The position numbers were made by a program, and so were the translations under genes. Shown piece by piece: positions 1 to 64,000 of a stretch of DNA of 64,000 nucleotides. The stretch spans positions 1,148,413 through 1,212,412 of the forward strand of contig CAWCOU010000006.1 in the NCBI GenBank assembly GCA_963797335.1. The letters run 5' to 3'. Every line of letters starts with the position of its first letter. Within the stretch, counting starts at the first letter, position 1. The notes beneath the pieces are model-generated. The model searched no databases. It was not told where the DNA came from and was given only the letters and a program-made list of their open reading frames with translations. The stretch comes from an uncultured Gammaproteobacteria bacterium. Lineage in GTDB: Bacteria > Pseudomonadota > Gammaproteobacteria > JAURND01.

Positions 1-385
1 AGATATTGATGATATTTTATCGCATAGCCTTGCGCTACCATAGAACCATAAGACGTCCCTAATAGGAAAATTTTCTCAAATCCAAAATGCTTTCTCACTG
101 CTTCGACATCTTCGATATACACTTGAATGCTGTATTCGATATTTTGACTGCAAGGACTACTTTTCCCGCAGCCACGAGGATCGATATACACTACATGTGC
201 GAACTCCTCAAAACCGCGAGAATGTCCTTTGTATCCAACATGATCAAAACCTGGGCCGCCTGGTAACAGTAACAGGATGGGCCTACCATCATCTAAGTTA
301 TCTGCATCTGTTATCTCGCAGTAAATCTTTGCAGTTTCAATTTTAGTGGCATTTATTATATGTGGTTGGGTGTATACAAACATAA
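1..385 (-). CDS. alpha/beta-fold hydrolase (proline iminopeptidase-like), N-terminal part; gene continues past window start
   Basis: Minus-strand translation from ATG at 385: MFVYTQPHI...LLLLPGGPGFDH...IDPRGCGKSS...GTSYGSMVAQGY. Shows the HGGPG-like oxyanion motif and the GxSxG nucleophile elbow. Not in the ORF track because it is truncated by the window edge. Confidence 0.6.
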
Positions 386-660
386 TGATTATCTGCAAAG
401 CCTCAACATTTTGATTCAGGTCGATGCATGTTAAAAATATTCGCTTTGGTAAAAAAAGCATATTGTCGAATAGCTTGAGTCATAATATCACTTTAAAGGT
501 TAAATGAACTCTTCTATTATATAACGGTAATTAGATAAGCGACAACGTCAATCCTTCTGATTTAGCCTTAAAATAGTCAAGCGCCACATAAGCTACTGAT
601 TGGTTTGCATTTCTCTGAAATGAGTACTAAGGGTAGTCAATGAACGATATGATGAACTAA

Positions 661-894
661 CTTCTTTTTCCTAATATTCCAAGTCTTCTCGTTGTCGGTG
701 ATACTGACCCAGTAGTTTCCCCCGAACTGTCCGCAAAACTTGTTGAACTCAATCAACGCTTGGAGGTTGTGCAGATCACCAAAGCTGGTCATGGGATTCA
801 CCATGATCATCCCAAGCATTTTTCAGGCGTTGTTCAAACTTTTTTGCGCGGGCAAACTGCACTCAAGCATTTGCCTACATTTAAATTTCAATGA
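661..894 (+). pseudogene. C-terminal remnant of an alpha/beta hydrolase (no start codon, no N-terminal domain)
   Basis: + frame after the TAA at 658-660 reads LLVVGDTDPVVSPELSAKLVELNQRLEVVQITKAGHGIHHDHPKHF, a typical hydrolase C-terminus with Asp/His catalytic residues. The upstream sequence is noncoding. The track ORF 637..819(-) is its antisense shadow. Confidence 0.5.
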
Positions 895-972
895 TTTATC
901 CTATAATTGACTTGTGTGTTATTGTGAACAAATTGTCTATTATAACCCAATTTCATAATAGGAGTAATCATT

Positions 973-1188
973 ATGAACAAAGATATTATTCACGGGAAAT
1001 GGAAAGAAATAAAAGGACAAATTAAACAACAGTGGGGTAAATTAACGGACGATGATATTTCAAAATTAAAAGGATCTTATGAGGAATTACATGGTTTAAT
1101 TCAAAAAAAATATGGATATGAACAAGACAAAACTGATAAACAAATTGAAGAATTTGTTAAAAAGAATAAATGGGACGAAAAGGAGTAA
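973..1188 (+). CDS. CsbD-family general stress protein
   Basis: 71 aa: HGKWKEIKGQIKQQWGKLTDDDI...LIQKKYG. This is the CsbD signature. Confidence 0.8.
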   Translation: MNKDIIHGKWKEIKGQIKQQWGKLTDDDISKLKGSYEELHGLIQKKYGYEQDKTDKQIEEFVKKNKWDEKE

Positions 1189-1800
1189 CGTAACTATTAT
1201 GCTCAAACTAAAAATGCTATTGATGCAGATGTTAAATTAAGGCGACGCACAAGAGATAATGATAGATAAGCCCATTTTAAAAATTCATTACATTTTTTTA
1301 TCTACTGGCTTGGAGGGAATTTAAATTTTATGTGATCAAGCCTGCAAGATAAAAATTGAGTACTACAAAATCCTGGCAATTAGACTTAATTTAATTGTCA
1401 GGATTCATTTTGGCCTACAATTATTATTCGTGATACTCATCAAGTAATAACCATTCCTGTTACTGTCATTAGCATTCCACAAAAGTCCAAATTAATAGAT
1501 TATTTATGGATTACTTTTATTGTTTAAATTCCATTTCTTAAAAAAATCTATGGCATGAAAGCCATGAAGACACGCACCCTCAAAAATTACTATGATATCT
1601 GCCTGTAATGAAGGATGCTTTTTTCACCTTGAAGCGGCTATCCTCTGTATTTTTATTTCTGTATACAAATTGAGCAAAGCCCCTTAAAATAGCTTCAGAT
1701 GCACTGTAATCTTGACAAATTTATAAAATATGCGCACACTCATCTTTGGTAGCATTAAATTATAGGTAAGTTAATTCTATTATACAATACGGAGGTTATT

Positions 1801-1881
1801 ATGGGATACTTAATCGGCTGGATTCTGGGTGTTCCTCTCAGCATTCTTCTTTTGATTTGGTTATTTGCACACTTATTATAA
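1801..1881 (+). CDS. 26-aa hydrophobic peptide (MGYLIGWILGVPLSILLLIWLFAHLL)
   Basis: GGAGG lies 7 nt upstream of the ATG. Single TM helix. Below the ORF-track size cutoff. Confidence 0.3.
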   Translation: MGYLIGWILGVPLSILLLIWLFAHLL

Positions 1882-1931
1882 AATTTGAAAATACCTTAAC
1901 TTGTCTTTACTTTTTAATTAAGGAGAATTAA

Positions 1932-2564
1932 ATGTTAGCTCAAGAAGAAGTTATTACTCAATCACCCCACTCTCGTAAATTTTGCACAAAAAAAATTTGT
2001 TGGAAATCGATTTTTGCAGGTGCTTTAGTTGGCTTTGGACTCACTTTTTTATTACAACTGTTTGATAAAGCGATTGGAATCACTATCTTCAGTGTTAATA
2101 CATCCGGTGCTGAGGCAATTGTTCTTGGTGGTTTCTTAGGAAGTATCGTTGGAATAATTGCTTCTATGTTCTTTTCAGGTTGGATTGCAAGCTATTTGTC
2201 ACGGTCCTATTTTTTTGATCGTCGTATCGGTGCTTTGTATGGCTTACTTGTTTGGTGCTTAACCTTATTGATTAGCCTGTTTTTTATGAACCATATGAGC
2301 TTTTCTTCTAATGAAACGCAAAATAATTCTGAGCGACCCTCTGAATCTATCGTAGGCATGAATACCATTCAAACTGCGGCAATTATCTCATCTCAGAGCA
2401 CAGAAAAACCAAATTCTAACTTGATTGGAAATAAACCCATTGAAAAAGAGGGGCTATCTTTATATTTAAGTTTTATTCTTTTTTTTCTTGGAGCAGTATC
2501 TGCCTGTTTTGGTGGCTATTTTGGATTAAAAGAAGAAAAAGAGAGAGATTTCATACCCAAATAA
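1932..2564 (+). CDS. hypothetical multi-pass membrane protein
   Basis: 210-aa ORF with several hydrophobic helices. RBS aaggag upstream. Confidence 0.55.
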   Translation: MLAQEEVITQSPHSRKFCTKKICWKSIFAGALVGFGLTFLLQLFDKAIGITIFSVNTSGAEAIVLGGFLGSIVGIIASMFFSGWIASYLSRSYFFDRRIGALYGLLVWCLTLLISLFFMNHMSFSSNETQNNSERPSESIVGMNTIQTAAIISSQSTEKPNSNLIGNKPIEKEGLSLYLSFILFFLGAVSACFGGYFGLKEEKERDFIPK

Positions 2565-2592
2565 TTTTTTCAACTACATAAGGAGATGTTCC

Positions 2593-3024
2593 ATGAAAAT
2601 TTGTAAAATTTTTGTAATGATGATTTTTGGATTAGGCTGTCTATCTGCTTTTGCGGATGATATGCCCGCTAAATCTTTACCAATGACGGAGATTATACAT
2701 AATTTAGAATCCAAAGGTTACACGGCTAAGGAGATTAAATTCGATGACAATATGTATAAGATTGATGCCGTAGATAAACAGGGAAAAGAAGTCGATGTCG
2801 AAATCAATCCAGAAACAGGCGCTCTTAATCAAACGACTAAAAATAACACCACCTTAACCTTACAAGCAGCGGCCAAAAAGGTCGAGTCCGCAGGTTATCA
2901 TTCCATATATTATATCAAAGCTGATGACAGCAAGTACGTTGTAAAAGCTTTAGATAAAGACGGTAACAAGGTTTCTCTCGATGTCGATGGCACTTCTGGC
3001 GCTATCTCCAAAAATCTATTTTAA
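2593..3024 (+). CDS. secreted PepSY-domain protein (two PepSY repeats)
   Basis: Signal peptide. Repeats YKIDAVDKQGKEVDVEINPETGAL and YVVKALDKDGNKVSLDVDGTSGAI. Confidence 0.7.
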   Translation: MKICKIFVMMIFGLGCLSAFADDMPAKSLPMTEIIHNLESKGYTAKEIKFDDNMYKIDAVDKQGKEVDVEINPETGALNQTTKNNTTLTLQAAAKKVESAGYHSIYYIKADDSKYVVKALDKDGNKVSLDVDGTSGAISKNLF

Positions 3025-3034
3025 GGACAATGGA

Positions 3035-3187
3035 ATGATAACCTTATTATTAATCATTTTAATTATATTAGCTATCGGAGCTTTTCCTGCGTGGCCGTAT
3101 AGTCGTGGCTGGGGATATTATCCCGTCGGTGGATTAGGTTTAATTGTTATTATATTAATTATTCTTCTGCTTCTGGGAAGGATTTAG
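3035..3187 (+). CDS. DUF3309-like small membrane protein
   Basis: MITLLLIILIILAIGAFPAWPYSRGWGYYPVGGLGLIVIILIILLLLGRI. The ATG at 3035 follows GGA. The track gives a longer 2981 start. Confidence 0.6.
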   Translation: MITLLLIILIILAIGAFPAWPYSRGWGYYPVGGLGLIVIILIILLLLGRI

Positions 3188-3264
3188 CTTTATTCGTCAA
3201 ATAATCTGGACATTAGCAAACTAGCAAACACATACATCATTTAATCAGCACATGTATGTGTTTG

Positions 3265-4629
3265 CTAACCAAGCTGTTGCACGTATTCTTCCATCATCTT
3301 TTCTGGCTTACTCAGAGTAACCAATGCAGCGGAATTATGGCATAGATTTTGAGCGAGTATTTTTGTGATTTCCCCAACATCGAGGCCTTGGAAAAAAATC
3401 GAGGGGTTGGTTTCTCGAATGAATAATTTGTTCATATACATGATCGTGCGTGAAGAACATGGTCCAACAAAGGTATGAGAAGGCGCGTCTTGATTAGCCG
3501 CTGAAAAACCTTTTTGACTCGAATCATATCCGTAAATGCGCGCAGGGGTCGCTCCAAAAATGCCAATCACTGATGTTTTATTGCGTAGCGGTGTCCCATC
3601 ATGCGTATATTTTCGTGCCGCAGCAATATGCAAAGGTCCCGTATCCCCGGTAATGAAAACATCGCAAGCATCGACAATCGCACAGTAAGTTTCTAAAGCG
3701 ACGGTTTTGGGGACGACGGTAATTTTTTTGCGGGCATGGTCGGAAACACAGGCAAGAATTTTTTCCTCGATTCCTTTCTCGCTGTGCCCAGCACCGAGCA
3801 AAAGGTCAGCGCTTTCGTGAGCAAGTGAATTAAGAATGGCGACTTGTAGATCAATTGGCATGCGGGTAAACTGCGAGGTGGTGTCTGGGTTGATTAAAAT
3901 TTTGGGTCGCGAGGGATTTAAATGATGATCTTCAAAAAATTTCTGTGCATCTGAAACCGCGAAAGGATTGAGGAAAATTGTTGCCCCTTCGAGTGCAACC
4001 CTCTTGGAATCTACCCCAGGGCCAAAGAGCTCAAAAATAATATCGTGCATTGCCGACACTATATTCGGCGAAGATTTTTTATATCGATCCAAAAGTAAAA
4101 TCGCAAGGCACGAAGGCCCAAGGACAGCAACGGATTTTGAAACACCTAATTTCTTGCGGGAAAGAAAAGGGCAGAAATTCACAATTACATCGTAATCTCC
4201 ACTCCGAATAACCTCACGCACACGTTCGCAATCTTCCGCACTTGGATACGGGACTGTCGTAAAAATACCGTAAACGTGATCAATGAAAAAATTTTCCTTG
4301 GTCAGCCGTGAAGATTGTACGCTAGCAATAACATCGATGCGTGCATCCGGAAATCGTTTTCTTACACCCAATGCGGTTGCAGTATTGAAAATAGCATCGC
4401 CTAAATTTACATCAGATATGATACAAACACGGCTTGGGGAAGAAAAATTTTTTAATGCTCTTTTGCTCTTTAATTCCACTAGAAACCTAACGATATAATT
4501 TTCTGCGAGCCCAAGAATAATCGCATCAAGTAATTTTCCGCCCCGCTTAGGAAACACGCGAACAATAACGTAAACAGCCGAGTATAATACTTTCCATCCG
4601 TGTCTATTTTTCATGTTATCCCAGTCCAT
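3265..4629 (-). CDS. GT9-family glycosyltransferase (heptosyltransferase-like)
   Basis: 454 aa. Contains FITGDTGPLHIAAA, the GT9 ADP-heptose transferase motif. Confidence 0.6.
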   Translation of the reverse strand: MDWDNMKNRHGWKVLYSAVYVIVRVFPKRGGKLLDAIILGLAENYIVRFLVELKSKRALKNFSSPSRVCIISDVNLGDAIFNTATALGVRKRFPDARIDVIASVQSSRLTKENFFIDHVYGIFTTVPYPSAEDCERVREVIRSGDYDVIVNFCPFLSRKKLGVSKSVAVLGPSCLAILLLDRYKKSSPNIVSAMHDIIFELFGPGVDSKRVALEGATIFLNPFAVSDAQKFFEDHHLNPSRPKILINPDTTSQFTRMPIDLQVAILNSLAHESADLLLGAGHSEKGIEEKILACVSDHARKKITVVPKTVALETYCAIVDACDVFITGDTGPLHIAAARKYTHDGTPLRNKTSVIGIFGATPARIYGYDSSQKGFSAANQDAPSHTFVGPCSSRTIMYMNKLFIRETNPSIFFQGLDVGEITKILAQNLCHNSAALVTLSKPEKMMEEYVQQLG

Positions 4630-5221
4630 TCTTATGCGAAATGGATGCCGTTATTCTTTGATAAGCAAAAACAAGAATAGCAATCAAAGGTACGACGGCA
4701 AACAAAATATACTGCCCCATTGAAATTGCTCCGCTAAATTTTTCATAAGCACGGCCAGCGAAAAATCCAATAAGGGCAAAAACGACCAATTTGGGAATGG
4801 TGATCAGAAGTGATACTTGAATGAATCTTATAAATGGCACGCGCATCATGCCGACCGTGATTAATCCGGGAACAGGAATCAGAGGCGACAGCTTGATAAC
4901 AATCATCGCCTTGCCTGTGTGATTGAGCAGCAGCCTCTTAATCTTTTCGATACGTTCTCGTGTAAGGCCAATAGATTTCCCGTAGCGATCGGCAAAGCGC
5001 GACCCGCCATAATAACCGAGCGCGTAACACACGACATCAGCCGAAACATCTCCTGCAATCGAAATTAGAATAACCAGCGGAAGTGAAAAATAGCCAAACG
5101 ACGCTGCAACGCCAGCTGCGGACGTAACCACAGGGCCTTCAAAAAACGTCGCGAGGAAAAACAAAAAATAACCGTGTGTCAAAATCCATTGAACAAGTGA
5201 ACCAAACGTTGAAGTTTCCAT
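4616..5221 (-). CDS. DedA/SNARE-associated family membrane protein
   Basis: 201 aa: FFEGPVVTSAAGVAASFG...YGGSRFADRYGK. DedA signature. Confidence 0.7.
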   Translation of the reverse strand: METSTFGSLVQWILTHGYFLFFLATFFEGPVVTSAAGVAASFGYFSLPLVILISIAGDVSADVVCYALGYYGGSRFADRYGKSIGLTRERIEKIKRLLLNHTGKAMIVIKLSPLIPVPGLITVGMMRVPFIRFIQVSLLITIPKLVVFALIGFFAGRAYEKFSGAISMGQYILFAVVPLIAILVFAYQRITASISHKNGLG

Positions 5222-5972
5222 GCTGGATTACCGTGTAACTTTTTCCCGATTAATGAACTCAGTAATCATCTCGCTTCTTTTTGATATTTTTACAAGTATG
5301 TTGCCGGACTAGGAGTCGACCCTAGTACCAGGCGCCCAAACCTTGTGTCTTGCCTAGACGATCTGGCAATAAGTTGCTACGTAAAGCGAAAAATGCACTA
5401 ACAGTTTGCGTGAGAAAATGACAAAAATCAAGGCCTTTATTTCAGCCTACCCGTTTGTTTTCTCGTATGTCTTTGAGAATAGCTGCATGAGGTGAATTAT
5501 TATTTACTATTTTTTAATAAAATTTTGTGCTAAGCAAATTTGTTTGGATACACACCACTTAATAATAACCAGGTCTGATTTCATTGATTATATTCCAAGT
5601 TTTGCCAGTAGCCATGCCCGTATATCTAATTTACGGTATTGATTTTTGATTATGAATCTCGCTCTAAACCATTGATTGATATTTGTGGACAAATGGCTAT
5701 TGTAGATGGTGGAAATAAATACCTTAAGCCAAAAAAATGTTGGGCTAATGTTCTTCAATGATGAACCCGACAAGTTTTTCCGCATGCACAAATTGATGTG
5801 TTCTATTTTCCCGATGATGAGGACGGAAGTATTATCACCTAGGCGCATTCGCAGGCTCTGGACATTTAATGTTCAGTTAACTTTAATTAATTATTATTCG
5901 GATGTTGATATTAGGCGCATTGCAGGACATCTATTGCCAAGTCATACCCTGAATGCATTTTAGATATTTAAT

Positions 5973-6458
5973 TTGAGTATTCTGATGGGTACAGACGAAA
6001 AGTCAATTCAAATACCAGGGTCATCTCCTCCTAAGCCAGTCGAAAATTCCAGCCACAGCCTAGATGAGATGAGTTTCGAGCCTATAATTTCAACCCCGAA
6101 CCCACTGTTCGAGTTAGAATCAGATTGCTCTCTGGCCTCCACTCCGCTCGCTGATCAAGACTCACTATTTGACATTAATCCCCTTTCACCATTGCCATCA
6201 TCAAGTTTATCTCAGGCGTCCACTCCACTACCTGGGGTGAAATCTGGAATTAGCAATCGAAAAAGGGTTATTGCCAGTGAAGTAATCGATTTAGATCCTC
6301 CTCATAAAAGATTATCACCAAAAACTGGAGCTGTATCTCGTGTTTCCAGCACTGGACAGCATCAAGGACTTAGTCAACTAGAATACAGTGATTTAATAAC
6401 ATTGGGCTCTAAAATCCCTATGAGTTTTCAAGAGCTTACTAGAACCCACGTCTATTAG
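5973..6458 (+). CDS. Ser/Pro/Leu-rich intrinsically disordered protein (eukaryote-like; effector candidate)
   Basis: 161 aa low-complexity SPxxP-rich sequence. Lies in an AT-rich block. No known domain recognised. Confidence 0.4.
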   Translation: MSILMGTDEKSIQIPGSSPPKPVENSSHSLDEMSFEPIISTPNPLFELESDCSLASTPLADQDSLFDINPLSPLPSSSLSQASTPLPGVKSGISNRKRVIASEVIDLDPPHKRLSPKTGAVSRVSSTGQHQGLSQLEYSDLITLGSKIPMSFQELTRTHVY

Positions 6459-6711
6459 GCATTATCTATGCCTAACTATTGGATATAGGGCAGAGAAGTC
6501 CATAGGCGCCATTAAATGCTTAAAAGAAGACCAATCGTTGATACCTTGGCTCGCAGAAAAATATGATTACTTGGCTTCATAAAGCTTCAGCAAGCCTGCT
6601 TCTTTCATTATGAGCCTAGGCTTGTTGTGGAGCTTCGGTTGAATTACTACATGCTTGCCTTGCTTTTGAATGGTAGCTAATTTTGAACTAGCCCTCGAAT
6701 TTCTAATAGAT

Positions 6712-6747
6712 GAGGCCCATGTGGAGGCCCAAGTCGAGGCCCAAGTG
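6712..6747. promoter_or_regulatory. three tandem 12-bp iterons GAGGCCCA(a/t)GT(g/c) ~95 bp upstream of parA: candidate centromere/operator
   Basis: gaggcccatgtg / gaggcccaagtc / gaggcccaagtg read directly. Confidence 0.45.
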
Positions 6748-6839
6748 CTGCATTTATATTAGGCTCGAAGGGCAGTAGCACCCAATAAAGTAACCGTGTA
6801 AAATACTCCCTTATAAAAGACTGCGGGAGACCAAAAATC

Positions 6840-7877
6840 GTGAACTCAAAATATTTGATATGGAATAATAAAGGTGGCGTTGGGAAAACATTTTTGACCT
6901 ACATGTTGTCCGTTGAATATGCATTAACACACCCAGAGGTTGATGTTGTTGTCCTTGATGTTTGCCCTCAATCCAATGTGTCAGAAATGATCCTTGGTGG
7001 GAATGGCAGAGGTGAAGAAAATCTGGCTCGATTGCGAGAAGCCAACCGGACAATTGCTGGATATGTTAAAGAACGTTATGAACGATCGCGTTCGGCAAAA
7101 TTGGGTAATGAAAGCGGATTTTTTGTTGAAACGTCTAGCTATAACAGCAATATGCCAAAAAATTTATATCTTCTACCGGGTGATGTTGATCTGGATATCT
7201 GTTCTGCCATAATTAACTACTTGGGATCGGCGCCAGAGCGAGGAGCATGGAAAAAAAGCAGGTTGCTACTCAATGACCTTGTAGAGTCTTTCGAAACCAG
7301 AAAAGATGCGGACAATAGAAAGCAAATTTTTTTCATTGATTGCAATCCAAGTTTTGCCAATTACACTGAGATGGCTGTTCTAGCATCAAACCGTGTGATT
7401 GTTCCATGTACCGCCGATGCTGCTTCCGTGCGAGGTATAATAAACCTTTTTAAATTAATTTATGGAATCTCTGTTGAAGAAAATAATAAATTAGAAGACA
7501 ATTTGTTCATGGCTTTTAATGAACATAGTAAAGATAATGCTTTATTATTGCCACTTGTACAGCTTTTTGTGCTTAACCGATCAAGAACAAGTGTGAGGGA
7601 TGCAGCCAAGGCATTTAAATCTCATGTTGATAAAATTCGAGGGTTAGCAGACTCTGTAAAGCGTAATCATCCAAGTGTTTTTACGGCGACAAAAGGTGAA
7701 ATGGTTTTAAATGTTAAGGATGGCAATACGCTTGCTTCTATTGTTAATCATGAAGGTCAGGCGCTGAGCAAACTACAACAAAAGAAATACACTATTTATG
7801 AGCAAGAAACTCAGGCCAATAATTCGCAAATAAAGCCGTTGCTTGAAGATTTAAGAGCAATTATTGCCCAATTGTAG
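6840..7877 (+). CDS. parA: ParA/Soj-family partition ATPase
   Basis: Deviant Walker A NNKGGVGKT at the N-terminus, and IDCNPS. GTG start. 345 aa. Confidence 0.8.
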   Translation: MNSKYLIWNNKGGVGKTFLTYMLSVEYALTHPEVDVVVLDVCPQSNVSEMILGGNGRGEENLARLREANRTIAGYVKERYERSRSAKLGNESGFFVETSSYNSNMPKNLYLLPGDVDLDICSAIINYLGSAPERGAWKKSRLLLNDLVESFETRKDADNRKQIFFIDCNPSFANYTEMAVLASNRVIVPCTADAASVRGIINLFKLIYGISVEENNKLEDNLFMAFNEHSKDNALLLPLVQLFVLNRSRTSVRDAAKAFKSHVDKIRGLADSVKRNHPSVFTATKGEMVLNVKDGNTLASIVNHEGQALSKLQQKKYTIYEQETQANNSQIKPLLEDLRAIIAQL

Positions 7878-7936
7878 GTTACCTCTATATCCGCTGCCCA
7901 TAAAATAGGAAAGATTCAAAGCTGGAGGGCTCTCAT

Positions 7937-8365
7937 TTGAAAGTCAATTCGCGTAAAATCAAATCAGAAACTTTGAAAATAATTGAGTTAATTCAAACTA
8001 TTCCTGGTAATAAAATATTAACTCTTGCTGGGAGAACGATTTTCAAAATCGATGTTGATGAGACGGGGAAATTTGGATACGCAAAAGAACATTTGTTGGA
8101 CTTTAAGGTAAAGCTAACAAATGCCTTACGGGAAGGTGGCGGCTTGATTATTCGACAATTTCTAAATGTAAAATTTGAGCATAAGACTCAAAACGGAAAG
8201 CTAATCTGGATTCCAGCTAAGAAAATTTATGGTTTATTTCTAGGTAATAATAGCTTCCGGCTACTTTCAGCGCAGCAAGTGCAAGAAATGTTTCCCATCG
8301 ATTATCAAACAGGTCAACATATTGAAAGTGAACCTGGAATAATATTTTCGACTTTACCCCTGTAA
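7937..8365 (+). CDS. hypothetical protein
   Basis: 142-aa ORF with TTG start, downstream of parA. No recognisable domain. Could be a partition partner, but there is no ParB motif. Confidence 0.35.
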   Translation: MKVNSRKIKSETLKIIELIQTIPGNKILTLAGRTIFKIDVDETGKFGYAKEHLLDFKVKLTNALREGGGLIIRQFLNVKFEHKTQNGKLIWIPAKKIYGLFLGNNSFRLLSAQQVQEMFPIDYQTGQHIESEPGIIFSTLPL

Positions 8366-8369
8366 ATAA

Positions 8370-8430
8370 GTGGGCTGGGGTCACATCTGGATTTGTTCCT
8401 TTTGATGGCACGAATCCAGATTTGACCCCG
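8370..8430. repeat. 60-nt hairpin element (17-bp stem GGGGTCAcATCTGGATT / AATCCAGATtTGACCCC); copy 1 of a dispersed ~40-nt repeat
   Basis: Shares TGGGCTGGGG..CTGGATTT.TTCC(C)TTTTGATGG with 9322..9365. Confidence 0.5.
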
Positions 8431-8482
8431 AATGACTTGATAATTAATTGTTGGTGTAAAAATAAAGGGGGTTGGCCCAAAT

Positions 8483-9265
8483 ATGCGAAAAAAACTACAG
8501 CATGAGGAAAGTTTTTCGCGGTTATATGAACTATTTTTTAGATATTGTCAAAAAATAAACCTGTATTCATGGTGTGAGGATGGTGCAATTAGACGAGCTG
8601 CTAATCAAGCTTACATAAATAGTTTATTTGATTTACCCGGAGAAAAAAAAATTCATATTCCCATGACAATTGAGCAAATATTTCATTTTAACTTTCGAAA
8701 GAAAATGCACGATCTCTTTTGGTTCTTGCAAAAGCTTCAGATTTCCATTAGATTTTTAAAAAATTTTCCTTCAGGCCGTAAGTTTGTCGAAAAAAGTGAA
8801 TACATTAAATATCATATCGAATTTTTTCTTCATAACTTATATGCCGTTGAAGAACGACTTAGTGAATTATATGCCAAAATATACAAAAAAACTGCCATCT
8901 ACGAAGCCAAGGTAGATAAAAATATTAGAAATAAAGTTAACAAATTTTTTAAAAAGAATACTCCTATGAATTATAGGCATGATTTGGTTCATGAGTTCTA
9001 TTCCTATGATACAGAAAAATTAGGTCAGCTCAGTGACCTTGAGATTCAACTTTTAACTGAAAATAAAGAAGTGAGGGAAATATTTAGAGAAGAGGTTCAG
9101 ATCGTAATACCTGAAATAAGAGAAGATCAAGTAAAATATCTTGACAAAATACTTACAGATTTAATAAATTTCATTACCAAGTCTATCTTCGAAAGCAATA
9201 CATTCTTTGATGCTGAAGGAAACTTACAGATTCCAAAATTCGCGCCACTGACTACTGAGACCTAA
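8483..9265 (+). CDS. hypothetical protein bracketed by direct hairpin repeats; has an Rx4H (RHDLVH) HEPN-like motif
   Basis: 260-aa ORF. Motif NYRHDLVHE. No other domain recognised. Confidence 0.45.
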   Translation: MRKKLQHEESFSRLYELFFRYCQKINLYSWCEDGAIRRAANQAYINSLFDLPGEKKIHIPMTIEQIFHFNFRKKMHDLFWFLQKLQISIRFLKNFPSGRKFVEKSEYIKYHIEFFLHNLYAVEERLSELYAKIYKKTAIYEAKVDKNIRNKVNKFFKKNTPMNYRHDLVHEFYSYDTEKLGQLSDLEIQLLTENKEVREIFREEVQIVIPEIREDQVKYLDKILTDLINFITKSIFESNTFFDAEGNLQIPKFAPLTTET

Positions 9266-9321
9266 ATATACCTTTATAATTAGTGGAATGGCGACAAGAT
9301 CCGGCTTTCACCCAAACACAA

Positions 9322-9365
9322 TGGGCTGGGGGGTAAACCTGGATTTATTCCCTTTTGATGGAAAG
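9322..9365. repeat. copy 2 of the ~40-nt repeat (TGGGCTGGGGGGTAAACCTGGATTTATTCCCTTTTGATGG)
   Basis: Direct-orientation match to 8377..8416, just before the att core. Confidence 0.45.
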
Positions 9366-9435
9366 CCCGGAAATTATACAAAACATTGAGTTGAGAAAGT
9401 GCTCAGATCGCACTTATGTAAGTCTATGATTTTAC

Positions 9436-9480
9436 TGGTGGGCCGTCCGCGACTCGAACGCGGGACCAACGGATTAAAAG
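9436..9480 (-). other. 45-nt 3' portion of tRNA-Lys(UUU) (anticodon loop to CCA) lacking the 5' half: att core of the integrative element
   Basis: The reverse complement reads CTTTTAATCCGTTGGTCCCGCGTTCGAGTCGCGGACGGCCCACCA. That gives anticodon UUU, T-arm CCGCG-TTCGAGT-CGCGG and acceptor 3' strand+ACCA. No complementary 5' acceptor, D-arm or 5' anticodon-stem strand is present. Confidence 0.6.
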
Positions 9481-9623
9481 TCTCGCAACCCATCATTTTA
9501 TCTATATTGGTAATCTATAATTAATGTTGATTTTTCAATATGTTATCTGTAATATGCCTCTCATCAACTTAGACGAAATTTGATCAAATTTGACCTATTT
9601 AGTAGCAACCCAGTAGCACCATC

Positions 9624-10844
9624 ATGGAGATGCCAATGTCCTCTAGCCTCAATAAACTGAACTTCACCAAACCTGTTTTAAATTCACTGCCGCTGCCAGA
9701 ACATAATAATAAGAAGAGCTATTACTATGACTCTAAAACACATGGGCTCGGCATCAGAGTCACGAGTACTGGATATAAAACTTTTGTTGTTTATCGCAAA
9801 GTAAATGGCAAACCAGAGCGTATTAATTTAGGACGCTACCCTGATCTCTCTATTGAACAGGCTCGTAACAAAGCTATGGAAATTAATGGAGCAATCGCAC
9901 AAGGCGAAAACCCCAATGACAAGCGGCGCTCAGAACGAGCGGAGATAACTTTAGGAGGTTTATTCCACGAATATATGGAACGTCATTCCAAGCTTTGTAA
10001 AAAAACGTGGAAAGAAGATGAGTATCGATTTAAATTACATTTATTCCATTGGAACGACAAAAAAATATCCCAGATCACAAAAGCTGATATTCAGGAACTA
10101 CATGCCAAAATGGGTAAAACTCGTAAAGTTGCAGCGAATCATGTGCTTGCATTGCTCAGCATTATGTATAACAAAGCTGTTATATTTGGCTTATGGAATA
10201 AACCTAATCCTGTATTAGGTATAAAAAAATTCAAGGTAGCATCACGTGATCGTTTTTTACAGTCTGAAGAGTTGCCTCGCTTCTTTGAGGCATTAGCTAA
10301 AGAGCCTAATGAAACTATTCGAGATTATATCTTGCTGTCAATATTAACTGGAGCGCGTCGCTCCAACTTGCTTGCCATGAAGTGGGAGGAAATAAGTTTG
10401 GAACGTGCCGAGTGGCGCATCCCTGTAACGAAGAACGGCGATCCGCAAATTGTTACATTATCGGAAGAGGCTATAACCATTCTAAAACGGCGCAAAGAAA
10501 CTGCCAACAGTCCTTATGTGTTTCCTGGCAATGGTCGGACTGGACATTTAATGGAACCTAAGAAAGGTTGGTGGCGTATACTCAACAACACAGGGATTAA
10601 AAACTTGTGGATACATGATTTACGCCGCACCCTGGGCAGTTGGCAAGCAAAAACAGGCGCATCTTTAACTATTATTGGAAAATCTCTTAATCATAAGTCG
10701 CCCCAGACTACAGCCATTTATGCGCGATTAGATCTTGATCCGGTGCGTGCTTCAGTTGATAGAGCAACTGACGCTATTTTAACGGCTGCTGGATTAAAGC
10801 AGGCAGAAAAAGCGGAGACTAGTTCATTGAGTGAAATAAAATAA
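9624..10844 (+). CDS. int: P4-type tyrosine integrase (DUF4102 arm-binding N-domain + catalytic domain)
   Basis: N-terminus KSYYYDSKTHGLGIRVTSTGYKTFVVYRK. C-terminus HDLRRT...TTAIYARLD (H-x-x-R...Y). The start could be 9624, 9630 or 9636. Confidence 0.9.
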   Translation: MEMPMSSSLNKLNFTKPVLNSLPLPEHNNKKSYYYDSKTHGLGIRVTSTGYKTFVVYRKVNGKPERINLGRYPDLSIEQARNKAMEINGAIAQGENPNDKRRSERAEITLGGLFHEYMERHSKLCKKTWKEDEYRFKLHLFHWNDKKISQITKADIQELHAKMGKTRKVAANHVLALLSIMYNKAVIFGLWNKPNPVLGIKKFKVASRDRFLQSEELPRFFEALAKEPNETIRDYILLSILTGARRSNLLAMKWEEISLERAEWRIPVTKNGDPQIVTLSEEAITILKRRKETANSPYVFPGNGRTGHLMEPKKGWWRILNNTGIKNLWIHDLRRTLGSWQAKTGASLTIIGKSLNHKSPQTTAIYARLDLDPVRASVDRATDAILTAAGLKQAEKAETSSLSEIK

Positions 10845-10855
10845 GCTAAAAAACC

Positions 10856-10970
10856 TTGTCCCGCTTGTCCCACGTGTCCCGTAGCTTAAAAGTTTCATAA
10901 AATCAGTCGGTTACATTCAGGCGTTCCGGGACAAGTGACTTATAGGTACTTGTCCCGTTTGTCCCACGAC
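10856..10970. repeat. array of TGTCCC(G/A) motifs (two direct CTTGTCCCGyTTGTCCCACG units plus an inverted copy forming a 10-bp hairpin) between convergent int and dehydrogenase genes
   Basis: cttgtcccgcttgtcccacgtgtcccg ... ccgggacaagt-N11-acttgtcccgtttgtcccacg. Confidence 0.5.
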
Positions 10971-11900
10971 TTATGCTAATACCGGTGTCAAGGCTGCGCC
11001 GCTGTAGAAATAGGATTTAACATTCTGTAAAACCAGATTCAGCATCTTAATTCGGGTTTCGATCGTAGCGGTTCCGATGTGCGGCAGTGTCACAATGTTG
11101 TCCAATCTTAGAAAGTCCTCTTGGATATGAGGTTCATTTTGATATACATCCAATCCTGCGCCGGCAATGGTTTTGTCTCTTAAACAGGCTATTAAATCAT
11201 CTTCATTAACCGTTATCCCTCTCGACACGTTAATTAAAAAGCCTTTTTGGTCTAAAGCTTTCAGTATGTTCATGTCGATAATATGTTTAGTCTCTTGTCC
11301 GCCGGTACAGGAAACTACCAGAAAATCAGAAGCTCTTGCCATTTCTTCCAGGCTGCCATAATAAGAATAAGGCACATCCCTTTTGGTTCGGTTGTGGTAA
11401 ATGACCTTCAACCCAAAAGCGGCTGCTCTTTCTGCTATGCGCGTACCTATTTTACCAAGACCTAGAATACCTAATGTTTTGCCGAAAACGCATGTGCCTA
11501 AAGGGGCTGGAACGGTCTTCCAGTTGCCGGACTTCATATGCTGAATGCTGCCAACTACATTTCTTGCCAGCATCAGCAATAAGATTAGAGCTGTATCGGC
11601 AGTATCTTCAGTCACCACATCTGGGGTATTGGTTATGATAACACCTTTCTTTGCAGCAGCCTTCCGATCAACGCAGTCAATGCCTGTGCCAAAACAGCTA
11701 ATAATTTGAAGATTCGGCAATTTCGAGATTAATGCTTCATCCACCTTTACCCAGGGAGTAGCCAGAATACCTTTGATGGAGTGTTCATGCTGATTAAGAC
11801 TGTCTACAGGGATAAAGTTAAAAGTATCTGCAAATGGCTCAATAGTTGAATCAAAAAAATTACTCATGGAAAGGATATCAATTCGTTCCTGTTTATTCAT
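10971..11900 (-). CDS. D-isomer-specific 2-hydroxyacid dehydrogenase (glyoxylate/hydroxypyruvate reductase-like)
   Basis: GxGxxG NAD-binding motif LGILGLGKIGTRIA. Catalytic His in TLPHIG. Confidence 0.8.
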   Translation of the reverse strand: MNKQERIDILSMSNFFDSTIEPFADTFNFIPVDSLNQHEHSIKGILATPWVKVDEALISKLPNLQIISCFGTGIDCVDRKAAAKKGVIITNTPDVVTEDTADTALILLLMLARNVVGSIQHMKSGNWKTVPAPLGTCVFGKTLGILGLGKIGTRIAERAAAFGLKVIYHNRTKRDVPYSYYGSLEEMARASDFLVVSCTGGQETKHIIDMNILKALDQKGFLINVSRGITVNEDDLIACLRDKTIAGAGLDVYQNEPHIQEDFLRLDNIVTLPHIGTATIETRIKMLNLVLQNVKSYFYSGAALTPVLA

Positions 11901-12829
11901 GCGGGTATTCTCATTAAATTGGTTGAGTTGAATATCTTTGAGGCAATGGAGCCGATAATCAGGTTCAATACTGCAAAAAGAACCACCGGCAAGGTGCCGA
12001 TCATGCCAATAATCTGGATCGTCAATAAAATGCCCAATACGCCGTCAAATGTGCCGACCTCAAAAGACATCGCCACAGAATTTTCCCAGCTGGAGTTAAT
12101 CAGTCTTGAAAACAAGAAGCCTAATGACAGAAATAAAGTAATTAAACCGGCGCAGATAATAGGCAAGCCTATATTCAATCTCAGTATGGTATCGGCATGT
12201 TGTGACAATATGGCTGCAATGATAATGGAAACCGATAAAATTCCTATTGAAGGAATAACGGGTTTCAACTTATCTATTTTTTGGGGGAAAAAGTAAGCCA
12301 ATGCCATGCCGACCAGCATGGGGATGGCAATACCGCTTACGATAGTTAACATGACGACACTGAACTGAATATGCACAATCTTGTGTAGCAGAACAAAAAT
12401 AATGACGGGTGTGACCAATGGAGATAATAAAGCCCCGGTAATGGTGGTGGTAATAATCATGGCCGTATTGCCTCTTGCCAGGTAGCACATGATGTTCCCG
12501 GTATTAGCGGCAGGACAGCAAGTCAGAGTTACTAATCCTACGATGTATTCTGTGGGCAACTTGGCTAGAGAGCAGATAAGAAACGTGGAAAGCGGCGCAA
12601 TGGCATATTTAAATGCTAGAGTGCTAAAGATTAATTTTTTATTGTAAAAAACGTTTTTGTAATTCTGAGGTTTTAAGGTAAGTCCAACGCAAAAAGCGAT
12701 CAGAGACAACATGGGATGAACCATGCTGCTCGTCCAATAGATGTATTTAGAAAAAAACAAACCAATCAGTGAAAAAATCAGAAGCGTAGCTAAAAAATGT
12801 CTTTCTATCAAGTTCATTGAGTTTTTCAT
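11897..12829 (-). CDS. polytopic membrane transporter (BASS/AEC-like Na+-dependent permease; family uncertain)
   Basis: 310 aa with ~9 TM helices. Start overlaps the downstream gene by 4 nt, suggesting an operon. Confidence 0.45.
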   Translation of the reverse strand: MKNSMNLIERHFLATLLIFSLIGLFFSKYIYWTSSMVHPMLSLIAFCVGLTLKPQNYKNVFYNKKLIFSTLAFKYAIAPLSTFLICSLAKLPTEYIVGLVTLTCCPAANTGNIMCYLARGNTAMIITTTITGALLSPLVTPVIIFVLLHKIVHIQFSVVMLTIVSGIAIPMLVGMALAYFFPQKIDKLKPVIPSIGILSVSIIIAAILSQHADTILRLNIGLPIICAGLITLFLSLGFLFSRLINSSWENSVAMSFEVGTFDGVLGILLTIQIIGMIGTLPVVLFAVLNLIIGSIASKIFNSTNLMRIPA

Positions 12830-12843
12830 AAAAAATCTCCATT

Positions 12844-13869
12844 TTATTTTTTCCTAGATGAAATACATACAAACTCCGGCAAGGTTTGAATGCTATTTTC
12901 TTGAGATATGTGGTCTCTGATTTTAGAAATGATACTGTCCATTTCGTCTTCTGTCGCAAGATTTTTTTCAATATATCTGCTGGCACATTCAGAAGTAATC
13001 ATTTCGAGCCAGGATTTCTCCAGCTTTGAAACACCTATGCCATGATATATAAACGCTTTAAAATCGGTCAATTTATTTGTGCTGTACAGATGATGATATA
13101 ACTTATGGCCTATATTAAAATCTAATCCCAGACCTTCTCCCAGCTTAATATACAGATCAATCGCTTTTTGGGTTTCCGCTATCTCAGGATAAGCGAAAAA
13201 TGAGCTTAGAATGGGTTCCATACATACGATAATGCCGTTTTCAGGTAATAAATCGATAGCCATCTTTAATACGCCCGTCGGGTTTTTAAGATGGTGCAAA
13301 AAACAGCGCATATATATCAGATCAACCGGCTTGTTAATGGGAGCTGCTCTGGAATTGATTTCAGTTCTGATAATTTCGATGTTCTTGATATTCAGCGCAC
13401 TAGCACGCCTTTCAGTCAATGATGTCTGCTCGTATCCTTTATCTATGGCGTAAACCTTACCGTTATCACCTACGAATTCCGCCAACCAGCACGACATTGC
13501 GCCAGTTCCACAAGCAAACTCAGCTACATGCATACCTTTTTGGATACCCGCCGCTTTAAGATACTGTATGGTCGTTTCATTAAGCATCTTATTGAGTAAA
13601 TTGTCTCTGGGGACTTCTCCATAGTGAAGTACGTATTTATTGATTTCTTCGTGTTCAACTCCAGCCAATAGCCAACTATCCGATACATCGAGCAACTCAG
13701 CATACCTTTTGGCTGTTTTTTGATTAAGGGGGTTTCGTCCAGATTCGTGAGCGGTATAAGTAGAAGGGGTCAATTGGAATTTTTCATAGAATTCCTTGGC
13801 AGTATGGTAGCCTGCTTGGATCCTCGCTTGTTTTAAACGCAGCCCTGTTTTGTTAATCGTTTCAGTCAT
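12844..13869 (-). CDS. fusion protein: N-terminal XRE-type HTH + class I SAM-dependent methyltransferase
   Basis: HTH: LRLKQARIQAGYHTAKEFYEKFQLTPSTYTAHESG. Methyltransferase motif I: VAEFACGTGAMS. Confidence 0.7.
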   Translation of the reverse strand: MTETINKTGLRLKQARIQAGYHTAKEFYEKFQLTPSTYTAHESGRNPLNQKTAKRYAELLDVSDSWLLAGVEHEEINKYVLHYGEVPRDNLLNKMLNETTIQYLKAAGIQKGMHVAEFACGTGAMSCWLAEFVGDNGKVYAIDKGYEQTSLTERRASALNIKNIEIIRTEINSRAAPINKPVDLIYMRCFLHHLKNPTGVLKMAIDLLPENGIIVCMEPILSSFFAYPEIAETQKAIDLYIKLGEGLGLDFNIGHKLYHHLYSTNKLTDFKAFIYHGIGVSKLEKSWLEMITSECASRYIEKNLATEDEMDSIISKIRDHISQENSIQTLPEFVCISSRKK

Positions 13870-13952
13870 TGCTCATTCCTAAGTGTAAACCTCACAATAC
13901 TTTATAACATATTATTTGAAAAATAAAGTATTGACTCTGGAATAATACCAAT

Positions 13953-13979
13953 ATACTATTATATATAGTATAATAGTAT
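13953..13979. promoter_or_regulatory. 11-bp inverted repeat ATACTATTATA-N5-TATAATAGTAT in the divergent promoter region
   Basis: Perfect palindrome overlapping a TATAAT-like box, 75 bp upstream of the HTH-methyltransferase gene. Confidence 0.4.
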
Positions 13980-14154
13980 TTATATTATAATGCTGACTTG
14001 AACGACTATTTTGCTAAAAATGTCCTTTCAAAATCCACCAGGCGCGCATAGTCGTTTAATTAGCCAGAAAGAAATCTTAACGTGTACTGTCAACATCTTA
14101 AACTAGATTTTTGCAAGTTCTTAATCAGGACTATCAGAAAACAAGGAGGTGACC

Positions 14155-14931
14155 ATGTTAGCTCTTCCGTGCGATCTCGAAGTAACTATGGTAGATAAAG
14201 TTACAAACAACCCCACTCAAACATTGATTAGAATCGTTGATAATGCTCGGCATTTATTAGAGCAGATGAATCAAATCATTTTCATTAAAGACCTCTTTTT
14301 CCGATATATCGATTGCAATAAAAAGTTAGTCGATTTTTCAAGGTTAAATCATAAAAAGCGGATAATTGGCCAAGAAGATTACGGTTTACCTTGGGCCGAG
14401 GATACGGAATTTTATAGAAAAATCGATAAAGATGTTTTAAATGGTCATGAAATGAAAATACTTATGGCGGTTAGGGTCGCGTCTGGGGAAAAAATCTGTG
14501 CCATCCAGAATAAAAAAGCAATAAAAGATCCTCATACCGGGGAACCTATTGGCATCGTAGCAAGTATGACGGAAATCCAAGATGCTTCCATTAACGAGTT
14601 TTTGCAAAACATAAAAGCCAAAGATGCTCAAATCCTATCAGATGTAGGGCGAATACCTTTAAATTATCCTATCAAACATCCCGATAAATACAATTTTACA
14701 ACCAGAGAGTTTGAATGCCTCTTTTATACGCTGCGAGGACACACTTGCAAAATGATAGCCGACATTTTAAAAATATCGCCAAGAACGGTCGAAAAGTTTA
14801 TTTGGGGCATCAAACATAAAATGGGATGCACCTATAAAACGGAATTGATTGAAAAATCCATCAAAGACGGATTGATCGATCTAATACCGCCCAGCATCAA
14901 CATTCATGGCGTGAATGTCTATATGAAATAA
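14155..14931 (+). CDS. LuxR/GerE-family transcriptional regulator with N-terminal PAS-like sensor region
   Basis: C-terminus TTREFECLFYTLRGHTCKMIADILKISPRTVEKFIWGIKHKMG. The ATG at 14155 is preferred over the track start 14149 (RBS aaggagg). Confidence 0.65.
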   Translation: MLALPCDLEVTMVDKVTNNPTQTLIRIVDNARHLLEQMNQIIFIKDLFFRYIDCNKKLVDFSRLNHKKRIIGQEDYGLPWAEDTEFYRKIDKDVLNGHEMKILMAVRVASGEKICAIQNKKAIKDPHTGEPIGIVASMTEIQDASINEFLQNIKAKDAQILSDVGRIPLNYPIKHPDKYNFTTREFECLFYTLRGHTCKMIADILKISPRTVEKFIWGIKHKMGCTYKTELIEKSIKDGLIDLIPPSINIHGVNVYMK

Positions 14932-14942
14932 GGAGAATTATT

Positions 14943-15878
14943 ATGTCCATAGCAAAAATAATTGGAAAAATTTGTCTGTCACAGCAGCAATTAACCGTTC
15001 TGTCCAGTTTAGGCGTTGACTACATAGCTGCGGACAATCCGAAGTCTCGCTCAGATGAAAATGAAATAATGGGGCGGATCGGAGATGCAGAAGCCATTAT
15101 TATCAATATATCAATTCATATTACTGAAAATATCATACAGAAGTGTAAAAATTTACGCTTTATTCAGACCTGGTCAACCGGTATGGATAATATTGATATA
15201 GCTGCCGCACAAGCCGCCGGTATTATCGTAAAAAATGTACCGGATTTTTCGGTAGAGGCTGTAGCTGAGAAGACGATGGCGTTAATGATGTTTATAGCGA
15301 ATAGAATAAGAGAGGCCAACCAAGACGTACTCAAAGGTAACTGGAATTACCAAGGTTTTCAGGGAGTAGAACTCAAAAATAAAACATTGGTCGTTATAGG
15401 ATCAGGAAGGATTGGAATTAGAGTTGTGGAATTAGCGCAGGCGTTTGGTATGAGAGTACTAGCTGCGAACTCCAAAACAGATAAAAACAACTTAAAAGAT
15501 ATGTGTTCAGAAGCCGATTTTATCACGCTGCATTGCCCTCTGAATGAAAAAACACGCTACCTGTTAAGTGGTGAAGAATTTAAGATCATGAAAAAAGGCG
15601 TTTATCTTATTAATGCTTCCCGAGGCGGTGTTGTGGATGAATCTGCACTTTTAAAAGCACTTGAAAATGAAACTGTCGCTTATGCAAGTCTTGACGTTTT
15701 AGAACAGGAACCTCCCGCTTCCGATAACCCTTTAATTTGTCACCCAAAGGTTTTTGTTACTCCTCACACCCTGTGGCACACAAAAGAATCCGTTGATAGA
15801 CTTACAGAGCATTGCATTCAAAATTTGGCGCAATATATCACCAAAACCAGAAGCGTTTCAGAAAATTGTAGAGTTTGA
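14943..15878 (+). CDS. D-isomer-specific 2-hydroxyacid dehydrogenase (PGDH-like), paralog of 10971..11900
   Basis: LVVIGSGRIGIRVV (GxGxxG). ASLDVLEQEP. HTLWHT. Confidence 0.8.
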   Translation: MSIAKIIGKICLSQQQLTVLSSLGVDYIAADNPKSRSDENEIMGRIGDAEAIIINISIHITENIIQKCKNLRFIQTWSTGMDNIDIAAAQAAGIIVKNVPDFSVEAVAEKTMALMMFIANRIREANQDVLKGNWNYQGFQGVELKNKTLVVIGSGRIGIRVVELAQAFGMRVLAANSKTDKNNLKDMCSEADFITLHCPLNEKTRYLLSGEEFKIMKKGVYLINASRGGVVDESALLKALENETVAYASLDVLEQEPPASDNPLICHPKVFVTPHTLWHTKESVDRLTEHCIQNLAQYITKTRSVSENCRV

Positions 15879-15904
15879 CTTCAATTTTCCTATCTTATGG
15901 CGTT

Positions 15905-15930
15905 AATGCCCGATTGTTAGCGCGGGCATT
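15905..15930 (+). terminator. hairpin AATGCCCG-N10-CGGGCATT followed by a T-rich tract
   Basis: Read directly, just after the dehydrogenase stop. Confidence 0.4.
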
Positions 15931-16203
15931 ATCCATAAATTTTTGATTATTTCAATACATTAGTCCTTCCCTTCTCCCAGTTCATAGTAAGCCAATTCCA
16001 TTTATAAAAATTTACTTCTGTTGATATTCATTGACGACTATTAATTACATCGTTTTTAGACTCATCTGCTAATGGGTAATTAATACCCATATCCAATTTC
16101 GCAAAAATCATTATCATGAACATCATGGTTCGTAATGGATTTTCTCGTCCATACATCACCAATTTAATGGGATTTATCTTTAATTTTTTACAAGGAGAGT
16201 GTA

Positions 16204-16464
16204 GTGAAAAACACACATTATCGGAAGTTTATAGATGAAAGATTTTCCATTTATTTTACGGCTCAGGAAGCTCGCTGTATGACCTGTTTCTTGCAAGGAT
16301 ATACTTACAAACAAGCAGCTAAATCTATCGGCCTAGCGATAGGAACGGTTTCATTTTACGCAAACAACATGCGCAGAAAACTGTCCTGCAATACAAATCT
16401 GGAAATGATTGTCAAAGTAAAGAACATTGATTTTTCTGAACCGCCAGTTATCAATAAATCCTAA
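16204..16464 (+). CDS. small LuxR/GerE-type HTH regulator
   Basis: FTAQEARCMTCFLQGYTYKQAAKSIGLAIGTVSFYANNMRRKL. GTG start. Confidence 0.55.
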   Translation: MKNTHYRKFIDERFSIYFTAQEARCMTCFLQGYTYKQAAKSIGLAIGTVSFYANNMRRKLSCNTNLEMIVKVKNIDFSEPPVINKS

Positions 16465-16541
16465 AAGAATAATGTCAGAACTTTTGTTCTGTCGATACCA
16501 ATTATGATTCCCAATAAGAGATCACGTTTGGGATATTTGTC

Positions 16542-16814
16542 ATGCAACACCAAAATGGGCTATTCAAAGCGATTAAGCATTTCGGCTCGCAAAAAGCACT
16601 GGCTAATGCCATCGGTGCTTCAGATCGGTCGATTAGCAATTGGCTTAACCGTGAAAAAAGAATTCCCTATAGATATGCCATAAGCATTTTCTATATCACT
16701 GATGGCAATATTTCTCTAAATGAGCTGTCCCCAGAAAACTTTGAAATAAATTGCAAAATAGAAAGTCAGTTTTATTTTTTTCATGATTCATCCAGAAGAA
16801 ATGAGCCGCAATGA
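16542..16814 (+). CDS. Cro/CI-type HTH protein (phage-repressor-like element regulator)
   Basis: SQKALANAIGASDRSISNWLNREKRIP. Confidence 0.55.
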   Translation: MQHQNGLFKAIKHFGSQKALANAIGASDRSISNWLNREKRIPYRYAISIFYITDGNISLNELSPENFEINCKIESQFYFFHDSSRRNEPQ

Positions 16815-17108
16815 ATGCGATATTTGGTAATTTTTCACTATAGTAGAATGTCTATGAAACCAGATGATATAAATAAATTCTGCTCTGTCATATCAAAATT
16901 AGCGGACATTTATGGACAAAGAATCACAAATAAAATAATGACTTATTACTGGAGTATTTTAGAAAAATTTACCTTGGCAGAAATACTCTTTGCTTGCAGG
17001 AACCATGTTTACGGCCGACACGGAAATTTTATGCCAAAGCCTTTTGATATAGCCAAAAAGATAACCGGCTTAAGAAGGCAATTGGTCACAGAAGGTATAG
17101 CAAAGTAA
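16815..17108 (+). CDS. hypothetical protein co-transcribed with the HTH gene
   Basis: 97-aa ORF immediately downstream. Start ambiguous (16815 or 16851). Confidence 0.35.
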   Translation: MRYLVIFHYSRMSMKPDDINKFCSVISKLADIYGQRITNKIMTYYWSILEKFTLAEILFACRNHVYGRHGNFMPKPFDIAKKITGLRRQLVTEGIAK

Positions 17109-17141
17109 TTATTCAGAGCAAAAATGAGGAGAGATTCCTAC

Positions 17142-17570
17142 ATGATGATTAGAAAGACAGTTATTTTCTTGTTGGCATTATTTGTATCAACTGACTTATT
17201 GGCCTCTGAGGCCAACATGCAGACTGGTAGGTATCTTAGTGTTACAAACAAGCCATTGCATGAGCAACAAGACTTATTGTCACAAATCTATCAAGTACAT
17301 TTTCCGAAGGAGGTTCAAACCGTTGGCGATGCCATACGTTATCTGCTGCATTACAGCGGTTACAGCCTGGTCGATGAGGCGCATCAAACAGATGCGTTAA
17401 AAAATACATTAACTAAACCATTGCCGCTCATTGATCGCAATTTCGGCCCCATGAGTTTACGAGATGCTTTAGTCACGCTGGCTGGGCCTGCCTTTACCTT
17501 AATGAGTGACTCACTCAATCGTGAAGTGAATTTCAAATTAAAGCCGAATGTAGTTTGGCAGAAAGGATAG
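17142..17570 (+). CDS. pilL: PilL-like lipoprotein/secretin-N (STN-like) protein; first gene of the GI-type T4SS operon
   Basis: Signal peptide MMIRKTVIFLLALFVS. GRY..V...PLHEQQDLLSQI..V.FP..VQTVGDA...LL..SGYSL...LP...R..GP.SLRDAL..L, the pattern of PFGI-1-class PilL. ATG at 17142 preferred over track start 17124. Confidence 0.5.
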   Translation: MMIRKTVIFLLALFVSTDLLASEANMQTGRYLSVTNKPLHEQQDLLSQIYQVHFPKEVQTVGDAIRYLLHYSGYSLVDEAHQTDALKNTLTKPLPLIDRNFGPMSLRDALVTLAGPAFTLMSDSLNREVNFKLKPNVVWQKG

Positions 17571-17576
17571 ACAGAC

Positions 17577-18236
17577 ATGACAACACTACCTGATGAGCCT
17601 GATAAATTGCCACGATGGCAATTTTTTAAACGCCTTTGGTGCGGAAGTAATCAAAAACTATATTTGATCTATATTGTGTTTTCTATCTTTGTATTGATGG
17701 TCGGTGTCATTGTCCTTTTCGATAATTTGTACAGAACTGAACAAAGTGCAAATTCTGTAGATCATCGTAGTTTGGTCATGCTAAGTCAGCTTCATGACTT
17801 ACGCGGACAATTACAACAAATAGCAGATAACACAAATAATCCAGCGACTATTCGCAATACAATTTCTTCTCTGACAGGTGAATTGGATAAAATTGAAAAA
17901 GCCGTTTCTGACAACGCTAAAACTTCTGATGTAAAGAAAGTCAGCGATCAATTGGTGACCGTTCAATCAGATTTGTCCGATTTGGAAAAAATTATTTCTA
18001 CTCAGTTCAATACAAAAAAATATATGGATGCCAAAGGATTACCGTTCCAAGTGAACCATCTGGATATGATTTCAGGCCAACCTTTTGTTTCGGTCGATTA
18101 CGACCACCACATCACTCCCTTGGGCATTGGCGACTCTCTCAACGGCTGGACACTGAGCGCAGCAGATTATGCAGGCCAAGCCGTAGAATTTTCCAATACG
18201 CAAGGTCAATACGTCAAAATTAATCTGGCAATCTGA
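17577..18236 (+). CDS. ICE conjugation-operon protein, N-terminal TM + coiled coil
   Basis: 219 aa, one TM helix. Operonic with the T4SS genes. Confidence 0.5.
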   Translation: MTTLPDEPDKLPRWQFFKRLWCGSNQKLYLIYIVFSIFVLMVGVIVLFDNLYRTEQSANSVDHRSLVMLSQLHDLRGQLQQIADNTNNPATIRNTISSLTGELDKIEKAVSDNAKTSDVKKVSDQLVTVQSDLSDLEKIISTQFNTKKYMDAKGLPFQVNHLDMISGQPFVSVDYDHHITPLGIGDSLNGWTLSAADYAGQAVEFSNTQGQYVKINLAI

Positions 18237-18238
18237 TT

Positions 18239-19027
18239 ATGAAAAACGCTATTCAATTAAATTGTACAAAGCCGCGCATAGTCGTCTTGACACTGTGCTT
18301 GATTTGCAGTTTTTCAGCCTGGGCAAATGATGTAGTAAACACTCAGGAGCAATCTACCACCACCGCCACTACTCAGGATAAAACCGTGATAAACGGTACA
18401 GCTCAGGATTGGCAGTTATCCGATGCAGAGTGGCAACATTATTTGCAGCTAATGCACGGTGCGGATGGCTTGTGGTATGCACATCTTTCACCACCCTCGG
18501 TATTGGGAATGCGCGCGGACACTGTTGAAGAACGGCAGCACTTTGCACAAATAGTAGCGAAACAAGAACACGATAAAGTCGCACGTGAATTAGCTTTTAA
18601 TCATTCAGTATGGTTGGCAATGCGCGAGTTGTATCCCGATGAGCTGATGATTAAAGACTTTGATAAAACACCGTTTAATCCAGGGAAAGCAAAAAATACG
18701 ACTGTTTCCTTACAAGCAGGCGATCGCTTAGCGTTATTTGAAAACACAACACGCGCCGATGTGGCCGTTCTCCCGAAACTGTTAGGTTTATTACAAACCA
18801 ATCCGGGCGTAAATCTTGACATCTATTGTATCGGTAACGTGAATGACAATGTGATTCGCCAATGGGCTGGCACACATCAAATACCCACTCCATTAGTGGA
18901 ATCCGGTCGCATTACTTTAAATCTGGATAAGGGACATTTAGCCAAAATTGTCACCAATCCTCAACTGCCTTATTTAGTGCTGATAAGACAAGGACAGGCC
19001 AAACCGGTTTCCGTCTGGGATTTGTAA
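18239..19027 (+). CDS. secreted PFGI-1-class ICE protein
   Basis: Signal peptide VVLTLCLICSFSAWA. 1-nt spacing from the neighbouring genes. Confidence 0.5.
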   Translation: MKNAIQLNCTKPRIVVLTLCLICSFSAWANDVVNTQEQSTTTATTQDKTVINGTAQDWQLSDAEWQHYLQLMHGADGLWYAHLSPPSVLGMRADTVEERQHFAQIVAKQEHDKVARELAFNHSVWLAMRELYPDELMIKDFDKTPFNPGKAKNTTVSLQAGDRLALFENTTRADVAVLPKLLGLLQTNPGVNLDIYCIGNVNDNVIRQWAGTHQIPTPLVESGRITLNLDKGHLAKIVTNPQLPYLVLIRQGQAKPVSVWDL

Positions 19028-19750
19028 ATGGCGACCGCGAAACCTGCCGAAAAAGTATCGCGTAGAAGACGTGGTATACCAGGTATGTTGATCGCGTTAA
19101 GTTTCAATACTTTATTAATGGGTTTACTAGTTTGGTTTTTATTATTAGTCAGTTTTGGGTGTTATCGCCTGACTCATCCAGCTGTGGATGTATATGAGCA
19201 TCTCAAAACCATAGCAAGCCCTAATGTCATTTTTTTACAACAAAGCCGACTGTTTCATCGCGAGAGTCAGCGATGGCAAGGCTGGATTCAGGGCATAAAT
19301 GGGCAAATACAGTCCAGTGGAGAGTCAAGTCTATTGAGCGGGAAAATAAAAGAAATGAAATATAAGTTTCCATATTTACAAAAAATTATTGGGAATCAAT
19401 GGAATAAAGTAAAGCAAGAAACGCTTCCTTTGATTACTGGCGTAACTGCCATCGTTGTTACACGGATTTTAGCATTATGCCTGTCTATCCCGTTATTTTT
19501 GTTGTGTGTGGCTTTAGGTTTTGTGGATGGATTAGTGCAGCGAGACATCAGAAGATTTCAGGTGGCACGTGAGAGCGCGTTGTTGTTTCACGAGTTAAAA
19601 CGAAGCAGTGCTTTCTGGTTTTATCTACCACTGTTTATTTATCTACTGTTGCCGTACCCGCTGTCACCGCAATGGTTCTTAATGCCGATGGCTATTACTT
19701 TAGGAGTCTTGGTTCAGTTGAGTACCAGGTCGTTTAAAAAATACGTATGA
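19028..19750 (+). CDS. ICE integral membrane protein (PFGI-1-class conjugation module)
   Basis: 240 aa, 4-5 TM helices. Translationally coupled to its neighbours. Confidence 0.5.
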   Translation: MATAKPAEKVSRRRRGIPGMLIALSFNTLLMGLLVWFLLLVSFGCYRLTHPAVDVYEHLKTIASPNVIFLQQSRLFHRESQRWQGWIQGINGQIQSSGESSLLSGKIKEMKYKFPYLQKIIGNQWNKVKQETLPLITGVTAIVVTRILALCLSIPLFLLCVALGFVDGLVQRDIRRFQVARESALLFHELKRSSAFWFYLPLFIYLLLPYPLSPQWFLMPMAITLGVLVQLSTRSFKKYV

Positions 19751-19760
19751 GAAACGCATC

Positions 19761-20129
19761 GTGAGCAGATTAAAAAAGATTCTACCGATAGTTTTATTTT
19801 TCATAACCGGTAGCAGTTTGGCTTCTCAAGAGCAAGAACGCATTTATTTGGTGCAATTAATGAACCAGCTGGATGCCATGACGCCTATGGTTTTAGCGGC
19901 CGAGCGAGAACAGCCGAAGAATTTGCGAGTGCAGTTTCATTACAGCACTTGGCGCGACAATAAAGGGCAACTGCATAACGGTTTGCTGGAAGATATTAAT
20001 GACATTAAAGCGGGTATTCGTCAGAAACTCAACGATACCACGATAGAGCCACGTGCAATCAACCCTGTTTTAGGCGATTACCTGGATAAAAATAAATCGG
20101 TATCGGCCACCCATGATGACAACCAATAG
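19761..20129 (+). CDS. RAQPRD-family-like ICE protein (divergent motif EREQPKN)
   Basis: Signal peptide. Pattern L..QL..L....A...Q.....R..F.Y..........L..D...I..GI matches the RAQPRD family. Confidence 0.5.
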   Translation: MSRLKKILPIVLFFITGSSLASQEQERIYLVQLMNQLDAMTPMVLAAEREQPKNLRVQFHYSTWRDNKGQLHNGLLEDINDIKAGIRQKLNDTTIEPRAINPVLGDYLDKNKSVSATHDDNQ

Positions 20130-20355
20130 TGCTTTAGAAGCATTGCAAATTGCTGCCGGAGTATCGCCGGGAAAAGTGAGTTTAACCATACGCACTATTT
20201 TGTTAACTCTGATCTTCGTATGGGCTGCTGCCTGTGTGTACAGCAAAATCCATCACTTTCGTCATCACGATGTGGATATGTTTGATGCACACAGACAATT
20301 GCTGCGAATTTTGTTCATCGTCGCTATTGCCGTTGCTCTAGTATTTATCAGTTAA
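20113..20355 (+). CDS. small 2-TM ICE membrane protein
   Basis: 80 aa. Overlaps the previous gene. Confidence 0.45.
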   Translation: MMTTNSALEALQIAAGVSPGKVSLTIRTILLTLIFVWAAACVYSKIHHFRHHDVDMFDAHRQLLRILFIVAIAVALVFIS

Positions 20356-20374
20356 TTTATTTGGGAGTCAAACT

Positions 20375-20743
20375 ATGTTTAGCCACTATATACAAAAAAT
20401 CAAATACGGATTTTATTTCTTATTGATTAATGTGATGACATCGCCGGTCTGGGCTGATTTACCTAAACCTCCAGATAGCGACATTACTCAGGATGGCACT
20501 ACCGACTGGATTGATGTGGGCGGCCATCTAACCTATAAGACTTTAAGTTATGCGTTAATTGCTTTAGGAGCAATGATTGTTGCCGGCAGCGCCTTCGGTA
20601 TCTTTAAAGCCTATCATGCAGCTCAGGAAAAGCAGGATTTAGGGCATTTTTTCAAACATTCGGCTGTCTCGGTTGCTGCTGCCGCGATCGGCGCGGGTTT
20701 GTTGTTCGCCGGTTATACAATTATCCCACACGTGGACGGCTAA
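20375..20743 (+). CDS. ICE membrane protein, pilin/VirB2-position (signal peptide + 2 TM)
   Basis: 122 aa. AMIVAGSAFGIFKAY...AAAAIGAGLLFAG. Confidence 0.45.
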   Translation: MFSHYIQKIKYGFYFLLINVMTSPVWADLPKPPDSDITQDGTTDWIDVGGHLTYKTLSYALIALGAMIVAGSAFGIFKAYHAAQEKQDLGHFFKHSAVSVAAAAIGAGLLFAGYTIIPHVDG

Positions 20744-20758
20744 GATAGGAATTTCAGA

Positions 20759-21106
20759 ATGTTACTCAATCTGATTAATCACAAAATGCCGATTTACAAA
20801 GATTGTACGCTGTTTGAATTACTGATTGTGAGTTGCGGCTATTTGATTCTAGGCGGCATTTCTTTATCTCTGCTCAGTTGGCTGTTGACAGGTTTTGCAT
20901 CCATTGGCTTTGCGTTGATCTTAATTACCTTGGTTCATAGCACTCGTTTCTTACTTGGTCGCCTGCAACGATTGAAATACGGAAAACCGTATGGATATTA
21001 CCAGCAGCTTTTTCTAAAACAGGTTATGCAGACTTCCTGGCTTGGTTCCCTTTGGAAAACCCGGCTTATTACTCGAACTGGACGCTGGTCAATCAGGAGA
21101 ATGTAA
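20759..21106 (+). CDS. ICE membrane protein, VirB3-position
   Basis: 115 aa, 2 TM. Confidence 0.45.
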   Translation: MLLNLINHKMPIYKDCTLFELLIVSCGYLILGGISLSLLSWLLTGFASIGFALILITLVHSTRFLLGRLQRLKYGKPYGYYQQLFLKQVMQTSWLGSLWKTRLITRTGRWSIRRM

Positions 21107-21733
21107 ATGGCTCTATTTAATGCCTGGAAAAAACAAGATCGTGATTATGCTGTAATTCGAGCGCAGACTGTTTTTATTGGACTGTTGTTTTTGCTCTGCG
21201 CTTTATTTTGCATTGGGTGGATGACAGCACCTTCGCGATTACGTGTTTATATTCCCCCCGACATTTCCAATGGTGCGACCCTTAAAATCAATGAAATACC
21301 CAACCCGCTGATTTACAGCTTTGCTTATGAAGTATGGCAAGAGCTGAATTATTGGCCGGAAGATGGCAGTAAAGACTATACGAAGAATCTACGTATTTTT
21401 TCTGCTTATGTGACGCCCGAGTTTCAATCGCAATTGAATCAAGAATATAACGATTTGCTGGCTGCGGGACAAATTCAGCGGCAACGCTTTATCCAAGGGA
21501 TTGCAGGCAGTGCTTATGATGCCAGCCATGTTAAAAAGCTTAGCAGCAATACATGGGAAGTGGATTTGAAAGTGCGACTCATGGAATACAAGAACAATCA
21601 GTTGGTCAAAGATACGGAGATCCTCTATCCCTTGCTGGTCACACGCCACGATGTCTCCAATAGTTTAAACCCTTATGGATTAGCTATTGCAGGATTTATC
21701 ACGCCGCCGCAACGCCTGAAGACTTATATTTAA
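21107..21733 (+). CDS. ICE protein with N-terminal TM anchor (VirB8-position)
   Basis: 208 aa. Start overlaps the previous stop. Confidence 0.45.
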   Translation: MALFNAWKKQDRDYAVIRAQTVFIGLLFLLCALFCIGWMTAPSRLRVYIPPDISNGATLKINEIPNPLIYSFAYEVWQELNYWPEDGSKDYTKNLRIFSAYVTPEFQSQLNQEYNDLLAAGQIQRQRFIQGIAGSAYDASHVKKLSSNTWEVDLKVRLMEYKNNQLVKDTEILYPLLVTRHDVSNSLNPYGLAIAGFITPPQRLKTYI

Positions 21734-21746
21734 AGGAGATGCTGAC

Positions 21747-22646
21747 ATGAAACCTATTTATCTGGCACTTCTTCTACCATTAACCCTGACGCAGACTGCC
21801 CAAGCTGAGCCGTTGCCACTATCCGCATTACCGTTATCTACCGAGCAGATTGCCGCATTACGTGCCGTACAGACTGAAGATATTACCGAAGGACAGCTAA
21901 CCTGGAGAGGTGATCCCTTATCTATTGCTCTGCCGCTGGGGAAAGAAAAAAGAGTGATTTTCCCCGAACCTGTAGAAGTCGATATCAATGGTAAGCTGAC
22001 CACCGATCAATTGCGCATTATCAATAACGATCAGAACTTATACCTCACCGCACAATCCGGTTTTCCTAAAACCCGTGTGTACGTCACATTAAAAAAGTCG
22101 CAGCAAATTATTTTGTTGGATTTACTGACGGCAGATGTCGGTAATAACATCACTCAGAAAATCGTCATATCCGACAAAAAAGTAAGCCCACCTATTGCAG
22201 AGGCTAAAAATAATTCGGCAGATTCCAGCAGTGAAGAAAAAATAATGTCGGCTGATGCGTATGTCACTGCAACCCGTTTTGCCTGGCAACAGCTATATGC
22301 TCCGCAACGCTTACTGAATTCAGATTCGGGATTCACGCGAACGCCCATGCGCAGTGAATTTTGGACGCCGGAACTAGTCTATGGCGATAAGGTTTTAGCG
22401 CATCCACAAGCCTCTTGGCAATTGGACGGGCTGTATGTCACAGCCGTGGAATTACGCAATAAATATTCGCACACGGCAACGGTGAGCCTATCGCACGATC
22501 TTTGTGGCAATTGGCAAGCCGCAACCTTATATCCAAATCGTCATTTAAAACCAATGGGGGAAAAATCGGGGGATGCTACCACTTTATTTTTAATATCGAC
22601 CCAACCCTTTGGTCAGGCAATGGAGGTCTGTCATGGCGGCACATAA
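21747..22646 (+). CDS. secreted ICE protein, VirB9-position
   Basis: Signal peptide LLLPLTLTQTAQA. 299 aa. Confidence 0.5.
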   Translation: MKPIYLALLLPLTLTQTAQAEPLPLSALPLSTEQIAALRAVQTEDITEGQLTWRGDPLSIALPLGKEKRVIFPEPVEVDINGKLTTDQLRIINNDQNLYLTAQSGFPKTRVYVTLKKSQQIILLDLLTADVGNNITQKIVISDKKVSPPIAEAKNNSADSSSEEKIMSADAYVTATRFAWQQLYAPQRLLNSDSGFTRTPMRSEFWTPELVYGDKVLAHPQASWQLDGLYVTAVELRNKYSHTATVSLSHDLCGNWQAATLYPNRHLKPMGEKSGDATTLFLISTQPFGQAMEVCHGGT

Positions 22647-23910
22647 AACGAATGGCTTGCTTAAATTTGTACTGATTCCAGTTATTGCTCTGGTTATTGT
22701 CGTTGTTTTATCAATGGCGCATGGTGGTAAAGGAAAAGAAGCCACTGCCTCACTCAATACCAACCCTAAAAACGCCAAAAATACGGCGTCTAAGGATAGT
22801 GCAGCAGAGTCTCTAGATACCCTGACCGCACAATTGTCAGCCACCCAACAACAAGTCAATACCGTAGCGAAAAACAATGCAGACCTCCAACAGCAGAATC
22901 AACAATTACTGGCACAACTGCAAAGCAAAAAGGAGAAAGAAAACGGCGATCTATCGCAGCAGTTGGCTGAACTCAAAGCACATGTTCAAACGCTTGATAA
23001 AACCGATGTCAACCATCTACCCGTCAATACGGAAAATGTCTCACAGCCGATTACCTCAGTGCCAGAATTAGCTGATACGTTAGGCGACCCTAAAGAGCGC
23101 GCCAAGCATATACAAGATAAAGAGGTGACGGCGGATGAGAAAAAACCGACACCCATTCCTTTTTATACTATCCCCGCCAATGCGACGGCAGTGGAAGACA
23201 GGCTCATGACACCACTAGTCGGTCGGATTCCAGTGAAGGGTGTAGTAACCGATCCGTACCCATTCAAGATCGTCTTTTCGGATAACACCCTTGCCGCCAA
23301 TGGGTGGCGTGTTCCTAATTTGCGACAGATGATTGTCAGTGGCTACACCGAAGGTGACTTAAATCTAGTTAGCACCCGCGGTTGGGTCACTTCATTAACG
23401 TTCGTGTTTGCCGACGGTACAATCTCAACTACCTCATCGAATGACAACAACATTGGAAAATACAGCAAAGACAATGCGTTGGGATATCTATCTGATGAAC
23501 GTGGCAATCCCGCTATTCGTGGCAAACTTATTACGAACGCACCCACTTATTTAGGCGTCAATATTGCCTTGGGTGCAGCACAAGGAGCAGCCAATGCTTA
23601 CGCGCAATCTCAGACTACTAACAGCAGTACGATAGTCGGTACTAATACTTCCAGCGTCACCGGCTCACCAGGTGCGTATGTCGCCGGTCAAGCGATGGGC
23701 AATGCCGCCGGTCAAGTACAGCAATGGTGGCACGACCGCCAAGAAAACAGTTTTGACGCCGTTTTCGTATCTACTGTTAAAGAAAACGGCGAACCACAGA
23801 TGATCGTGGTGAACTTTGCCAAACAAATCCAAATTGATTATGACCCTAACGGAAGGAAAATCGTTTATGCGCATTCCAGTGATTCTCGTGTTTCTATGCA
23901 CCTTGATTAG
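22633..23910 (+). CDS. ICE protein with N-terminal TM and coiled coil, VirB10-position
   Basis: MAAHKTNGLLKFVLIPVIALVIVVVL. Q/L-rich coiled coil. ATG at 22633 follows TGGAGG. The track TTG start 22609 is less likely. Confidence 0.5.
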   Translation: MAAHKTNGLLKFVLIPVIALVIVVVLSMAHGGKGKEATASLNTNPKNAKNTASKDSAAESLDTLTAQLSATQQQVNTVAKNNADLQQQNQQLLAQLQSKKEKENGDLSQQLAELKAHVQTLDKTDVNHLPVNTENVSQPITSVPELADTLGDPKERAKHIQDKEVTADEKKPTPIPFYTIPANATAVEDRLMTPLVGRIPVKGVVTDPYPFKIVFSDNTLAANGWRVPNLRQMIVSGYTEGDLNLVSTRGWVTSLTFVFADGTISTTSSNDNNIGKYSKDNALGYLSDERGNPAIRGKLITNAPTYLGVNIALGAAQGAANAYAQSQTTNSSTIVGTNTSSVTGSPGAYVAGQAMGNAAGQVQQWWHDRQENSFDAVFVSTVKENGEPQMIVVNFAKQIQIDYDPNGRKIVYAHSSDSRVSMHLD

Positions 23911-24325
23911 TCTGATCGGCTGTAGTTCCATGCGTGGCAATGTCGTGCCGCAAACCGGTCCCTCTATGGAGCAGGTATATGACGGTATGGGTGTTGATTC
24001 CTCGGGAACAAATCCTTCTAAAATGCCTAATTCACCGCAAGCTCTCGGTGATAACTCTACCGATCAGGGAGGAGAAGCGGACATAGCCGCAATCAGACAA
24101 ACCGTCAATACCGTAAATAATTCGGGTGTAAGAAAGACGAGTACTGCTGTTGAAACAAATACGTTTCGCAAATTACCCAACCCGGAATTAACCCTATTTG
24201 TCTATCCACACCTGGCAGGGAATGCGGAAGTTCCAATTCCCGGTTATGCAACGGTATTTAATGCCTATGACCGTGACCACTATGCGTTACCCCAGGAAAC
24301 AGTACGAGATACGCGAGATAAATGA
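23867..24325 (+). CDS. conjugal-transfer-region lipoprotein
   Basis: MRIPVILVFLCTLISLIGC: lipobox LIGC. Internal ATG at 23867 follows AGGAA. The track start 23816 would lack a signal peptide. Confidence 0.55.
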   Translation: MRIPVILVFLCTLISLIGCSSMRGNVVPQTGPSMEQVYDGMGVDSSGTNPSKMPNSPQALGDNSTDQGGEADIAAIRQTVNTVNNSGVRKTSTAVETNTFRKLPNPELTLFVYPHLAGNAEVPIPGYATVFNAYDRDHYALPQETVRDTRDK

Positions 24326-27075
24326 TGTTTGGATTAGGACGACACAAGAAATCAGCTATTGCACCGGTCGTTAAAACCGGTGACATTCAGCGCGGCTACC
24401 AAAAGCGACCTTCACTTGCCAGTTATTTACCGTGGCGTGATTATAATGAAGAACACAAAGTGTTTTTATTGGAAGACAATCAAAGCCTGGCCGTCGGTTT
24501 TCAGCTAACGCCAATTGCCTGTGAAGCACGCCCAGAAGTGATGATGGAGGCCATTGCGAAATCACTACAGGATGCGTTGCAAAATGCCGTTCCCTGTGAA
24601 AAAGGCAATCCCTGGATTCTGCAATTTTTTGTGCAGCGGCAACAAAACTTATCCGGTGTATTGGAAAAAATCAAACAAACCATACCGGAAGAGCGGCATT
24701 CTGAACCATTGGTACAGGCACATTTACAGACTATGCAAGAACATTTGGATTACGTAACACGTCCCGGCGGTATTTTTTTCGACCGCCAGGTCACGCAGCA
24801 AGTATTCCGTGGCGGTGTTATTCACATCTATGCCGTACTGTATCGGCGAGAGATTCAAAATAAAGAACATCAAACACGCCGCAGCCGATTGGAAGAAATC
24901 CAGCATATTGCACGTAAACTGGCCGATCAATGGCGTGCCTGCGGTTTGGGCGTCAAGCGAATGAGTGGCGAGATGTTTTACCGCTGGATGGTGCCTTGGT
25001 TTAATCCGCAAGCTCAGTCCAACGTAATTTTTCCTAAAGACGATGAAAAACCCTTCGGCTGGGATTTATCAGAGCAATTGTTTTTTTCTGCTCCTGAATC
25101 GGTGGAAGAAGGCTGGCTGTTTAACGACCAACCCCATAAAGTCATCACTATTCAAAACCTATCCAGTCAACCGGCTATCGGACATATAACTGCCGAGCGT
25201 AAAAAAGGTACGGATGATAAATTATTTTGCTTAATCGATCAGTTGCCAGAAGACAGCGTGTTCTCCATGAGCATCGTGTTCCAAGCGCAAAGCGAAGTCG
25301 ATCTGCATCTGAAAATCATTCATGACAGCGCGGTGGGCAGACATGCCCTAGCCATGAAAGTTAAGGGCGAAGTGGAAATTGCGCAGCAAGCTATTGCCGA
25401 TGGCGATTATCTCCTACCTGTAGTAATGGCCGTGTATATCAAAGGTGAAAACTTTGAGCAACTGCGCGCTCATGAGGCTCAGGTAGAAGTATTACTCAAT
25501 AGCAATGGTTTTAAAGTGATAACGGATGACGAACTCTACCCCGTTGATGCCTACCTTCGTTATCTGCCGATGTCTTATGATTTTCATTTCGATAAGAAAA
25601 ATACCTATCGATCACGTTATGTATTGTTGAGTGATATTGCCAAACTGTTACCAGTTTATGGCCGCAGTCGAGGTACGGAAAATCCCGGCATGTTGATGTT
25701 TAATCGCGGCGGTGAACCCTGGTTCTATGACATCATTGCTGACAGAACCAAAAACGCACATTTGCTGCTGTTGGGAGAAACCGGAACCGGCAAATCCAAT
25801 ACGCTGAACTTCCTTTTGATGCACACCTTGGCCTTGTATAACCCACGCCTGTTTATCATCGACGCAGGTGGTTCATTTGATCTATTGGCGGATTACTGTC
25901 ACAGCTTGGGCTTAAGCATTAACAAAGTCAAAATCGATCCCAAAAAACCCATTCCCTTAAATCCCTTTGCCGATGGCCTGAAAGTATTAGATCAATTAGC
26001 TGCATTAGATATCTCTCAACGTCAACAATGGTTGCAAAAAGAAGACCAAAAAATCGAAGAAGAGTTGACGCAAAGTTTAAAAGATCATTCCGCAACGGAA
26101 ATCGACGATGAGAGTCGAGACATCCTGGGCGATATGGTGTTGGCCGCATTAGTGATGATTACCGGCGGTGAAAAAAAAGAAGAAGAACGCATCCGTCGCA
26201 GTGATCGTATGTTGATTATGGATGCCATCATTCTGGCTGCTGAAATGGTTAAAAAAGCAGGCAAAACACAAATGATTGCCAGCGACATCGTCGCTGCTTT
26301 TGAAGAGTTAATCTTAAAGATGGAGCCTCACCGTGATGCCGATAAAATCCGACGCGGCCGTGAAATGGCAGACAGTTTACGCTATTTTATTAGAGATCCG
26401 GTTAGCAGCCAATTCTTTAACACAGTCGGTAATCCTTGGCCAACCTGCGACATCACCGTCGTGGATTTTGGTTTATTCGCCCAAGAAGGATACGAAGCGC
26501 AACGTTCGATAGCCTTCTGCGGTGTCTTCAATAAAATCCAAACACTCGCTGAAGCCGGTCAATACGGCAATCGGCAATTGATATCCGTGTTAGATGAAAA
26601 CCACATATTCAGCAAATTACCGCTATTGGCAGCAATGGAAACCCGCGGTGCCAAAATGGGCAGAAAGCTGGGTTGGTGGTTATGGGTCGCCACTCAAAAT
26701 ATTGGAGATTTCGCAGAAGAAGCCCGCAAAATGCTGTCGCTGATGGAAACCTGGATATGCCTTGCCGTTTCACCCGATGAAATCCAACAGGTCATGCGCT
26801 TTAAACCGCTAAGCAGTGAAGAACAAGCTCTGTTTTCTTCTGCTCGAAAAGAAAAAGGCAAATATACCGACGGTGTTCTATTAGCTCCTCGCACACAGGC
26901 ACTATTCCGTAACGTCCCACCCCGGCTTTATCTGGCGATGGCTGCTACGGAGCAGTATGAAAAACATGCGCGTCGCCAATTGATGCAGCAATTGCACTTA
27001 ACTGAATTAGAAGTACTTAAACACCAAGCCGCACAAATGATGCAACGACCAACGGAAGAGTATATCGATGTCTAA
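24322..27075 (+). CDS. traC: VirB4/TraC-like conjugative transfer ATPase (PFGI-1/ICEHin1056 GI-T4SS class)
   Basis: 917 aa. Walker A LLLLGETGTGKSNTL. Size and context match the TraC-like ATPase of this ICE class. Confidence 0.85.
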   Translation: MMFGLGRHKKSAIAPVVKTGDIQRGYQKRPSLASYLPWRDYNEEHKVFLLEDNQSLAVGFQLTPIACEARPEVMMEAIAKSLQDALQNAVPCEKGNPWILQFFVQRQQNLSGVLEKIKQTIPEERHSEPLVQAHLQTMQEHLDYVTRPGGIFFDRQVTQQVFRGGVIHIYAVLYRREIQNKEHQTRRSRLEEIQHIARKLADQWRACGLGVKRMSGEMFYRWMVPWFNPQAQSNVIFPKDDEKPFGWDLSEQLFFSAPESVEEGWLFNDQPHKVITIQNLSSQPAIGHITAERKKGTDDKLFCLIDQLPEDSVFSMSIVFQAQSEVDLHLKIIHDSAVGRHALAMKVKGEVEIAQQAIADGDYLLPVVMAVYIKGENFEQLRAHEAQVEVLLNSNGFKVITDDELYPVDAYLRYLPMSYDFHFDKKNTYRSRYVLLSDIAKLLPVYGRSRGTENPGMLMFNRGGEPWFYDIIADRTKNAHLLLLGETGTGKSNTLNFLLMHTLALYNPRLFIIDAGGSFDLLADYCHSLGLSINKVKIDPKKPIPLNPFADGLKVLDQLAALDISQRQQWLQKEDQKIEEELTQSLKDHSATEIDDESRDILGDMVLAALVMITGGEKKEEERIRRSDRMLIMDAIILAAEMVKKAGKTQMIASDIVAAFEELILKMEPHRDADKIRRGREMADSLRYFIRDPVSSQFFNTVGNPWPTCDITVVDFGLFAQEGYEAQRSIAFCGVFNKIQTLAEAGQYGNRQLISVLDENHIFSKLPLLAAMETRGAKMGRKLGWWLWVATQNIGDFAEEARKMLSLMETWICLAVSPDEIQQVMRFKPLSSEEQALFSSARKEKGKYTDGVLLAPRTQALFRNVPPRLYLAMAATEQYEKHARRQLMQQLHLTELEVLKHQAAQMMQRPTEEYIDV

Positions 27076-28045
27076 ACTTCGGCTTTTCATTTTATTTTTC
27101 TGTATCTCTCTCAGTGCATCCGCCAACAATACCAATACGGCTCTTATTACCGAAAGTACATTGGCTGCGCTGCCAAATTGCCTACACTATCAGATAAAAG
27201 GCGTGTGTTACTGGTTGACTGACACCGGAGCAACCATCACAACACCTTACGTAAGCCATTACTTGCCGGATGTGGTGGTCAGTGTCTTCAACCCGCTCAC
27301 TGACAAAAATGGCGGAAATGCTTGGCTGGAAATGGACGATACCATCGACCAGGCTGGTAAAGTTGCCGAGCAGGAAATTATCGCAGCTTTAGCACACGTT
27401 AAGGCAGGTGGCGGTCAACATGGGTTTGAAAATCCGTTACAACAAAATGTGTACTTTAAAGAAGTTGATATCGTGGGCAACTCCGCGCTGCTGCTTCTGC
27501 CCACTACACCAGCATTATTACCTTCAACCGCAGATCCTCTCAAGCCTTACTTTCAATCCATGCTTGATAGTGCTTTGTGGCGTGGATTTCCTCCCCAGGC
27601 GGAACCGGAACAAGCAGCCGCACTTACGACAGATATCACCCATTTTATCGGCAGCAACGGCGGAGCTGTCAATTGGGGTGGTGCTTATCCTTTTGAAGGA
27701 AAGGTCGAAACTACCAACGATGCTAAAGCCGCAGCAGTCATTGCACAGCGTGCCGGTATTCTGCTGACAGCTCAAAATTCCTGGGCGCATATTTATCAAT
27801 CTTTATCCACAAAATGTGGGCAAGAGTGTGATGCCGCTGTAATCCAAGAAGATAATGAAAATACACAATTTCAATTGGTGTATCCCATCCAACAATCCAG
27901 TTGCCAGGTATTTGGAAAAATCAGCAGTTACGGTGAGGACTTTGAGCAAAATGCGCAAGGAAGCTATGTCTGGGTGTTATGGCGGCATTATCAAGGCTGT
28001 ATTCAAGGTTCAGGAATTTATACTGGAAAAATAGTAATAAATTAG
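27068..28045 (+). CDS. secreted ICE conjugation protein
   Basis: Signal peptide LFILFFCISLSASA. Overlaps the traC stop. Confidence 0.5.
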   Translation: MSKLRLFILFFCISLSASANNTNTALITESTLAALPNCLHYQIKGVCYWLTDTGATITTPYVSHYLPDVVVSVFNPLTDKNGGNAWLEMDDTIDQAGKVAEQEIIAALAHVKAGGGQHGFENPLQQNVYFKEVDIVGNSALLLLPTTPALLPSTADPLKPYFQSMLDSALWRGFPPQAEPEQAAALTTDITHFIGSNGGAVNWGGAYPFEGKVETTNDAKAAAVIAQRAGILLTAQNSWAHIYQSLSTKCGQECDAAVIQEDNENTQFQLVYPIQQSSCQVFGKISSYGEDFEQNAQGSYVWVLWRHYQGCIQGSGIYTGKIVIN

Positions 28046-28278
28046 GGCAAGAAGCTTATACCTGCCCATATAAAATTCACCACTTTTGTTCTGAAGATTA
28101 TTGATACATTTGAATTTAACTATTTTTACAATAGATTTTGGCTTTCATGATTACGAGAATCATAAACGTCAACGAATATCACGAAATCCTTTTTCTGAAT
28201 TTATCGTCGATTTATTGCGGATTATTTTAGCGCAATATTTTATTGCACAAAAATGTTATCAAAATAGTGAACCAAATT

Positions 28279-29721
28279 ATGTCAATTCTATTATGTCGAT
28301 ATAAAGTTTCACCCTTTTTATTAGCGGGATTATTAATCGCTTTTAATGTTAACGTTTCAGCTTCTCCGATCATTCCCACCGGCAATAATGATAATGCACT
28401 TTATTACAAAATTGGCGGAGCCAGTGATTATGCACTTCCACCGGTACTGGATACGGCTGTCATCAATCTGGCGGCTGGAGCTGATCTAGGTCTTGGCAAT
28501 CAATGCGGTATGTTCAATCCCGCCGTGTCCATTCAAAATACGTTGAATCATCTGCAAGACAGTGTGAATAATTTAGAGCAAACCATTATTACCAGTGCCA
28601 CCGGCAGCATTGCCGAAATGCCAATGTATTTCTTAGCTCAGGCCAATCCCACCCTGTACAACTTACTGAACAATGCCTTAGCAGGTGCTCATGCTCAGAT
28701 CGACGCCTCCATGAAATCCTGCCAAACAGTCAAAGACCAGATCGCTCAAGGGAAAAACCCATACCAAGATTGGGGAACAATTTCTGTTGGCGACCTCTGG
28801 AAGCAGCATTTATCTCTTACTGCTACAGGTGATGAAGATATCAACACTGCAAATTCGGAGATTACAGAAAACGCCGGTGACAATGGCGTTGCATGGGTGC
28901 AAGGAAAAGCTGGCAGTGACGGCACTTTACGAGCCGGTGGACAATCTCAACCGCCTATCCATGTGGTGGGAGATACGATAAAAGCTGGTTATAACGCCAT
29001 GCTCAACCGAGATCTCACTTCCGACGCAACTGCACCTACTAATAGCGGATTGTCGAGTCAGTTTGCTTCACCCCAGGATGCGGTTAACTGGATTACTAAT
29101 GTGTTAGGCGATCAAGTCGTGACGACCTGCAAAGACAGTAGTTGCAAACAGGCACAGGGTGGAACGGCAGGCAGAGGGTTGTTGCCGTGGGCAACGTCCT
29201 GTAATGCGCAAAATAATAATGATTGTGTGGATACCTTGCGGAATAAATTACAAGCACTGGTTTCAGGTAGTACGCCTATAAGCAAAGATAACTTAACTGC
29301 CGTTTCAGCAGATGACTTGGTTGTCAGTCCGCAGATCATCAATGTGCTACAGAGTATGGATGCCAGTCAGCAAGGAATATTTATCAACAAATTGGCGCAG
29401 GAAGTGGCAATCCAACGTTTAATGAATAAAGCATTGACAGCACGTGATTTGCTACAGACGGGCAGTCAAGTCCCTGTCGTTGCTACCAATGACCCAGCAC
29501 AAAAACTGCTGCAACAAGCTCGTGCCAACCTGGACAAAAATATAGAATCCATTGCATTTACCTCTCAAATACGTAAGCAAATGATGTCGGATACCTTGTC
29601 TAACATCATTGATTATGCCAATTCACAACAACAGCAAGCTTTCGATGTCAGTAAAGTCAATCAATCACAACCTGTCATTCAGAACGGTGCAATTCCAAGT
29701 ACAAGCGGAGCGCATAAATGA
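28279..29721 (+). CDS. secreted ICE conjugation protein (480 aa)
   Basis: Signal peptide MSILLCRYKVSPFLLAGLLIAFNVNVSA starts at the internal ATG at 28279. Track start 28243. Confidence 0.5.
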   Translation: MSILLCRYKVSPFLLAGLLIAFNVNVSASPIIPTGNNDNALYYKIGGASDYALPPVLDTAVINLAAGADLGLGNQCGMFNPAVSIQNTLNHLQDSVNNLEQTIITSATGSIAEMPMYFLAQANPTLYNLLNNALAGAHAQIDASMKSCQTVKDQIAQGKNPYQDWGTISVGDLWKQHLSLTATGDEDINTANSEITENAGDNGVAWVQGKAGSDGTLRAGGQSQPPIHVVGDTIKAGYNAMLNRDLTSDATAPTNSGLSSQFASPQDAVNWITNVLGDQVVTTCKDSSCKQAQGGTAGRGLLPWATSCNAQNNNDCVDTLRNKLQALVSGSTPISKDNLTAVSADDLVVSPQIINVLQSMDASQQGIFINKLAQEVAIQRLMNKALTARDLLQTGSQVPVVATNDPAQKLLQQARANLDKNIESIAFTSQIRKQMMSDTLSNIIDYANSQQQQAFDVSKVNQSQPVIQNGAIPSTSGAHK

Positions 29722-31232
29722 GCATCGGTGTGCAATCCTACCCTGAGCTATATACCATGCTGTTGGGCTGGAATCTCTACGATCAGATATGGGATTTACT
29801 CTCTCAATCCGGTTTGGCTTATTTACCTTTTATCGGCATAGTCCTGAGAAACATGGCCCAGCCTTATACTTCTCAAGAAACAAAAGATGCTGGTAGTACT
29901 TCGCTACGACGCATGGAAATAGATTTTATCGGAACATTGTTATTTATCTTTTTTGGCGTATCGCCAGCATTTGTATTAGACCCCTCCCTTGTTTCATACA
30001 CTCCGTTGTGCCCGGTGGATGGGAAAAGCGACACGGTGCATCCCGGCAATACCGGCACGACATACGATTCAGCATTCACGCTACCAACAACAGAAACACG
30101 AGTACCCATCTGGTGGTATGCCGTTATGGCTATGTCTGAAGGGATTACCTCAGCTGCAAACACGATGGTGGCCTGCGTTCCGAATTTAAGAAGTATGGTA
30201 ACGCAAGCCGACATGGCCAGGATTACCGACACTGAATTGAAGCAAGAAGTGGCGAATTTTGAAAAAGATTGTTACATACCGGCACGCACTCAATATCAAG
30301 CAGATCTCCATACTAATGCCAATACGCTGTTTGTCATCAACTCAGATATATCAGAATATGGGGAAGACGATACAGAATGGGCAGGTTCTCGCGGATTTAA
30401 TCAAACGTACTATCAAACTCAGAAAGCTTCCAAACCGGTCAAAGGATTTCTCTATGATCCCAATCAAGATATCAACGCAGATACGAATCAGGATAGCCCT
30501 CCTGCCTATGGAACTCCCACTTGCTACGAATGGTGGAACGATTCTGAAAATGGCCTAAAAGCTCGGCTAGAAAATGTCATGCCTACTAATTTTTGGAATG
30601 AATTTGCAGCTAAGGTGGGTGATGAAAAAACCAGGGATGATTTATTGAAATCAATTCTTTTTAACAATACCGGTTATGACAAGGCCAATAATATGATTGG
30701 CGATGTAGGTTATTCACACCTAGCTGCGGGATTGGGTCAATGGTTTCATCAATTAGAGGCTTATCCAAAATTGTATGCTGCCGCAGAATCTGCTCCGATT
30801 ATTCAGGCGTTACTCTTGCTGATGGTCTATGCTTTTTTGCCATTGGCTTTAGTATTTACCGGGTATAAGCCTGCTGCTTTCATCTCAGGGGCAGTGATTA
30901 TTTTTTCGCTGATCTTTTGGAACTTCATTTGGCATTTAGTGAGCTGGACGGATACTGCCTTGATGGATGCACTTTATGGGAATAGTTGGTTTTCTCATCA
31001 ATCTCCGAATGCCACATTGGTGGATATGATAACCGGTACATTGATTATTGTTGCACCATTGTTTTGGTTCAGTTTCATGGGGAGTATGGGGGTGGCTGTT
31101 GGTAATTTGGTCACAGCCGCATTTAGCACTTTAAATAAGACCGGTGAGGAATCAGCAGCAAAGGGAGCTAATTTAATAAAATCTGGAGCTAAAGCTGTTT
31201 ATAACACTCTAACTAAGCCAGAGAAAAAGTAA
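29718..31232 (+). CDS. polytopic membrane protein, TraG_N-like mating-pair stabilisation candidate
   Basis: 504 aa with N- and C-terminal TM clusters. Overlaps the previous stop (ATGA). Confidence 0.45.
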   Translation: MSIGVQSYPELYTMLLGWNLYDQIWDLLSQSGLAYLPFIGIVLRNMAQPYTSQETKDAGSTSLRRMEIDFIGTLLFIFFGVSPAFVLDPSLVSYTPLCPVDGKSDTVHPGNTGTTYDSAFTLPTTETRVPIWWYAVMAMSEGITSAANTMVACVPNLRSMVTQADMARITDTELKQEVANFEKDCYIPARTQYQADLHTNANTLFVINSDISEYGEDDTEWAGSRGFNQTYYQTQKASKPVKGFLYDPNQDINADTNQDSPPAYGTPTCYEWWNDSENGLKARLENVMPTNFWNEFAAKVGDEKTRDDLLKSILFNNTGYDKANNMIGDVGYSHLAAGLGQWFHQLEAYPKLYAAAESAPIIQALLLLMVYAFLPLALVFTGYKPAAFISGAVIIFSLIFWNFIWHLVSWTDTALMDALYGNSWFSHQSPNATLVDMITGTLIIVAPLFWFSFMGSMGVAVGNLVTAAFSTLNKTGEESAAKGANLIKSGAKAVYNTLTKPEKK

Positions 31233-31472
31233 ATTAAATTTCATTTTTCTTAGGTTGATTTGAATTCAGTAAGCTCGGATCCTGATCTGCCATTTCCATA
31301 AGCATGTCATGCGTAGTTTGTAGATTTTTGGCTTCGCTTCTTTTTGCATCTTCACAAAGTGCATTAAGAATAACACCAACTATTTTCCATAAAATTTTAA
31401 ATATGAATAGAGCAGGATGTCGATTTTTAGTGACAGTTTTATCTTCCATAAAATCACCTAGGATTAAAGGAT

Positions 31473-31841
31473 ATGCTTCACAGTAAGCAGCTAAAAAAAA
31501 TTACGAAACAACTATTTTTTCTGACAGGACTAATGTTACTTGTCATTGTTCCGTTGGTCTGGTTAGGTATTAAAAATCCTAATCAAATTCAAAATTTAGA
31601 GCATATTGTCTCACAAAATAAACTATTTTTCACCTCTTTACGTTGGCTCATCATTTTAGCTATTTTCAGTGCTTGGCCGCGCTTCATTCGCCGTCGAGCA
31701 AAGCATCGCTATTGGAAACCCGAAAAAACAATGTTTTGGCTCAATCAACGATTAAAAATAACGTTTTGGCTGATTATATTTGAAGTTCTCATCTGCGAAA
31801 ACTTGCTCTTGACGTTGATCCGTTTTCTGGAGGGTCACTGA
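31473..31841 (+). CDS. ICE membrane protein preceding the coupling protein
   Basis: 122 aa, 3 TM. Stop overlaps the traD start. Confidence 0.45.
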   Translation: MLHSKQLKKITKQLFFLTGLMLLVIVPLVWLGIKNPNQIQNLEHIVSQNKLFFTSLRWLIILAIFSAWPRFIRRRAKHRYWKPEKTMFWLNQRLKITFWLIIFEVLICENLLLTLIRFLEGH

Positions 31842-33871
31842 TGTCCATGCACAAACCCTTGGAAGCTTTGCTGCGACCTCCGTTAGAGTGGTATACCTCT
31901 GTTGTTGCTGTAACGGGCATCCTATTGCTTTACAGTGCATCCAACTTATTTTTAATGCCTTCAAAACTGGAGCAAATTGCCGTCGTTAGTTTATTAATTC
32001 TGGGCTTGTATCGCTTCAAGCAAGGCTACAGAGTATTCCGTTATCAACTGAATTTAAAACGAATGCCGACGTATAAAATAACTTCTAAACAAATTCCACC
32101 TGGCAGTAGAAAACTCTTTGTAGGCAAAGGTTTTTTATGGACAACGACTCATACTCAACGTCTGCGCGATTTGGACTTACCCTATAACTTGCATTATAAA
32201 AATCCCTCTTTTTTAAAGTGCTGGGCTAGACAAAAAGAACTCCGATGGGAAAGTAATCCCTTTTTGAAGAGATTTACCAAGTACTTATCAAAAAACTCAA
32301 TCTGGAATCCTTTTAGACCGTATCCAGATATTGGCGGTCAGCCCTGTATTCATGGTGTTTCCGAGCGAGAAGAGAATATTGCTATCAATTTAGCAGATCG
32401 AGCGAGTCACATGGTGGTGGTCGGCTTACCGGGAATGGGTAAAACCCGTTTTGCGGAGATACTTATCAGCCAGGATATCCGTCGAGGCGACGTGGTCATC
32501 GTTATTGACCCTAAAGGAGATTCCGATCTGCTCAAGCGTGTGTATACCGAAGCAAAATTAGCCGGTAGAGAAGAGGACTTGCTTATTTTACATCTCGGCT
32601 TCCCCCATATATCTGCTCGTTACAATCCGGTTGGAAATTTCACTCGGGTAACTGAAGTGGCAAACCGCATTTCCAATCAACTGCCCGGCTCCGGTGATTC
32701 TGCCGCATTCCGCGAATTTGGCTGGCAGTTTATTAATTCCATCGCACTTGCTCTGGTTTCAATGGGTGAGAAACCCGATTACCAGAAGATGAAATTTTAC
32801 ATCACCAAGATGGATTTGTTGTTGGAGAAATACCTTAATTTCTGGCTTCCGTCAGTGGATAACCAACTGGAAACCTGGCTGGCTTCCTATATCCGAGATA
32901 ATAGCACCAATAAGAAGGAAATCTCTCGCCTCCAAGCATTAATTGCTTACGTACAGGCACATCAACTGATTAATAATCCGGTATTTGACGATTTACACCA
33001 CGCTTGTAAGTACGACAAAGAATATTTCAGCAAAATTACTGCCTCTTTAGGCCCCCTCCTTAAGAAACTGACCACCGGCAAAGTCGCTGAATTACTCTCT
33101 CCAGATTATCAAGATACTCAGGATAATCGTCCCGTCCTGGATTGGTTACAAGTCATCCGAAATCGGCAAATTGTGTATGTTGGTTTAGACGCCTTAACGG
33201 ATAGAGAGGTATCGACTGCCGTAGGAAACGCTTTATTCGCTGACCTGGTCGCTGTTGCCGGACGCTTATACAAGCACGGCCTATACGACGGTTTTTACAA
33301 AACAGCTATGCAAAGTAAAATCCTACCGCGTATTTGCATCCATTCCGATGAATTCAATGAAATCATCGGTGATGAGTTTATTCCTTTGCTGAATAAAGGC
33401 AGAGGTGCAGGTATCACGGTGACTGCCTATACACAAACCTGGTCGGATGTGGAAGCTCGTCTGAAAGCTGCCGCCAAGGCTGGCCAAGTGGCCGGTAATT
33501 TTGGGACGGTGGTTATGTTCCGTTGCAAAGAAGCACGTACCGTTGAGATGTTGTTGGAGCAATTGCCTAAAGTGCCGATTTTACGTGTGATTCCTGCCTC
33601 TAGCAGCAGCGATACGGCGCACGGCGAAGAAGGCATATTCTTTCGCTCCAGCAATGAAGATCGGTTGAATCACAGCGAACAGCGTTTGATTGAACAAAAT
33701 GACGTATTGAACTTATCCAAGGGGCAAGCATTTGCGCTTCTGGAAGGGGGAAAGCTGTATAAATTGCGTATGCCGCTGCCTCAGCAAGAAGCGGTGGATG
33801 TCCCTGCGGATCTGGATAACATCCTACGTGTCATGCGTACACAAGCATTCCGTTTATTAAAAACTGCATAA
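31841..33871 (+). CDS. traD: TraD/VirD4-type conjugative coupling protein
   Basis: 676 aa. N-terminal TMs. Walker A VVGLPGMGKT. Walker B IHSDEF. Confidence 0.8.
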   Translation: MSMHKPLEALLRPPLEWYTSVVAVTGILLLYSASNLFLMPSKLEQIAVVSLLILGLYRFKQGYRVFRYQLNLKRMPTYKITSKQIPPGSRKLFVGKGFLWTTTHTQRLRDLDLPYNLHYKNPSFLKCWARQKELRWESNPFLKRFTKYLSKNSIWNPFRPYPDIGGQPCIHGVSEREENIAINLADRASHMVVVGLPGMGKTRFAEILISQDIRRGDVVIVIDPKGDSDLLKRVYTEAKLAGREEDLLILHLGFPHISARYNPVGNFTRVTEVANRISNQLPGSGDSAAFREFGWQFINSIALALVSMGEKPDYQKMKFYITKMDLLLEKYLNFWLPSVDNQLETWLASYIRDNSTNKKEISRLQALIAYVQAHQLINNPVFDDLHHACKYDKEYFSKITASLGPLLKKLTTGKVAELLSPDYQDTQDNRPVLDWLQVIRNRQIVYVGLDALTDREVSTAVGNALFADLVAVAGRLYKHGLYDGFYKTAMQSKILPRICIHSDEFNEIIGDEFIPLLNKGRGAGITVTAYTQTWSDVEARLKAAAKAGQVAGNFGTVVMFRCKEARTVEMLLEQLPKVPILRVIPASSSSDTAHGEEGIFFRSSNEDRLNHSEQRLIEQNDVLNLSKGQAFALLEGGKLYKLRMPLPQQEAVDVPADLDNILRVMRTQAFRLLKTA

Positions 33872-33885
33872 ATGAGGAAAATAGT

Positions 33886-34977
33886 ATGAGTCACACACAC
33901 CCTGAGTTGATGCCTTGTTTACCGGGAGAAACCATTGCGCAGCAACCATTGATTCGACCCTTGCTGTTGCAATTAAAGTCCCTGGTCAGCGCACCGCCGG
34001 ATATCTACCGGGAATTATACCTTGCTACCTTCACTGCATTTGCAGAGTTCTGTCAAGCCATGCCCTTTGATATGCAGCAACCGCAACCCTATAGCTTATT
34101 ACAACGCCAATTGGAATTGGCCATAACCGCGCTGAAATTGCGTCGCGGTCGCATGTTGCCTCAAAACTCTGAAAGTGAGTTGATCGCGGAGCAGGAACCC
34201 TTGTGGACATACGCTGTTTTCACAGCTTGCTTATTCAGCGGGTTAAATCGCCTGCAAAAGGATCGTATCGTTGAATTGTACCTCAATGAGAATGAGAAAA
34301 TCGGTCAATGGTCGGTATTGGCCGGAAATCTATTTGAGCCGAAAACATTTTATACCGTCAGCGGATGGCCGACCCGAACATGGCTGGATCACTTCAGTTA
34401 TCTGGCTTTGCTGATCGGCAGAATTGTTCCTGCTCAAGCTCTGCGCTGGTTGACGACGGACTACGAAGTTTTTTTTAATTGGTGGGAAGCCATTACCATA
34501 AACCTCTGCGAAGAGAGAAAGGATGGATTATCACTATTGATAAAGCAAGCAGCGGAAGAAATAGATTATTCATTCCTTGGAGAAACGTTTAAGAAAAAAA
34601 ATGAACATACCTCTCCATCGGCGAATTCAGCGTTAGAAGACTTCATTGCATGGCTGAAAAAACAATGCGAAGAGAACGGTTGCGACTCTGAGCGCGATCT
34701 ATTGCTGCGTATCCCGGAAGGTTTTTTTATTGAATTACATCGTGTTGCCGATTTTCTACGGTGTCATCCTCAATATGGTTCTCCAGAGCATTTTGTACGC
34801 ATTCTAAAAGGGTATTTACTAAAAGAGAACGATTCCACGGTACACTGCTACCGTTCAGCTCGTTTTGAAGAACGTTTGCTTTTGCATGGGGTTATCCTAC
34901 CTGAAGACTATTTACCACCCATCGTGAAATCGCTGCCCTATCAATCCAGTTTTGTCAGTGAAATCCCATTATTATAG
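33886..34977 (+). CDS. hypothetical ICE protein downstream of the coupling protein
   Basis: 363 aa, no motif recognised. Same operon. Confidence 0.5.
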   Translation: MSHTHPELMPCLPGETIAQQPLIRPLLLQLKSLVSAPPDIYRELYLATFTAFAEFCQAMPFDMQQPQPYSLLQRQLELAITALKLRRGRMLPQNSESELIAEQEPLWTYAVFTACLFSGLNRLQKDRIVELYLNENEKIGQWSVLAGNLFEPKTFYTVSGWPTRTWLDHFSYLALLIGRIVPAQALRWLTTDYEVFFNWWEAITINLCEERKDGLSLLIKQAAEEIDYSFLGETFKKKNEHTSPSANSALEDFIAWLKKQCEENGCDSERDLLLRIPEGFFIELHRVADFLRCHPQYGSPEHFVRILKGYLLKENDSTVHCYRSARFEERLLLHGVILPEDYLPPIVKSLPYQSSFVSEIPLL

Positions 34978-34986
34978 GAGCTTACT

Positions 34987-35661
34987 ATGAAGACTACATC
35001 GGAAACCCAAGCGAAGAAAAAACGCTCGCCTTTTTATATGGAGGGTGAAATTAATTTGATTTTACATACGCGAATGACACAATCGCTATTGGCGGGCAAT
35101 TGGGAATATGGTCAGCTCGGCCTGTGGCAATTCGCCTTAAAAATACGGGACTTATGGACAGCACATCAGGCTGATGACCCTTATGCAGATTGGTTCTTTA
35201 TGAAAATCGATGAGAAGATACATCGCATTCGCGAACAAGCCCATGAACTGGAAAATTATTGCCAACAAAGACTGGCACAACTTCGCGGGTTTAGCATTAA
35301 AGTATTTGAAAACCCTCGTCCTATGCAGCTTGATCTTAAGTTTGTCACCCCATTCAGCTATATGGGAGCGGCTTTACTTCCCGAATTAGATTATCTATCA
35401 CGCCAAGCGTATACATTACGTCACATGGGGCAATTATTAGAACCGGAAAAATCGCCCTCCAAAATTGCCGCCAATATACGCCAATTATTTTCAATCCCGA
35501 TGGGTTGGCGGAAATTAGTGACGCGGCAAGACATCCTAGATAATACGCCTGCTGCACAAGAAGCCATAAGTAAGATGGGCAAAATCCCTTCAGCAATCCT
35601 AAACAAAGAGATTAAGTTTTTATTTTTGTTGGATAATATGGCCGGAACTCGTGTTAAATGA
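34987..35661 (+). CDS. hypothetical ICE protein
   Basis: 224 aa. Starts 9 nt after the previous stop. Confidence 0.5.
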   Translation: MKTTSETQAKKKRSPFYMEGEINLILHTRMTQSLLAGNWEYGQLGLWQFALKIRDLWTAHQADDPYADWFFMKIDEKIHRIREQAHELENYCQQRLAQLRGFSIKVFENPRPMQLDLKFVTPFSYMGAALLPELDYLSRQAYTLRHMGQLLEPEKSPSKIAANIRQLFSIPMGWRKLVTRQDILDNTPAAQEAISKMGKIPSAILNKEIKFLFLLDNMAGTRVK

Positions 35662-35853
35662 TTACTCGGGTACTATTCTGCAATTTATTTTATAGATTTA
35701 CGACAATACTAAATATATAGTTTATTGTAGAGTTTTTAATAAAATTTCCGCAAATTTTCTTCTGGTGAAACTGGCATTGGTATCTTAGCCGCCATATAAT
35801 AGAGCCATTGTTCTGAGAGTTGTTCATTGATAATAACTATAGGGGGACTGTTT

Positions 35854-36204
35854 ATGGATTCGTTAGAAAAAATTCGCCAACATCAGAAAGAATTTATAGA
35901 GGAAAGAAATTGGGGAGAATTTCAATCCCCCAAAAACCTAAGTATGGCTCTCGCAGCCGAAGCTGGAGAGTTATTGGAAGTTTTTATGTGGTTGAACGAG
36001 AAACAAGTTGAATTATTAAAAATAAAGTACCCACATCTTTATCAAAATGCACGAGAAGAAATTAGTGACGTTCTTATTTATCTTGTTCGCCTTGCTGACG
36101 TTCTTAATATCGATTTACTGCAAGCGGCGCTGGAGAAAATAGAAAAGAATAAAAAGAAATATCCGATAGAAAAAGCACATGAACTATTACAGTCCGTTGA
36201 TTAA
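35854..36204 (+). CDS. MazG-like nucleotide pyrophosphohydrolase (small all-alpha NTP-PPase)
   Basis: LAAEAGELLEVFMW...EEISDVLIYLVRLA is the MazG/NTP-PPase signature. ATG at 35854 follows AGGGGGA. Confidence 0.65.
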   Translation: MDSLEKIRQHQKEFIEERNWGEFQSPKNLSMALAAEAGELLEVFMWLNEKQVELLKIKYPHLYQNAREEISDVLIYLVRLADVLNIDLLQAALEKIEKNKKKYPIEKAHELLQSVD

Positions 36205-36263
36205 TGTGTTAAGAACATTTGTGGTAAAGAATTCAGTTAAAATAGATATGTTATAAGTCGTTT

Positions 36264-36375
36264 CACTGTGCGACTTTAAATCACAGTGAAGACCAGGTGT
36301 GCTACGATGAAATTTCCTTGGTCGTCGGGATTTTTCCCGATTCGTAGCTGTACCCATTTTTGGGGATTCTACTGT
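36264..36375 (+). other. conserved structured noncoding element, copy A, in a ~280-nt hairpin-rich leader upstream of ssb
   Basis: Hairpin CACTGTG-cGACTtTAAAtCa-CAGTG, then GCTACGATGAAA ... TTCGTAGCTGTACCCaTTTT..GGGGATTCTaCT. The same blocks recur at 47978..48098. Confidence 0.5.
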
Positions 36376-36536
36376 ATTTTTTGGGGCTTAGGCTCTTTCT
36401 ACTGATTCGCGGGTTATACCCGTTCCTCATCGCAATGTATCGCGATTTTCCACTTCCTGACAGGGAAACTACTCTTCCCTGTTGGGCAAGATGCGTTTCT
36501 CTTTTAGGTTTTTCATAACTTTTAAGGAGAAACATC

Positions 36537-36974
36537 ATGTCATCTTCATTGAACCTCGTTCAATTAATCGGTCACGTCGGCAAAGAACCCGAAGCCTTAA
36601 AATCAGGCAAAAACGGCTCTTTTGTTCGCGTTTCTTTGTCAACCACCAAAACGTACACTTCAGAAACCGGTGAACGTAAAGAAGTGGTTGATTGGCATAC
36701 TGTGTATTTCAACAATCGTCTTGGCAACGTAGTTAAGGAGCATTTAAACAAAGGTTCCTATATTTATGTTGCTGGCGAATTGCGCACCACAGTATGGCAG
36801 GATAAAGAGAATCAAAAACGGTACAACACCGCCGTTTATGCCTCTGAATTAAAGTTTTTGGATAAAAAGCCCATGAACAAATCATCTTCTAAGGAGTTGT
36901 CGCCTGAACAGGAGTCAATACCGGATGAAGCTGAACTCAATGCCTACGAGGAATATGCAGAAGCTAATAATTAG
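36537..36974 (+). CDS. ssb: single-stranded DNA-binding protein
   Basis: LVQLIGHVGKEPE...TEWH OB-fold pattern. Acidic C-terminal tail. Confidence 0.85.
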   Translation: MSSSLNLVQLIGHVGKEPEALKSGKNGSFVRVSLSTTKTYTSETGERKEVVDWHTVYFNNRLGNVVKEHLNKGSYIYVAGELRTTVWQDKENQKRYNTAVYASELKFLDKKPMNKSSSKELSPEQESIPDEAELNAYEEYAEANN

Positions 36975-37000
36975 CTTCAGTTTTCCGCGTAGTGAAATCA

Positions 37001-37040
37001 CCCATAGGGGAATACCCCTATGGGTATTTCCCCTTTATTT
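37001..37040 (+). terminator. rho-independent terminator CCCATAGGGG-aata-CCCCTATGGG + T-run
   Basis: Perfect 10-bp stem followed by tatttcccctttatttttttatt. Confidence 0.6.
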
Positions 37041-37061
37041 TTTTATTGATAAGGAGGAAAT

Positions 37062-37424
37062 ATGAGTAAATTTGCACTTTGTTTATCCGGTTTTGGCGAC
37101 ATAACCGGTATCGAACGAGTACCAAGAGGGATGATGATTAAGATCAAAGTTCTTTCCAAGTCCTCGGATGATATTGAACTGGAATGCCTGGTAGATCAGC
37201 CGGATTTAATTGATCGGTTGGATACGCTCAGTCAGTCCTGCTACGACAAAGAGTATGTGGTGATACATTTTATCGCTCATTACTCGCAACTTTCGTATTG
37301 TTATACAGGCTGGACGAAGCAAGATCCCGACCAAATGGTACGGCTCAAGGGTAAGTTGATGGAATTTAAGGGTTGGGTGCGAGACGGCGAATTGCCTGCT
37401 CCCTCATCACCTAAAGACATTTAA
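37062..37424 (+). CDS. orphan hypothetical protein (120 aa)
   Basis: Strong RBS aaggaggaaat. Flanked by terminators. No homology recognised. Confidence 0.5.
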   Translation: MSKFALCLSGFGDITGIERVPRGMMIKIKVLSKSSDDIELECLVDQPDLIDRLDTLSQSCYDKEYVVIHFIAHYSQLSYCYTGWTKQDPDQMVRLKGKLMEFKGWVRDGELPAPSSPKDI

Positions 37425-37448
37425 TCATCAACTTATCGGAGGTATACT

Positions 37449-37808
37449 ATGGGTTATCCAGATCAAGCTAAAACGTTATTCCAGTTAACGACGGAGTTGA
37501 CTGATGCCAAAGTGGAGATTGCAGTGAGCAAAGCCATTACCCAAGTAGTTGAACAGATCATCAATCTCAGACATGAGATTGGCGATCTTAGACACGATAT
37601 GATTGAGCGTTTTTCCAAAGTGGAAAGCCGCTTGTCTTCTGTTGAAACGGCCTTGGGTAAGCGTAATCAAATTCGCGGTGAAATTCGTACCCGTATGTTT
37701 GATTACAGCTTTAAAGCGGGATGGATTGTCGGCTTTGTTGTTTTGTCGGCAACCGTCTCGTCATTGGTTGTGCTGTTGCATTCGCTGGCTAACGTTTATA
37801 TCCATTAA
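37449..37808 (+). CDS. orphan hypothetical coiled-coil protein with C-terminal TM anchor
   Basis: 119 aa. RBS ggaggt. Confidence 0.5.
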   Translation: MGYPDQAKTLFQLTTELTDAKVEIAVSKAITQVVEQIINLRHEIGDLRHDMIERFSKVESRLSSVETALGKRNQIRGEIRTRMFDYSFKAGWIVGFVVLSATVSSLVVLLHSLANVYIH

Positions 37809-37848
37809 CGACGGAAATTTATTTTTCGTCGTTCTCAATTTTCCCACC

Positions 37849-37893
37849 GGGGAGGAATCTCCCTGCGCAGGGCATTTCCTCCTCTTTTATCCA
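37849..37893 (+). terminator. long imperfect G-rich hairpin GGAGGAAtctCCCTGC/GCAGGGcatTTCCTCC + T-run
   Basis: Read directly. Member of a local hairpin family. Confidence 0.5.
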
Positions 37894-37905
37894 GGAGGAA
37901 ATTCA

Positions 37906-38490
37906 ATGATTACTCTAACTGGCACTTTACAGGTCAGTACGCAACATTGTTTATTGCATTGCAGCTTAGGCCGCTTTGTTGTTAACGATCTGCGTTTTCA
38001 GAACATTGCAACCGGTAAATACAACGGATTTTTTGAAATTCAAAAAATCGAAGCAACCGTTCTGCAAAAATCCCAAGGGCAAATGCAAGTGAGTTTGTTG
38101 GCTGTTGTTAAGGAATTTTCCTTAAATACCATGCCAATCAATCACAAGCCTTCGCTGAAGGGAAAGACGGTTTTGCTAAATTCGCAGCTTTCACTTTTTG
38201 ATGAGGAGATCACTGAAGCTCAAGTGTCCCACTCCAAAAGAGAAGTACCTGTGGGTGTTGGCAATCCTTCTTCATCCGTTGAATTGGATGCGGTTATTCC
38301 CGAAACTACAGCAAGTACATCTCCTGTAGAACCGGAAATGCCGTCTACGGAAGGAAAACTGGTTTTTCCAGAGGTTGTTGAGCTTGACCCTACGTTATCA
38401 AGAGAACAACTGAGAAAAACCGTTGCACAATTGCAGTCCCAGGGCTACCGATTTGAAAAAAGTCGCCAACTCTGGCTAAAAGTTGCCTAA
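37906..38490 (+). CDS. orphan hypothetical protein (195 aa)
   Basis: ATG at 37906 follows CCAGGAGGAA. The track ORF from 37603 overlaps the previous gene and terminator and is rejected. Confidence 0.5.
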   Translation: MITLTGTLQVSTQHCLLHCSLGRFVVNDLRFQNIATGKYNGFFEIQKIEATVLQKSQGQMQVSLLAVVKEFSLNTMPINHKPSLKGKTVLLNSQLSLFDEEITEAQVSHSKREVPVGVGNPSSSVELDAVIPETTASTSPVEPEMPSTEGKLVFPEVVELDPTLSREQLRKTVAQLQSQGYRFEKSRQLWLKVA

Positions 38491-38509
38491 TGGCATTAAT
38501 TTTCATCAA

Positions 38510-38560
38510 CCCCAATCGGGAGAGAATATCCTCCCGCAAGGGGATGTCTCTCCTTTTAAT
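38510..38560 (+). terminator. G-rich imperfect hairpin GGGAGAGAatatCCTCCCgcaaGGGGatgTCTCTCC + T-run
   Basis: Same family as 37849 and 39181. Confidence 0.5.
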
Positions 38561-38579
38561 TTAAACATAGGAGAATAGT

Positions 38580-39116
38580 ATGAAAACTTTATCGAAACAA
38601 ACACTGCCGGATTCCTTACAAAATTTTATGTTGGGTTTCAAGTTGCGGTTTTATCGCCGGATTCAAATTGCTATTGATAATCTCAATATCTTAATGGTCG
38701 GTGCATTAGAAGGTATGGCAATGAATATGACCTCCGGCACATTGGAATACGATGTGTACTGGTGTCACATAGTCACGGCAAGTAATGTCAGAAGTATCCG
38801 TGGGAAAATCCCATTTAACGAGATACGTAAAACATTGCGCACCGGTGACACTATATGGTGTGTCAAACCAGCCATATCCATAAGTGATGAGCCTTGTGTA
38901 TTTTATCGTGCCAAGGAACGCAGTGCTTTTAAGCCAGACGGTGCTGTTGTGCTGGATGGGCAGTGTCTGTGGGGGAATTGGATATCCGACCACAAAATGC
39001 AGTTGAGTGATAACTCAACCATTACCGTTGACGGGAAACGCCTTCGTCCTCGCAATTACGAGGAAGAAAGGGTTTTGAAACTCAATTATTTGGGTTACAA
39101 GGCTTCGCGTCGATAG
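38580..39116 (+). CDS. orphan hypothetical protein (178 aa)
   Basis: RBS aggagaa. No homology recognised. Confidence 0.5.
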   Translation: MKTLSKQTLPDSLQNFMLGFKLRFYRRIQIAIDNLNILMVGALEGMAMNMTSGTLEYDVYWCHIVTASNVRSIRGKIPFNEIRKTLRTGDTIWCVKPAISISDEPCVFYRAKERSAFKPDGAVVLDGQCLWGNWISDHKMQLSDNSTITVDGKRLRPRNYEEERVLKLNYLGYKASRR

Positions 39117-39180
39117 GCATTTGTTCAAGACGACCGGGTTTTTCTTTATTGGAAAACCCTTCGTTTTATTTCCCATATGG

Positions 39181-39228
39181 GGAGAAACTTCTCCCTGCTG
39201 GGGCGTTTCTCTCTATATTTTATCTTTT
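39181..39228 (+). terminator. G-rich hairpin GGAGAAACttctCCCtgctGGGgcGTTTCTC + T-run
   Basis: Outer 7-bp stem GAGAAAC/GTTTCTC. Same family. Confidence 0.5.
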
Positions 39229-39240
39229 AGGAGAAACGCT

Positions 39241-40335
39241 ATGTTATTTCAACGACTCGCCCGAAATTTTGTCAAATTCGGGTATTTTCCAACCGACAGT
39301 GAAACGCTGAAACGTGTACTTGCTGCCATAGCTCCCTGCGAAAGCGGCACTATGGCTATTTTCGATCCCACCGCCGGTGAGGGTGTTGCCCTGGCCGAAT
39401 GCAAACATCATTTAGGTCAAGATCGCATTCTCGCCTACGGTGTCGAAATTGATGAAGAGCGTGCCTGGCACGCCAAAACACTATTGGATCACTGCATTCA
39501 CGGTGATTTGATGGATTGCATCATCAGTAAGAACAGTTTTGGGTTGGTTTTCTTTAATCCGCCTTACGGGGATTTGAGTAAAGATCAAAGCGGCGGCCAT
39601 TTCACAATGGAAGGCCGTGCGCGCCTGGAAAAATTGTTTTACCGGCGCACGGTGGGTCTGCTGCAAAAGGGTGGAGTCATCGTCATGATTGTTCCGCACT
39701 ATTCACTGGACAGTGCTTTTGCCGATTGGATATCGCGGCATTTCACAGCCGTTAAGACTTACCTGGCGCCTGAGCAACAATACAAGCAAGTAGTGTTGTT
39801 TGGGATCCGCCGGGAAGTCGATAACGTCAGTGATCGCCATGCTATACGACAGCGGTTAGCGCGTATAGGCCAGGGGGAATTACCGCCCGTCTTGCCGGAA
39901 ATTTGGCTGGATGAGTCTTATACGGTTCCTGCGGTCAAAACCGCTGTTTCCCGTTTCTGCATTAGCCGACTGGATGCTCGGCAGTTAGCGGAAATGCGGG
40001 ACAACACACCAGGCTTATGGTCGCAGTTTACGCTGCGTTTCAGCCAAGCTTTAACCGGTCAGAAACAACCACTGATGGATTTATCGCAGTGGCATTTGGC
40101 CTTAGCTTTGGCTGCCGGACAAATGTCGGGAGCGGTGACCAGCCGGGATGGGCGTACTTACCTGATTCGGGGCAGTACTTATAAAACCCAAACCGAGCGT
40201 GTCATCTGCGAACTGGATGAGGAAGGCAAGGAAACCTGGGTGCGTGTGCGGTTGGATCGATTTGTGCCGACCCTACGCGCTTTAGACATGACGCCGAAGA
40301 GTAATACCTTCGGTCAAGTGCTAACCATACGTTAA
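39241..40335 (+). CDS. orphan N6-adenine DNA methyltransferase (no cognate endonuclease)
   Basis: Motif I FDPTAGEGV. Motif IV FFNPPYG. ATG at 39241 follows AGGAGAAAC. The track start 39121 runs through the terminator. Confidence 0.7.
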   Translation: MLFQRLARNFVKFGYFPTDSETLKRVLAAIAPCESGTMAIFDPTAGEGVALAECKHHLGQDRILAYGVEIDEERAWHAKTLLDHCIHGDLMDCIISKNSFGLVFFNPPYGDLSKDQSGGHFTMEGRARLEKLFYRRTVGLLQKGGVIVMIVPHYSLDSAFADWISRHFTAVKTYLAPEQQYKQVVLFGIRREVDNVSDRHAIRQRLARIGQGELPPVLPEIWLDESYTVPAVKTAVSRFCISRLDARQLAEMRDNTPGLWSQFTLRFSQALTGQKQPLMDLSQWHLALALAAGQMSGAVTSRDGRTYLIRGSTYKTQTERVICELDEEGKETWVRVRLDRFVPTLRALDMTPKSNTFGQVLTIR

Positions 40336-40347
40336 GGAGACATCACA

Positions 40348-40950
40348 ATGACAACTGAATTTTTACAATCAGAGGAATTGTCGGGTCTGTTTATCGACGG
40401 TCTGGTCACTGACTCGGAGGACAATTTATTGTTTCTTTCCGCCTGGGGGAATGAATCTCAGGTGCAACACATACGGGCGCAATTATCTCTGCCTGTATGG
40501 GAAGGGCAATTGCGTCATTTTCAACTGCAAAATCCGAAGGGCTTACGTGTGGATACAGTCCGTTTAGATCGTAACGTACTGGAAGACATCACCGGCAGGC
40601 CGTTGGGAAATACGGTATTTTCCCATCTGACTCAGTTGTGGATTTATCATCGTTTAGCAGTCACGCCGGACAACGGCAATCATCAGGCCGTGTTGTTGCG
40701 TCAACACAGCGAAAGTGAAAAGCTGTTTAAAAAGCGTGTTTGGGAGGCGGTGCAAGTGATTTGTCCGGTTCCTTTGCATTTTGGCTGGGAACCCTTTTTA
40801 TTGGATAAATTGGTTTTAAATCATTGGGTGACTTTTTGTCGTGGGTTTCAAGTCGATGCTTGTTGTCTGAATTTTTCCGACTCTGAGGTAGAAGCTTTTA
40901 TCTCGGATCAGGTACGGACAGGGGCGTTAACTTTACCTTCGCTACAATAA
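40348..40950 (+). CDS. hypothetical protein between methyltransferase and helicase
   Basis: 200 aa. RBS aaggaga. Confidence 0.5.
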   Translation: MTTEFLQSEELSGLFIDGLVTDSEDNLLFLSAWGNESQVQHIRAQLSLPVWEGQLRHFQLQNPKGLRVDTVRLDRNVLEDITGRPLGNTVFSHLTQLWIYHRLAVTPDNGNHQAVLLRQHSESEKLFKKRVWEAVQVICPVPLHFGWEPFLLDKLVLNHWVTFCRGFQVDACCLNFSDSEVEAFISDQVRTGALTLPSLQ

Positions 40951-41066
40951 GTCATTTTTATCGTCGGTCGATAGCACCATCATCGACCGGCAATTTTTTT
41001 ACCCGTAGGGGTCGGCAACCCCTACGGGCTGCGTGACCTCTGCTTTTTACTAGACTGGAGAGAGCT

Positions 41067-43433
41067 ATGTCACTGGAAATCAATTCAATACCGACCGGAT
41101 TTAATATACCGGCCGTTACTTCAATCGTTGAGGAGGAGTTTGACGACAATCAGGTTGCATCATTAACGGATGACGATGCCAATCCACCTACAGTTCTGCC
41201 TTTATCACAATTCATCGATGATTTTGGGACGGGACTATTGCAAGCAGTGCGACGACAAAATCCACCGCTGTTTAATGGCTTGGTTAACGAGAAACGTGCA
41301 GCAGTTTTAGCCGGTTTAAAACGTCAGCCGTTTGTCGCTCAAGCACGAGTGGTGCAGGCCGTATCGCAATTGCTGCTCGATCGAAATGAACGAGCCGCAA
41401 TTGTGAACGGAGAAATGGGCGTGGGAAAAACGCAGATGGGTATTGCCATCGCCGCTGTGGCTCATGCGGAAGGTCATCATCGTACTTTGGTGCTTTGCCC
41501 GCCGCATTTGGTTTACAAGTGGCGTCGTGAAATTCTGGAGATTGTTCCTGATGCGCAAGTCGTTATTTTAAACGGCTCCGATACTTTGAAGAAATTGCAG
41601 GCTTTGGTCGGACAAGAGAAATTCTTGCCCAATTCAACGCCGGTATTTTATGTCATGGGTCGGGTAAGACTGCGTATGGGACATCACTGGAAGCTCTCAG
41701 TAGTGCCGCGGCGCGTTTACCACGCGTTAAACGCTCAGGAAGAAGACGGCGTGACTCAGCAGGTGGACAAACACAGCGTGTTGGCCAGTTGCGGCCATTG
41801 CGGTGCTTTTGTCGCGACGGTAACCGGTAAATATCTGAGGATGGAGCAAATATCCTCCGATCATAAGCTGAACTGTCTGCAATGCCGTGAGCCCTTATGG
41901 ACATTGGTACATCCTCGTCAACCTGCACCTTTAAAGGAACAGGTTCGTCAAGGTCTGTGCCAGTTGCCGGGGATTGGTAAGCAAATGGCCGAACGGCTGC
42001 TCAATCAGTTTGATGAAGGGTTATTGGCGAGCAGTTTAAGCGATAACCTCTACCAACTGGTGCAGCTGATGGACGATAACGGTCAGTTTGTGTTTTCCGA
42101 TCGGCAGGCAAAACGGATAGAGCGTGCATTAGGAAGCTTTGAGGTGAACATCGGCCAGGCGGGATATCAAGCGTCGGAGTATATCAAACGCTATCTCCCG
42201 AAAGGCTTTTTTTCACTGCTCATTGTGGACGAAGCGCATGAGTTTAAAAACGCCAGCAGCGCGCAAGGCCAGGCAATGGGTGTATTGGCCGGTCAGGTCA
42301 ATAAAGTCTTATTGCTGACGGGAACGCTGATGGGCGGTTATGCCGATGATCTCTTTTATTTGCTGTGGCGTATTTTACCCCACCGCATGATAGAAGATGG
42401 TTATGGCTACAACTGCCGCGGCTCCCTGGGTTCTGCCGCTATGGGGTTTATGCAGAAGCATGGCATCCTGAAGGAAGTCTATAAAACGACGGAGGAAGGC
42501 CATCACCGGACGGCTCGCGGTAAGCGTGAATACGTGCAGACCAGCAAAGCCCCCGGTTTCAGTCCGTTGGGTGTGGCGCGTTACCTGCTGCCTTATACTG
42601 CATTTTTAAAGCTGCGGGATTTGGAGCAGAATGTGTTGCCGGAGTATCGGGAACATTTTGTAAACGTGGCCATGACTTCAGAGCAATCGGCTTGCTATGA
42701 GGAATTGGAACGTGCGCTGAAAAACGAGCTGCGTGGTGCTTTACGCAGAGGAGACCATACCCTGTTAGGTGTGGTGCTAAACTGCCTGTTAGCCTGGCCG
42801 GATTGTTGTTTTCGTGAGGAAACGGTGGTTCATCCCAGACGAAACACGGTTTTAGCCCACGTCCCGATTGTCCTGGACGAGGATCCTTCTCCGAAAGAAC
42901 GGCAGATGTTGGAACTGTGTTTGCAGGCCAAACGTGAAGGTCGAAAGACATTGGTGTATACCATTTACACTGGTACTCGCGACACAACCGTGAGGCTGAA
43001 AACGTTGTTGGAGCAAGCCGGTCTGAAAACAGCCGTATTGCGTTCCACCGTAGCGGCAGATCGAAGGGAAGATTGGATTATGGAACAGGTTGACAAGGGG
43101 ATTGACGTTTTGGTTTGTCATCCCGAATTGGTAAAAACCGGCCTTGATCTTTTATCCTTTCCGACGATTGTGTTTATGCAGTCTGGGTATAATGTTTATA
43201 CTTTGCTGCAAGCGACACGACGCAGTTGGCGCATCGGTCAAACTCAACCGGTGGCTGTTCATTTTCTGGGTTATGAACGGACGGCGCAAATAGAGTGCCT
43301 TTCACTGATGGCCAAGAAGATTGCGGTGAGTCAATCCACCGCAGGGACAATGCCCGAAACCGGCCTTGATGTGTTGAACATGGAGGCTGAGAGTGTTGAA
43401 GTGGCGTTGGCTAAGCAGTTGCTTGAAGAGTAG
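41067..43433 (+). CDS. SNF2-family DEAH-box helicase
   Basis: Walker A GEMGVGKTQ. Motif II LLIVDEAHEFKN. Motif VI QATRRSWRIGQTQPV. Confidence 0.85.
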   Translation: MSLEINSIPTGFNIPAVTSIVEEEFDDNQVASLTDDDANPPTVLPLSQFIDDFGTGLLQAVRRQNPPLFNGLVNEKRAAVLAGLKRQPFVAQARVVQAVSQLLLDRNERAAIVNGEMGVGKTQMGIAIAAVAHAEGHHRTLVLCPPHLVYKWRREILEIVPDAQVVILNGSDTLKKLQALVGQEKFLPNSTPVFYVMGRVRLRMGHHWKLSVVPRRVYHALNAQEEDGVTQQVDKHSVLASCGHCGAFVATVTGKYLRMEQISSDHKLNCLQCREPLWTLVHPRQPAPLKEQVRQGLCQLPGIGKQMAERLLNQFDEGLLASSLSDNLYQLVQLMDDNGQFVFSDRQAKRIERALGSFEVNIGQAGYQASEYIKRYLPKGFFSLLIVDEAHEFKNASSAQGQAMGVLAGQVNKVLLLTGTLMGGYADDLFYLLWRILPHRMIEDGYGYNCRGSLGSAAMGFMQKHGILKEVYKTTEEGHHRTARGKREYVQTSKAPGFSPLGVARYLLPYTAFLKLRDLEQNVLPEYREHFVNVAMTSEQSACYEELERALKNELRGALRRGDHTLLGVVLNCLLAWPDCCFREETVVHPRRNTVLAHVPIVLDEDPSPKERQMLELCLQAKREGRKTLVYTIYTGTRDTTVRLKTLLEQAGLKTAVLRSTVAADRREDWIMEQVDKGIDVLVCHPELVKTGLDLLSFPTIVFMQSGYNVYTLLQATRRSWRIGQTQPVAVHFLGYERTAQIECLSLMAKKIAVSQSTAGTMPETGLDVLNMEAESVEVALAKQLLEE

Positions 43434-43441
43434 TTAATATA

Positions 43442-43480
43442 AATACCCCATTGACAATTTAGTTGATGGGGTATTTATTA
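43442..43480 (+). terminator. hairpin AATACCCCAT-N12-ATGGGGTATT + T-rich tail
   Basis: Perfect 10-bp stem just after the helicase stop. Confidence 0.55.
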
Positions 43481-43501
43481 TTCTGCGCTTAGTATTTTTA
43501 A

Positions 43502-44023
43502 ATGTTGTCTCCTGAAAGGAAAAAAATGTTCTCGAGTATCGTTCCGTTTATTATTACCATTATTATCGCAATTGCTGCATGGAATATTATCTATAAAGTA
43601 CTTCATAGAATAGATTCTAAGGTGACAGCATCTATTATTGTTTTGCTATCTTTATTTTTTATTTATCAGTTTTCCAATGAATTTTATGTCACATTAAATA
43701 AAATGTTTTTTCAATTTGACGCAGCTGGAGATGTGCAAGCTAAATATTCTCCCCTACGTGTCCCAAAAAATGCTACACCAGCAAGCTATTGTTCACAATT
43801 CACAGGCACAAAAGACATCATGTATGACAATAATTCAGATAGTTTTTACTGTGGAAAAATTTGGAATTTTACAAAAGATAAATACGCAAGAATACCATAT
43901 AAGCTATTGCCAAATGGCAAAGCCGAATATTGGATAGGTGTTGGTAATATAATTACTGGTAGACAGCCATATAACATTTACGAACTAAACAAATTATTTA
44001 ATGAACAGCCAGATATCCAATAG
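43502..44023 (+). CDS. hypothetical membrane-anchored protein (low-GC cargo)
   Basis: 173 aa, N-terminal TM. Alternative start at 43526. Confidence 0.45.
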   Translation: MLSPERKKMFSSIVPFIITIIIAIAAWNIIYKVLHRIDSKVTASIIVLLSLFFIYQFSNEFYVTLNKMFFQFDAAGDVQAKYSPLRVPKNATPASYCSQFTGTKDIMYDNNSDSFYCGKIWNFTKDKYARIPYKLLPNGKAEYWIGVGNIITGRQPYNIYELNKLFNEQPDIQ

Positions 44024-44124
44024 GACTAATATAGAATCTTCTTAATGATTTTATGAGGTCTTGGCTTTAGATTTTAATGGGTGAAAAGCAATCCAAAAAA
44101 TCCATCATAACTTGTTGCAAACAC

Positions 44125-44156
44125 CTTGTATGGACTGCGGATGCAGTCCATACAAG
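44125..44156. repeat. perfect 14-bp inverted repeat CTTGTATGGACTGC-ggat-GCAGTCCATACAAG at the edge of a ~250-bp GC-rich structured insert (44100..44345)
   Basis: Read directly. Local GC is much higher than the flanks. Confidence 0.5.
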
Positions 44157-44951
44157 CGCCTGCACAAAGCCACCATGCAAATCTGTCTGAGTTGCAGGCG
44201 CGTGACCCCTTGCTTGCAAGGGCCGGCGTTTCTGGAGGCAATGTTGGCAATGAATCCGGGGTTTAGCGAGAAGCTTCTTTATGTCCCTGAACCCATCCCT
44301 GCCAAACCCTTATGCTCGAAGCTGCTGACGCGGTTTAGTTTGGAGAATGGCTCTAACTTCAGCAGGTATTCTAATTCGTAATTTTTGAATTCATCTCTTT
44401 TGAAAAATCACCATGCGCTTCCTGAAAAAATATGTTTTCTGTTGGATTTGGATGCTTCTATCCGCCGCTGCTTTTGCCAAAATATCGGTGTAATCGGTCA
44501 GATCTATCTCATTGCTGAAGTGGTCCGTATCCCAACAGTCAGAACACTTTAAGAAGCATGTGTATTTTGATCAAGGAGGTCACTTGGTAAACCGCTTAAC
44601 ATCACGCATACGCCTGTTTTAGTCACGCAAGTGAACTAGTCTAAATGATTAATTTCAAATTTAATTTCAAATTTAATGAATTTACAAGCCGATATAAATG
44701 AGCTACACTCACCATAAAATGCCATAAAAATTGCGCTTTCTAAAAAATAATACCTCAAATTAATCCTATTCTAGATATGAATCTAACCTTACAAGCGCAT
44801 CTTATACAATTAAGCCAATGAGAATTAATTTTATCAGACTATTTTGTAGTGAAAATTTAAATAGAATTGATATCTTTTATCGTTTTTAATCAAGTATAAA
44901 ATTATTCCAACCCCGCGCCTAAAATAATAACTTTGTTTTTTAAGGGAAGAT

Positions 44952-47096
44952 ATGTCAGAAGAAGATAAAACACCAGAAAAAAAAGGAAATAAAACAGTAG
45001 CGCATGAAGACATGAGTTTACTGGGAAACAATTTAGGCTACAAAACTGTTTTTCGTCATCTAATAAGAGTTGGGACAAGTATGTCTCATTTCGAGAAGCA
45101 TTTTCAGCTTAATTCAAATCATGATGATGTAGATTATCAAAACATTTTCTTCAACACATTTATTAGAATCAGTCGCACAAAGAGATCCAATTTTGATGAC
45201 CTTATGAAATTGCTGATCAATCCAATTGATCATCCAGTAAATCCATCAAATGAATTCCCAAGATCACATCCAGTTCGACGTTGGGTTTGGAAGCGTCATC
45301 AAAAGGTATGGGTGGAGACTGAAGCAGTAGTATATTTACACTCTGAAACTGTGAAGGGATTTACACCCGCATTTGCTGCGGTTATCAGAGAAATAGAAGC
45401 TATGATTTTGCCTTATAAATTTGACTCAGTTGGCATATCTATTATAAATCATAAAGGCGATAGCAACATAGTTCTGAAATATAGCTTAAAAGATCCAAAA
45501 GAATCAATTTGCATCAATCTACACCTTAACCATGCAAATGATTTTCTACCCGAGCATACTCTTTCGGATATTCAAAATATACCCCATAAATTCTTTGCAG
45601 CTGCGTCAGCAACAATTCCGAGAAACTTGCAGTCACAATGCCCATATAATGAATCTTTCGAAACTCTTACAATAATGCAGCAAATGTCTTTGGGTAATTT
45701 TAGAAAATTAAGCGTAATTAGTCACGATTTTATAAGTTTAGCAAATTTTGGCTTCGGATATTATAATAAAAAGACTAAATCTTTTAGAGGTGCAGAGCAA
45801 TGTTATTTTTTAAATCTGGAATATAATCGAAACCGACGAACGTTGATGAGGGCGCAGCGCGCCCAAAATCAGGCTGCGATGCAAAGAAGACCTAGTGTGA
45901 GCGCTATAAGCACCCTTTCAGAAGGAAATTTAGACGATGACAAAGGCAGTGCAGATGATGAACAAAGCACCAGACCTAACACACCCTTCAATGATCCAAC
46001 CTCAACATCATCTTCCAAAAAGAATTCTATAGATTTCACCAGCTCAATGACTTCACCCTTGCCTAACGTGGTTAGCAACGAAGAAATACAACTACAAAGA
46101 GATGCTGAAAACTACGAAGTCAATAAAGAAGGTGAAATAAAATTTAAAAAACCAGCACCTGTGGCCGGAACAGTAGACTCACTAGAAGACCAAACAGAAA
46201 CTCAAGATAATGAATCAGAAGATGGGGTATTTCTTGGAGAACCCACCGATACTGGCGCAGAAACTTACGGTACTGAAAAAGAAAAAATTGGCGAAAAATT
46301 TGTTCCCCCCACGGAATATGGAGTTTCTCAGTCTTCAACCCAGACGGGCGCTCCAAGCGGAACAGAATTCCATCAAGACCCATTTAATCTAATCGGCTTG
46401 ACAGGATTGCAAATCGATCCAGAATCACAAATGCCTTTACGGGGAACCGAGAATAATGAGTACTTATTGCCACAAGAGGAAACCGAAAATTTTCCAAGCA
46501 AAGAGTTAGAAACACAAGATGCAATGGGAATTAATGAGATTCAACAGCAATTTTTAGAAACAGCTGCTGAAACATCCCATGTACATAAAGGGTCTGGATT
46601 CGTTCCGGAAGGAAAACCCATATATCCTCCTCCAATGGGTTTCTTTTCCCAACCGACATATCCTATCAATCCAATCGATGCAGGAATCCATTTTTATTTT
46701 CAAGCTAAGGAGCTTTGTGAACACCATCAATACTCAGCGGCCTTACCTCTTGTCATTGAAAGTTTAGCGTTACTAGATCATAAAATTAATCACGGGAATA
46801 AATACCTGGCTTACGCATATCATTTAGCAGGGCTAATTTATTTTAATCTTGGATGTCATGCGATGCATAATAGTTTTCTCAACGAAGCACAAGAAAATTT
46901 TTCAATATGCCATAGTTATTTTTCTGGTGCTATTCAACGTTATGAAACCTTATATTCGATCGGATGCATAACCCAACCTGATAGGGATAGATACGTACAT
47001 ACAGTTATAACGCAAAATAACATAACATTAAAAAATATCGAACTGTGTAATGAAATAGTCTCAGCCCAGCCCGCAACAACCTTGTTTTTGAGATAG
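44952..47096 (+). CDS. large eukaryote-like protein with long acidic/Ser-Thr-rich disordered region and TPR-like C-terminus (effector candidate)
   Basis: 714 aa, low GC. Disordered 300-550 segment. C-terminus YLAYAYHLAGLIYFNLG. Confidence 0.5.
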   Translation: MSEEDKTPEKKGNKTVAHEDMSLLGNNLGYKTVFRHLIRVGTSMSHFEKHFQLNSNHDDVDYQNIFFNTFIRISRTKRSNFDDLMKLLINPIDHPVNPSNEFPRSHPVRRWVWKRHQKVWVETEAVVYLHSETVKGFTPAFAAVIREIEAMILPYKFDSVGISIINHKGDSNIVLKYSLKDPKESICINLHLNHANDFLPEHTLSDIQNIPHKFFAAASATIPRNLQSQCPYNESFETLTIMQQMSLGNFRKLSVISHDFISLANFGFGYYNKKTKSFRGAEQCYFLNLEYNRNRRTLMRAQRAQNQAAMQRRPSVSAISTLSEGNLDDDKGSADDEQSTRPNTPFNDPTSTSSSKKNSIDFTSSMTSPLPNVVSNEEIQLQRDAENYEVNKEGEIKFKKPAPVAGTVDSLEDQTETQDNESEDGVFLGEPTDTGAETYGTEKEKIGEKFVPPTEYGVSQSSTQTGAPSGTEFHQDPFNLIGLTGLQIDPESQMPLRGTENNEYLLPQEETENFPSKELETQDAMGINEIQQQFLETAAETSHVHKGSGFVPEGKPIYPPPMGFFSQPTYPINPIDAGIHFYFQAKELCEHHQYSAALPLVIESLALLDHKINHGNKYLAYAYHLAGLIYFNLGCHAMHNSFLNEAQENFSICHSYFSGAIQRYETLYSIGCITQPDRDRYVHTVITQNNITLKNIELCNEIVSAQPATTLFLR

Positions 47097-47267
47097 ACAC
47101 CATTATATCCAATATATCCGAGAATTTTAATTCTCTCTCTGGCTTAGATAAGTCCTCATTTACCTCGAAATTATCTTACTCCATTGCTCCTGCGCTGACT
47201 GGCACCCGTTCGGCTCTAACTGCTCTTTCCCGTGTCTTCCTTTTTGAAGATTGACCCCATGTATTTA

Positions 47268-47315
47268 ATATCATAAAATATCGATATATTATTAAATCGA
47301 TATTTTATGATATTT
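47268..47315. promoter_or_regulatory. perfect 19-bp inverted repeat AATATCATAAAATATCGAT-N10-ATCGATATTTTATGATATT immediately upstream of the kfrA-like gene: candidate operator
   Basis: Read directly. The ATG is 14 nt downstream. Confidence 0.5.
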
Positions 47316-47328
47316 AAAGGAGATTCAC

Positions 47329-47922
47329 ATGCGTCAAGAACTCATCACCTACGATATTTTTTGCCAGGCCATCCAAAAAATGCAGGAACAGGGCGAAAAA
47401 ATGTCTGTGCGCACCATACTCAGCCACACCGGCGGCTCTTTTGCGAAGATAGCAGACTTTCTGAAACGCTGGAGAACGGAGCAAGCCTATGCTCAATCTC
47501 AGACAGGCCGGGAGATATCCCAGCATCTGACACAAGCCATACTGGCAGAAATTGGCAAAGCCGAGGAACAGGCCAAAGCTGCGTTGGAGGTGCAACTCTC
47601 CCAGGCCAATGAACAACTAGAAGAAACTCATGAGATTTTGAGCAAACAGGAGAAGTTAATAGAAGAATACGAACAACAGATCGGCCAACTTAATCAACAA
47701 GTCGCCGTGATGACTCAAGTTCAGAATCAGCAATCGGAAAGAATGCAACAGGTAGAAAAGAAATTGGAACAAACGGTAGAGGCTCAGCATACCGCCGATA
47801 AACAAGCCGCCATTGCCGAAGCTCGGTATGCCGAATTGGAGAGGCAACTGGTTAATACTCAGAAAAAAAGTGAAATGCCTAAAGAAAAGCAGGCTAAACA
47901 ACGCAAGGTTGTTCTGACTTAA
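47329..47922 (+). CDS. kfrA: KfrA-like protein: KfrA_N DNA-binding domain + long coiled coil
   Basis: N-terminus ITYDIFCQAIQKMQEQGEKMSVRTILSHTGGSFAKIADFLKRWR resembles the KfrA N-domain. The rest is E/Q/K heptads. Confidence 0.6.
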   Translation: MRQELITYDIFCQAIQKMQEQGEKMSVRTILSHTGGSFAKIADFLKRWRTEQAYAQSQTGREISQHLTQAILAEIGKAEEQAKAALEVQLSQANEQLEETHEILSKQEKLIEEYEQQIGQLNQQVAVMTQVQNQQSERMQQVEKKLEQTVEAQHTADKQAAIAEARYAELERQLVNTQKKSEMPKEKQAKQRKVVLT

Positions 47923-47977
47923 CTGCGGACCTATTGACATATCATAAGGCTGATATATGATCTAGCTAGTATGTCTA

Positions 47978-48098
47978 CACTGCAAGACTCTAAACCGCAG
48001 TGATAAATCAGGCGAAGCTACGATGAAACTCCCTGATTGCCGCTCTAAGGCTTCGTAGCTGTACCCGTTTTCTCCGGGGATTCTTCTCATACCTTTGA
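47978..48098 (+). other. conserved structured noncoding element, copy B
   Basis: CACTGC-aaGACTcTAAAcCg-CAGTG ... GCTACGATGAAA ... TTCGTAGCTGTACCCgTTTT..GGGGATTCTtCT. Followed by further hairpins up to the DUF551 gene. Confidence 0.5.
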
Positions 48099-48369
48099 TA
48101 GCTGTTCAGCTATTTTTGCTTTCGACACAAGCATATTAATCCCAAGTCTACCTAATCCGAACCTTTACCGGCGAAGAATCAGTAGATAAGGCTTTCCTCA
48201 TCGTAATTTGCAGCGACTCTGTTACCCAAGTAAGCGGCTTCGGCAGCTTATGAAATCGTCTCTCAGGAGGCGTCGTTTTCATAGCAATATGAAAATGTCA
48301 CTTAACTGTTAAGGTTGGAATACTAGTAATTAGCGTGATAATTGAATTTCATTACTGGGGGGATTATTC

Positions 48370-48816
48370 ATGAAAATTGAAATAGAGATTTTCAAAACTA
48401 GCAAACAACTGCCGAAACATGGTCAAGAAATATTATTTTATGCTCATAATGCTTGGAATTTCGGAAGTTTTTCCAAAGAATCGGATACACCTTTTGCTTC
48501 ATATCTTTTCCTCGATGATGAACCACTTCCTAAACAAGAAGTCGATTATTGGATGCCCTTGCCGAAGTTACCGGTTGATGAGACTGATTGCATGAAGACT
48601 GAGTCAGGCATTTTTAAGACTATTAAAAAATTGCCGAAAGATGGTCAAGAAATATTATATCACGCTCATGATGGCTCGTGGAATTTCGGAGATTTTACCA
48701 AAGAATCGGACACGCCTTTTACTTCATATCTATTTCTCGATGATGAACCACTTCCTAAAGAAGAAGTTGATTACTGGATGCCTCTGCCAAAATTGCCGCA
48801 AGAGAGAAATGATTAA
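48370..48816 (+). CDS. DUF551-like protein with an internal tandem duplication (2 x ~70 aa)
   Basis: Repeats LPKHGQEILFYAH..WNFG.F.KESDTPF.SYLFLDDEPLPK.EVDYWMPLPKLP occur twice. Confidence 0.6.
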   Translation: MKIEIEIFKTSKQLPKHGQEILFYAHNAWNFGSFSKESDTPFASYLFLDDEPLPKQEVDYWMPLPKLPVDETDCMKTESGIFKTIKKLPKDGQEILYHAHDGSWNFGDFTKESDTPFTSYLFLDDEPLPKEEVDYWMPLPKLPQERND

Positions 48817-48837
48817 AAAGAGCTTTCAACAATCATT

Positions 48838-49134
48838 TTAATGTCTTTGTATATTACCTGATAGCAACAGCATCATATCGGGGTGGGAATGTGTTTGGGC
48901 GACATCAAAAGGCGTCATTCCATCGGCAGTTTTAGACAAGGGATCTGCTCCTGCCTGCAATAGCAATTGTGCGCTTTGTAGCGCATTGGCTTGTGCGGCA
49001 AAATGCAGCGGAGTTAAACCAACCCAGTCTTCGTATCCGTTGGGATCAACTCCTGTTTGCAACAGCTCCTCTGTTACTGCCACATCATCAATTTCTATCG
49101 CTTCAATCAGCTCTTCCATCGGATTATTCCTCAA
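48838..49134 (-). CDS. ankyrin-repeat protein (eukaryote-like)
   Basis: 98 aa. GLTPLHFAAQANALQSAQLLLQAGADP is the ANK consensus. Confidence 0.7.
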   Translation of the reverse strand: MRNNPMEELIEAIEIDDVAVTEELLQTGVDPNGYEDWVGLTPLHFAAQANALQSAQLLLQAGADPLSKTADGMTPFDVAQTHSHPDMMLLLSGNIQRH

Positions 49135-49366
49135 GTTAAATATGTTATCAGTAGGACATATTGTTTGATTCTAACACTGCCATCAACATCCTTACAAACG
49201 CTGATTGAGAGCATTATTTTATTTATGCTGACATTTGATATTTATATGCTCAAATTCCACCAGCCTTGACAAAAACCTTGTTGCAAAGGTACAGTGTCCA
49301 AGAAGTATCAGGATAATATAAAAACGCGTTTGTTTATTTTTATTGGCAAGGGATAAATACATAGAG

Positions 49367-49582
49367 ATGAAGCAAGAGATTCCATTGCAAAACCGTTTTC
49401 TAGACACATTACTTAAAGAAAAAACACCGGTGGCGATTTACTTGGTGAAAGGCATCAAGTTGCAAGGTTACATAGAGAACTTTGACCCCGATGTAATACT
49501 CCTAAAGAATGACACCACTGTTCAAATGATCTATACGCATTCTATTTCTACCGTATATCCTTTGAAGGAAAATTTCAGTTGA
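49367..49582 (+). CDS. hfq: Hfq-family RNA chaperone paralog encoded on the element
   Basis: [60 protein letters not shown] carries the Sm1/Sm2 motifs of Hfq. ATG at 49367. Track TTG start 49343. Confidence 0.8.
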
Positions 49583-49592
49583 AAAACACATC

Positions 49593-50540
49593 CTAGCGCA
49601 GGTAGGTTTTAATTTCTGAAGCCCGATAATGCCCCATCTGCTGACTGACACATTCACGTGCTTTATCCCATGTCATTCCGGCCTGTAACATCTCTCTCAA
49701 ACGCTGCTGCGCAAACGTGTGCCGCAGACCGTGTAATCCTCTTGAGTTAAAAAGAGCCTGCATAGATGCCTCACTCCAAAGCTTGGAAAATTTAAATCCC
49801 GCCGGTAAATCATAATACTGATGGGCAACCACATTTGCCTGTCCGCGCTCTCTAAAATCCTTGGGTATTGGCAAACGAAATTCCTCTAATTTGGCTGCCG
49901 TTTCGGGAGATATAGTAGAGGTATATTCATGTCCGCCCTTGCCAGTGAATGTCACTTGAACCCAGTGTTCTCTCCCTAGAAATCGGTCTATATGCAGCTT
50001 ATTTAATCTGGCATTTTTAGCAGGTCGTTCCGCCGCTAAACATAAAGAAGCCAAGTCCTTAGCGCGGCAGCCGGATTCTAGGAGAATCTGGACGGCCAGG
50101 TTGCCATTGGCGGTATGAATTTTTTGTTTAATGGCGTTAATTTGTAATGGAGTATAAGCACGTACCTGCTGCGGTTTATCCCGTTTATCGGTAGCCCTGG
50201 AAGGAACATTTAGCTGTCCGACCAAAGGCAATAACTCCAAGGCTTTCGCATATCCTTGTACAGTACGGACTCGGATATTTTCGTGCAGCCGAGCATTAAT
50301 ATAAGCTTGTGCCTGTTGTCGGGTTATATCTTTTAGACGCTGGATACCATGTACTTTTTGTATGGTTTCTGCCGCACGACCAAGGTCACCTTGGTAACGC
50401 ATTACGGTACGATCGCTGCGGAGGACGGCTCCGCTGGCCTTGCTTTTTCCACGGTTGGCGCGGGCATCGATAAATTTTGCCGCCTGTTCTCGCATGGAGA
50501 ATTTGGCATGTCCTTGCACTTGAGTTTTCGTCTTTTCCAT
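49593..50540 (-). CDS. tyrosine site-specific recombinase (second integrase-family gene)
   Basis: 315 aa. C-terminus HGLRHTFAQQRL...HYRASEIKTYLR. Confidence 0.8.
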   Translation of the reverse strand: MEKTKTQVQGHAKFSMREQAAKFIDARANRGKSKASGAVLRSDRTVMRYQGDLGRAAETIQKVHGIQRLKDITRQQAQAYINARLHENIRVRTVQGYAKALELLPLVGQLNVPSRATDKRDKPQQVRAYTPLQINAIKQKIHTANGNLAVQILLESGCRAKDLASLCLAAERPAKNARLNKLHIDRFLGREHWVQVTFTGKGGHEYTSTISPETAAKLEEFRLPIPKDFRERGQANVVAHQYYDLPAGFKFSKLWSEASMQALFNSRGLHGLRHTFAQQRLREMLQAGMTWDKARECVSQQMGHYRASEIKTYLR

Positions 50541-50553
50541 TAACCGGTTTTAC

Positions 50554-51036
50554 TCATGTTATGTTTGAAATGGCGTTTAAATATCGTTGAATACTGTGGT
50601 GGGATATAGTCAATCCTTTCTTCATAAACAGCCATAATTTTATATCGCGGCAAGAGGCTTTTGCCGCAGATAAAGACATGATTTCCGAGTGATAGCGTTC
50701 CAATTTACGGGAGCCTGGCACCAAGGGGCGGGCATTCGCCAACCTGCGCAGTTGTTTGATTTCCAAGGTATCCATTTGAGCTTCCTCAGCAGTTAAGGGA
50801 GCCAAACAAACGGTCTTTAGATTGCGCTTCCGACCGATACGCCTAATAAGCTTTTCCGGGTGTTCGCCCCGAAGCAAAGCGGAACTTGTTGCCTCTAAAA
50901 GCCGTTTACACACCTGCCCATTCCGGTTGTTTGGCATGGCCATTATTACTTGTTTTAAGCAGGTATAAATGTCGCCAATAGCATCTATTTCCAGGTGATT
51001 TTTATCCGAGTTTTCCGTCTCAAATGCTTGTCTCAT
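50554..51036 (-). CDS. hypothetical protein co-transcribed upstream of the recombinase (accessory/directionality factor candidate)
   Basis: 160 aa. A degenerate homolog lies at 56917..57123. Confidence 0.5.
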   Translation of the reverse strand: MRQAFETENSDKNHLEIDAIGDIYTCLKQVIMAMPNNRNGQVCKRLLEATSSALLRGEHPEKLIRRIGRKRNLKTVCLAPLTAEEAQMDTLEIKQLRRLANARPLVPGSRKLERYHSEIMSLSAAKASCRDIKLWLFMKKGLTISHHSIQRYLNAISNIT

Positions 51037-51114
51037 AATGCCTGTCGCTTTTTTTCAGAAAAATTAACATTATTTCCCTTATAAATCATTAAGATAGGTA
51101 ATGCCATATAAAAG

Positions 51115-51149
51115 GGGTACCCTGACGGGCGCAGCCCGTCAGGGTACCC
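51115..51149. promoter_or_regulatory. perfect 16-bp palindrome GGGTACCCTGACGGGC-gca-GCCCGTCAGGGTACCC upstream of the recombinase operon
   Basis: Read directly, 79 bp upstream of the 50554..51036 start. Confidence 0.5.
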
Positions 51150-51350
51150 TCACGATGCTGCAAATTTTATGATTATTTTAGCAAGATTTTATCTTAAAAA
51201 GAGCTACCATTTTGTTCTGAATTTTTGATTTGCTTTAAGATGGAAAATAAAACCAGCTTTCAAAATCCAGAACGTTTGTGTATAGACAAACTAATTCAAG
51301 GTATTTATTCTGTTTTCAATTATGAAATTCACTGCTACAAGGAGCCATTT

Positions 51351-51551
51351 ATGCCAATTATCAAACCCCTTAATTTGGAAACAGTCAAAATCAGAGCCCA
51401 ATTTCCTAAATCCCTGGATGCAGAGATGGAGCAATACATTCAATGGGCGGGAGTTACAAATAAAGAATTTTTCCTAATTGAGGCAGCAAAATATTTATTA
51501 AGAATGGATCGAGAATGGAAGGCTTACAGAGGAGGCCAAAAAATGCTTTGA
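51351..51551 (+). CDS. small hypothetical protein (66 aa), possible RHH/antitoxin-like
   Basis: The internal ATG at 51351 follows AAGGAG. The longer track ORF (from 51225) lacks an RBS. Confidence 0.3.
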   Translation: MPIIKPLNLETVKIRAQFPKSLDAEMEQYIQWAGVTNKEFFLIEAAKYLLRMDREWKAYRGGQKML

Positions 51552-51712
51552 CATTAGAATTTATCATTCTGATTTTTTAAGTAAGGGGCAATTTAAAATT
51601 TGAGCATAAATAAATTTAAACGGGAGTTTCATCGTTTATTTAAAGCTCATCATTAAAGCTTACAGAAATCTGTCCAGCCTTGAGGCATACATACAGGATA
51701 AACTGGTTGAAT

Positions 51713-52720
51713 CTATTTGCCAATTTCCAGGGATGTTAATCCTACTATTTTGTCTTTGTCTATTGCTGGAATTTCACCTTTATACATTCGCATAGTGTCA
51801 AATATCTTTTCTAGTTTAAAATGTTCTACCATCGCAGAAGCATACGGGCTAGTTTCTGAAATATCGATTGAAACAGTAGCATCTTTCCCTGCGAAGCTGC
51901 ATAAACTGCGGTAAAGTTGATCGGCTACTGTTTCGCTATTAGCAAATAGAGGGGCTATTTTATAATTATTTGGCTCCACAGTGCGGCTAATTACGCCATA
52001 ACCAATTATATTTCCTTCTCTATCTAAAGCAGCCAAAGCGTGTGAATCAGGCATTTTAAGCCAGTGCGTTAAGAAAGCTTCCCTAGGGGAAGAAAATATT
52101 TTTTTATCATATTCTACGATATCTTTTGTCAAAAACTTATCGGTTAGGATAAGACCTTCTTTCTTTATTCCTCTATCGCTTGGAATTTTATCTGGTTTTC
52201 CTTTCCAACGGGTGTTTAAAAAGCTGGGATAAAAACCTGATCTGCCATATCGTTCTATTTGCTCCATGACAGCGTTTAAGCCGATGCTAGAGCAAATCTC
52301 TAATTTAGAAGTTACTGCATCCCATAACATAGACCCAAATCCTTGTCCTCTTTTGCTTGGAGTAACGATGAAGAGACCTAAAAATGCTAATTTCTGAGAG
52401 TATTTTACAGCAGCCAATGATGCTGTAGGCTCTCCGTCTACTTCCAAGATATAATAGCCTTTAGGGTCTGCCGCATAGAGTGATTCTGTTTCGTGTTTCC
52501 CAGGATTCCAGCCTTCATCTTCTGCCCACTTAAAAACTAGCTGTAAATCTTTTGGAGTCATGTTGCGGATTGAGATATCTTGTTTCAGTATTAAAGGGGT
52601 ATAAGGTGGAATAACTTTGATCGATGATATTGAGCGCAGGTGCTTTGGTGCAGATAACAAATTCTGATAGGGTAGCTGTCCTAAGCGGGTAACATTTCTA
52701 AAAAAAAGTATTTTGTACAT
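51713..52720 (-). CDS. GNAT-family N-acetyltransferase (two-domain)
   Basis: TPSKRGQGFGSMLWDAV acetyl-CoA-binding motif. Confidence 0.7.
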   Translation of the reverse strand: MYKILFFRNVTRLGQLPYQNLLSAPKHLRSISSIKVIPPYTPLILKQDISIRNMTPKDLQLVFKWAEDEGWNPGKHETESLYAADPKGYYILEVDGEPTASLAAVKYSQKLAFLGLFIVTPSKRGQGFGSMLWDAVTSKLEICSSIGLNAVMEQIERYGRSGFYPSFLNTRWKGKPDKIPSDRGIKKEGLILTDKFLTKDIVEYDKKIFSSPREAFLTHWLKMPDSHALAALDREGNIIGYGVISRTVEPNNYKIAPLFANSETVADQLYRSLCSFAGKDATVSIDISETSPYASAMVEHFKLEKIFDTMRMYKGEIPAIDKDKIVGLTSLEIGK

Positions 52721-52926
52721 GATATCTTTCTCGTAATAATAACTCGCTAATTTATTATAATTATTATTTACCGTTTTATTATTAATCAGTTGAATTCCAA
52801 GTTGCCCAAAAACCTGACTATCTATTCTTAATCATTTCTTAAATCTGATACAATAGGTTCAAAAAAATAACAAAATAATAATTCGATTAATTTGGTGCAT
52901 GGTAGGATAAATAGGAGATAAAGTAA

Positions 52927-55005
52927 ATGTCGAATCAAAAACAACAGTATAAGCCTCGCAAAATACATCATCTTGTTGAAATTCAAGCAGCAGTAAGGCC
53001 GACAGAAACTGCAATTGTTTTTTTTAATGAAACGTTAAGCTATGGAGAATTAAATTCGAGAGCAAATCAGTTTGCAAAGTACCTGGTTCATCAAGGTGTC
53101 AAGCCTGGCGATATAGTACCGATCATATCCAATAAATCCCCTGCATTATTTGTAATGATATTGGGGATATTAAAATCAGGCGCTGCTTATTCCCCATTAA
53201 ATGTGGATAGCCCCATTAAACATATTGAAGCTGTTGTTAAAGAAACCCGAGCAAAATTTATATGTATAGAATCCAATTTGGCTAACCGATTTTCGCTTGA
53301 TGAGGATGTTTTGGTCATTGAAGCTGACGATTTACAGAAAAAAATTGGTTCTTATGGTGATGATGAAGTAGATGATGGTGCGCAAACAGAATCCGATTTA
53401 GCTTATGTTATTTATACTTCTGGAACAACCGGAAATCCTAAAGGAGGAATGATTGCCCATGCTAATTTATTGCCAACTTATCTTTCTTGGAAAAAATCTT
53501 ATCAATTAACCTCATCTGACATTCATCTCCAAATGGCTCCTGTAGGCTTTGATGTATTTGCCGGGGATTGGATTAGAGCATTATGTTCTGGAGCAAAGCT
53601 TGTCTTATGTCCAAAAAACATTTTAGTAGATTCACGGCAACTATATTTATTGATCCAAAAAGAGAAAATAAATTGTGCTGAGTTTGTTCCTGCTGTTTTA
53701 AGGCAATTAATTAACTTCGTTGAAAGAAATCAATATGATCTGGCTCAATTTCGCTTATTGGTGTGTGGCTCAGATCAATGGGTTATGGGTGAATATCGGG
53801 CGGTAAAAAAACTGTGTGGAAAGGAATCGCAAGTCATAAGCTCTTATGGGTTAACTGAAACGACTATCGATAGTAGTTTTTACGAAGAAGACTCAGAAGT
53901 TCCTCTTTTAGATGATAGGTCGCCTGTTCCTATTGGCAAGCCATTTAATCATGTTAATTTCTATTTGGCTGAAGATGAAAAATTAGTGCCTCGTGGAGAA
54001 ATAGGTGAAATTTATATCGGAGGCTCTGGCGTTGGTTTGGGATATTTAAACCAACCAAAATTAACCGCAGATAAATTTGTTTTGAGAACTTTTACAGGTG
54101 ACGTTGGTGAGAGATTATATAGAACTGGAGATCAAGGGAGATTGTTAGATGATGGAAATTTTTTATTTTTAGGCAGAAACCAGGAACACATAAAAATTCA
54201 TGGCAAAAGAGTTGATCTGCCTTCGTTGGAATCTGTGATTAATCAGTATAATAAAATAAAATTTAGTATAGTGACTCCAATATTTAAAGCTGATTCCGAT
54301 CAAGTTATTTTAAAATGCTTTTTTACGCTCAAAGATAGTTCTCTCACTTTTGAAGAGCTTGCTAATCATATTAGGAGAGAACTACCGTGCTACTATGTCC
54401 CCAGGGAATTTTATCAAGTTGAGTCAATACCTTTGTCTTTAAATGGTAAAATTGATAAACGCGTTTCAGCTCAGAAGGTTGTTAAAGAACTTCGACCACA
54501 GATTCATGCTCCTACGAACGAGCTGCAAAGGTACTTAGTTGATTTATGGAAGAAAAGACTGGAATTAGAGGAAGTGGGCACAAAGAGTAGTTTTCATAAT
54601 CTTGGCGGTTCCTCTCTCTTATTTGTAGCTATGCTCAGCGATGTTAATAAAAAATTCAATTTAAGTATATCATATACCATTGACGTTGAGACCATAGAGG
54701 ATTTGGCAAAACATATAGAAAATCAACAGCTCATTCCAGCTCAACGATTGCATAACCCTGCGTCAGCATTCGCTTTTAGAGATGCAAAACAGGCAAAATA
54801 TACCTCATCGTATTTTATGGGTATTTTTTCCCCTATATTGCTTCACCCCGCAAAAAAATCCCCCAAAATTCTTTCGTCAGAAGTTCCGAAGAGATCATTT
54901 GCGTACTCAATTTTTCAGCAACCTTTGCCAAAACAACCATTGTCCTCGAAATTAACCAAGGCTACTAAGACACTTCTATCCTTGGCATTTAGAAAAGGAA
55001 AGTAA
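52927..55005 (+). CDS. stand-alone NRPS-like adenylation-thiolation (A-T) didomain protein
   Basis: AMP-binding core YVIYTSGTTGNPKG. A10 GKIDKR. Carrier-protein motif FHNLGGSSLLFV. Confidence 0.8.
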   Translation: MSNQKQQYKPRKIHHLVEIQAAVRPTETAIVFFNETLSYGELNSRANQFAKYLVHQGVKPGDIVPIISNKSPALFVMILGILKSGAAYSPLNVDSPIKHIEAVVKETRAKFICIESNLANRFSLDEDVLVIEADDLQKKIGSYGDDEVDDGAQTESDLAYVIYTSGTTGNPKGGMIAHANLLPTYLSWKKSYQLTSSDIHLQMAPVGFDVFAGDWIRALCSGAKLVLCPKNILVDSRQLYLLIQKEKINCAEFVPAVLRQLINFVERNQYDLAQFRLLVCGSDQWVMGEYRAVKKLCGKESQVISSYGLTETTIDSSFYEEDSEVPLLDDRSPVPIGKPFNHVNFYLAEDEKLVPRGEIGEIYIGGSGVGLGYLNQPKLTADKFVLRTFTGDVGERLYRTGDQGRLLDDGNFLFLGRNQEHIKIHGKRVDLPSLESVINQYNKIKFSIVTPIFKADSDQVILKCFFTLKDSSLTFEELANHIRRELPCYYVPREFYQVESIPLSLNGKIDKRVSAQKVVKELRPQIHAPTNELQRYLVDLWKKRLELEEVGTKSSFHNLGGSSLLFVAMLSDVNKKFNLSISYTIDVETIEDLAKHIENQQLIPAQRLHNPASAFAFRDAKQAKYTSSYFMGIFSPILLHPAKKSPKILSSEVPKRSFAYSIFQQPLPKQPLSSKLTKATKTLLSLAFRKGK

Positions 55006-55146
55006 TATACTTATTGAATATTTTTACAGCAATTAACGAGGCTAGGGATTGCCATAAAATACCAATTGTTAATCATTTGCTGTTATTTTTAGCATTTTAA
55101 AGCCTGTCCGAGCAGAGCTTTTCTAAAGCACAATGGAGTTGTTTTA

Positions 55147-56844
55147 ATGCTATATGATGATTCAGAGTTGATTGAGCAAATTATTCTTAATCTACCCAAT
55201 TATGTCTTTTGGCAAGATAATCGCGGTATCTTTAAAGGTTGCAATCATAATTTTGCAACCCTTCTGAGCCTGGACTCCCCAAGTAAAATTATTGGCCTAA
55301 CAGAAGATACCTTACCTTTTGTGAAACACCTGACATCCCATGCCGAAGATTTACAATTTATAAGCTCTGGAAAACCCATTTTTGTTAAAAAAGTTGATCT
55401 CGACTTTCAAGGTGAGAGTCGGCATTTTTTAATTGAAAAGAAATTTGTTTTTGATAAAAACAAGCATATTAGTGGAATAATTGGTGTTATTAGTGATATT
55501 ACTTATCAAGAAAAATTGAGTGTTTCTCTGGAGCAGGCCGCTTCTATTCAAAAGTCCTATATTGCCGATATAAATAAAGAAGTTACCGGTCAAGAACATC
55601 GTGATATGTCCATTGAGGAGTATACGGATGAAATTAGGCATCATTTAGAAAATATTATAGCTGCTATGCCCGGGAACGTGTATTGGTTAAACAGAGAATG
55701 TACCCTCTTGGGTGGTAACGATAATTTAGCCAAGATGTTCGGATTAAAATCTCGTACCGAATTGGTGGGTTTAACCTACGATCAAATGGCTGAACTTGCT
55801 CAATGGACAGAAGGACAAGGAGAATCATTTAAAAATGCAGAGTTAGAAGTTATGGCATCGGGAATGCCTCGCTTTAACGTAGAAGAACCACCCGTGGTTA
55901 TAAACGATGAAACCAGATATTACATGTCCAATAAAGTCCCCCTGTATAATAAAAAAAATAAAATCATTGGTGTTTTAGGTATTTCTTTAGATATTACAGA
56001 TAGAAAGCTTGCAGAAGAACGAGAAAAAACCGCTCTTTTGGAATCATCCCAAGCTAGAGCAAAAGCTGAGTCAGAAGAGCAGCTAAGACAAGTGGTGATG
56101 ATCTTGACGGGTAGTATTGCTCATGATTTACGCTCACCTATTAGCGTTTTAGCAATGAAAGGTGGTTTCTTGGAAACATATCTTCCTATCCTAATAAGCG
56201 GATATGACAAAGCTGTGGCTTCTCAACTTACTACAGAAGATGATGAAAACATTCCCGATCGCATGAAAGATCATCTTGCAGTAATAGGACATAAAATATG
56301 CGAGACTACCAAAGAAATGCACGATTTTATTGATATCACCCTTCAAACTTTAAGCAAAGCATTAAGCAGTAATCTTACACGAGAAGACATGGTTGTTTGC
56401 TCCATGTGGCACTGTATCCATAATACTTTATATCGATATCCTTTTACTGGTCAGCAGCGGGAACTTATAAAATGGGATCAGAACGATTTCAATTTTATGG
56501 GAAATGAATTACTGATGATTAGGGTATTTTTTAATCTAATAAAAAATTCACTTGAGCAAATTGAAAAGAATAATCGTGGCGAAATTTCTATAAGCACTGA
56601 GGTTGGTGATAATGAAAATATCATACGGTTTAAAGACACTGCTGGCGGAGCGGCTCCCGAAATAATCAATAACTTATTTTCTGGTTATCGCACTACGAAA
56701 GAAAAAGGAACTGGGGTTGGTCTGGCTTTTTGTAAAATCACTATGGAAAGCTTTGGTGGAAGCATAAGTTGTAATTCCGTTTATGGGGAATATATTGAAT
56801 TTATTCTTAGTTTTCCGTCAATTAATCCAGAAAAAAATATGTAA
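55147..56844 (+). CDS. sensor histidine kinase, PAS-PAS-HisKA-HATPase_c, cytoplasmic
   Basis: Two PAS-like segments (NYVFWQDNRGIF...; NVYWLNRECTLL...). H-box IAHDLRSPI. G-box GTGVGLAFCK. Confidence 0.75.
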   Translation: MLYDDSELIEQIILNLPNYVFWQDNRGIFKGCNHNFATLLSLDSPSKIIGLTEDTLPFVKHLTSHAEDLQFISSGKPIFVKKVDLDFQGESRHFLIEKKFVFDKNKHISGIIGVISDITYQEKLSVSLEQAASIQKSYIADINKEVTGQEHRDMSIEEYTDEIRHHLENIIAAMPGNVYWLNRECTLLGGNDNLAKMFGLKSRTELVGLTYDQMAELAQWTEGQGESFKNAELEVMASGMPRFNVEEPPVVINDETRYYMSNKVPLYNKKNKIIGVLGISLDITDRKLAEEREKTALLESSQARAKAESEEQLRQVVMILTGSIAHDLRSPISVLAMKGGFLETYLPILISGYDKAVASQLTTEDDENIPDRMKDHLAVIGHKICETTKEMHDFIDITLQTLSKALSSNLTREDMVVCSMWHCIHNTLYRYPFTGQQRELIKWDQNDFNFMGNELLMIRVFFNLIKNSLEQIEKNNRGEISISTEVGDNENIIRFKDTAGGAAPEIINNLFSGYRTTKEKGTGVGLAFCKITMESFGGSISCNSVYGEYIEFILSFPSINPEKNM

Positions 56845-56916
56845 GACAATTACATCGCATTGAAATTTTTTAGTAATTATCAAATCAACTACTGTCTAAT
56901 AGTATTAATTATATTT

Positions 56917-57123
56917 TCAATAACTCTGTATAGTTGGAATTTCTTCAGGATGCGCGCAACTTTGCTTTCCGTATAATATCACATAATACATATGAGTGAT
57001 AGACAAAAGCTTTGCTCCAATAAACAGCTTCCTGTAAAAAAGAAAAGCAAACTGTTCTCTTGATGCTTGTCGATGGATACATCTGATCAGTTTTCCCGAG
57101 TGTTCACCTTGCATTAAAGCCAA
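56917..57123 (-). pseudogene. degenerate fragment homologous to the 50554..51036 protein
   Basis: MQGEHSGKLIRCIHRQAS vs LRGEHPEKLIRRIGRKRN. Truncated, abutting the IS. Confidence 0.4.
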
Positions 57124-57237
57124 TCAATAACTAACAGGAATGATTGTTGGATTTTTTTAAAGTAAAGAATGGTATTCAACTTGGTTACGCATACCTTTAA
57201 ACATAAATATTAATTATTTATTGCTATTGTTTTTAAA

Positions 57238-58485
57238 CTCTGTAGGGTACGAAAATTGAAGAAAGAGAGGAATTAAGGGAGAGAAAAAGATAACTCGCTG
57301 ATTTTAAACAAAAACCATATAATCATTTTCGACGAAGAAAAGGAGGTTATATGGATAAAAATAAAACCAGCGAGTTAGTAGGCATTTTAGGGCAAGAATT
57401 AAAATGGAACAAGGCAAGATTAACTTGTTTTAGTCTAATGATATTAGCGCTATTAGCGGCCAGAACAATCAGTCTGTTCAAAATGGCTGTGGTGATGGAT
57501 AGTCCGGCAGAGCAATCATCGCGCTATAAACGATTAAAATGCTTTTTCCGAGAGTTTAGTATTGATACGACGACGATAGCGCGTTTGATATTTAAATGGT
57601 TTGGATTTACTGAGAAAAAGTTATATTTGACGATAGATAGGACAAATTGGTTTTTAGGTAAGTCAAAGATAAATGTATTTACTCTGGGAGTAGCGTACGA
57701 AGGAATAGCAATCCCATTATTTTGGAAATTACTACCGAAAGCGGGTAACGCTTCAGCTAAAGAGCATATGGATTTAGTAGAACGTTTCGTTTCTGTGTTT
57801 GGAAGTGAATGTATTTTAGGTATTTTGGGTGATAGAGAATTTGCCAGCAAAGCCTTTTTCAAATGGTTAAATAAGAAAAAAATTGCTTTTTATATTCGCA
57901 TCAAAGAAGGCAGTCAAGTCAATATCAAAGGGAAAAAGTGGATAAAAGCCAAAAAAATTTTCAATCATTTAAATCTTAAAGAAAAGTCGATGTATATGAT
58001 GAAAATTACTCTTTGGGATGACACTTCTGTGTTTTTAGCAGGCTCTCGTTCAGAACGCGGAGAATTGATGATAGTAGCTACCAACCAAAATCCTAAAAAT
58101 GCTATTGCCATCTATCTGAGACGCTGGGAAATTGAATCATTGTTTCAAAATTTAAAGGGACGAGGTTTTAATTTTGAGCAAACCCATATCACTGCCCTGG
58201 ATCGCTTAGAGAAAGTCATGGTCTTGCTCGCATTGACTTTGTGTTGGGCCCATAAAGTGGGCGAATGGCGAGCCATACAAAAACCTATTCCCATCAATCG
58301 TTACCGCGATAGTCAAAGACCACAATTTAGTTATTTTCGATATGGTTTGGATTTGTTACAAGAGCTTGTTTTTAAAGGGTATCAACAAACCAAAAAACAA
58401 TGGAAAGCCTGCTTAAAACTAATAACTTCTAGCTCAATATTCACTCATACGCTGGAGGTGCTATGAATTTTCGTACCCTACAGAG
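57238..58485 (+). mobile_element. intact IS4-family insertion sequence, 1248 bp, 20-bp perfect terminal inverted repeats, 9-bp target duplication GTTTTTAAA
   Basis: IRL CTCTGTAGGGTACGAAAATT (57238..57257). IRR AATTTTCGTACCCTACAGAG (58466..58485). Direct repeats at 57229..57237 and 58486..58494. Confidence 0.8.
57351..58466 (+). CDS. IS4-family DDE transposase
   Basis: 371 aa. YLRRWEIESLFQNLK motif. The stop overlaps IRR. Confidence 0.8.
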   Translation: MDKNKTSELVGILGQELKWNKARLTCFSLMILALLAARTISLFKMAVVMDSPAEQSSRYKRLKCFFREFSIDTTTIARLIFKWFGFTEKKLYLTIDRTNWFLGKSKINVFTLGVAYEGIAIPLFWKLLPKAGNASAKEHMDLVERFVSVFGSECILGILGDREFASKAFFKWLNKKKIAFYIRIKEGSQVNIKGKKWIKAKKIFNHLNLKEKSMYMMKITLWDDTSVFLAGSRSERGELMIVATNQNPKNAIAIYLRRWEIESLFQNLKGRGFNFEQTHITALDRLEKVMVLLALTLCWAHKVGEWRAIQKPIPINRYRDSQRPQFSYFRYGLDLLQELVFKGYQQTKKQWKACLKLITSSSIFTHTLEVL

Positions 58486-58816
58486 GTTTTTAAAAAAATT
58501 AATCTTTATTTTAAGCTAGCCTTAAGAATAGCAAGAAAAAATAATTCCTCGTTTTCCATTTATTTTTGTGGAAATATGGTTTAAAATACAAATAAACAAA
58601 CATTCAATCGCTCTTAAAATGCTAATCATTCTCAATAATGGTTATTATTTCCCTCAAACAGTTTTCAGGATGCAACTGTTGTATCTGAAGTGATCGCAGA
58701 AATCATTATTTCACATAATAACAATATCAAATGTCATCATGACCACAATGGATAAAAATCATGATTGAAATAGGGTATTTCTATTTTTAAAAATTAAAAA
58801 AATAAGGATTATACGT

Positions 58817-59617
58817 ATGCACAACCCAAAAAATATTGTGGAATTATATTCTGGTGAAGATTTACCAGTTTTATTTAAAGGTGGATTTATTAATTTTGGT
58901 TATTGGGATGATTCAATTGCTCAAGAAAATAAAATCACATATGACCAAGTTATTAACGCAAATAAAGCTCTATATCAAAAACTTGTTGACTTAATTTCTA
59001 TCGGAAAGACAGATCGTGTGTTAGAGGTTGGTTCAGGCTTCGGAGCTGGTTGTGCATTGATATCGAAACTGTACACACCAAATTCTATAACTGGCATTGA
59101 TTATTTTAACTCGCATGTGGAACATGCCACCAAACTTCATCAGGAATTAGTATCCCAAAAAAGAATATCTTTTCTTCAAGGTAAAGCGGAAAGCTTACCT
59201 ATCCCGGATCAATCCATAGATAAGCTTGTGACTTTGGAAGCTTTTCAACATTTTGACCCTGTAAAAGCCATTCGAGAATTCGGACGAATTTTAGTAGACA
59301 AAGGAGTTTTAGGTATATCCACATTTTTTGCGCTAAAAAAGGAATTTTTCAAAGAAATATTACAACTTCTTCCTAGACCTGCTGTTTTGTCAGATGAATC
59401 TGATGAAAAAAATTCTGCCTTACCCGAAGTAATAGAAGCTCTTAAAGTATCAGGGTTTCATGATGTAGAGGTAGTGCCAATTGGCGATCATGTTTGGTAC
59501 GGTTATGATAAGTGGGTTAAGCAAAATGAACCGGGCATTTGGGATACCAATTGGCTTCCTGCATATCAAAAAGGATTGCTAGATTATTTTATTATTAGAG
59601 CTGTTAGAAAAAGATAG
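58817..59617 (+). CDS. class I SAM-dependent methyltransferase
   Basis: Motif I VLEVGSGFGAGCALIS. Confidence 0.7.
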   Translation: MHNPKNIVELYSGEDLPVLFKGGFINFGYWDDSIAQENKITYDQVINANKALYQKLVDLISIGKTDRVLEVGSGFGAGCALISKLYTPNSITGIDYFNSHVEHATKLHQELVSQKRISFLQGKAESLPIPDQSIDKLVTLEAFQHFDPVKAIREFGRILVDKGVLGISTFFALKKEFFKEILQLLPRPAVLSDESDEKNSALPEVIEALKVSGFHDVEVVPIGDHVWYGYDKWVKQNEPGIWDTNWLPAYQKGLLDYFIIRAVRKR

Positions 59618-59653
59618 CCTATTTGGAGTTATTATTTTAGGTAGATGATATAA

Positions 59654-60661
59654 ATGTCCGATAAAGATCCTAGCGTTAAAAAAACAAAAGATTACAAAGA
59701 ATTACTACAAAAAATTGTTGTACATAGAAATGAAAAAATTGCGCCGTTGACAAGCACTATGGATAGACCAGGTATTGCTGAAAATATTTCTTTCACTCTT
59801 GAGCTTAGAAATGGAACCCAACTGCCTGTGGAAGTTTTTCGTCCGATCAATAGCACTTTGGAATTTTATCCAACTATTTTCCATATCCCAGGATCTGGGT
59901 TTAACACTTTAAATCCGTACTTTGCTTTTGTTACTTGTAGCCAGCTTGCAGAACATTCAGGCTGTCAGGTTATTGTCATTAATCATCGACTTGTTCCAGA
60001 GCATCCATTTCCCGCAGGGCAGGATGACAGCATGGAGGTATTTTGCACTTTAATGGACAATTCTATATTTTTAAAAATTGATCTTTGCAAAGTGGCTCTT
60101 TCTGGATACAGTTCTGGCGGGACTTATGCAGCTTGGGTGGCAAATCAAGAGGGTGATTGTTCACAAAGTGGACATTTAAGCAATATTAAGCATCTATTCT
60201 TGATTAGTCCTTTGGTGGATCTATCCGGTCTGATGCCGCGTATAGCGCAGGAGTCAGAGATTCAAGACCATATAGTTAGCCAACACTTTATTGAAGGAAT
60301 GAAGGAGTACTATCTGCATGGCATATCAAATCTATCTGATTCCAAGCTTTCACCGTATCTCCAAGAAATTAAAGAAAATCACCCTCCTACTCACTTTACC
60401 CGAGGTCATCACGATCGATTGGCATCTGATACAGAAGCTTATAAAAATAAGCTTAAAGCGAAAACTATGGTTTCCTCAACTAATATTCAGGGATGTCATG
60501 ATGTTTTTTGGCATAAGAAGGAAGCTATACTGGATGTTGCCGGCATGGCAAGACAAACTATAGGGGTGGTTATACCTAGATCAGTGGGTACGGCACCACA
60601 AGAAAAAGATGAGGTATTGGACAAAAGCAATAATGATACTAGTCTTGCGTCAAAAATATAA
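59654..60661 (+). CDS. alpha/beta-hydrolase fold-3 esterase/lipase
   Basis: HIPGSGF (HGGG-type oxyanion motif). GYSSGG (GxSxG). Confidence 0.7.
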   Translation: MSDKDPSVKKTKDYKELLQKIVVHRNEKIAPLTSTMDRPGIAENISFTLELRNGTQLPVEVFRPINSTLEFYPTIFHIPGSGFNTLNPYFAFVTCSQLAEHSGCQVIVINHRLVPEHPFPAGQDDSMEVFCTLMDNSIFLKIDLCKVALSGYSSGGTYAAWVANQEGDCSQSGHLSNIKHLFLISPLVDLSGLMPRIAQESEIQDHIVSQHFIEGMKEYYLHGISNLSDSKLSPYLQEIKENHPPTHFTRGHHDRLASDTEAYKNKLKAKTMVSSTNIQGCHDVFWHKKEAILDVAGMARQTIGVVIPRSVGTAPQEKDEVLDKSNNDTSLASKI

Positions 60662-60672
60662 ATAAAAGGCAA

Positions 60673-61068
60673 ATGATGACACATTATTATTTAAATGAGA
60701 TGATAAACAAGGCGGCTCAAGCACTGGACTTTTGTTACGTTCCCGTGTCTAATTTTCGAGTGAGTGCTTGCATTCTAACAGAACACAATCGAATATTTGT
60801 TGGATGTAATTTTGAGAATGCCAGTTTCCCACTAAGTGTGTGCGCTGAAACCTCCGCTATTGCCAATATGATAAGCTCAGGATCAAGAAGCATACGTGCC
60901 ATACTTATTATGAATAATGAAGCAGAGTTATGCTCTCCATGCGGTGGGTGTAGGCAGCAAATTTTTGAATTTTCACAAAAGGACACTTTAATTCATTTAT
61001 ATGGGAACGGTCAATTAAAAAAAACTTTAACTATTGAAGAATTATTACCCTGCCCGTTTCATTTATAG
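60673..61068 (+). CDS. cytidine/deoxycytidylate deaminase-family zinc enzyme
   Basis: CAETSAI...PCGGCRQ (CAE / PCxxC zinc ligands). Confidence 0.75.
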   Translation: MMTHYYLNEMINKAAQALDFCYVPVSNFRVSACILTEHNRIFVGCNFENASFPLSVCAETSAIANMISSGSRSIRAILIMNNEAELCSPCGGCRQQIFEFSQKDTLIHLYGNGQLKKTLTIEELLPCPFHL

Positions 61069-61102
61069 ATGAATTTAAAACTTATATGGAATTGGATACC
61101 TT

Positions 61103-62305
61103 ATGGCAATTACTAATGATGAGCTCCATAATGAGCTTGAAAGATTAAAACACATTATTGAGCAACAAGAGCTAGAAATAGTTAGATTGAAAAGTGTTAT
61201 TGATAACCTTCCCGGGAGTATCTATTGGAAGGATATAGATGGAAAATATTTAGGAAATAATAAATTTGCTCGCGATAAAATGGTTGGTTTAGATTTGGCC
61301 GAGTCTGTCATTGGAAAAACAGATTACGACTTATTTGCTAAAGAAGTTGCCGAAGAGTTTAGAAAAAATGATTTAGAAGTCATTGATAATAATAGTGAAA
61401 TATCACGAGAAGAGACTACCACTCTTTCTGATGGTAGAGAAATTTTTCAATTGTCAAGGAAAAGGCCGCTACATGACACCAATGGTAAAGTTATTGGAAT
61501 TGTTGGCAATACAGTTGATATTACCGAATTAAAAACAACGCAAGACAAATTACGAAATGTTGAAGATAGACTGGCCGGTATGTTATCACTCAGTGCTTCA
61601 ATTGCTCATGAATTGCGCACTCCCATTACAGCCATTCAATTTGGTGTTAGCGGCGTAAAAGAGTACCTTCCCTCCCTTGTAAAAGCATATAACACAGCTA
61701 AAAAACATCAACTCAAAGTAGACAATATCCAGAGTCAGCATCTCAAAATTCTTTCAGGCGTCTTTGATACTCTTGAGTCTGAAGTGATATATGCAGATAC
61801 TATTATCAATATGATATTGATGAATCTTAAGCATACCGATATTCCAGATGTAAATTTAAAAATACTCTCCATAAGTTCTTGCGTTGAAGAAGCCATACGA
61901 CGTTATCCATTTAAAAAAGAACAACGTGATCTTATTGAATGGTCAAGTGAGGGTGATTTTTCGTTTATGGGTGAGCAACTGCTTATGGTACATGTGTTGT
62001 TTAACTTAATGAAAAATTCTTTTTACTATATAGAAGCAGAGAACAAGGGGAAAATTCAAATATGGTTTGATTCAGATGAGTATGATAACATTCTTTACTT
62101 TAAAGATACTGCAAAAGGTATCCTAGAGGATGTGTTACCGAAATTATTTGAAAAATTTTATTCGACTACTCGACATGGTACTGGCTTAGGACTTTCGTAT
62201 TGCAAAATGATTATGACCAGTTTTGGCGGCACGATAACTTGTCAATCAACTTACGGAGAATTCACACAATTTACATTAACTTTCCCGAAAATAGAAAATA
62301 ATTAA
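61103..62305 (+). CDS. sensor histidine kinase PAS-HisKA-HATPase_c, paralog of 55147..56844
   Basis: PAS NIPGSIYWKDIDGKYLGNN. H-box IAHELRTPI. G-box GTGLGLSYCK. Confidence 0.75.
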   Translation: MAITNDELHNELERLKHIIEQQELEIVRLKSVIDNLPGSIYWKDIDGKYLGNNKFARDKMVGLDLAESVIGKTDYDLFAKEVAEEFRKNDLEVIDNNSEISREETTTLSDGREIFQLSRKRPLHDTNGKVIGIVGNTVDITELKTTQDKLRNVEDRLAGMLSLSASIAHELRTPITAIQFGVSGVKEYLPSLVKAYNTAKKHQLKVDNIQSQHLKILSGVFDTLESEVIYADTIINMILMNLKHTDIPDVNLKILSISSCVEEAIRRYPFKKEQRDLIEWSSEGDFSFMGEQLLMVHVLFNLMKNSFYYIEAENKGKIQIWFDSDEYDNILYFKDTAKGILEDVLPKLFEKFYSTTRHGTGLGLSYCKMIMTSFGGTITCQSTYGEFTQFTLTFPKIENN

Positions 62306-62363
62306 TTGCAAATTATTCTATTTTTGTAATAAAAAATCGGACTTCGTGGGGAAGAAAATCAGA

Positions 62364-63155
62364 ATGCCAATATTAAATATCAATAACGCTGAAATTTATT
62401 ATGAATTACAAGGTTCCGGTCAACCTCTAGTGCTTATATCAGGCATTATGGGCGATCATACCGTTTGGGAACCGATACTGGATGAATTGGTAAAAGATTA
62501 TCAAGTACTCATTTTTGATAATCGGGGAGTTGGACAAACAAGGGATGATGGTGAAGATTTCACAGTCGAAACTATGGCCGATGATGTTTTCGCAATCTGC
62601 GAAACTTTAAACTTTAAGCATCCCCATATTGTAGGTAGCTCCTTTGGCGGCATGATTGCCCAAATGCTAGCAAAAAAACATGGAAAATATATAAAAACAC
62701 TAACTTTATCCAATACATTTCCCAGAGTAAGCTCATCTTCAAGCATCTTATTTTCTTATATTTCTAAACTCCATGAATTATGTGATCCGCCGAGCAGCAT
62801 CTATAATGCCGTCATACCTTGGGGCTTCTCTGATGAATTTCTCACGCCCGAAGTTATTGATTCTATAAGAAGATTAAGTGACACTCACCCCTATCCACAA
62901 TCCAAAGAAGACTATACCCGCCAACTTAATGCTATGAGTGCTTTTGATTCCAGCGATTGGGTAAGTTCCATTTCAATACCTACATTAGTATTGGGTTCAG
63001 AACAAGATAGAATTGCTCCACCGGAGGAATCTATAAGACTTGCTAAGCTAATTCCAAGAGCAGAATTGAGTATTTTGCCAGGTGGGCATGTATCTCAAAT
63101 GGAGCATCAATCATTTTTTGTGGAATTATTGAAAAAATTCCATAAAATCATGTGA
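62364..63155 (+). CDS. alpha/beta hydrolase (lactonase/esterase-like)
   Basis: HIVGSSFGGMIA nucleophile elbow. Catalytic His near the C-terminus. The track GTG start 62346 is also possible. Confidence 0.7.
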   Translation: MPILNINNAEIYYELQGSGQPLVLISGIMGDHTVWEPILDELVKDYQVLIFDNRGVGQTRDDGEDFTVETMADDVFAICETLNFKHPHIVGSSFGGMIAQMLAKKHGKYIKTLTLSNTFPRVSSSSSILFSYISKLHELCDPPSSIYNAVIPWGFSDEFLTPEVIDSIRRLSDTHPYPQSKEDYTRQLNAMSAFDSSDWVSSISIPTLVLGSEQDRIAPPEESIRLAKLIPRAELSILPGGHVSQMEHQSFFVELLKKFHKIM

Positions 63156-63269
63156 TTGCATGAATAACTCGACGAATCACCCTCGGATAAAGTATAATTT
63201 TGCTAACATTTACCTATTTCAGATAAATTAAAATTTATCTTCCTCAACTTAGATTAACGGAGAGTGGAC

Positions 63270-64000
63270 ATGGATGAATACGAAATATCCTGCATTTATT
63301 ACCCAACTACGGTTGTTGTAGTCGATGATAATGAATCCGTCTTGGAAAATATCTTACTTAAAGTTGGTAAGAATATTCCTTGTAAGATATTTTCCGATCC
63401 CAAAGAAGGATTGGCCTATATTAAAAAAACACTCAAAAAAGCAGACATTCTGTCAGATATTATAGGAGTTAATGAAAGCTCTGTGGATTACAGCCACGAA
63501 TCAAATCGTTTCCCAATTCAGTATGATCTTAAAAAAATCTTCCAACATGCGTCTGATAAACAGCGATTTCAACAAATATCAGTGCTTGTCATTGATTATG
63601 CTATGCCCGGCATGAATGGTGAAGAGCTTTGTAGAGCTTTAAAAAGAGCAAAGGGAAACCCAGTGAAGATTATTATGCTAACTGGTGAAATTGATGAACC
63701 AATGGCTGTTAGATTGTTTAATGAGGGACTGATTGATAGATTTTTAAGAAAAGCTCGACCTGGAGTAGACGAAGAATTAAAAAACTGCATTATTGAAATG
63801 CAACGCCGTTATTTTCAAGATTTAACCTATCCAATTATTCGAGGCATTATTTCAGATAAAGATTCCGCTTTAGGCGACCCAGCTTTTAGAGAATTTTTTA
63901 ATAAAATTTGCCAACAAGTTTCAGCTTCCAGTTATTATCTTATAGAAACTTCCGGTAGTTTTATCTTTTTTAACAATGCTGGCAAACCCAAATGGCTGCT
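63270..64000 (+). CDS. response regulator (N-terminal REC domain), 3' end beyond window
   Basis: VVVVDDNESV...VLVIDYAMPGMNGEEL...IIMLTGE. RBS ggagag. Confidence 0.65.
   Translation, partial: MDEYEISCIYYPTTVVVVDDNESVLENILLKVGKNIPCKIFSDPKEGLAYIKKTLKKADILSDIIGVNESSVDYSHESNRFPIQYDLKKIFQHASDKQRFQQISVLVIDYAMPGMNGEELCRALKRAKGNPVKIIMLTGEIDEPMAVRLFNEGLIDRFLRKARPGVDEELKNCIIEMQRRYFQDLTYPIIRGIISDKDSALGDPAFREFFNKICQQVSASSYYLIETSGSFIFFNNAGKPKWL

Follow-up and report, generated by a model that had tools for sequence, protein, structure and literature searches.

The 47 nt at positions 9436–9482 of the window (the whole 64,000-nt stretch of DNA analysed here) are best explained as the displaced 3′ part of a chromosomal tRNA-Lys(UUU) gene, which marks the integrase-proximal attR of one integrated ICE extending at least 58.6 kb rightward; the probability of this reading is put at roughly 85 %. 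The junction would be an ordinary attR, and an intact tRNA-Lys gene should lie beyond the right end of the window. Any single island integrated in a tRNA gene leaves such an orphan 3′ fragment at the end away from its regenerated tRNA, the regenerated tDNA and the displaced fragment mark the two island ends, and the anticodon-centred site is used by about half of 3,919 islands (PMC4383910). The initial annotation had posed a choice between the attP of an episome and the junction of a tandem array. That choice left out the simplest case, the orphan fragment of a single tRNA-integrated island (PMC4383910), and neither of its branches is supported by the one-sided arm-type sites, the layout common to 57 of 60 integrase-family loci or the records of the genes on a 1.29-Mb contig.

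The tRNA-Lys fragment and its integrase

The description of the minus strand of 9436..9480 as a tRNA-Lys from the anticodon loop to CCA proved exact, the true match being two bases longer. When aligned with two ARAGORN-called tRNA-Lys(UUU) genes of A. baumannii (locus L005), positions 9482..9436 (minus strand) are identical at 46 of 47 sites, corresponding to tRNA positions 30–76, and the lone mismatch (A69G) lies in the acceptor stem. The 45-mer is present as a single copy in the window (no others at ≤3 mismatches; 0 of 100 shuffles), a local-alignment scan of the window detected no second copy of the core (best other score 13/51), and the viral contig collection contained no match to the 45-mer.

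The absence of a 5′ half, noted in the initial annotation, was confirmed by three approaches. The alignment to A. baumannii tRNA-Lys revealed no tRNA 5′-half likeness in the window upstream of tRNA position 30, ARAGORN called zero tRNAs in the whole window, and Rfam reported no tRNA at the gathering score in the window and none at E≤10 within 9300–9700. Rfam also gave no match in the tail of L003.

The gene adjoining the core (9624..10844, plus strand) encodes a tyrosine integrase whose assignment to the P4 type is borne out by the Pfam domains Arm-DNA-bind_3, Int_N and Phage_integrase; it comprises 406 aa when read from 9624, while the public gene call (P0001), which starts at 9636, comprises 402 aa and is 100 % identical. 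The fragment lies antisense to int and 141–153 nt upstream of it (143–155 nt before the ATG as measured in the family comparison). Two of the marks by which Islander defines a tRNA-integrated island are present, namely a tyrosine integrase inside the island near its end and a displaced 3′ piece of tDNA whose start coincides with a standard sublocation (the anticodon loop); the third, an intact cognate tRNA gene in the same orientation at the other end, is predicted for the window ICE and present in six relatives.

The arrangement is a family trait. An orphan tRNA 3′ segment, antisense to int and 132–217 nt before its ATG, was found in 57 of 60 related integrase loci, with 14 anticodons represented among the fragments, and an intact tRNA adjoins int in none of them. 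The closest relatives with flanks, L006 (Lys-CUU) and L008 (Asn-GUU), share the layout of the window. A scan of genome contigs for the integrase returned a single locus (L001), which belongs to a MAG, lacks an att and has an int disrupted by a frameshift. In six loci (L015, L036, L038, L041, L058 and L060) an intact cognate tRNA is located 7–10 kb away, on the far side and on the same strand, and the repeat starts at tRNA position 30–31, as in the window, where identity to tRNA-Lys sets in at position 30, two bases short of the anticodon loop. Because 57 of the 60 loci are alike and six possess the intact tRNA at the far end, the orphan fragment is read as attR. The earlier identification of this stretch (45–47 nt) as an att core of tRNA-Lys origin is correct.

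The sequence between the core and int (9483..9623, plus strand), which constitutes the element-side P arm and the int upstream region, can be aligned with the corresponding regions of L006 and L008 despite their differing cores. It includes two tandem 8-mers at 9602..9620 (GTAGCAAC at 9602–9609 and GTAGCACC at 9613–9620, plus strand) with an 11-nt period, which are candidate arm-type Int-binding sites. A tandem of the same period precedes the int ATG by 20–55 nt in 39 of 64 family loci (the window included). In the six complete relatives, the tandem (GTA(A/G)C...) occurs on both arms, recurring within the island 45–87 nt from its other end, whereas the flank outside has none. The tandem in the window (GTAGCAnC) is found on the int side only: it is the sole one in the window-equivalent interval −1123..68043, and none occurs within 300 nt to the left of the core.

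A plausible history begins with a circular ICE whose attP core reproduced tRNA-Lys from its anticodon loop through to CCA. Binding the core through its catalytic domain and the tandem GTAGCA(A/C)C arm sites through Arm-DNA-bind_3, the P4-like Int would have joined attP to the tRNA gene by recombination at the anticodon-loop sublocation, the presumed position of the crossover. The ICE-borne 3′ part would then have regenerated the tRNA at the far end, and the original 3′ part, joined to its native downstream flank (window positions below 9436), would have been left beside int. Excision would proceed by recombination between the two 47-nt repeats, and the element may well be mobile at present. 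Right of the core, neither a tRNA nor a second arm-site tandem was found up to window-equivalent 68043; since the far end is not reached within this interval, the intact tRNA-Lys and its position beyond the window are predicted rather than seen.

The conjugative element to the right of the core

The region adjoining int (10971..15878) is a cargo cluster in which Pfam identifies 2-hydroxyacid dehydrogenases, an SBF transporter, an HTH-methyltransferase and a LuxR-type regulator, and it shares 83 % nucleotide identity with a block beside the tRNA-Asn-targeted int of L008. It is followed by the mating-pair formation genes of an MPF_G/PFGI-1-class type IV secretion system (17124..31232, plus strand), recognized by Pfam (DUF4400, RAQPRD, DUF3487, DUF2895, DUF3438, TraC_F_IV, TraU and TraG_N) and, above the cut-offs, by NCBIfam (TIGR03759, 03746, 03749, 03752, 03755 and 03744). 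The coupling protein TraD is encoded at 31841..33871 (plus strand; TIGR03754, 824 bits against a cut-off of 648). These seven NCBIfam matches bear out the presence of a PFGI-1/pKLC102-class conjugation system right of the core. A megablast search of the T4SS region against plasmids gave no match.

The putative relaxase gene (33886..34977, plus strand), a candidate of MOBH type (Pfam TraI_2 at 49 bits, cut-off 23.9), is short and divergent: its product falls below the NCBIfam cut-offs (MobH, 83 against 200 bits; ICE_TraI_Pfluor, 82 against 161) and is 27 % identical to pKLC102 MobH over 172 aa, with a length of 363 aa against 639 aa. Downstream, genes for ICE maintenance and anti-restriction (34987..43433, plus strand; Pfam and PADLOC similarities) encode an AcaB-like regulator, a MazG-like protein, SSB, DUF3275, a DUF6094 methyltransferase and an SNF2 helicase. 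The remaining DNA (44952..64000), which presumably also lies inside the ICE, contains a 714-aa ORF without known identity, KfrA_N and DUF551, followed by low-GC cargo with an IS, and runs off the window. A block at 51.3–68.0 kb is linked to a related int in L006 too, at approximately 73 % identity, the same as for int itself.

The left flank and competing readings of the junction

The flank to the left of the core (5222..9435) is interpreted not as an ICE end but as host DNA that followed the original tRNA-Lys gene on its downstream side. It holds five ORFs on the plus strand, including a solitary ParA-family ATPase. Genes for DedA and a GT9 glycosyltransferase (Pfam) lie 4 kb left of the core, and a search with the GT9 protein for an ICE-free relative or empty site yielded nothing above 39 % identity. 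Neither PADLOC nor NCBIfam assigned a function to the left-flank ORFs, and none of the left-flank genes was found in the fetched integrase-family loci (80 from the metagenome scan together with L001 and L006–L008).

The initial annotation placed a parA module beside the core, which holds insofar as a ParA-superfamily ORF of 345 aa is present at 6840..7877 (plus strand; Pfam). This is not a Soj-type boundary gene. Its product shows no significant similarity to pKLC102 ParA, with the Walker A motif alone in common, no ParB gene is paired with it, and homologues occur as solitary genes in ordinary chromosomal settings or in prophages, the nearest being single genes among housekeeping genes. Homologues 55–83 % identical are spread across phyla, from Gallionella to Campylobacter, and copies of approximately 59 % identity adjoin the repressor gene (the cI position) in lambdoid prophages. 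At the left edge of the 4.2-kb segment, a short search with a lax filter returned a sub-threshold tRNA-like sequence (5301–5368), which the whole-window scan did not recover. A T-arm regex match near 6660–6692 was rejected as an AT-rich chance occurrence.

An older decayed insertion in this flank is possible, given its unannotatable ORFs, horizontally mobile ParA-like gene and tRNA-like edge. The fuller proposal, in which the ParA-like gene is not a partition gene but a mobile exclusion or defence ATPase and the 4.2-kb segment is what remains of an earlier island in this hotspot, is rather improbable as a whole. It is also unlikely that the core is a fossil junction, which arose as attR and whose ICE has since lost its tRNA-proximal end, or become detached from it, through a deletion or inversion, leaving a trapped element and a partnerless fragment. 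Such a history would fit the lack of a partner tRNA within 58.6 kb, the IS at 57351–58466, the frameshifted int of the relative L001, and the inversion of the 51.3–68.0-kb block relative to int in comparison with L006, whose junction is occupied by genes of IS3 and of a group II intron. The inversion indicates that the element was rearranged at some point, but the ORFs for int, the T4SS, the coupling protein and the relaxase are all intact, and since elements of this class often exceed 60–100 kb (pKLC102, 103.5 kb), the missing end within 58.6 kb is unremarkable.

The tandem array put forward earlier, in which the core would join the ICE to a second, decayed tRNA-Lys-targeted element at 5.3–9.4 kb, is very unlikely. 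Islands in tandem at one tRNA are documented (PMC4383910, PMC3864950), and the 4.2-kb segment does combine ORFs without known function, a ParA-family gene with homologues also in prophage immunity regions and the tRNA-like sequence at its left edge. However, each member of an array should carry its own int and its own fragment (PMC4383910), whereas the left flank shows no integrase remnant and the window as a whole contains only the one Lys fragment. Moreover, arm-type sites are missing where the int-distal arm of a sibling should abut the core, the segment has the same GC content as the more distant left flank (0.374 against 0.380), and the nearest relatives of the ParA-like gene are, as noted, single genes amid housekeeping genes.

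That the window derives from, or keeps, a circular form, with the left flank as the far end of the ICE itself, is barely credible: ParA and Int do flank attP in pKLC102/PAPI-1-type circles (PMC6945700) and the short-read assembly does break inside the core, but the genes on either side are each recorded on a megabase-sized contig, DedA and GT9 genes lie close by, the left flank lacks the arm tandem borne by the far arm of all six complete relatives, its genes are absent from the fetched family loci, the ParA-like protein is unrelated to that of pKLC102 and the polarity of the core relative to int is opposite to that of the pKLC102 attP.

The contig in question is 1,290,392 bp long, and int (P0001), the ParA-like gene (P0121), a 260-aa ORF (P0122) and the GT9 gene (P0242) are each recorded on it. 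In an independent short-read assembly of the same run, ERR11523675, one contig (L004) ends at 9482 and another (L002) starts at 9453, with a 30-nt overlap, so linkage across the core rests on the deposited contig. The break is taken only to indicate that the sample contains the core more than once. Its use as read evidence for attB or attP was dropped; the sample looks metagenomic (contig numbers above 1.2 million), and the branch could come from the tRNA-Lys genes of other organisms.

Relationship to known tRNA-integrated elements

As attR of a single island, the junction corresponds to the displaced 3′ tDNA fragment of the anticodon-centred ('A') site class (Williams 2002; Islander, PMC4383910), which it resembles in extent, orientation and the adjacent tyrosine integrase; as in such islands, the six complete relatives of the window integrase have a regenerated tRNA at the other end. 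According to a review, int beside an intact tRNA is a frequent arrangement (PMC2704930), whereas the window int lies at the fragment end, a position constant in its family (57/60 loci); in all essentials the junction agrees with this class.

The pKLC102/PAPI-1/PFGI-1/ICEPae1161/PsICE family uses the same tRNA-Lys(UUU) segment as att core. In pKLC102 the att site does contain exactly this part of tRNA-Lys, and the element is bounded by ParA on one side and by MobH-Int on the opposite side (NC_019202.1; PMC6945700). The RefSeq record used for the comparison (NC_019202.1, a copy of AY257538) opens with the segment between anticodon loop and CCA in reverse complement, 33 of 47 positions being identical to the window core, and the published tRNA-Lys att repeats of pKLC102-type ICEs measure 48 bp (PMC6945700) and 52 bp (PMC10945833). 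The classification of the window element as a pKLC102/PAPI-1/PFGI-1-class ICE stands with regard to the MPF_G T4SS gene set and the tRNA-Lys core, a repeat of the ~45–52-bp type running from the anticodon loop to CCA. Window TraC is 35 % identical to pKLC102 TraC over 97 %, with 35–37 % identity to the TraC proteins of pKLC102 and ICEHin1056, and the window relaxase may, like that of pKLC102, be MOBH-type (Pfam TraI_2; the 172-aa alignment to MobH given above). The classification fails with regard to Int, core polarity and ParA. The window integrase, P4-like with an arm-binding domain, is unrelated to pKLC102 Int beyond a 22-aa motif (BLASTP, E 0.011). While pKLC102 int is the last gene of a mobH-int operon, the window int is directed from the core into the element and separated by 23 kb from the relaxase gene, with no homologous Int closing a relaxase-int operon. 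The anticodon-loop end of the core faces int in the window but parA in pKLC102. Finally, no ParA/ParB/DnaB/TopB module was found in 9.6–68 kb (Pfam, most ORFs ≥100 aa; precomputed Pfam for 51–68 kb), a stretch that stops short of the true far end; the family has an operon headed by ParA(Soj) on the side away from int.

The repeat of ICEclc comprises 18 bp from the 3′ end of tRNA-Gly, and its int adjoins the tRNA gene; in contrast, the window repeat is 47 nt long, from the anticodon loop to CCA, and int lies beside the displaced fragment. The two elements are alike in having a P4-family int (IntB13 in ICEclc) that reads inward from the extremity, in the cargo that separates int from the core genes, and in their T4SS of MPF_G type (PMC2704930).

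The Legionella islands LGI-1 and LGI-2 share with the window ICE a low-GC host, a GI-type T4SS and a tRNA repeat, a likeness by description rather than by comparison of lgi sequences, and their tRNAs are Thr, Met, Arg and Pro as against Lys in the window (PMC3864950). The direct repeats of Legionella GI-T4SS islands are the last 37–48 bp of the tRNA, the integrase of LGI-1 is conserved beside attR, and the LGI integrases are unrelated to those of PAPI-1 and ICEHin1056 (PMC3864950). LGIs are reported to lack a recognizable relaxase (PMC3864950), whereas the window ICE has a TraI_2/MOBH-like gene.

The integrase of the window ICE, although unrelated to theirs, thus targets the tRNA-Lys segment of pKLC102 and PAPI-1, with reversed polarity, and the combination of tRNA-Lys with a GI-type T4SS is therefore insufficient for filing an element in the PAPI-1 family. 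The ICE itself is a previously undescribed, deeply branching MPF_G element in an uncultured low-GC bacterium. The fragment sets one exact boundary of this element (9482/9483), which matters chiefly for annotation, and predicts the place and look of the other. For the integrase family a rule emerges, in which int lies ~130–220 nt from a displaced fragment to which it is antisense and, in many members (39/64), GTA(A/G)C tandem arm sites with an 11-nt period stand just upstream of int; this rule tells attR, attL and attP apart from sequence alone.

The tRNA-Lys segment and its integrase family

The sequence at 9436..9480 (minus strand), CTTTTAATCCGTTGGTCCCGCGTTCGAGTCGCGGACGGCCCACCA, can be parsed into a UUU-bearing anticodon loop and the 3' side of its stem, a variable loop, the whole T-arm, the 3' side of the acceptor stem, the discriminator A and CCA. 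No further copy of this 45-mer occurs in the window at up to three mismatches, and shuffled sequence never produced one. When the core region was compared with the plasmid collection by megablast, the match was confined to the core stretch and came from four A. baumannii records, catalogued as plasmids and 1.0-4.1 Mb long, where ARAGORN called two tRNA-Lys(UUU) genes. Alignment to this tRNA-Lys showed identity from tRNA position 30 to 76, except for A69G, over 47 nt (9482..9436), and no tRNA-like sequence upstream of position 30. ARAGORN called no tRNA in the whole window, and the Rfam tRNA model gave no match in the window at the gathering score and none in 9300-9700 at E≤10. The orphan 3' half lacking a 5' half, proposed in the initial annotation, is thus confirmed; the 45 nt named there are present, although the actual core is two bases longer.

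The adjacent P4-like integrase gene (plus strand, 9624 or 9636 to 10844) encodes Arm-DNA-bind_3, Int_N and Phage_integrase domains. Its nearest homologues with available flanks, in loci L006 (75 % identical) and L008 (71 %), lie ~180 nt downstream of antisense orphan 3' halves of tRNA-Lys(CUU) and tRNA-Asn(GUU), respectively, with unrelated genes on the outer side of the fragment. When metagenome contigs were searched with an alignment built from 14 members of the family, 80 further loci were retrieved. A T-arm-to-CCA segment on the strand opposite to the integrase was present in 57 of the 60 loci (L006 and L008 included) that have 260 nt or more of sequence ahead of the gene; the distance from anticodon loop to integrase ATG was 132-217 nt across loci (143 or 155 nt in the window), 14 anticodons were represented, and in none of the loci did ARAGORN find an intact tRNA at the integrase-proximal fragment. 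Many of these contigs begin within or just past the fragment, as an assembly break at a repeat. In this set (L012-L091) the integrases belong to a single family, 46-67 % identical to the window protein, which occurs beside displaced 3' pieces of 14 or more tRNA isoacceptors, always with the anticodon-loop-to-CCA segment and with constant geometry between integrase and fragment.

In six loci the cognate tRNA is present intact as well, sharing the strand of the fragment and lying 7.0-10.2 kb away on the far side of the integrase. The repeat in these complete islands runs from tRNA position 30-31 to CCA, and the window fragment begins at the same position. In one of them (L058), a compensatory T-stem pair distinguishes the displaced copy from the regenerated one. 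Islands of this kind are bounded on one side by the regenerated tRNA and on the other by its displaced fragment (PMC4383910); throughout this family the integrase lies at the fragment end, as described for Legionella LGI-1 (PMC3864950).

Candidate arm-type sites and the nature of the junction

Two 8-mers of the form GTA(A/G)C..., exactly 11 nt apart, lie just upstream of the integrase gene in 39 of the 64 loci of the family, counting the window; here they are GTAGCAAC at 9602 and GTAGCACC at 9613. In 6/6 complete islands a second copy of the tandem lies next to the intact tRNA, 45-87 nt in from that end of the island, and in all six the outside flank beside the fragment lacks it. Judged from this distribution, the 8-mers behave as arm-type sites on both arms of attP and are candidate sites. 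No tandem was found in the 300 nt left of 9436, which has only AT-rich chance words in common with the integrase-side arm, or elsewhere in -1123..68043 (window coordinates extended into fetched flanks). The initial annotation had proposed either attP of an episomal form or a junction of two tandem elements; since both would place the tandem left of the core, neither is borne out, and the left flank is read as bacterial-side DNA, with the other arm of the ICE predicted beyond 68 kb.

Records of the replicon bear on the episomal option as well. A public protein 100 % identical to the integrase is recorded on a contig of 1,290,392 bp, as are the ParA-like protein, a 260-aa ORF product and the GT9 protein of the left flank; the locus therefore belongs to a large replicon rather than a ~100-kb episome. 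In a separate short-read assembly of the same run (ERR11523675), one contig (L004) ends at window 9482 and another (L002/L003, 58,591 bp) extends from 9453 to 68043. This break within the core is expected of a sequence recurring in the sample, and no more is drawn from it.

We consider it highly probable (roughly 85 %) that the core is an ordinary attR, the integrase-proximal junction of an MPF_G ICE integrated in the chromosome. No tRNA was found in the window or in the 4 kb past its right end; the far end, past 68 kb, is predicted to hold an intact minus-strand tRNA-Lys(UUU) gene with a GTAGCAnC tandem ahead of it.

The left flank and its ParA-like gene

To the left of the core, five plus-strand ORFs (5.7-9.3 kb) follow minus-strand genes for DedA and a GT9 glycosyltransferase. 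One ORF (6840-7877) encodes a 345-aa ParA-superfamily protein, which matches ParA models around the Walker A motif only (41 bits with NCBIfam, where the cut-off is 180). No ParB gene lies next to this solitary ORF, and past Walker A its product has nothing in common with pKLC102 ParA. Homologues 55-83 % identical are found across very distant taxa (Gallionella, Electrothrix, Azospirillum, Campylobacter, Aggregatibacter, Klebsiella and Acinetobacter). In three metagenomic contigs the homologue is a single gene amid ordinary genes (one following mnmE, one flanked by ferritin and ABC transporter genes, one adjoining glycosyltransferases), and in enterobacterial records it adjoins a lambdoid prophage repressor. 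The gene is not represented in PADLOC; it may serve exclusion or defence as a mobile gene rather than act in partition. Reading this gene as an ICE module, as well as the weight placed on the orphan status of the fragment, went too far in the initial annotation, which was right about the core itself.

A decayed older island in this segment is improbable, with nothing positive in its favour: the GC content (0.374 at 5.2-9.4 kb) is level with that of 1-5.2 kb (0.380), -1123..68043 contains no integrase remnant besides the integrase itself, and left-flank genes are found in none of the fetched family loci (80 from the scan plus L001 and L006-L008).

A weak but curious full-length tRNA-like sequence (5301-5368, minus strand; anticodon UGG, no CCA, mismatches in acceptor and anticodon stems) lies at the left edge of this 4.2-kb segment, oriented like the Lys fragment. 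It scored 25.8 bits with the Rfam tRNA model in a 541-nt search (gathering score 29), was not recovered in the whole-window scan and was not called by ARAGORN. A single GTAGCAAC (5380-5373) abuts its 5' end.

Gene content of the ICE and its relation to pKLC102

Rightward, the integrase is followed by a cargo cluster, a complete set of MPF_G/PFGI-1-class mating-pair genes (17-31 kb), TraD, a short TraI_2/MOBH-like relaxase, a group comprising AcaB, SSB, DUF3275, a methyltransferase and an SNF2 helicase, and low-GC cargo with an IS (DDE_Tnp_1 transposase, 57351-58466, plus strand). The T4SS proteins score above NCBIfam cut-offs for 'integrating conjugative element' families, and both the T4SS class and the integrase type had been correctly named in the initial annotation.

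The integrase-adjacent cargo (10843-16167: two 2-hydroxyacid dehydrogenases, an SBF transporter, an HTH-methyltransferase and a LuxR regulator) is 83 % identical to L008 12387-17669, whereas the integrases are only 73 % identical and the targets differ (Lys-UUU versus Asn-GUU), so cargo and integrase have different histories. The DUF6094/Eco57I-like methyltransferase and SNF2 helicase genes (39121-43433, plus strand), with PADLOC similarities to mad2, ZorD, DpdE and DrmD, are probably anti-restriction or defence cargo. A perfect intergenic hairpin with a 16-bp stem (51116-51150, GGGTACCCTGACGGGC gca GCCCGTCAGGGTACCC) lies where GC content falls from ~0.41 to ~0.35. The block from 51278 to 68043 corresponds to L006 17651-21172, where it is linked to the related integrase and inverted relative to it; about 13.5 kb of the block (window 51.5-65.0 kb) is missing there. 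The L006 junction carries genes of IS3 and of a group II intron, which suggests IS-mediated inversion within one of the elements. Within a 3-kb alignment of the two genomes (73 % identity), a ~330-nt noncoding stretch (67712-68043, L003 16610-16941; L006 17651-17967), conspicuously GC-richer than its low-GC surroundings, lies upstream of an operon encoding HamA_HO-like, PAS histidine kinase and response regulator proteins; it has no Rfam match at E≤0.1 and is possibly a structured leader.

The pKLC102 family had been accurately described in the initial annotation: RefSeq NC_019202.1 opens with tRNA-Lys in reverse complement, which runs from CCA to the anticodon loop and matches the core of the window at 33/47 positions; ParA (137-997) comes next, and mobH and int close the record, in agreement with the published 48-bp repeats, a ParA operon at one end and TraI-Int at the other (PMC6945700), or 52-bp repeats (PMC10945833). 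However, the window element departs from that family in the traits by which its integration module is defined: the window integrase is unrelated to that of pKLC102 and, unlike it, points inward, a long way from the relaxase. In the window the core turns its anticodon-loop end towards the integrase gene; in pKLC102 that end is turned towards parA, and there parA rather than int lies beside the displaced fragment. The window TraC is only 35-37 % identical to those of pKLC102 and ICEHin1056, and the relaxase shares 27 % identity with that of pKLC102 over its N-terminal half. In conjugation and target choice the window element resembles a PAPI-1-type ICE, with an integration module of another kind. 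It is previously undescribed, and new only as a further, divergent member.

Follow-up and report, generated by a model that had tools for sequence, protein, structure and literature searches.

A repeated RNA leader predicted to fold over ribosome-binding sites in the establishment module of a PFGI-1/pKLC102/ICEclc-type integrative conjugative element

The genes between positions 35854 and 43480 of the window (the whole 64,000-nucleotide stretch of DNA that was analysed) form a conserved DNA-processing/establishment module of an integrative conjugative element (ICE) of the PFGI-1/pKLC102/ICEclc type (MPF_G, MOBH). The hairpins between these genes, which look like terminators, are on our modelling six copies of one widespread RNA leader that is predicted to fold over the ribosome-binding site of each gene it precedes. 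The motif is repeated, it sits in exact register with the start codons, its first fold (fold A) covaries, and the complementarity needed for each of its two folds is leader-specific; we suggest that the leader probably functions by locking translation.

A sequence-only reading had listed the genes of the block correctly (mazG-like, ssb, four small genes, an NPPY methyltransferase, a 200-aa protein and an SNF2 helicase) and had placed them right after a transfer operon, a location borne out by TraD (31841–33871), a short MobH relaxase (33886–34977) and a PFL_4669/AcaB-like gene (34987–35661) directly upstream. All block genes are on the + strand, as are the other features located below. Between the AcaB-like gene and mazG, an AT-rich gap contains a sigma-70-like promoter candidate (CTGGCA-18-TATAAT, 35771–35800), found by consensus scan only. 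The MazG-like nucleotide pyrophosphohydrolase (116 aa, 35854–36204; PF12643, 1.3e-13; phrog_3301 pyrophosphatase) has no leader match upstream. The module then runs in the order ssb (145 aa, 36537–36974; PF00436, 1.6e-24; TIGR00621), DUF3577-like gene, DUF3275 gene, DUF6094 methyltransferase, 200-aa partner and SNF2 helicase; the ssb, the orphan-looking methyltransferase and the helicase support the earlier view that the gene content is of an establishment type. The methyltransferase (364 aa, 39241–40335; PF19587, 2e-27) is SAM-dependent, carries FDPTAGEG and NPPY motifs, and has 1379 relatives at E ≤ 1e-10 and 423 confirmed matches in a species-representative genome collection; as had been proposed, domain and PADLOC searches detected no nuclease domain adjoining it. 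The 200-aa gene (40348–40950) begins 12 nt past the methyltransferase without a leader, and its product, for which the AF2 model is poor (pLDDT 51.9), is a conserved partner of the methyltransferase and helicase, with homologues of 31–66% identity in the related loci L002, L005, L006, L007, L008 and L009. The helicase (788 aa, 41067–43433; PF00176, PF04851, PF00271) is 59–76% identical to syntenic helicases.

The four small genes had been described as orphans with no recognisable homologues. This is incorrect: all four have syntenic homologues in related ICEs, and they are conserved backbone families and not variable cargo. The 194-aa protein (37906–38490) belongs to DUF3275, a PFGI-1-class ICE backbone family (PF11679, 2e-15), has homologues in six loci and is the only one of the four with a Pfam match. 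The 120-aa protein (37062–37424) appears to be a divergent DUF3577 member, based on DUF3577 matches in 7 of 29 representatives of its family and an hhalign comparison of the family profile with a DUF3577 protein (probability 95.8%); its AF2 model is poor (pLDDT 47.5). In pKLC102 the gene in this position, matched by position alone, has the NCBI product name 'STY4534 family ICE replication protein'. The 119-aa protein (37449–37808), a coiled-coil with a C-terminal hydrophobic segment, has homologues in L002 (74%) and L005 (51%), no Pfam family, and weak PHROG matches, the only ones among the four. The 178-aa protein (38580–39116) is basic (pI 9.5) and 28% identical to a syntenic 205-aa protein of L002, with no match in Pfam, NCBIfam, PHROG or PADLOC.

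The leader is about 70–90 nt long and combines a G-rich hairpin (P1) with a pyrimidine anti-SD, whose pairing to the Shine-Dalgarno sequence further downstream forms helix P2. Its 5' arm, X, is itself SD-like and G-rich (GGGGAGAA) and pairs with X' to give P1, closed by ACCC...GGG; the third segment is the anti-SD, UUUCUCC with leader-specific flanks, and the fourth is the real SD together with the stretch that runs to the start codon. The anti-SD can instead pair with X, to which it is also complementary, and this produces a long alternative hairpin with a conserved U-tract after it. Six translational units each have a leader: ssb, the 120-aa and 119-aa genes, the DUF3275 gene, the 178-aa gene, the methyltransferase with the 200-aa gene, and SNF2. 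We searched for it with a covariance model, R1, seeded on three DUF3275 leaders alone, and with its refined form, R2, whose E-values are rough as calibration was shortened. The ssb copy (36453–36539; R2 E = 0.0014–0.004) has P1, anti-SD GCGTTTCTCTTTT, SD AAGGAGAAAC and the ATG, with the SD paired in the MFE fold. The copy before the 120-aa gene (36998–37064; E = 1.7e-13) has P1 CACCCATAGGGG/CCCCTATGGGT, anti-SD ATTTCCCC and SD AAGGAGGAAAT, and the DUF3275 copy (37840–37908; E = 6.7e-19), a seed of R1, has P1, anti-SD CATTTCCTCCTC and SD CAGGAGGAAAT. The copy before the 178-aa gene (38508–38582; E = 1.1e-06) is also supported by predicted folds. In the methyltransferase copy (39169–39243; E = 3.3e-12), P1 (39172–39202), anti-SD (39203–39215) and SD arm (39228–39239) precede the ATG at 39241, and the MFE fold has a 12-pair SD-sequestering helix with one bulged base. 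The SNF2 copy (40999–41069; E = 0.097–0.29) has a strong P1 (ACCCGTAGGGG/CCCCTACGGG), which is kept in L001, L002, L005, L006 and L007; its weak score and poor anti-SD/SD pairing count against our model. The SDs reported earlier as strong are present and long (AAGGAGGAAAT, CAGGAGGAAAT, TAGGAGAAAC and others), and so are the G-rich hairpins with T-rich runs after them; what changes is the assignment of the hairpins, since the six are not generic: each is a copy of a single conserved leader and goes with the gene that follows it.

The leader extends well beyond this element. The DUF3275-seeded model found leaders of other genes (E down to 7e-7), and R2, run with filters off over the whole 64 kb window, gave the six leaders as the only + strand matches at E ≤ 0.1. 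In 80 loci around homologous methyltransferases of Gamma-, Beta- and Alphaproteobacteria there are 239 matches at E ≤ 0.1. The best 150 matches, drawn from these loci, the window and earlier loci and spread over 60 loci, are on the gene strand in 146 cases and end in ATG in 149; in 140 an in-frame ORF of at least 50 aa follows, with the leader ending exactly on its ATG. In pKLC102, seven of eight + strand matches end on RefSeq-annotated start codons. The downstream genes encode DUF6094 (17), DUF3275 (14), RadC (8), SNF2 (6), DUF3577 (5), SSB (3) and others, overlapping the classes reported for the radC RNA (radC genes and possible DNA methyltransferases), and the orphan radC RNA motif (RF01754) is found immediately upstream of the leader in Pseudomonas, Enterobacter and Cupriavidus. 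The leader itself is not represented by any Rfam family.

In all six window leaders the SD is base-paired in the MFE fold (z −2.6 to −7.3). Across 34 hand-trimmed leaders from seven loci, every SD is paired at least in part and 26 have a fully paired core; when the SD is held open the anti-SD re-pairs with the P1 5' arm in most of the 34. Opening the SD is predicted to cost 4.3–10.4 kcal/mol in the six leaders, whereas the 50 remaining genes of the window have a median cost of 2.7 kcal/mol (Mann-Whitney p = 8e-4). Counted on alignments fitted to the model, which favours its structure, paired cells reach 90.5% in 25 sequences (76.8% when shuffled; double-sided changes at 16 of 21 pairs) and 90.8% in 150 sequences (70.2% when shuffled; 20 of 21 pairs), values attained by 0 of 500 shuffles in each set. 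With 150 sequences, compensatory cells number 667 against 220 in shuffles, and controls with the 3' partner shifted by 1–3 columns give 50–66%. Duplexes between segments of the same leader are more stable than cross pairs for both anti-SD:SD (−11.2 versus −7.5 kcal/mol) and X:anti-SD (−12.6 versus −8.4 kcal/mol; n = 146 and p ≤ 2e-4 for each). Of the controls, X:SD shows no significant difference (p = 0.43, n = 146) and X':SD a marginal one (−5.2 versus −4.9 kcal/mol, p = 0.007, n = 146; not significant at n = 24). Anti-SD flanks rank their own SD-to-ATG bases within the top 10% for 96 of 146 leaders.

We suggest that in fold A, P1 together with P2 would occlude the ribosome-binding site, and that in fold B, a single long hairpin of X with the anti-SD ahead of a U-rich tract, the SD would be free and the RNA would resemble an intrinsic terminator. 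By default the leader would keep the block genes translationally silent, with transcription attenuated; co-ordinated expression would follow either from opening of P2 or from a fold B that forms but does not terminate transcription. The trigger may be co-transcriptional kinetics with capture by the ribosome or S1, an RNA-binding or antitermination factor encoded by the ICE or the host, or sensing by the upstream radC RNA domain at leaders that have one. When transcripts are cut after the anti-SD, fold B differs little in energy from P1 (median −1.7 kcal/mol), and the 8 nt past fold B contain 4.7 U, versus 1.5 expected, even where the locus has 55–75% GC. In full-length leaders fold A is favoured by a median of about 7 kcal/mol, so fold B may be merely transient. 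An efficient fold B terminator would mean that the SD-free state yields no downstream mRNA, which counts against the logic of the model.

Such a leader is compatible with the proposal that the block enters first, as a leading region, and that its small proteins are anti-defence factors, which we regard as a tentative possibility. Orphan methyltransferases and SSBs are typical of plasmid leading regions (PMC11541004), so the gene content, including the MazG-like protein, fits, as does the adjoining relaxase operon; a default-off, co-ordinately released leader would suit a pulse of expression on entry. The block is also homologous to "GI-Hotspot 1" of PAPI-1-type islands, the interval bounded by DUF3275 and DUF2859 that is reported to be enriched in anti-defence and anti-CRISPR genes (PMC12629846). 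However, oriT was not located, and with all genes on the + strand, transcription from the entering single strand is expected only if oriT lies downstream of SNF2 (orientation rule, PMC11541004), that is, beyond 43433, where nothing is conserved. The only candidate there is a 17-bp perfect hairpin (43439–43478), 6 nt past the SNF2 stop; it shows no conservation in the relatives compared and is also a candidate end-of-operon terminator. The place of the module also differs between ICE lineages: in the window, L002 and L010 it follows traD-traI, and in L008, L009 and pKLC102 it precedes the T4SS genes. Finally, the small proteins include conserved backbone families (DUF3577, DUF3275), and a defence-model search of all four gave zero matches in PADLOC, the sole defence-related library searched.

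We consider it unlikely that the hairpins are merely intrinsic terminators or mRNA-stabilising stem-loops insulating the small genes, with the SD complementarity a by-product of a pyrimidine-rich 3' arm or U-tract. Terminator-like sites are enriched between 33 and 45 kb (24 versus 12.9 ± 3.9 in shuffles), and fold B is indeed a long GC-rich hairpin with a U-rich tract that is kept in GC-rich hosts, so the earlier description of terminators has a real basis in the alternative fold, which looks like one; as a whole, the hairpins are best interpreted as belonging to regulatory leaders of the genes that follow. The register kept with the downstream start, the covariation of the anti-SD flanks with the SD-to-ATG bases of the same leader, and double-sided changes at 10 of 10 P2 pairs count against simple terminators. 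Nor is each small gene sealed by its own hairpin: the 24-nt gap between the 120-aa and 119-aa genes has none and the 119-aa gene no leader of its own, and the element is likewise missing past the methyltransferase, spacings of 12–24 nt that are consistent with translational coupling. We note that three intergenic regions also hold a separate, conventional terminator-like hairpin upstream of P1, which counts against our model: 37807–37833, overlapping the 119-aa stop codon, and 39136–39159, past the 178-aa gene (both from terminator scan and fold), and 40963–40991, where a 10-bp stem and then T7 separate the 200-aa gene from the SNF2 leader (from fold), an arrangement also seen in L001.

It is less likely still that the methyltransferase, 200-aa protein and SNF2 helicase are a DISARM-, MADS- or Dpd-like defence system carried as ICE cargo instead of establishment or anti-restriction genes. 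The methyltransferase has a partial PADLOC match to mad2 (8.4e-16) and the helicase has partial matches to the ZorD, DpdE and DrmD helicase models (1e-15 to 1e-10), but these matches span only generic methyltransferase and helicase cores and fall far under the NCBIfam family cut-offs. Searches of the window block gave no DrmA, DrmB, DrmC, nuclease or PLD partner, and the trio is backbone in related ICE loci of diverse Proteobacteria, in fixed synteny with ssb and DUF3275.

That the structures act in the ssDNA of the transferred strand, as single-strand origins, priming signals or Frpo-type hairpin promoters for early expression in the recipient, is very improbable: the gene types match those that plasmid leading regions express early from ssDNA promoters (PMC11541004), the minus strand of 36195–36460 folds as DNA better than shuffles (z = −3.3), and the STAXI motif, found near similar DNA-related genes, has been discussed as possibly acting as ssDNA, but the stems are only 5–12 bp, with nothing like a duplex of about 30 bp with −35 and −10 boxes, the defining partner of the motif is the SD-to-ATG stretch of mRNA, and the coding-sense strand cannot be the template for these genes. 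Wobbles favour the + (mRNA-sense) strand (184 G.U/U.G pairs versus 117 A.C/C.A cells, with three G.U pairs in one helix of the L010 ssb leader), a moderate excess that does not by itself prove the strand of action. The multi-hairpin region noted before ssb does exist, in the 332-nt intergenic region 36205–36536, although its hairpins are of 5–9 bp and do not resemble the long hairpin of an Frpo-type promoter. Its structured part (36248–36452), which has no Rfam match, is predicted to contain pseudoknot-like GTCG/CGAC and CACTGTG/CACAGTG pairings, an ACCAGG/CCTTGGT hairpin and about five more short hairpins, and it is kept in L010 (9380–9592), L002 and L006, where the differences include compensatory changes and, on the + strand, G.U wobbles.

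The G-rich hairpins and T-runs of the block at 35854-43480 (+ strand), which the sequence-only reading took for terminators closing each small gene, share a single design and are found before ssb, the 120-aa gene, the DUF3275 gene, the 178-aa gene, the methyltransferase gene and the SNF2 gene. The design runs ACCC-nnn-GGGGAGAA (an SD-like 5′ arm, X), a loop and UUCUCCC-nnn-GGG (X′), the two arms forming hairpin P1; between P1 and the ATG lie a pyrimidine stretch, a spacer rich in U and a long SD, in that order. Predicted RNA folds pair the pyrimidine stretch (anti-SD) with the SD as helix P2 in each of the six window leaders, and the architecture recurs with other sequences in all related loci (fetched via methyltransferase homologues), GC-rich ones included. 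The predicted cost of opening the SD is 4.3–10.4 kcal/mol for the six leaders against a median of 2.7 kcal/mol for other window genes (p = 8e-4). In the minimum free energy folds of 34 hand-trimmed leaders, pairing covers at least part of the SD in all 34 and its whole core in 26; with the SD held open in these sequences, the anti-SD usually switches to the 5′ arm of P1, and one long hairpin results. Each leader can thus be drawn as fold A, in which P1 and P2 occlude the SD, or as fold B, in which the X:anti-SD hairpin is followed by a U-tract and the SD is free.

MAFFT alignments of such heterogeneous leaders were out of register; we therefore seeded a covariance model on three orthologous DUF3275 leaders and iterated it. 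An automatic duplex-based parser was dropped, having mis-assigned the arms in about one-third of leaders. The model from the three DUF3275 leaders alone detected leaders of other genes, and 11 hits then served to build a second model, R2. With filters off, the six leaders are the sole + strand matches of R2 in the 64 kb at E ≤ 0.1; on the minus strand, matches in a similar score range (E ≤ 0.05) overlap these palindromic hairpins, with lower scores. A search of the genome-collection contigs with the single methyltransferase protein gave no match, and one with the methyltransferase alignment confirmed 423 matches and yielded 80 gamma-, beta- and alphaproteobacterial loci, in which R2 has 239 matches at E ≤ 0.1. 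The best 150 R2 matches, drawn from the 80 loci, the window and the earlier loci, span 60 loci with up to 8 per locus (up to 12 at E ≤ 0.1); 146 of the 150 have the orientation of the gene, the match closes on an ATG in 149, and an ORF of 50 aa or more starts there in 140. The genes that follow the leader encode DUF6094 (17), DUF3275 (14), RadC (8), SNF2 (6), DUF3577 (5), SSB (3) and several other DUF proteins, and about half have no Pfam family. The leader occurs in many proteobacterial species, at 60 of 87 sampled loci.

Of the cells counted at the model's pairs, 90.8% are paired, compared with 70.2% after shuffling and 50–66% when the 3′ partner is shifted by 1–3 columns; double-sided changes occur at 20 of 21 pairs, and none of 500 shuffles reached the observed values. 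As the alignments behind these pair counts are fitted to the model, we added an alignment-light test in which duplex energies within a leader are compared with those formed with other leaders' segments (n = 146; n = 24). In the set of 146, a leader's own partner is favoured for anti-SD:SD (−11.2 versus −7.5 kcal/mol), X:anti-SD (−12.6 versus −8.4 kcal/mol) and P1 (−11.6 versus −8.6 kcal/mol), each with p ≤ 2e-4. The control duplex X:SD shows no significant difference, and X′:SD is marginal (−5.2 versus −4.9, p = 0.007) and not significant in the set of 24. Both mutually exclusive folds are thus kept leader by leader. The model also looks useful for correcting start codons: in locus L007 the leader at 1690-1772 closes with an ATG at 1770, and the public gene call puts the start of the methyltransferase at 1728. 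A helicase remnant in L008 (15020-15313), a 74-aa ORF that corresponds to the SNF2 N-terminus only (65% over 34 aa), still has a high-scoring leader (62 bits).

The U-run might be no more than AT-rich composition, but this was rejected, since the U enrichment persists at 55–75% GC. In loci of that composition, the 8 nt after the fold B hairpin hold 4.7 U against 1.5 expected, and UUU lies within 6 nt of the hairpin in 69% of cases. In transcripts that end after the anti-SD, the energies of the fold B hairpin and of P1 are almost equal (median −1.7 kcal/mol). The predicted alternative fold therefore has the look of a genuine intrinsic terminator; to this extent the earlier description of hairpin plus T-run terminators stands. 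What has to be changed is their assignment, because the leader is locked to the downstream start codon and the 3′ arm of the fold B hairpin also pairs with the SD; the element is best read as part of the gene that follows and not as a gene-end terminator. Separate terminator-like hairpins do lie upstream of P1 in three intergenic regions (37807-37833, 39136-39159 and 40963-40991, the last with T7). P1 would be a potential antiterminator, and in read-through RNA the 3′ arm of the terminator would mask the SD. Any account of which fold permits expression, or of what tips the leader from one to the other, is inference. Control of the CsrA/Rsm type was considered; the GGA motifs sit in stems rather than loops, and we regard it as one candidate trigger only.

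Among known systems, the leader can be compared with the SD-sequestering expression platforms of translational riboswitches, RNA thermometers and terminator/antiterminator attenuators. It shares with them an anti-SD:SD helix, a competing upstream helix and a mutually exclusive alternative fold, whose hairpin carries a U-tract. It differs from them in having no aptamer-like conserved core, leader peptide or known ligand, in that the competitor pairs segments 1 and 3 (SD mimic and anti-SD) instead of 2 and 3, and in being repeated before successive genes of one module. Nor did the catalogued RNA families account for it. At threshold, Rfam 15 places no family in the window, L002 or L005-L009, and lax searches gave chance-level matches only (in the window, caiA at 27 bits, GibS at 28 bits and snoU18). 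We regard the conserved two-state leader as a new form of SD-sequestering/attenuator control, one that no catalogue lists, with a link to the orphan radC RNA (RF01754).

The link is not visible in the window itself, where RF01754 has no match that reaches its gathering score (40 bits), and where a relaxed cut-off of E ≤ 10 gave none in 35600-43600 or 36200-36470 either. It comes from the relatives, in which we found 13 matches of 58–117 bits in L045, L048, L061 and L067 and three in pKLC102 (L091), the bearers being loci of Pseudomonas, Enterobacter and Cupriavidus and pKLC102. In these five loci most radC matches have an R2 leader about 10–45 nt to their 3′ side, or overlap one through their last hairpin. 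Four copies are R2-negative (L045 1461-1603 and 5826-5976, L061 2019-2159 and L067 4425-4578); three of them are followed by a leader recognisable by eye, and none is discernible after L045 1461-1603. At the gathering score the motif is absent from L002, L005-L009, L019, L033 and L082 (L001 and L010 lay outside the scan), and L019, L033 and L082 have many leaders. The shared element is therefore the leader, to which a radC domain may be added on the 5′ side. Both are multi-copy, cis-regulatory 5′-UTR elements of proteobacterial ICEs, and both stand before radC and DNA methyltransferase genes; radC RNA has also been described upstream of integrase and anti-restriction genes (Weinberg et al. 2010, PMC2864571). 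The leaders, too, occupy 5′-UTRs of DNA-acting genes (ssb, DUF3577-like, DUF3275, methyltransferase and SNF2). The radC model, with 149 positions and four hairpins, lacks the anti-SD/SD part that the leader has. Its published description gives no mechanism, and we found no later functional work in the literature.

A broader reading is that the leader is a family-wide "establishment switch" of ICEs, silencing up to 12 genes per element that are released jointly by a transfer- or entry-linked signal, and that it is also the expression platform of radC RNA. Such a switch would combine attenuation with SD masking, the genes held silent would be of DNA-handling and anti-defence type, and the radC motif would act as a sensor domain before some copies. 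We put this forward tentatively and consider it rather unlikely as a whole. The leader gives a concrete, testable mechanism for co-ordinated control of ssb, methyltransferase and radC-type genes, and offers a functional handle on radC RNA, uncharacterised since 2010. ICEs of the pKLC102/PAPI-1/ICEclc type are vehicles of virulence, resistance and catabolic genes, and the covariance model marks the precise start codons of their small genes, including anti-defence candidates of the PAPI-1 hotspot.

The window (about 40% GC) carries the features of an ICE of the PFGI-1/pKLC102/ICEclc class (MPF_G, MOBH). The MPF_G-type conjugation system at 17-31 kb includes the T4SS proteins TIGR03744 (TraC), TIGR03749, TIGR03752, TIGR03755 and TIGR03756, all above the NCBIfam cut-off, and is followed by TraD (31841-33871; TIGR03754, 824 bits), a short MobH relaxase (33886-34977; below cut-off, 83 versus 200 bits) and a PFL_4669/AcaB-like gene (34987-35661; 110.6 versus a cut-off of 110.7). 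The relaxase has 363 aa and the TraI_2 domain only; it is either truncated or split, or a member of a compact subfamily, and its relatives are short too (373 aa in L002, 249 aa in L010). A tRNA search of the window found none. The module genes lie directly downstream of the AcaB-like gene, all on the + strand. Pfam, NCBIfam, PHROG and PADLOC scans confirmed the MazG-like pyrophosphatase, the SSB, the DUF6094 methyltransferase (in which FDPTAGEG and NPPY motifs are visible) and the SNF2 helicase.

The four small genes had been called orphans, a description that no longer holds. The 194-aa protein (37906-38490) is a DUF3275 protein (PF11679; 57.5 bits against a cut-off of 25). The 120-aa protein has no Pfam match itself, yet its family comprises 29 representatives at 50% identity, seven of which match DUF3577 (PF12101; best 1e-6), and the family profile matches a bona fide DUF3577 protein of L008 with 95.8% probability. 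Syntenic homologues exist for the 119-aa coiled-coil/TM protein and the 178-aa protein, as they do for the 200-aa protein. For the 120-aa and 200-aa proteins AF2 yielded no usable model (pLDDT 47.5 and 51.9), as their alignments, of 5 and 3 sequences, lack depth. In related loci the order is [radC]-ssb-DUF3577-like-x-DUF3275-(x)-methyltransferase-200 aa-SNF2, and the same module is present in pKLC102 of P. aeruginosa; it is therefore a known backbone of elements of the PFGI-1/pKLC102/GGI type (PMC3334931). In the gonococcal genetic island (GGI), ssbB-topB-yeh-yegB-yegA form an operon with yef (DUF3577) adjacent (PMC3334931). Window, GGI and the PAPI-1/pKLC102 backbone with its 'GI-Hotspot 1' have in common an ICE-type SSB, DUF3577 (DUF3577-like in the window), DUF3275, the DUF6094 methyltransferase and a helicase; the gene order is shared, and the T4SS genes lie on that strand too. 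Unlike the others, the window has no topB, parB or radC, and its module adjoins the 3′ end of the traD, relaxase and AcaB-like gene run, whereas in those elements it is upstream of the T4SS genes. The order of methyltransferase and small partner seems to vary: in L009 the 200-aa homologue is upstream of the methyltransferase, not downstream, and in pKLC102 (13360-15440) a 201-aa hypothetical gene with a leader precedes the DUF6094 gene, annotated as 481 aa. Group II introns occur in or beside the module in L001 (5526-7403, splitting the SNF2 gene), L033 (14551-16966) and L045 (2620-2769).

The structured leader that had been noticed before ssb was borne out, in the form of a pseudoknot-like element (GTCG..CACTGTG..CGAC..CACAGTG), a hairpin (ACCAGG/CCTTGGT) and further short hairpins within the 332-nt gap 5′ of the gene. 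L002, L006 and L010 have the same structures, with compensatory and G.U changes; the covariation, from two to four sequences, is thin. In L010 (9380-9800) ssb is missing and the structured upstream region is kept, about 75% identical to window 36248-36466 and followed by a leader and the 120-aa homologue. By Rfam this region is neither STAXI nor radC. STAXI (RF01728) is likewise pseudoknot-containing and found near ssb and anti-restriction genes; however, it is a tandem repeat of one pseudoknot reported from Enterobacteriales, unlike the region here, and has no match at E ≤ 10. Another parallel is the Frpo/ssi single-strand promoters of plasmid leading regions, also structured non-coding DNA upstream of ssb and other establishment genes in a conjugative element. 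Frpo of the F plasmid is a long imperfect hairpin that rebuilds −35/−10 boxes on the transferred strand (PMC11541004). Here, minus-strand DNA folds of 36195-36460 and 35655-35860 (the latter with z = +0.9) gave only 5–9 bp hairpins, and the short hairpins of the module are tied to the mRNA SD.

The proposal that the block is a leading region rich in anti-defence genes fared unevenly. The block probably does not encode a DISARM or MADS-type defence system: in Pfam, NCBIfam and PADLOC scans the methyltransferase and helicase cores gave only partial matches, and no other component (DrmA, DrmB (DUF1998), DrmC or the MADS core genes) was found in it. In favour of the proposal, the DUF3275-DUF2859 interval of PAPI-1 islands has been reported as an anti-defence hotspot (PMC12629846); against it, the small proteins have no match in PADLOC, the sole defence-related library searched. 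The observation itself was partly confirmed and its interpretation partly supported. Our search located no oriT. The AT-rich gap at 35662-35853 folds poorly, and L002 and L010 have nothing conserved that corresponds to it; a 17-bp perfect hairpin after SNF2 (43439-43478) is not conserved in relatives, and the ICEclc papers examined do not give the positions of its two oriT regions. With every gene on the + strand, the rule on the orientation of leading genes implies that early transcription from the entering strand would need an oriT to the right of SNF2 (downstream of 43433). Lineages differ in where the module lies relative to the relaxase and T4SS, and megablast of the block against plasmids gave no match.

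To the left of the block are genes for ParA (6840-7877) and a P4-type integrase (9624-10844). To its right, KfrA_N (47329-47922) and DUF551 (48370-48816) genes indicate that the element probably reaches beyond 43.5 kb. Between these and the block, 44952-47096 encodes a 714-aa protein with a long, low-complexity acidic middle rich in Ser, Thr and Glu and no Pfam family; beyond 44 kb the GC content drops to about 37%. The presence of ankyrin, LRR and NACHT proteins near related loci suggests a host-associated (perhaps amoeba-associated) gammaproteobacterium. Further right, a DDE_Tnp_1 transposase (57351-58466; an IS element) lies among apparently chromosomal genes, including those for an AMP-binding/PP-binding enzyme and a PAS histidine kinase.

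Follow-up and report, generated by a model that had tools for sequence, protein, structure and literature searches.

The window, as the whole stretch of DNA analysed here is termed, comprises 64,000 nucleotides from an uncultured Gammaproteobacteria bacterium (assembly GCA_963797335.1, contig CAWCOU010000006.1, positions 1,148,413 to 1,212,412 of the forward strand). Its hfq-like gene occupies positions 49367-49582 on the + strand and encodes 71 amino acids plus a stop codon. In the list of open reading frames, the frame is given as 49343-49582 (+), with 79 amino acids counted from a TTG codon, and the internal ATG at 49367 yields the 71-residue product. The 44-residue peptide quoted in the original prediction was found exactly in this frame. 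In the alignment with a homologous locus (L001), the ATG and about 25 nt 5' of it are kept whereas TTG 49343 is not, so that ATG 49367 is taken as the start of the gene. The upstream in-frame extension from the TTG (49343-49366, +), which is included in a 79-aa version called in a Logan assembly, is probably not translated. The GC content of hfq is 37%, compared with 45-47.5% in the flanking backbone genes. A promoter-like site, TTGACA-18-TACAGT, was located at 49266-49295 (+) in the intergenic region between hfq and a divergent ankyrin gene; it agrees with the consensus at 10 of 12 positions, this being a consensus match only, and the intergenic region that contains it is partly conserved in L001.

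Profile and structure comparisons place the product in the Hfq family. It matched the Pfam Hfq profile PF17209 with an E value of 9.8e-22 and 76.8 bits (cutoff 27) over profile positions 1-62 of 64, and scored 74.3 bits with NCBIfam TIGR02383, above the cutoff of 61.7. With the stricter equivalog model PRK00395, it reached 85.6 bits, below the cutoff of 95. Likewise, 35 distinct solved Hfq chains matched the protein, the best with an E value of 1.4e-18 and residues 6-67 aligned. Over residues 6-67 it carries the same Sm/Hfq domain as the canonical proteobacterial Hfq proteins of E. coli and P. aeruginosa (PDB 1HK9, 1U1S), with about 58-67% identity. The Sm core stops near residue 66 of 71, and the C-terminal tail is therefore lacking. 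Thus, the original prediction of a small Hfq-family protein without the long C-terminal tail is borne out by these matches and by the extent of the core. An AlphaFold monomer model of the protein, based on a 2-sequence alignment, was unreliable (pLDDT 49.6).

The gene lies in a variable cargo spot between a KfrA gene and a conserved tyrosine-recombinase module. On its left, a KfrA_N-domain protein, a plasmid maintenance-type DNA binder recognised by Pfam, is encoded at 47329-47922 (+), and a 98-aa ankyrin-repeat protein (Pfam) is encoded at 48838-49134 (-), divergent from hfq; the ankyrin gene is kept as a neighbour in L001 and in a second locus, L002. A DUF551-like ORF at 48369-48816 (+) consists of an internal tandem duplication of two units of about 222-225 nt that are 78-87% identical (repeat families D1 and D2). 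On the right, a 315-aa tyrosine recombinase assigned by family alignment is encoded at 49593-50540 (-), convergent with hfq, with the two stop codons 10 nt apart. A co-oriented 160-aa ORF (50554-51036, -) in the ORF list lies upstream of the recombinase gene, and the pair is conserved in relatives, where the ORF product has 159-179 aa. No Pfam match was obtained for the 315-aa recombinase. Nevertheless, its family comprises 44 metagenomic proteins, and since an alignment of 20 members shows no variation at the catalytic residues R159, K201, H270-x-x-R273, H304 and Y313, it can be regarded as a genuine tyrosine recombinase. The module of recombinase and 159-179-aa ORF recurs in related integrative conjugative elements (ICEs) of 'Gammaproteobacteria bacterium' MAGs and one 'Legionellales bacterium' MAG, and the recombinase is, by this comparison of loci, a backbone gene of the related ICEs. 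Between a GNAT gene and the operon of the 160-aa ORF and the recombinase, a strong terminator-like element was seen at 51115-51149 (-), where a T-run follows a perfect GC-rich hairpin of 16 bp.

Farther to the right, a 7-kb cargo block (51534-58486) contains genes for a GNAT protein, an AMP-binding/PP-binding protein, a PAS histidine kinase and an IS4-type DDE transposase (57351-58466). It is absent from L001, which is otherwise collinear with the window around the missing block, and its appearance is that of cargo inserted recently, with an IS at its end.

Most of the window is, by its gene content, one ICE of the PFGI-1/ICEclc/ICEHin1056 class with a GI-type T4SS, and this element carries hfq. 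Seven ORFs in 17124-29721 exceed the NCBIfam cutoffs of models for signature proteins of PFGI-1-class ICEs (TIGR03748, 03759, 03746, 03749, 03752, 03756 and 03755). The conjugation module as a whole, delimited by profiles, extends over 17124-34977 (+) and includes PilL2, TIGR03759/03747/03746/03749/03752, a TraC/VirB4 ATPase, TIGR03756/03755, a TraG_N protein, a coupling protein (31841-33871) and a MobH-like relaxase. The TraC/VirB4 ATPase (24322-27075) shares 36% identity with TraC of ICEHin1056. The relaxase ORF (33886-34977, 363 aa) is a weak match, with 83 bits for NF041494 (cutoff 200) and 82 bits for TIGR03760 (cutoff 161), and it matched Pfam TraI_2 with an E value of 5e-13. Downstream of this module, AcaB is followed by ssb (36537-36974) and by a segment at 39121-43433 (+) that encodes a DUF6094/Eco57I-like methyltransferase, a 200-aa ORF and an SNF2-family helicase, all running in the same direction as ssb and hfq.

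At the left side of the element, a P4-type tyrosine integrase with Arm-DNA-bind_3 and Phage_integrase domains (Pfam) is encoded at 9624-10844 (+). Beside it, at 9436-9482 (-), sequence comparison revealed a tRNA-Lys(UUU) gene reduced to its last 47 nt (3' end), with the 5' half missing; this fragment forms the att direct repeat at the left end of the ICE, which is inserted at a tRNA-Lys gene. An Acinetobacter tRNA-Lys recognised by ARAGORN has the same 3' end at 46 of 47 positions; no tRNA was reported by ARAGORN in the window itself. In this family of T4SS elements, repeats of the last 37-48 bp of a tRNA occur, and PAPI-1 uses tRNA-Lys (PMC3864950). The fragment is present once in the window, and two Logan contigs identical to the window (run ERR11523675) end within it, at window positions 9453 and 9482; because assembly contigs break inside it, it behaves as a repeat. 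A 20-nt repeat at 8165 and 51590 was considered as an att pair and rejected in favour of the tRNA-Lys fragment. By this geometry, the ICE extends rightward of the fragment. The tRNA-derived repeat was seen at this one end of the ICE; an intact tRNA-Lys marking the right end was not found up to about window position 68,043 (68 kb inspected), and the right end lies beyond 68,043. Hence the mobile location that had been predicted for hfq is upheld by the ICE signature proteins, VirB4/TraC, the coupling protein, the MobH-like relaxase, the integrase and the tRNA-Lys att repeat, and its predicted setting amid maintenance cargo and adjoining a tyrosine recombinase agrees with the KfrA_N, ankyrin and recombinase neighbours.

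Just outside the att repeat, at 5973-9265, a ParA-type ATPase (6840-7877) is encoded together with three unannotated ORFs. To judge from its position and content, this segment may be the remnant of another element in tandem at the same tRNA-Lys site. A second related ICE was observed in the same sequencing run (L005, Logan ERR11523675_533191), with a recombinase 79% identical to that of the window, a coupling protein, TraI_2, AcaB and radC and without hfq; it reflects either a genome with two related ICEs or a mixed sample. For the GT9-like protein of a flanking gene, no homologue above 43% identity was found (39% for near-full-length matches), and the named matches were scattered across phyla. 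The host of the ICE is an uncultured low-GC gammaproteobacterium, probably Legionellales-like.

Comparison of related loci indicates that hfq is accessory to this class of element. When window Hfq and E. coli Hfq were used as tblastn queries against the compared loci, Hfq was detected only in L001, L002 and L003, the last being the window's own sequence. No Hfq was found by tblastn in L005-L017, in at most 10 kb on either side of the recombinase, and these thirteen identifiers, duplicates included, represent eight distinct places, several of them short or partial. In the longer loci, the equivalent spot holds radC, a DnaJ-domain gene, ankyrin genes or ardA. Since eight distinct recombinase loci are without hfq within the compared DNA, the gene is considered accessory cargo. 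Functional coupling between hfq and the recombinase, which was considered for their convergent, nearly abutting 3' ends, was set aside: in L001 a gene of 133 aa intervenes between the two, so that their adjacency is not conserved. The surroundings also differ from the canonical miaA-hfq-hflX-hflK-hflC context, the neighbours being the ankyrin protein, KfrA, DUF551 and the tyrosine recombinase.

The Hfq lineage is, by the searches performed, very rare, with two sequence variants known. In a word-indexed search of 5.8 billion proteins, the sole matches were the identical protein and one relative, P0002, which is 89% identical over 63 aligned residues and 85% across the whole alignment. An exhaustive HMMER search of 1.84 billion representatives recovered P0002, followed only by ordinary and tandem-domain Hfqs with at most 67% identity. 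A metagenome scan for further members of the lineage returned only the contig of P0002 (FTIX01000322) again. P0002 originates from a forest-soil metagenome, and L001 and L002 represent one forest-soil element (PRJEB12502). No near-identical DNA was found in plasmid and phage collections. PLSDB includes real plasmids with an annotated hfq. The best 'plasmid' Hfq matches were rejected as accessory copies, being canonical hfq genes on chromids or mislabelled chromosomes. For instance, the 251-kb 'plasmid unnamed1' of Piscirickettsia salmonis (L004, NZ_CP039041.1) carries hfq-hflX-hflK-hflC-purA along with core chromosomal-type genes and does not qualify as an accessory plasmid hfq; this canonical hfq-hflXKC locus contrasts with the ICE location of the window gene, which is outside any miaA-hfq-hflX arrangement. 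Hfq matches in the phage collection were mostly host contamination.

Between the window gene and its L001 counterpart, 63 codons could be compared, with 19 synonymous and 9 non-synonymous differences. For this one sequence pair of 63 codons, dS is about 0.72, dN is 0.063 and dN/dS is 0.09. The DNA around hfq is only 76.5% identical between the two loci. Given the dN/dS of 0.09 between the two copies, hfq is judged to be under purifying selection and not decaying.

In canonical Hfq, Q8, Q41, F42, K56 and H57 form the proximal uridine pocket that grips the 3' tails of sRNAs. The rim residue R16 drives annealing, and Y25, I30 and K31 belong to the distal A-R-N site that is used by mRNAs. The contribution of R16 is illustrated by the R16A mutant, in which captured sRNA-mRNA pairs are almost completely lost, R16 being a residue that stabilises such pairs (PMC12262471). 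Window Hfq was aligned with the Hfq proteins of P. aeruginosa and E. coli and with the 149 best representatives. Three near-invariant functional positions (R16, F/Y42 and K56) and position 41 are altered. R16, which is R in 141 of the 149 best representatives, is replaced by L; Q41, conserved as Q in 124, is replaced by P; the aromatic F/Y42, found in 139, is replaced by D; and K56, found in 147, is replaced by T, which changes the Sm2 motif from YKH to YTH. Positions follow E. coli numbering, in which K56 corresponds to T57 of the window protein, and the beta3-beta4 loop of the latter contains one extra residue compared with canonical Hfq. Further changes are N28K and Q35Y. Q8, Y25, G29, I30, K31, Q33, F39, H57 and the beta4-beta5 sequence are kept.

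These changes are unevenly distributed over the RNA-binding surfaces. On the distal A-R-N face, all five of Y25, G29, I30, K31 and Q33 are the same as in E. coli, N28K being a minor deviation. In the proximal uridine pocket, Q8 and H57 are retained and P41, D42 and T56 replace the other residues. The rim patch reads L16-K17-E18-K19 compared with the canonical R16-R/K17-x-R/K19, so that R16 is gone and two lysines are left. The alignment therefore depicts a protein with a mostly intact distal face and a remodelled proximal pocket and rim. Canonical sRNA matchmaking is doubtful for such a protein because of R16L, F/Y42D, K56T and Q41P, whereas the lineage-specific N28K and Q35Y might compensate or shift specificity. 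The Sm1 and Sm2 motifs had been called unmistakable: this holds as regards membership of the Hfq family, but not for the functional positions, as R16L, F/Y42D, K56T and Q41P depart from the family pattern and Sm2 reads YTHSI and not YKHAI.

P0002 has L16, D42, T56, K28 and Y35 like window Hfq, but L at position 41. The combination of L16, D42, T56, K28 and Y35 was found in no other single-domain protein of the aligned set of 149 best representatives. The nearest pattern is that of the 80-aa P0043, with L16 and D41-D42, yet with K56 retained. In addition, some atypical metagenomic Hfqs (P0061, P0096 and P0107) begin with N-terminal extensions that resemble signal peptides and lack an aromatic residue at position 42.

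Two structured elements on the ICE had been suggested as possible partners of Hfq. Element A (36255-36420, +) lies directly upstream of ssb, and element B (47972-48130, +) precedes the DUF551 gene and begins shortly after a near-consensus promoter at 47934-47961 (TTGACA-16-TATGAT). The two are about 70% identical to each other. Homologues were found in L001 (6762-6926), L005 (4721-4892, -), L006/L008 (4366-4490, -) and L011 (11959-12074, -). The A/B-type motif of about 130-160 nt stands upstream of ssb, the DUF551 gene or, in L006, radC. RNAalifold gave 32 pairs for this motif, 9 of them with compensatory changes. Many of its G-U pairs are possible on the + strand only, which suggests an RNA transcribed in the same direction as the genes that follow. 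The pairing GCTACGA/TCGTAGC overlaps the hairpin GATCAGG/CCTGATC, and these overlapping pairings hint at a pseudoknot. No Rfam match was found at E<=1 in the window or in 47900-49400. As homologues of A and B occur in related ICEs without hfq in the compared DNA, the elements cannot depend on window Hfq, and an obligate partnership is unlikely. The specific tie between Hfq and the duplicated elements that had been proposed is therefore not sustained in its obligate form, though they may interact more loosely.

From the alignment and the gene context, the best-supported reading, which we consider fairly probable, is that the ICE carries, as cargo, a gene for a functional ring protein of Hfq type. 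This protein would bind A-rich RNA but perform poorly with U-tailed sRNAs and in annealing; its role would thus be that of a specialised post-transcriptional regulator or of a rival to host Hfq. The Sm ring is still expected to form because the beta4/beta5 interface (IYTHSISTV) is conserved. A-rich RNA would still be bound through the distal face, as Y25, G29, I30, K31 and Q33 are largely intact. As R16, Q41, F/Y42 and K56 are replaced, sRNA 3' U-tails would be bound poorly and RNA pairs would be annealed poorly. The target of such a protein would most likely be A-rich mRNA leaders of the element or of the host, or it would compete with host Hfq for such leaders, with the protein active while the host harbours the ICE or has just received it. 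The gene probably does not encode a redundant duplicate of the global sRNA matchmaker.

A more specific proposal, which is rather unlikely, is that the ICE employs the protein as an 'anti-Hfq' decoy. With its ring interface and distal face intact and its uridine pocket and rim disabled, it would lift repression by host Hfq. It could do so by joining host Hfq in mixed hexamers of impaired function, or by out-competing host Hfq on A-rich mRNA leaders. As a result, genes for excision, transfer or establishment of the element would be freed from host Hfq-dependent repression. The idea arises from the co-orientation of hfq with ssb, the methyltransferase and the SNF2 helicase, and from the title of Trigui et al. 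2013. According to that title, transcriptome data from an hfq mutant of L. pneumophila reportedly brought to light a new mobile genetic element.

It is similarly improbable that the protein is a fully canonical second Hfq, that is, a global sRNA-mRNA matchmaker which adds to or replaces host Hfq and serves sRNAs of the ICE such as A and B. Such a role would agree with the strong family match and the identity of about 60-67% to canonical proteobacterial Hfq, with the retention of Q8, H57 and the distal-face residues, and with the presence of structured RNA-like elements on the same ICE. It is at odds with R16L, Q41P, F/Y42D and K56T at near-invariant positions, with a score under the PRK00395 equivalog cutoff, and with the presence of A/B-type elements in related ICEs whose compared DNA lacks hfq.

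There is an equally modest chance that the protein is the sole Hfq of a Coxiella-like host without a chromosomal hfq, in which case the ICE would supply the missing function and the term 'paralog' used in the original prediction would be wrong. The related ICEs belong to 'Gammaproteobacteria bacterium' MAGs and one 'Legionellales bacterium' MAG, on contigs of 1.3-1.7 Mb, and C. burnetii has been reported to be without an apparent Hfq (PMC4064990). Nevertheless, a gene that is missing from related ICEs and from nearly all databases cannot represent a stable core function of a lineage, and a chromosomal hfq is present in L. pneumophila. Finally, the possibility that the ICE acquired an Hfq gene that has lost its function and is drifting as a hitchhiker would fit the loss of several functional residues and a very rare lineage with two sequence variants, but is very improbable given a dN/dS of 0.09 at a dS of about 0.7, an intact frame with start and upstream sequence kept in two elements whose DNA differs by 24% over the segment, and the same unusual residues (L16, D42 and T56) fixed in both copies.

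Diverged global regulators, including H-NS, CsrA/Rsm and ProQ/FinO, are carried by mobile elements, which adjust or take over host physiology by means of them. For Hfq, such mobile copies have been reported and are, to our knowledge, barely characterised. Those already recorded are Hfq3 of pXO1 and pQBR0137. The former is an extra Hfq homologue on a mobile replicon of B. anthracis, and its effects depend on distal-face (mRNA-binding) residues (PMC5348863), which makes it a precedent for action of a mobile Hfq through this face. Unlike window Hfq, it is a Gram-positive plasmid protein of distant sequence, on a plasmid and not an ICE, in a host that has chromosomal Hfq1 and Hfq2. The latter is an Hfq homologue on a conjugative element, the Pseudomonas fluorescens megaplasmid pQBR103, with a proposed tie to post-transcriptional control of the host (PMC9928087); it differs in being located on a plasmid beside RsmQ and in being uncharacterised. 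Hfq2 of Burkholderia cenocepacia (PMC3474761) is likewise an additional Hfq-like protein of non-canonical type, regulated in its own way, but it is chromosomal and much longer. The RsmQ/CsrA-type regulator of pQBR103 and the lvrC/csrA-like genes of Legionella genomic islands (PMC3864950) are likewise diverged global RNA-binding regulators on mobile elements, but they have another protein fold and another mode of RNA recognition. Compared with canonical proteobacterial Hfq, window Hfq is set apart by the lack of a tail together with R16L, Q41P, F42D, K56T, N28K and Q35Y.

New at this locus are the carrier, an ICE of the PFGI-1 class in an uncultured and probably Legionellales-like bacterium, and the very rare Hfq lineage itself. 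Also new is a fixed set of substitutions by which, as read from the alignment, canonical residues of the proximal pocket and the rim are lost in a gene under purifying selection. Window Hfq thus resembles a natural separation-of-function mutant on a conjugative element, in which the sRNA pocket and the rim arginine are replaced and the mRNA face is kept. If it is merely another accessory Hfq, it would be a modest addition to a known theme. If it is a modulator of host Hfq or an mRNA-only binder, it would represent a route by which ICEs may interfere with host riboregulation, and it would also offer a helpful tool for studying the faces of Hfq one by one.
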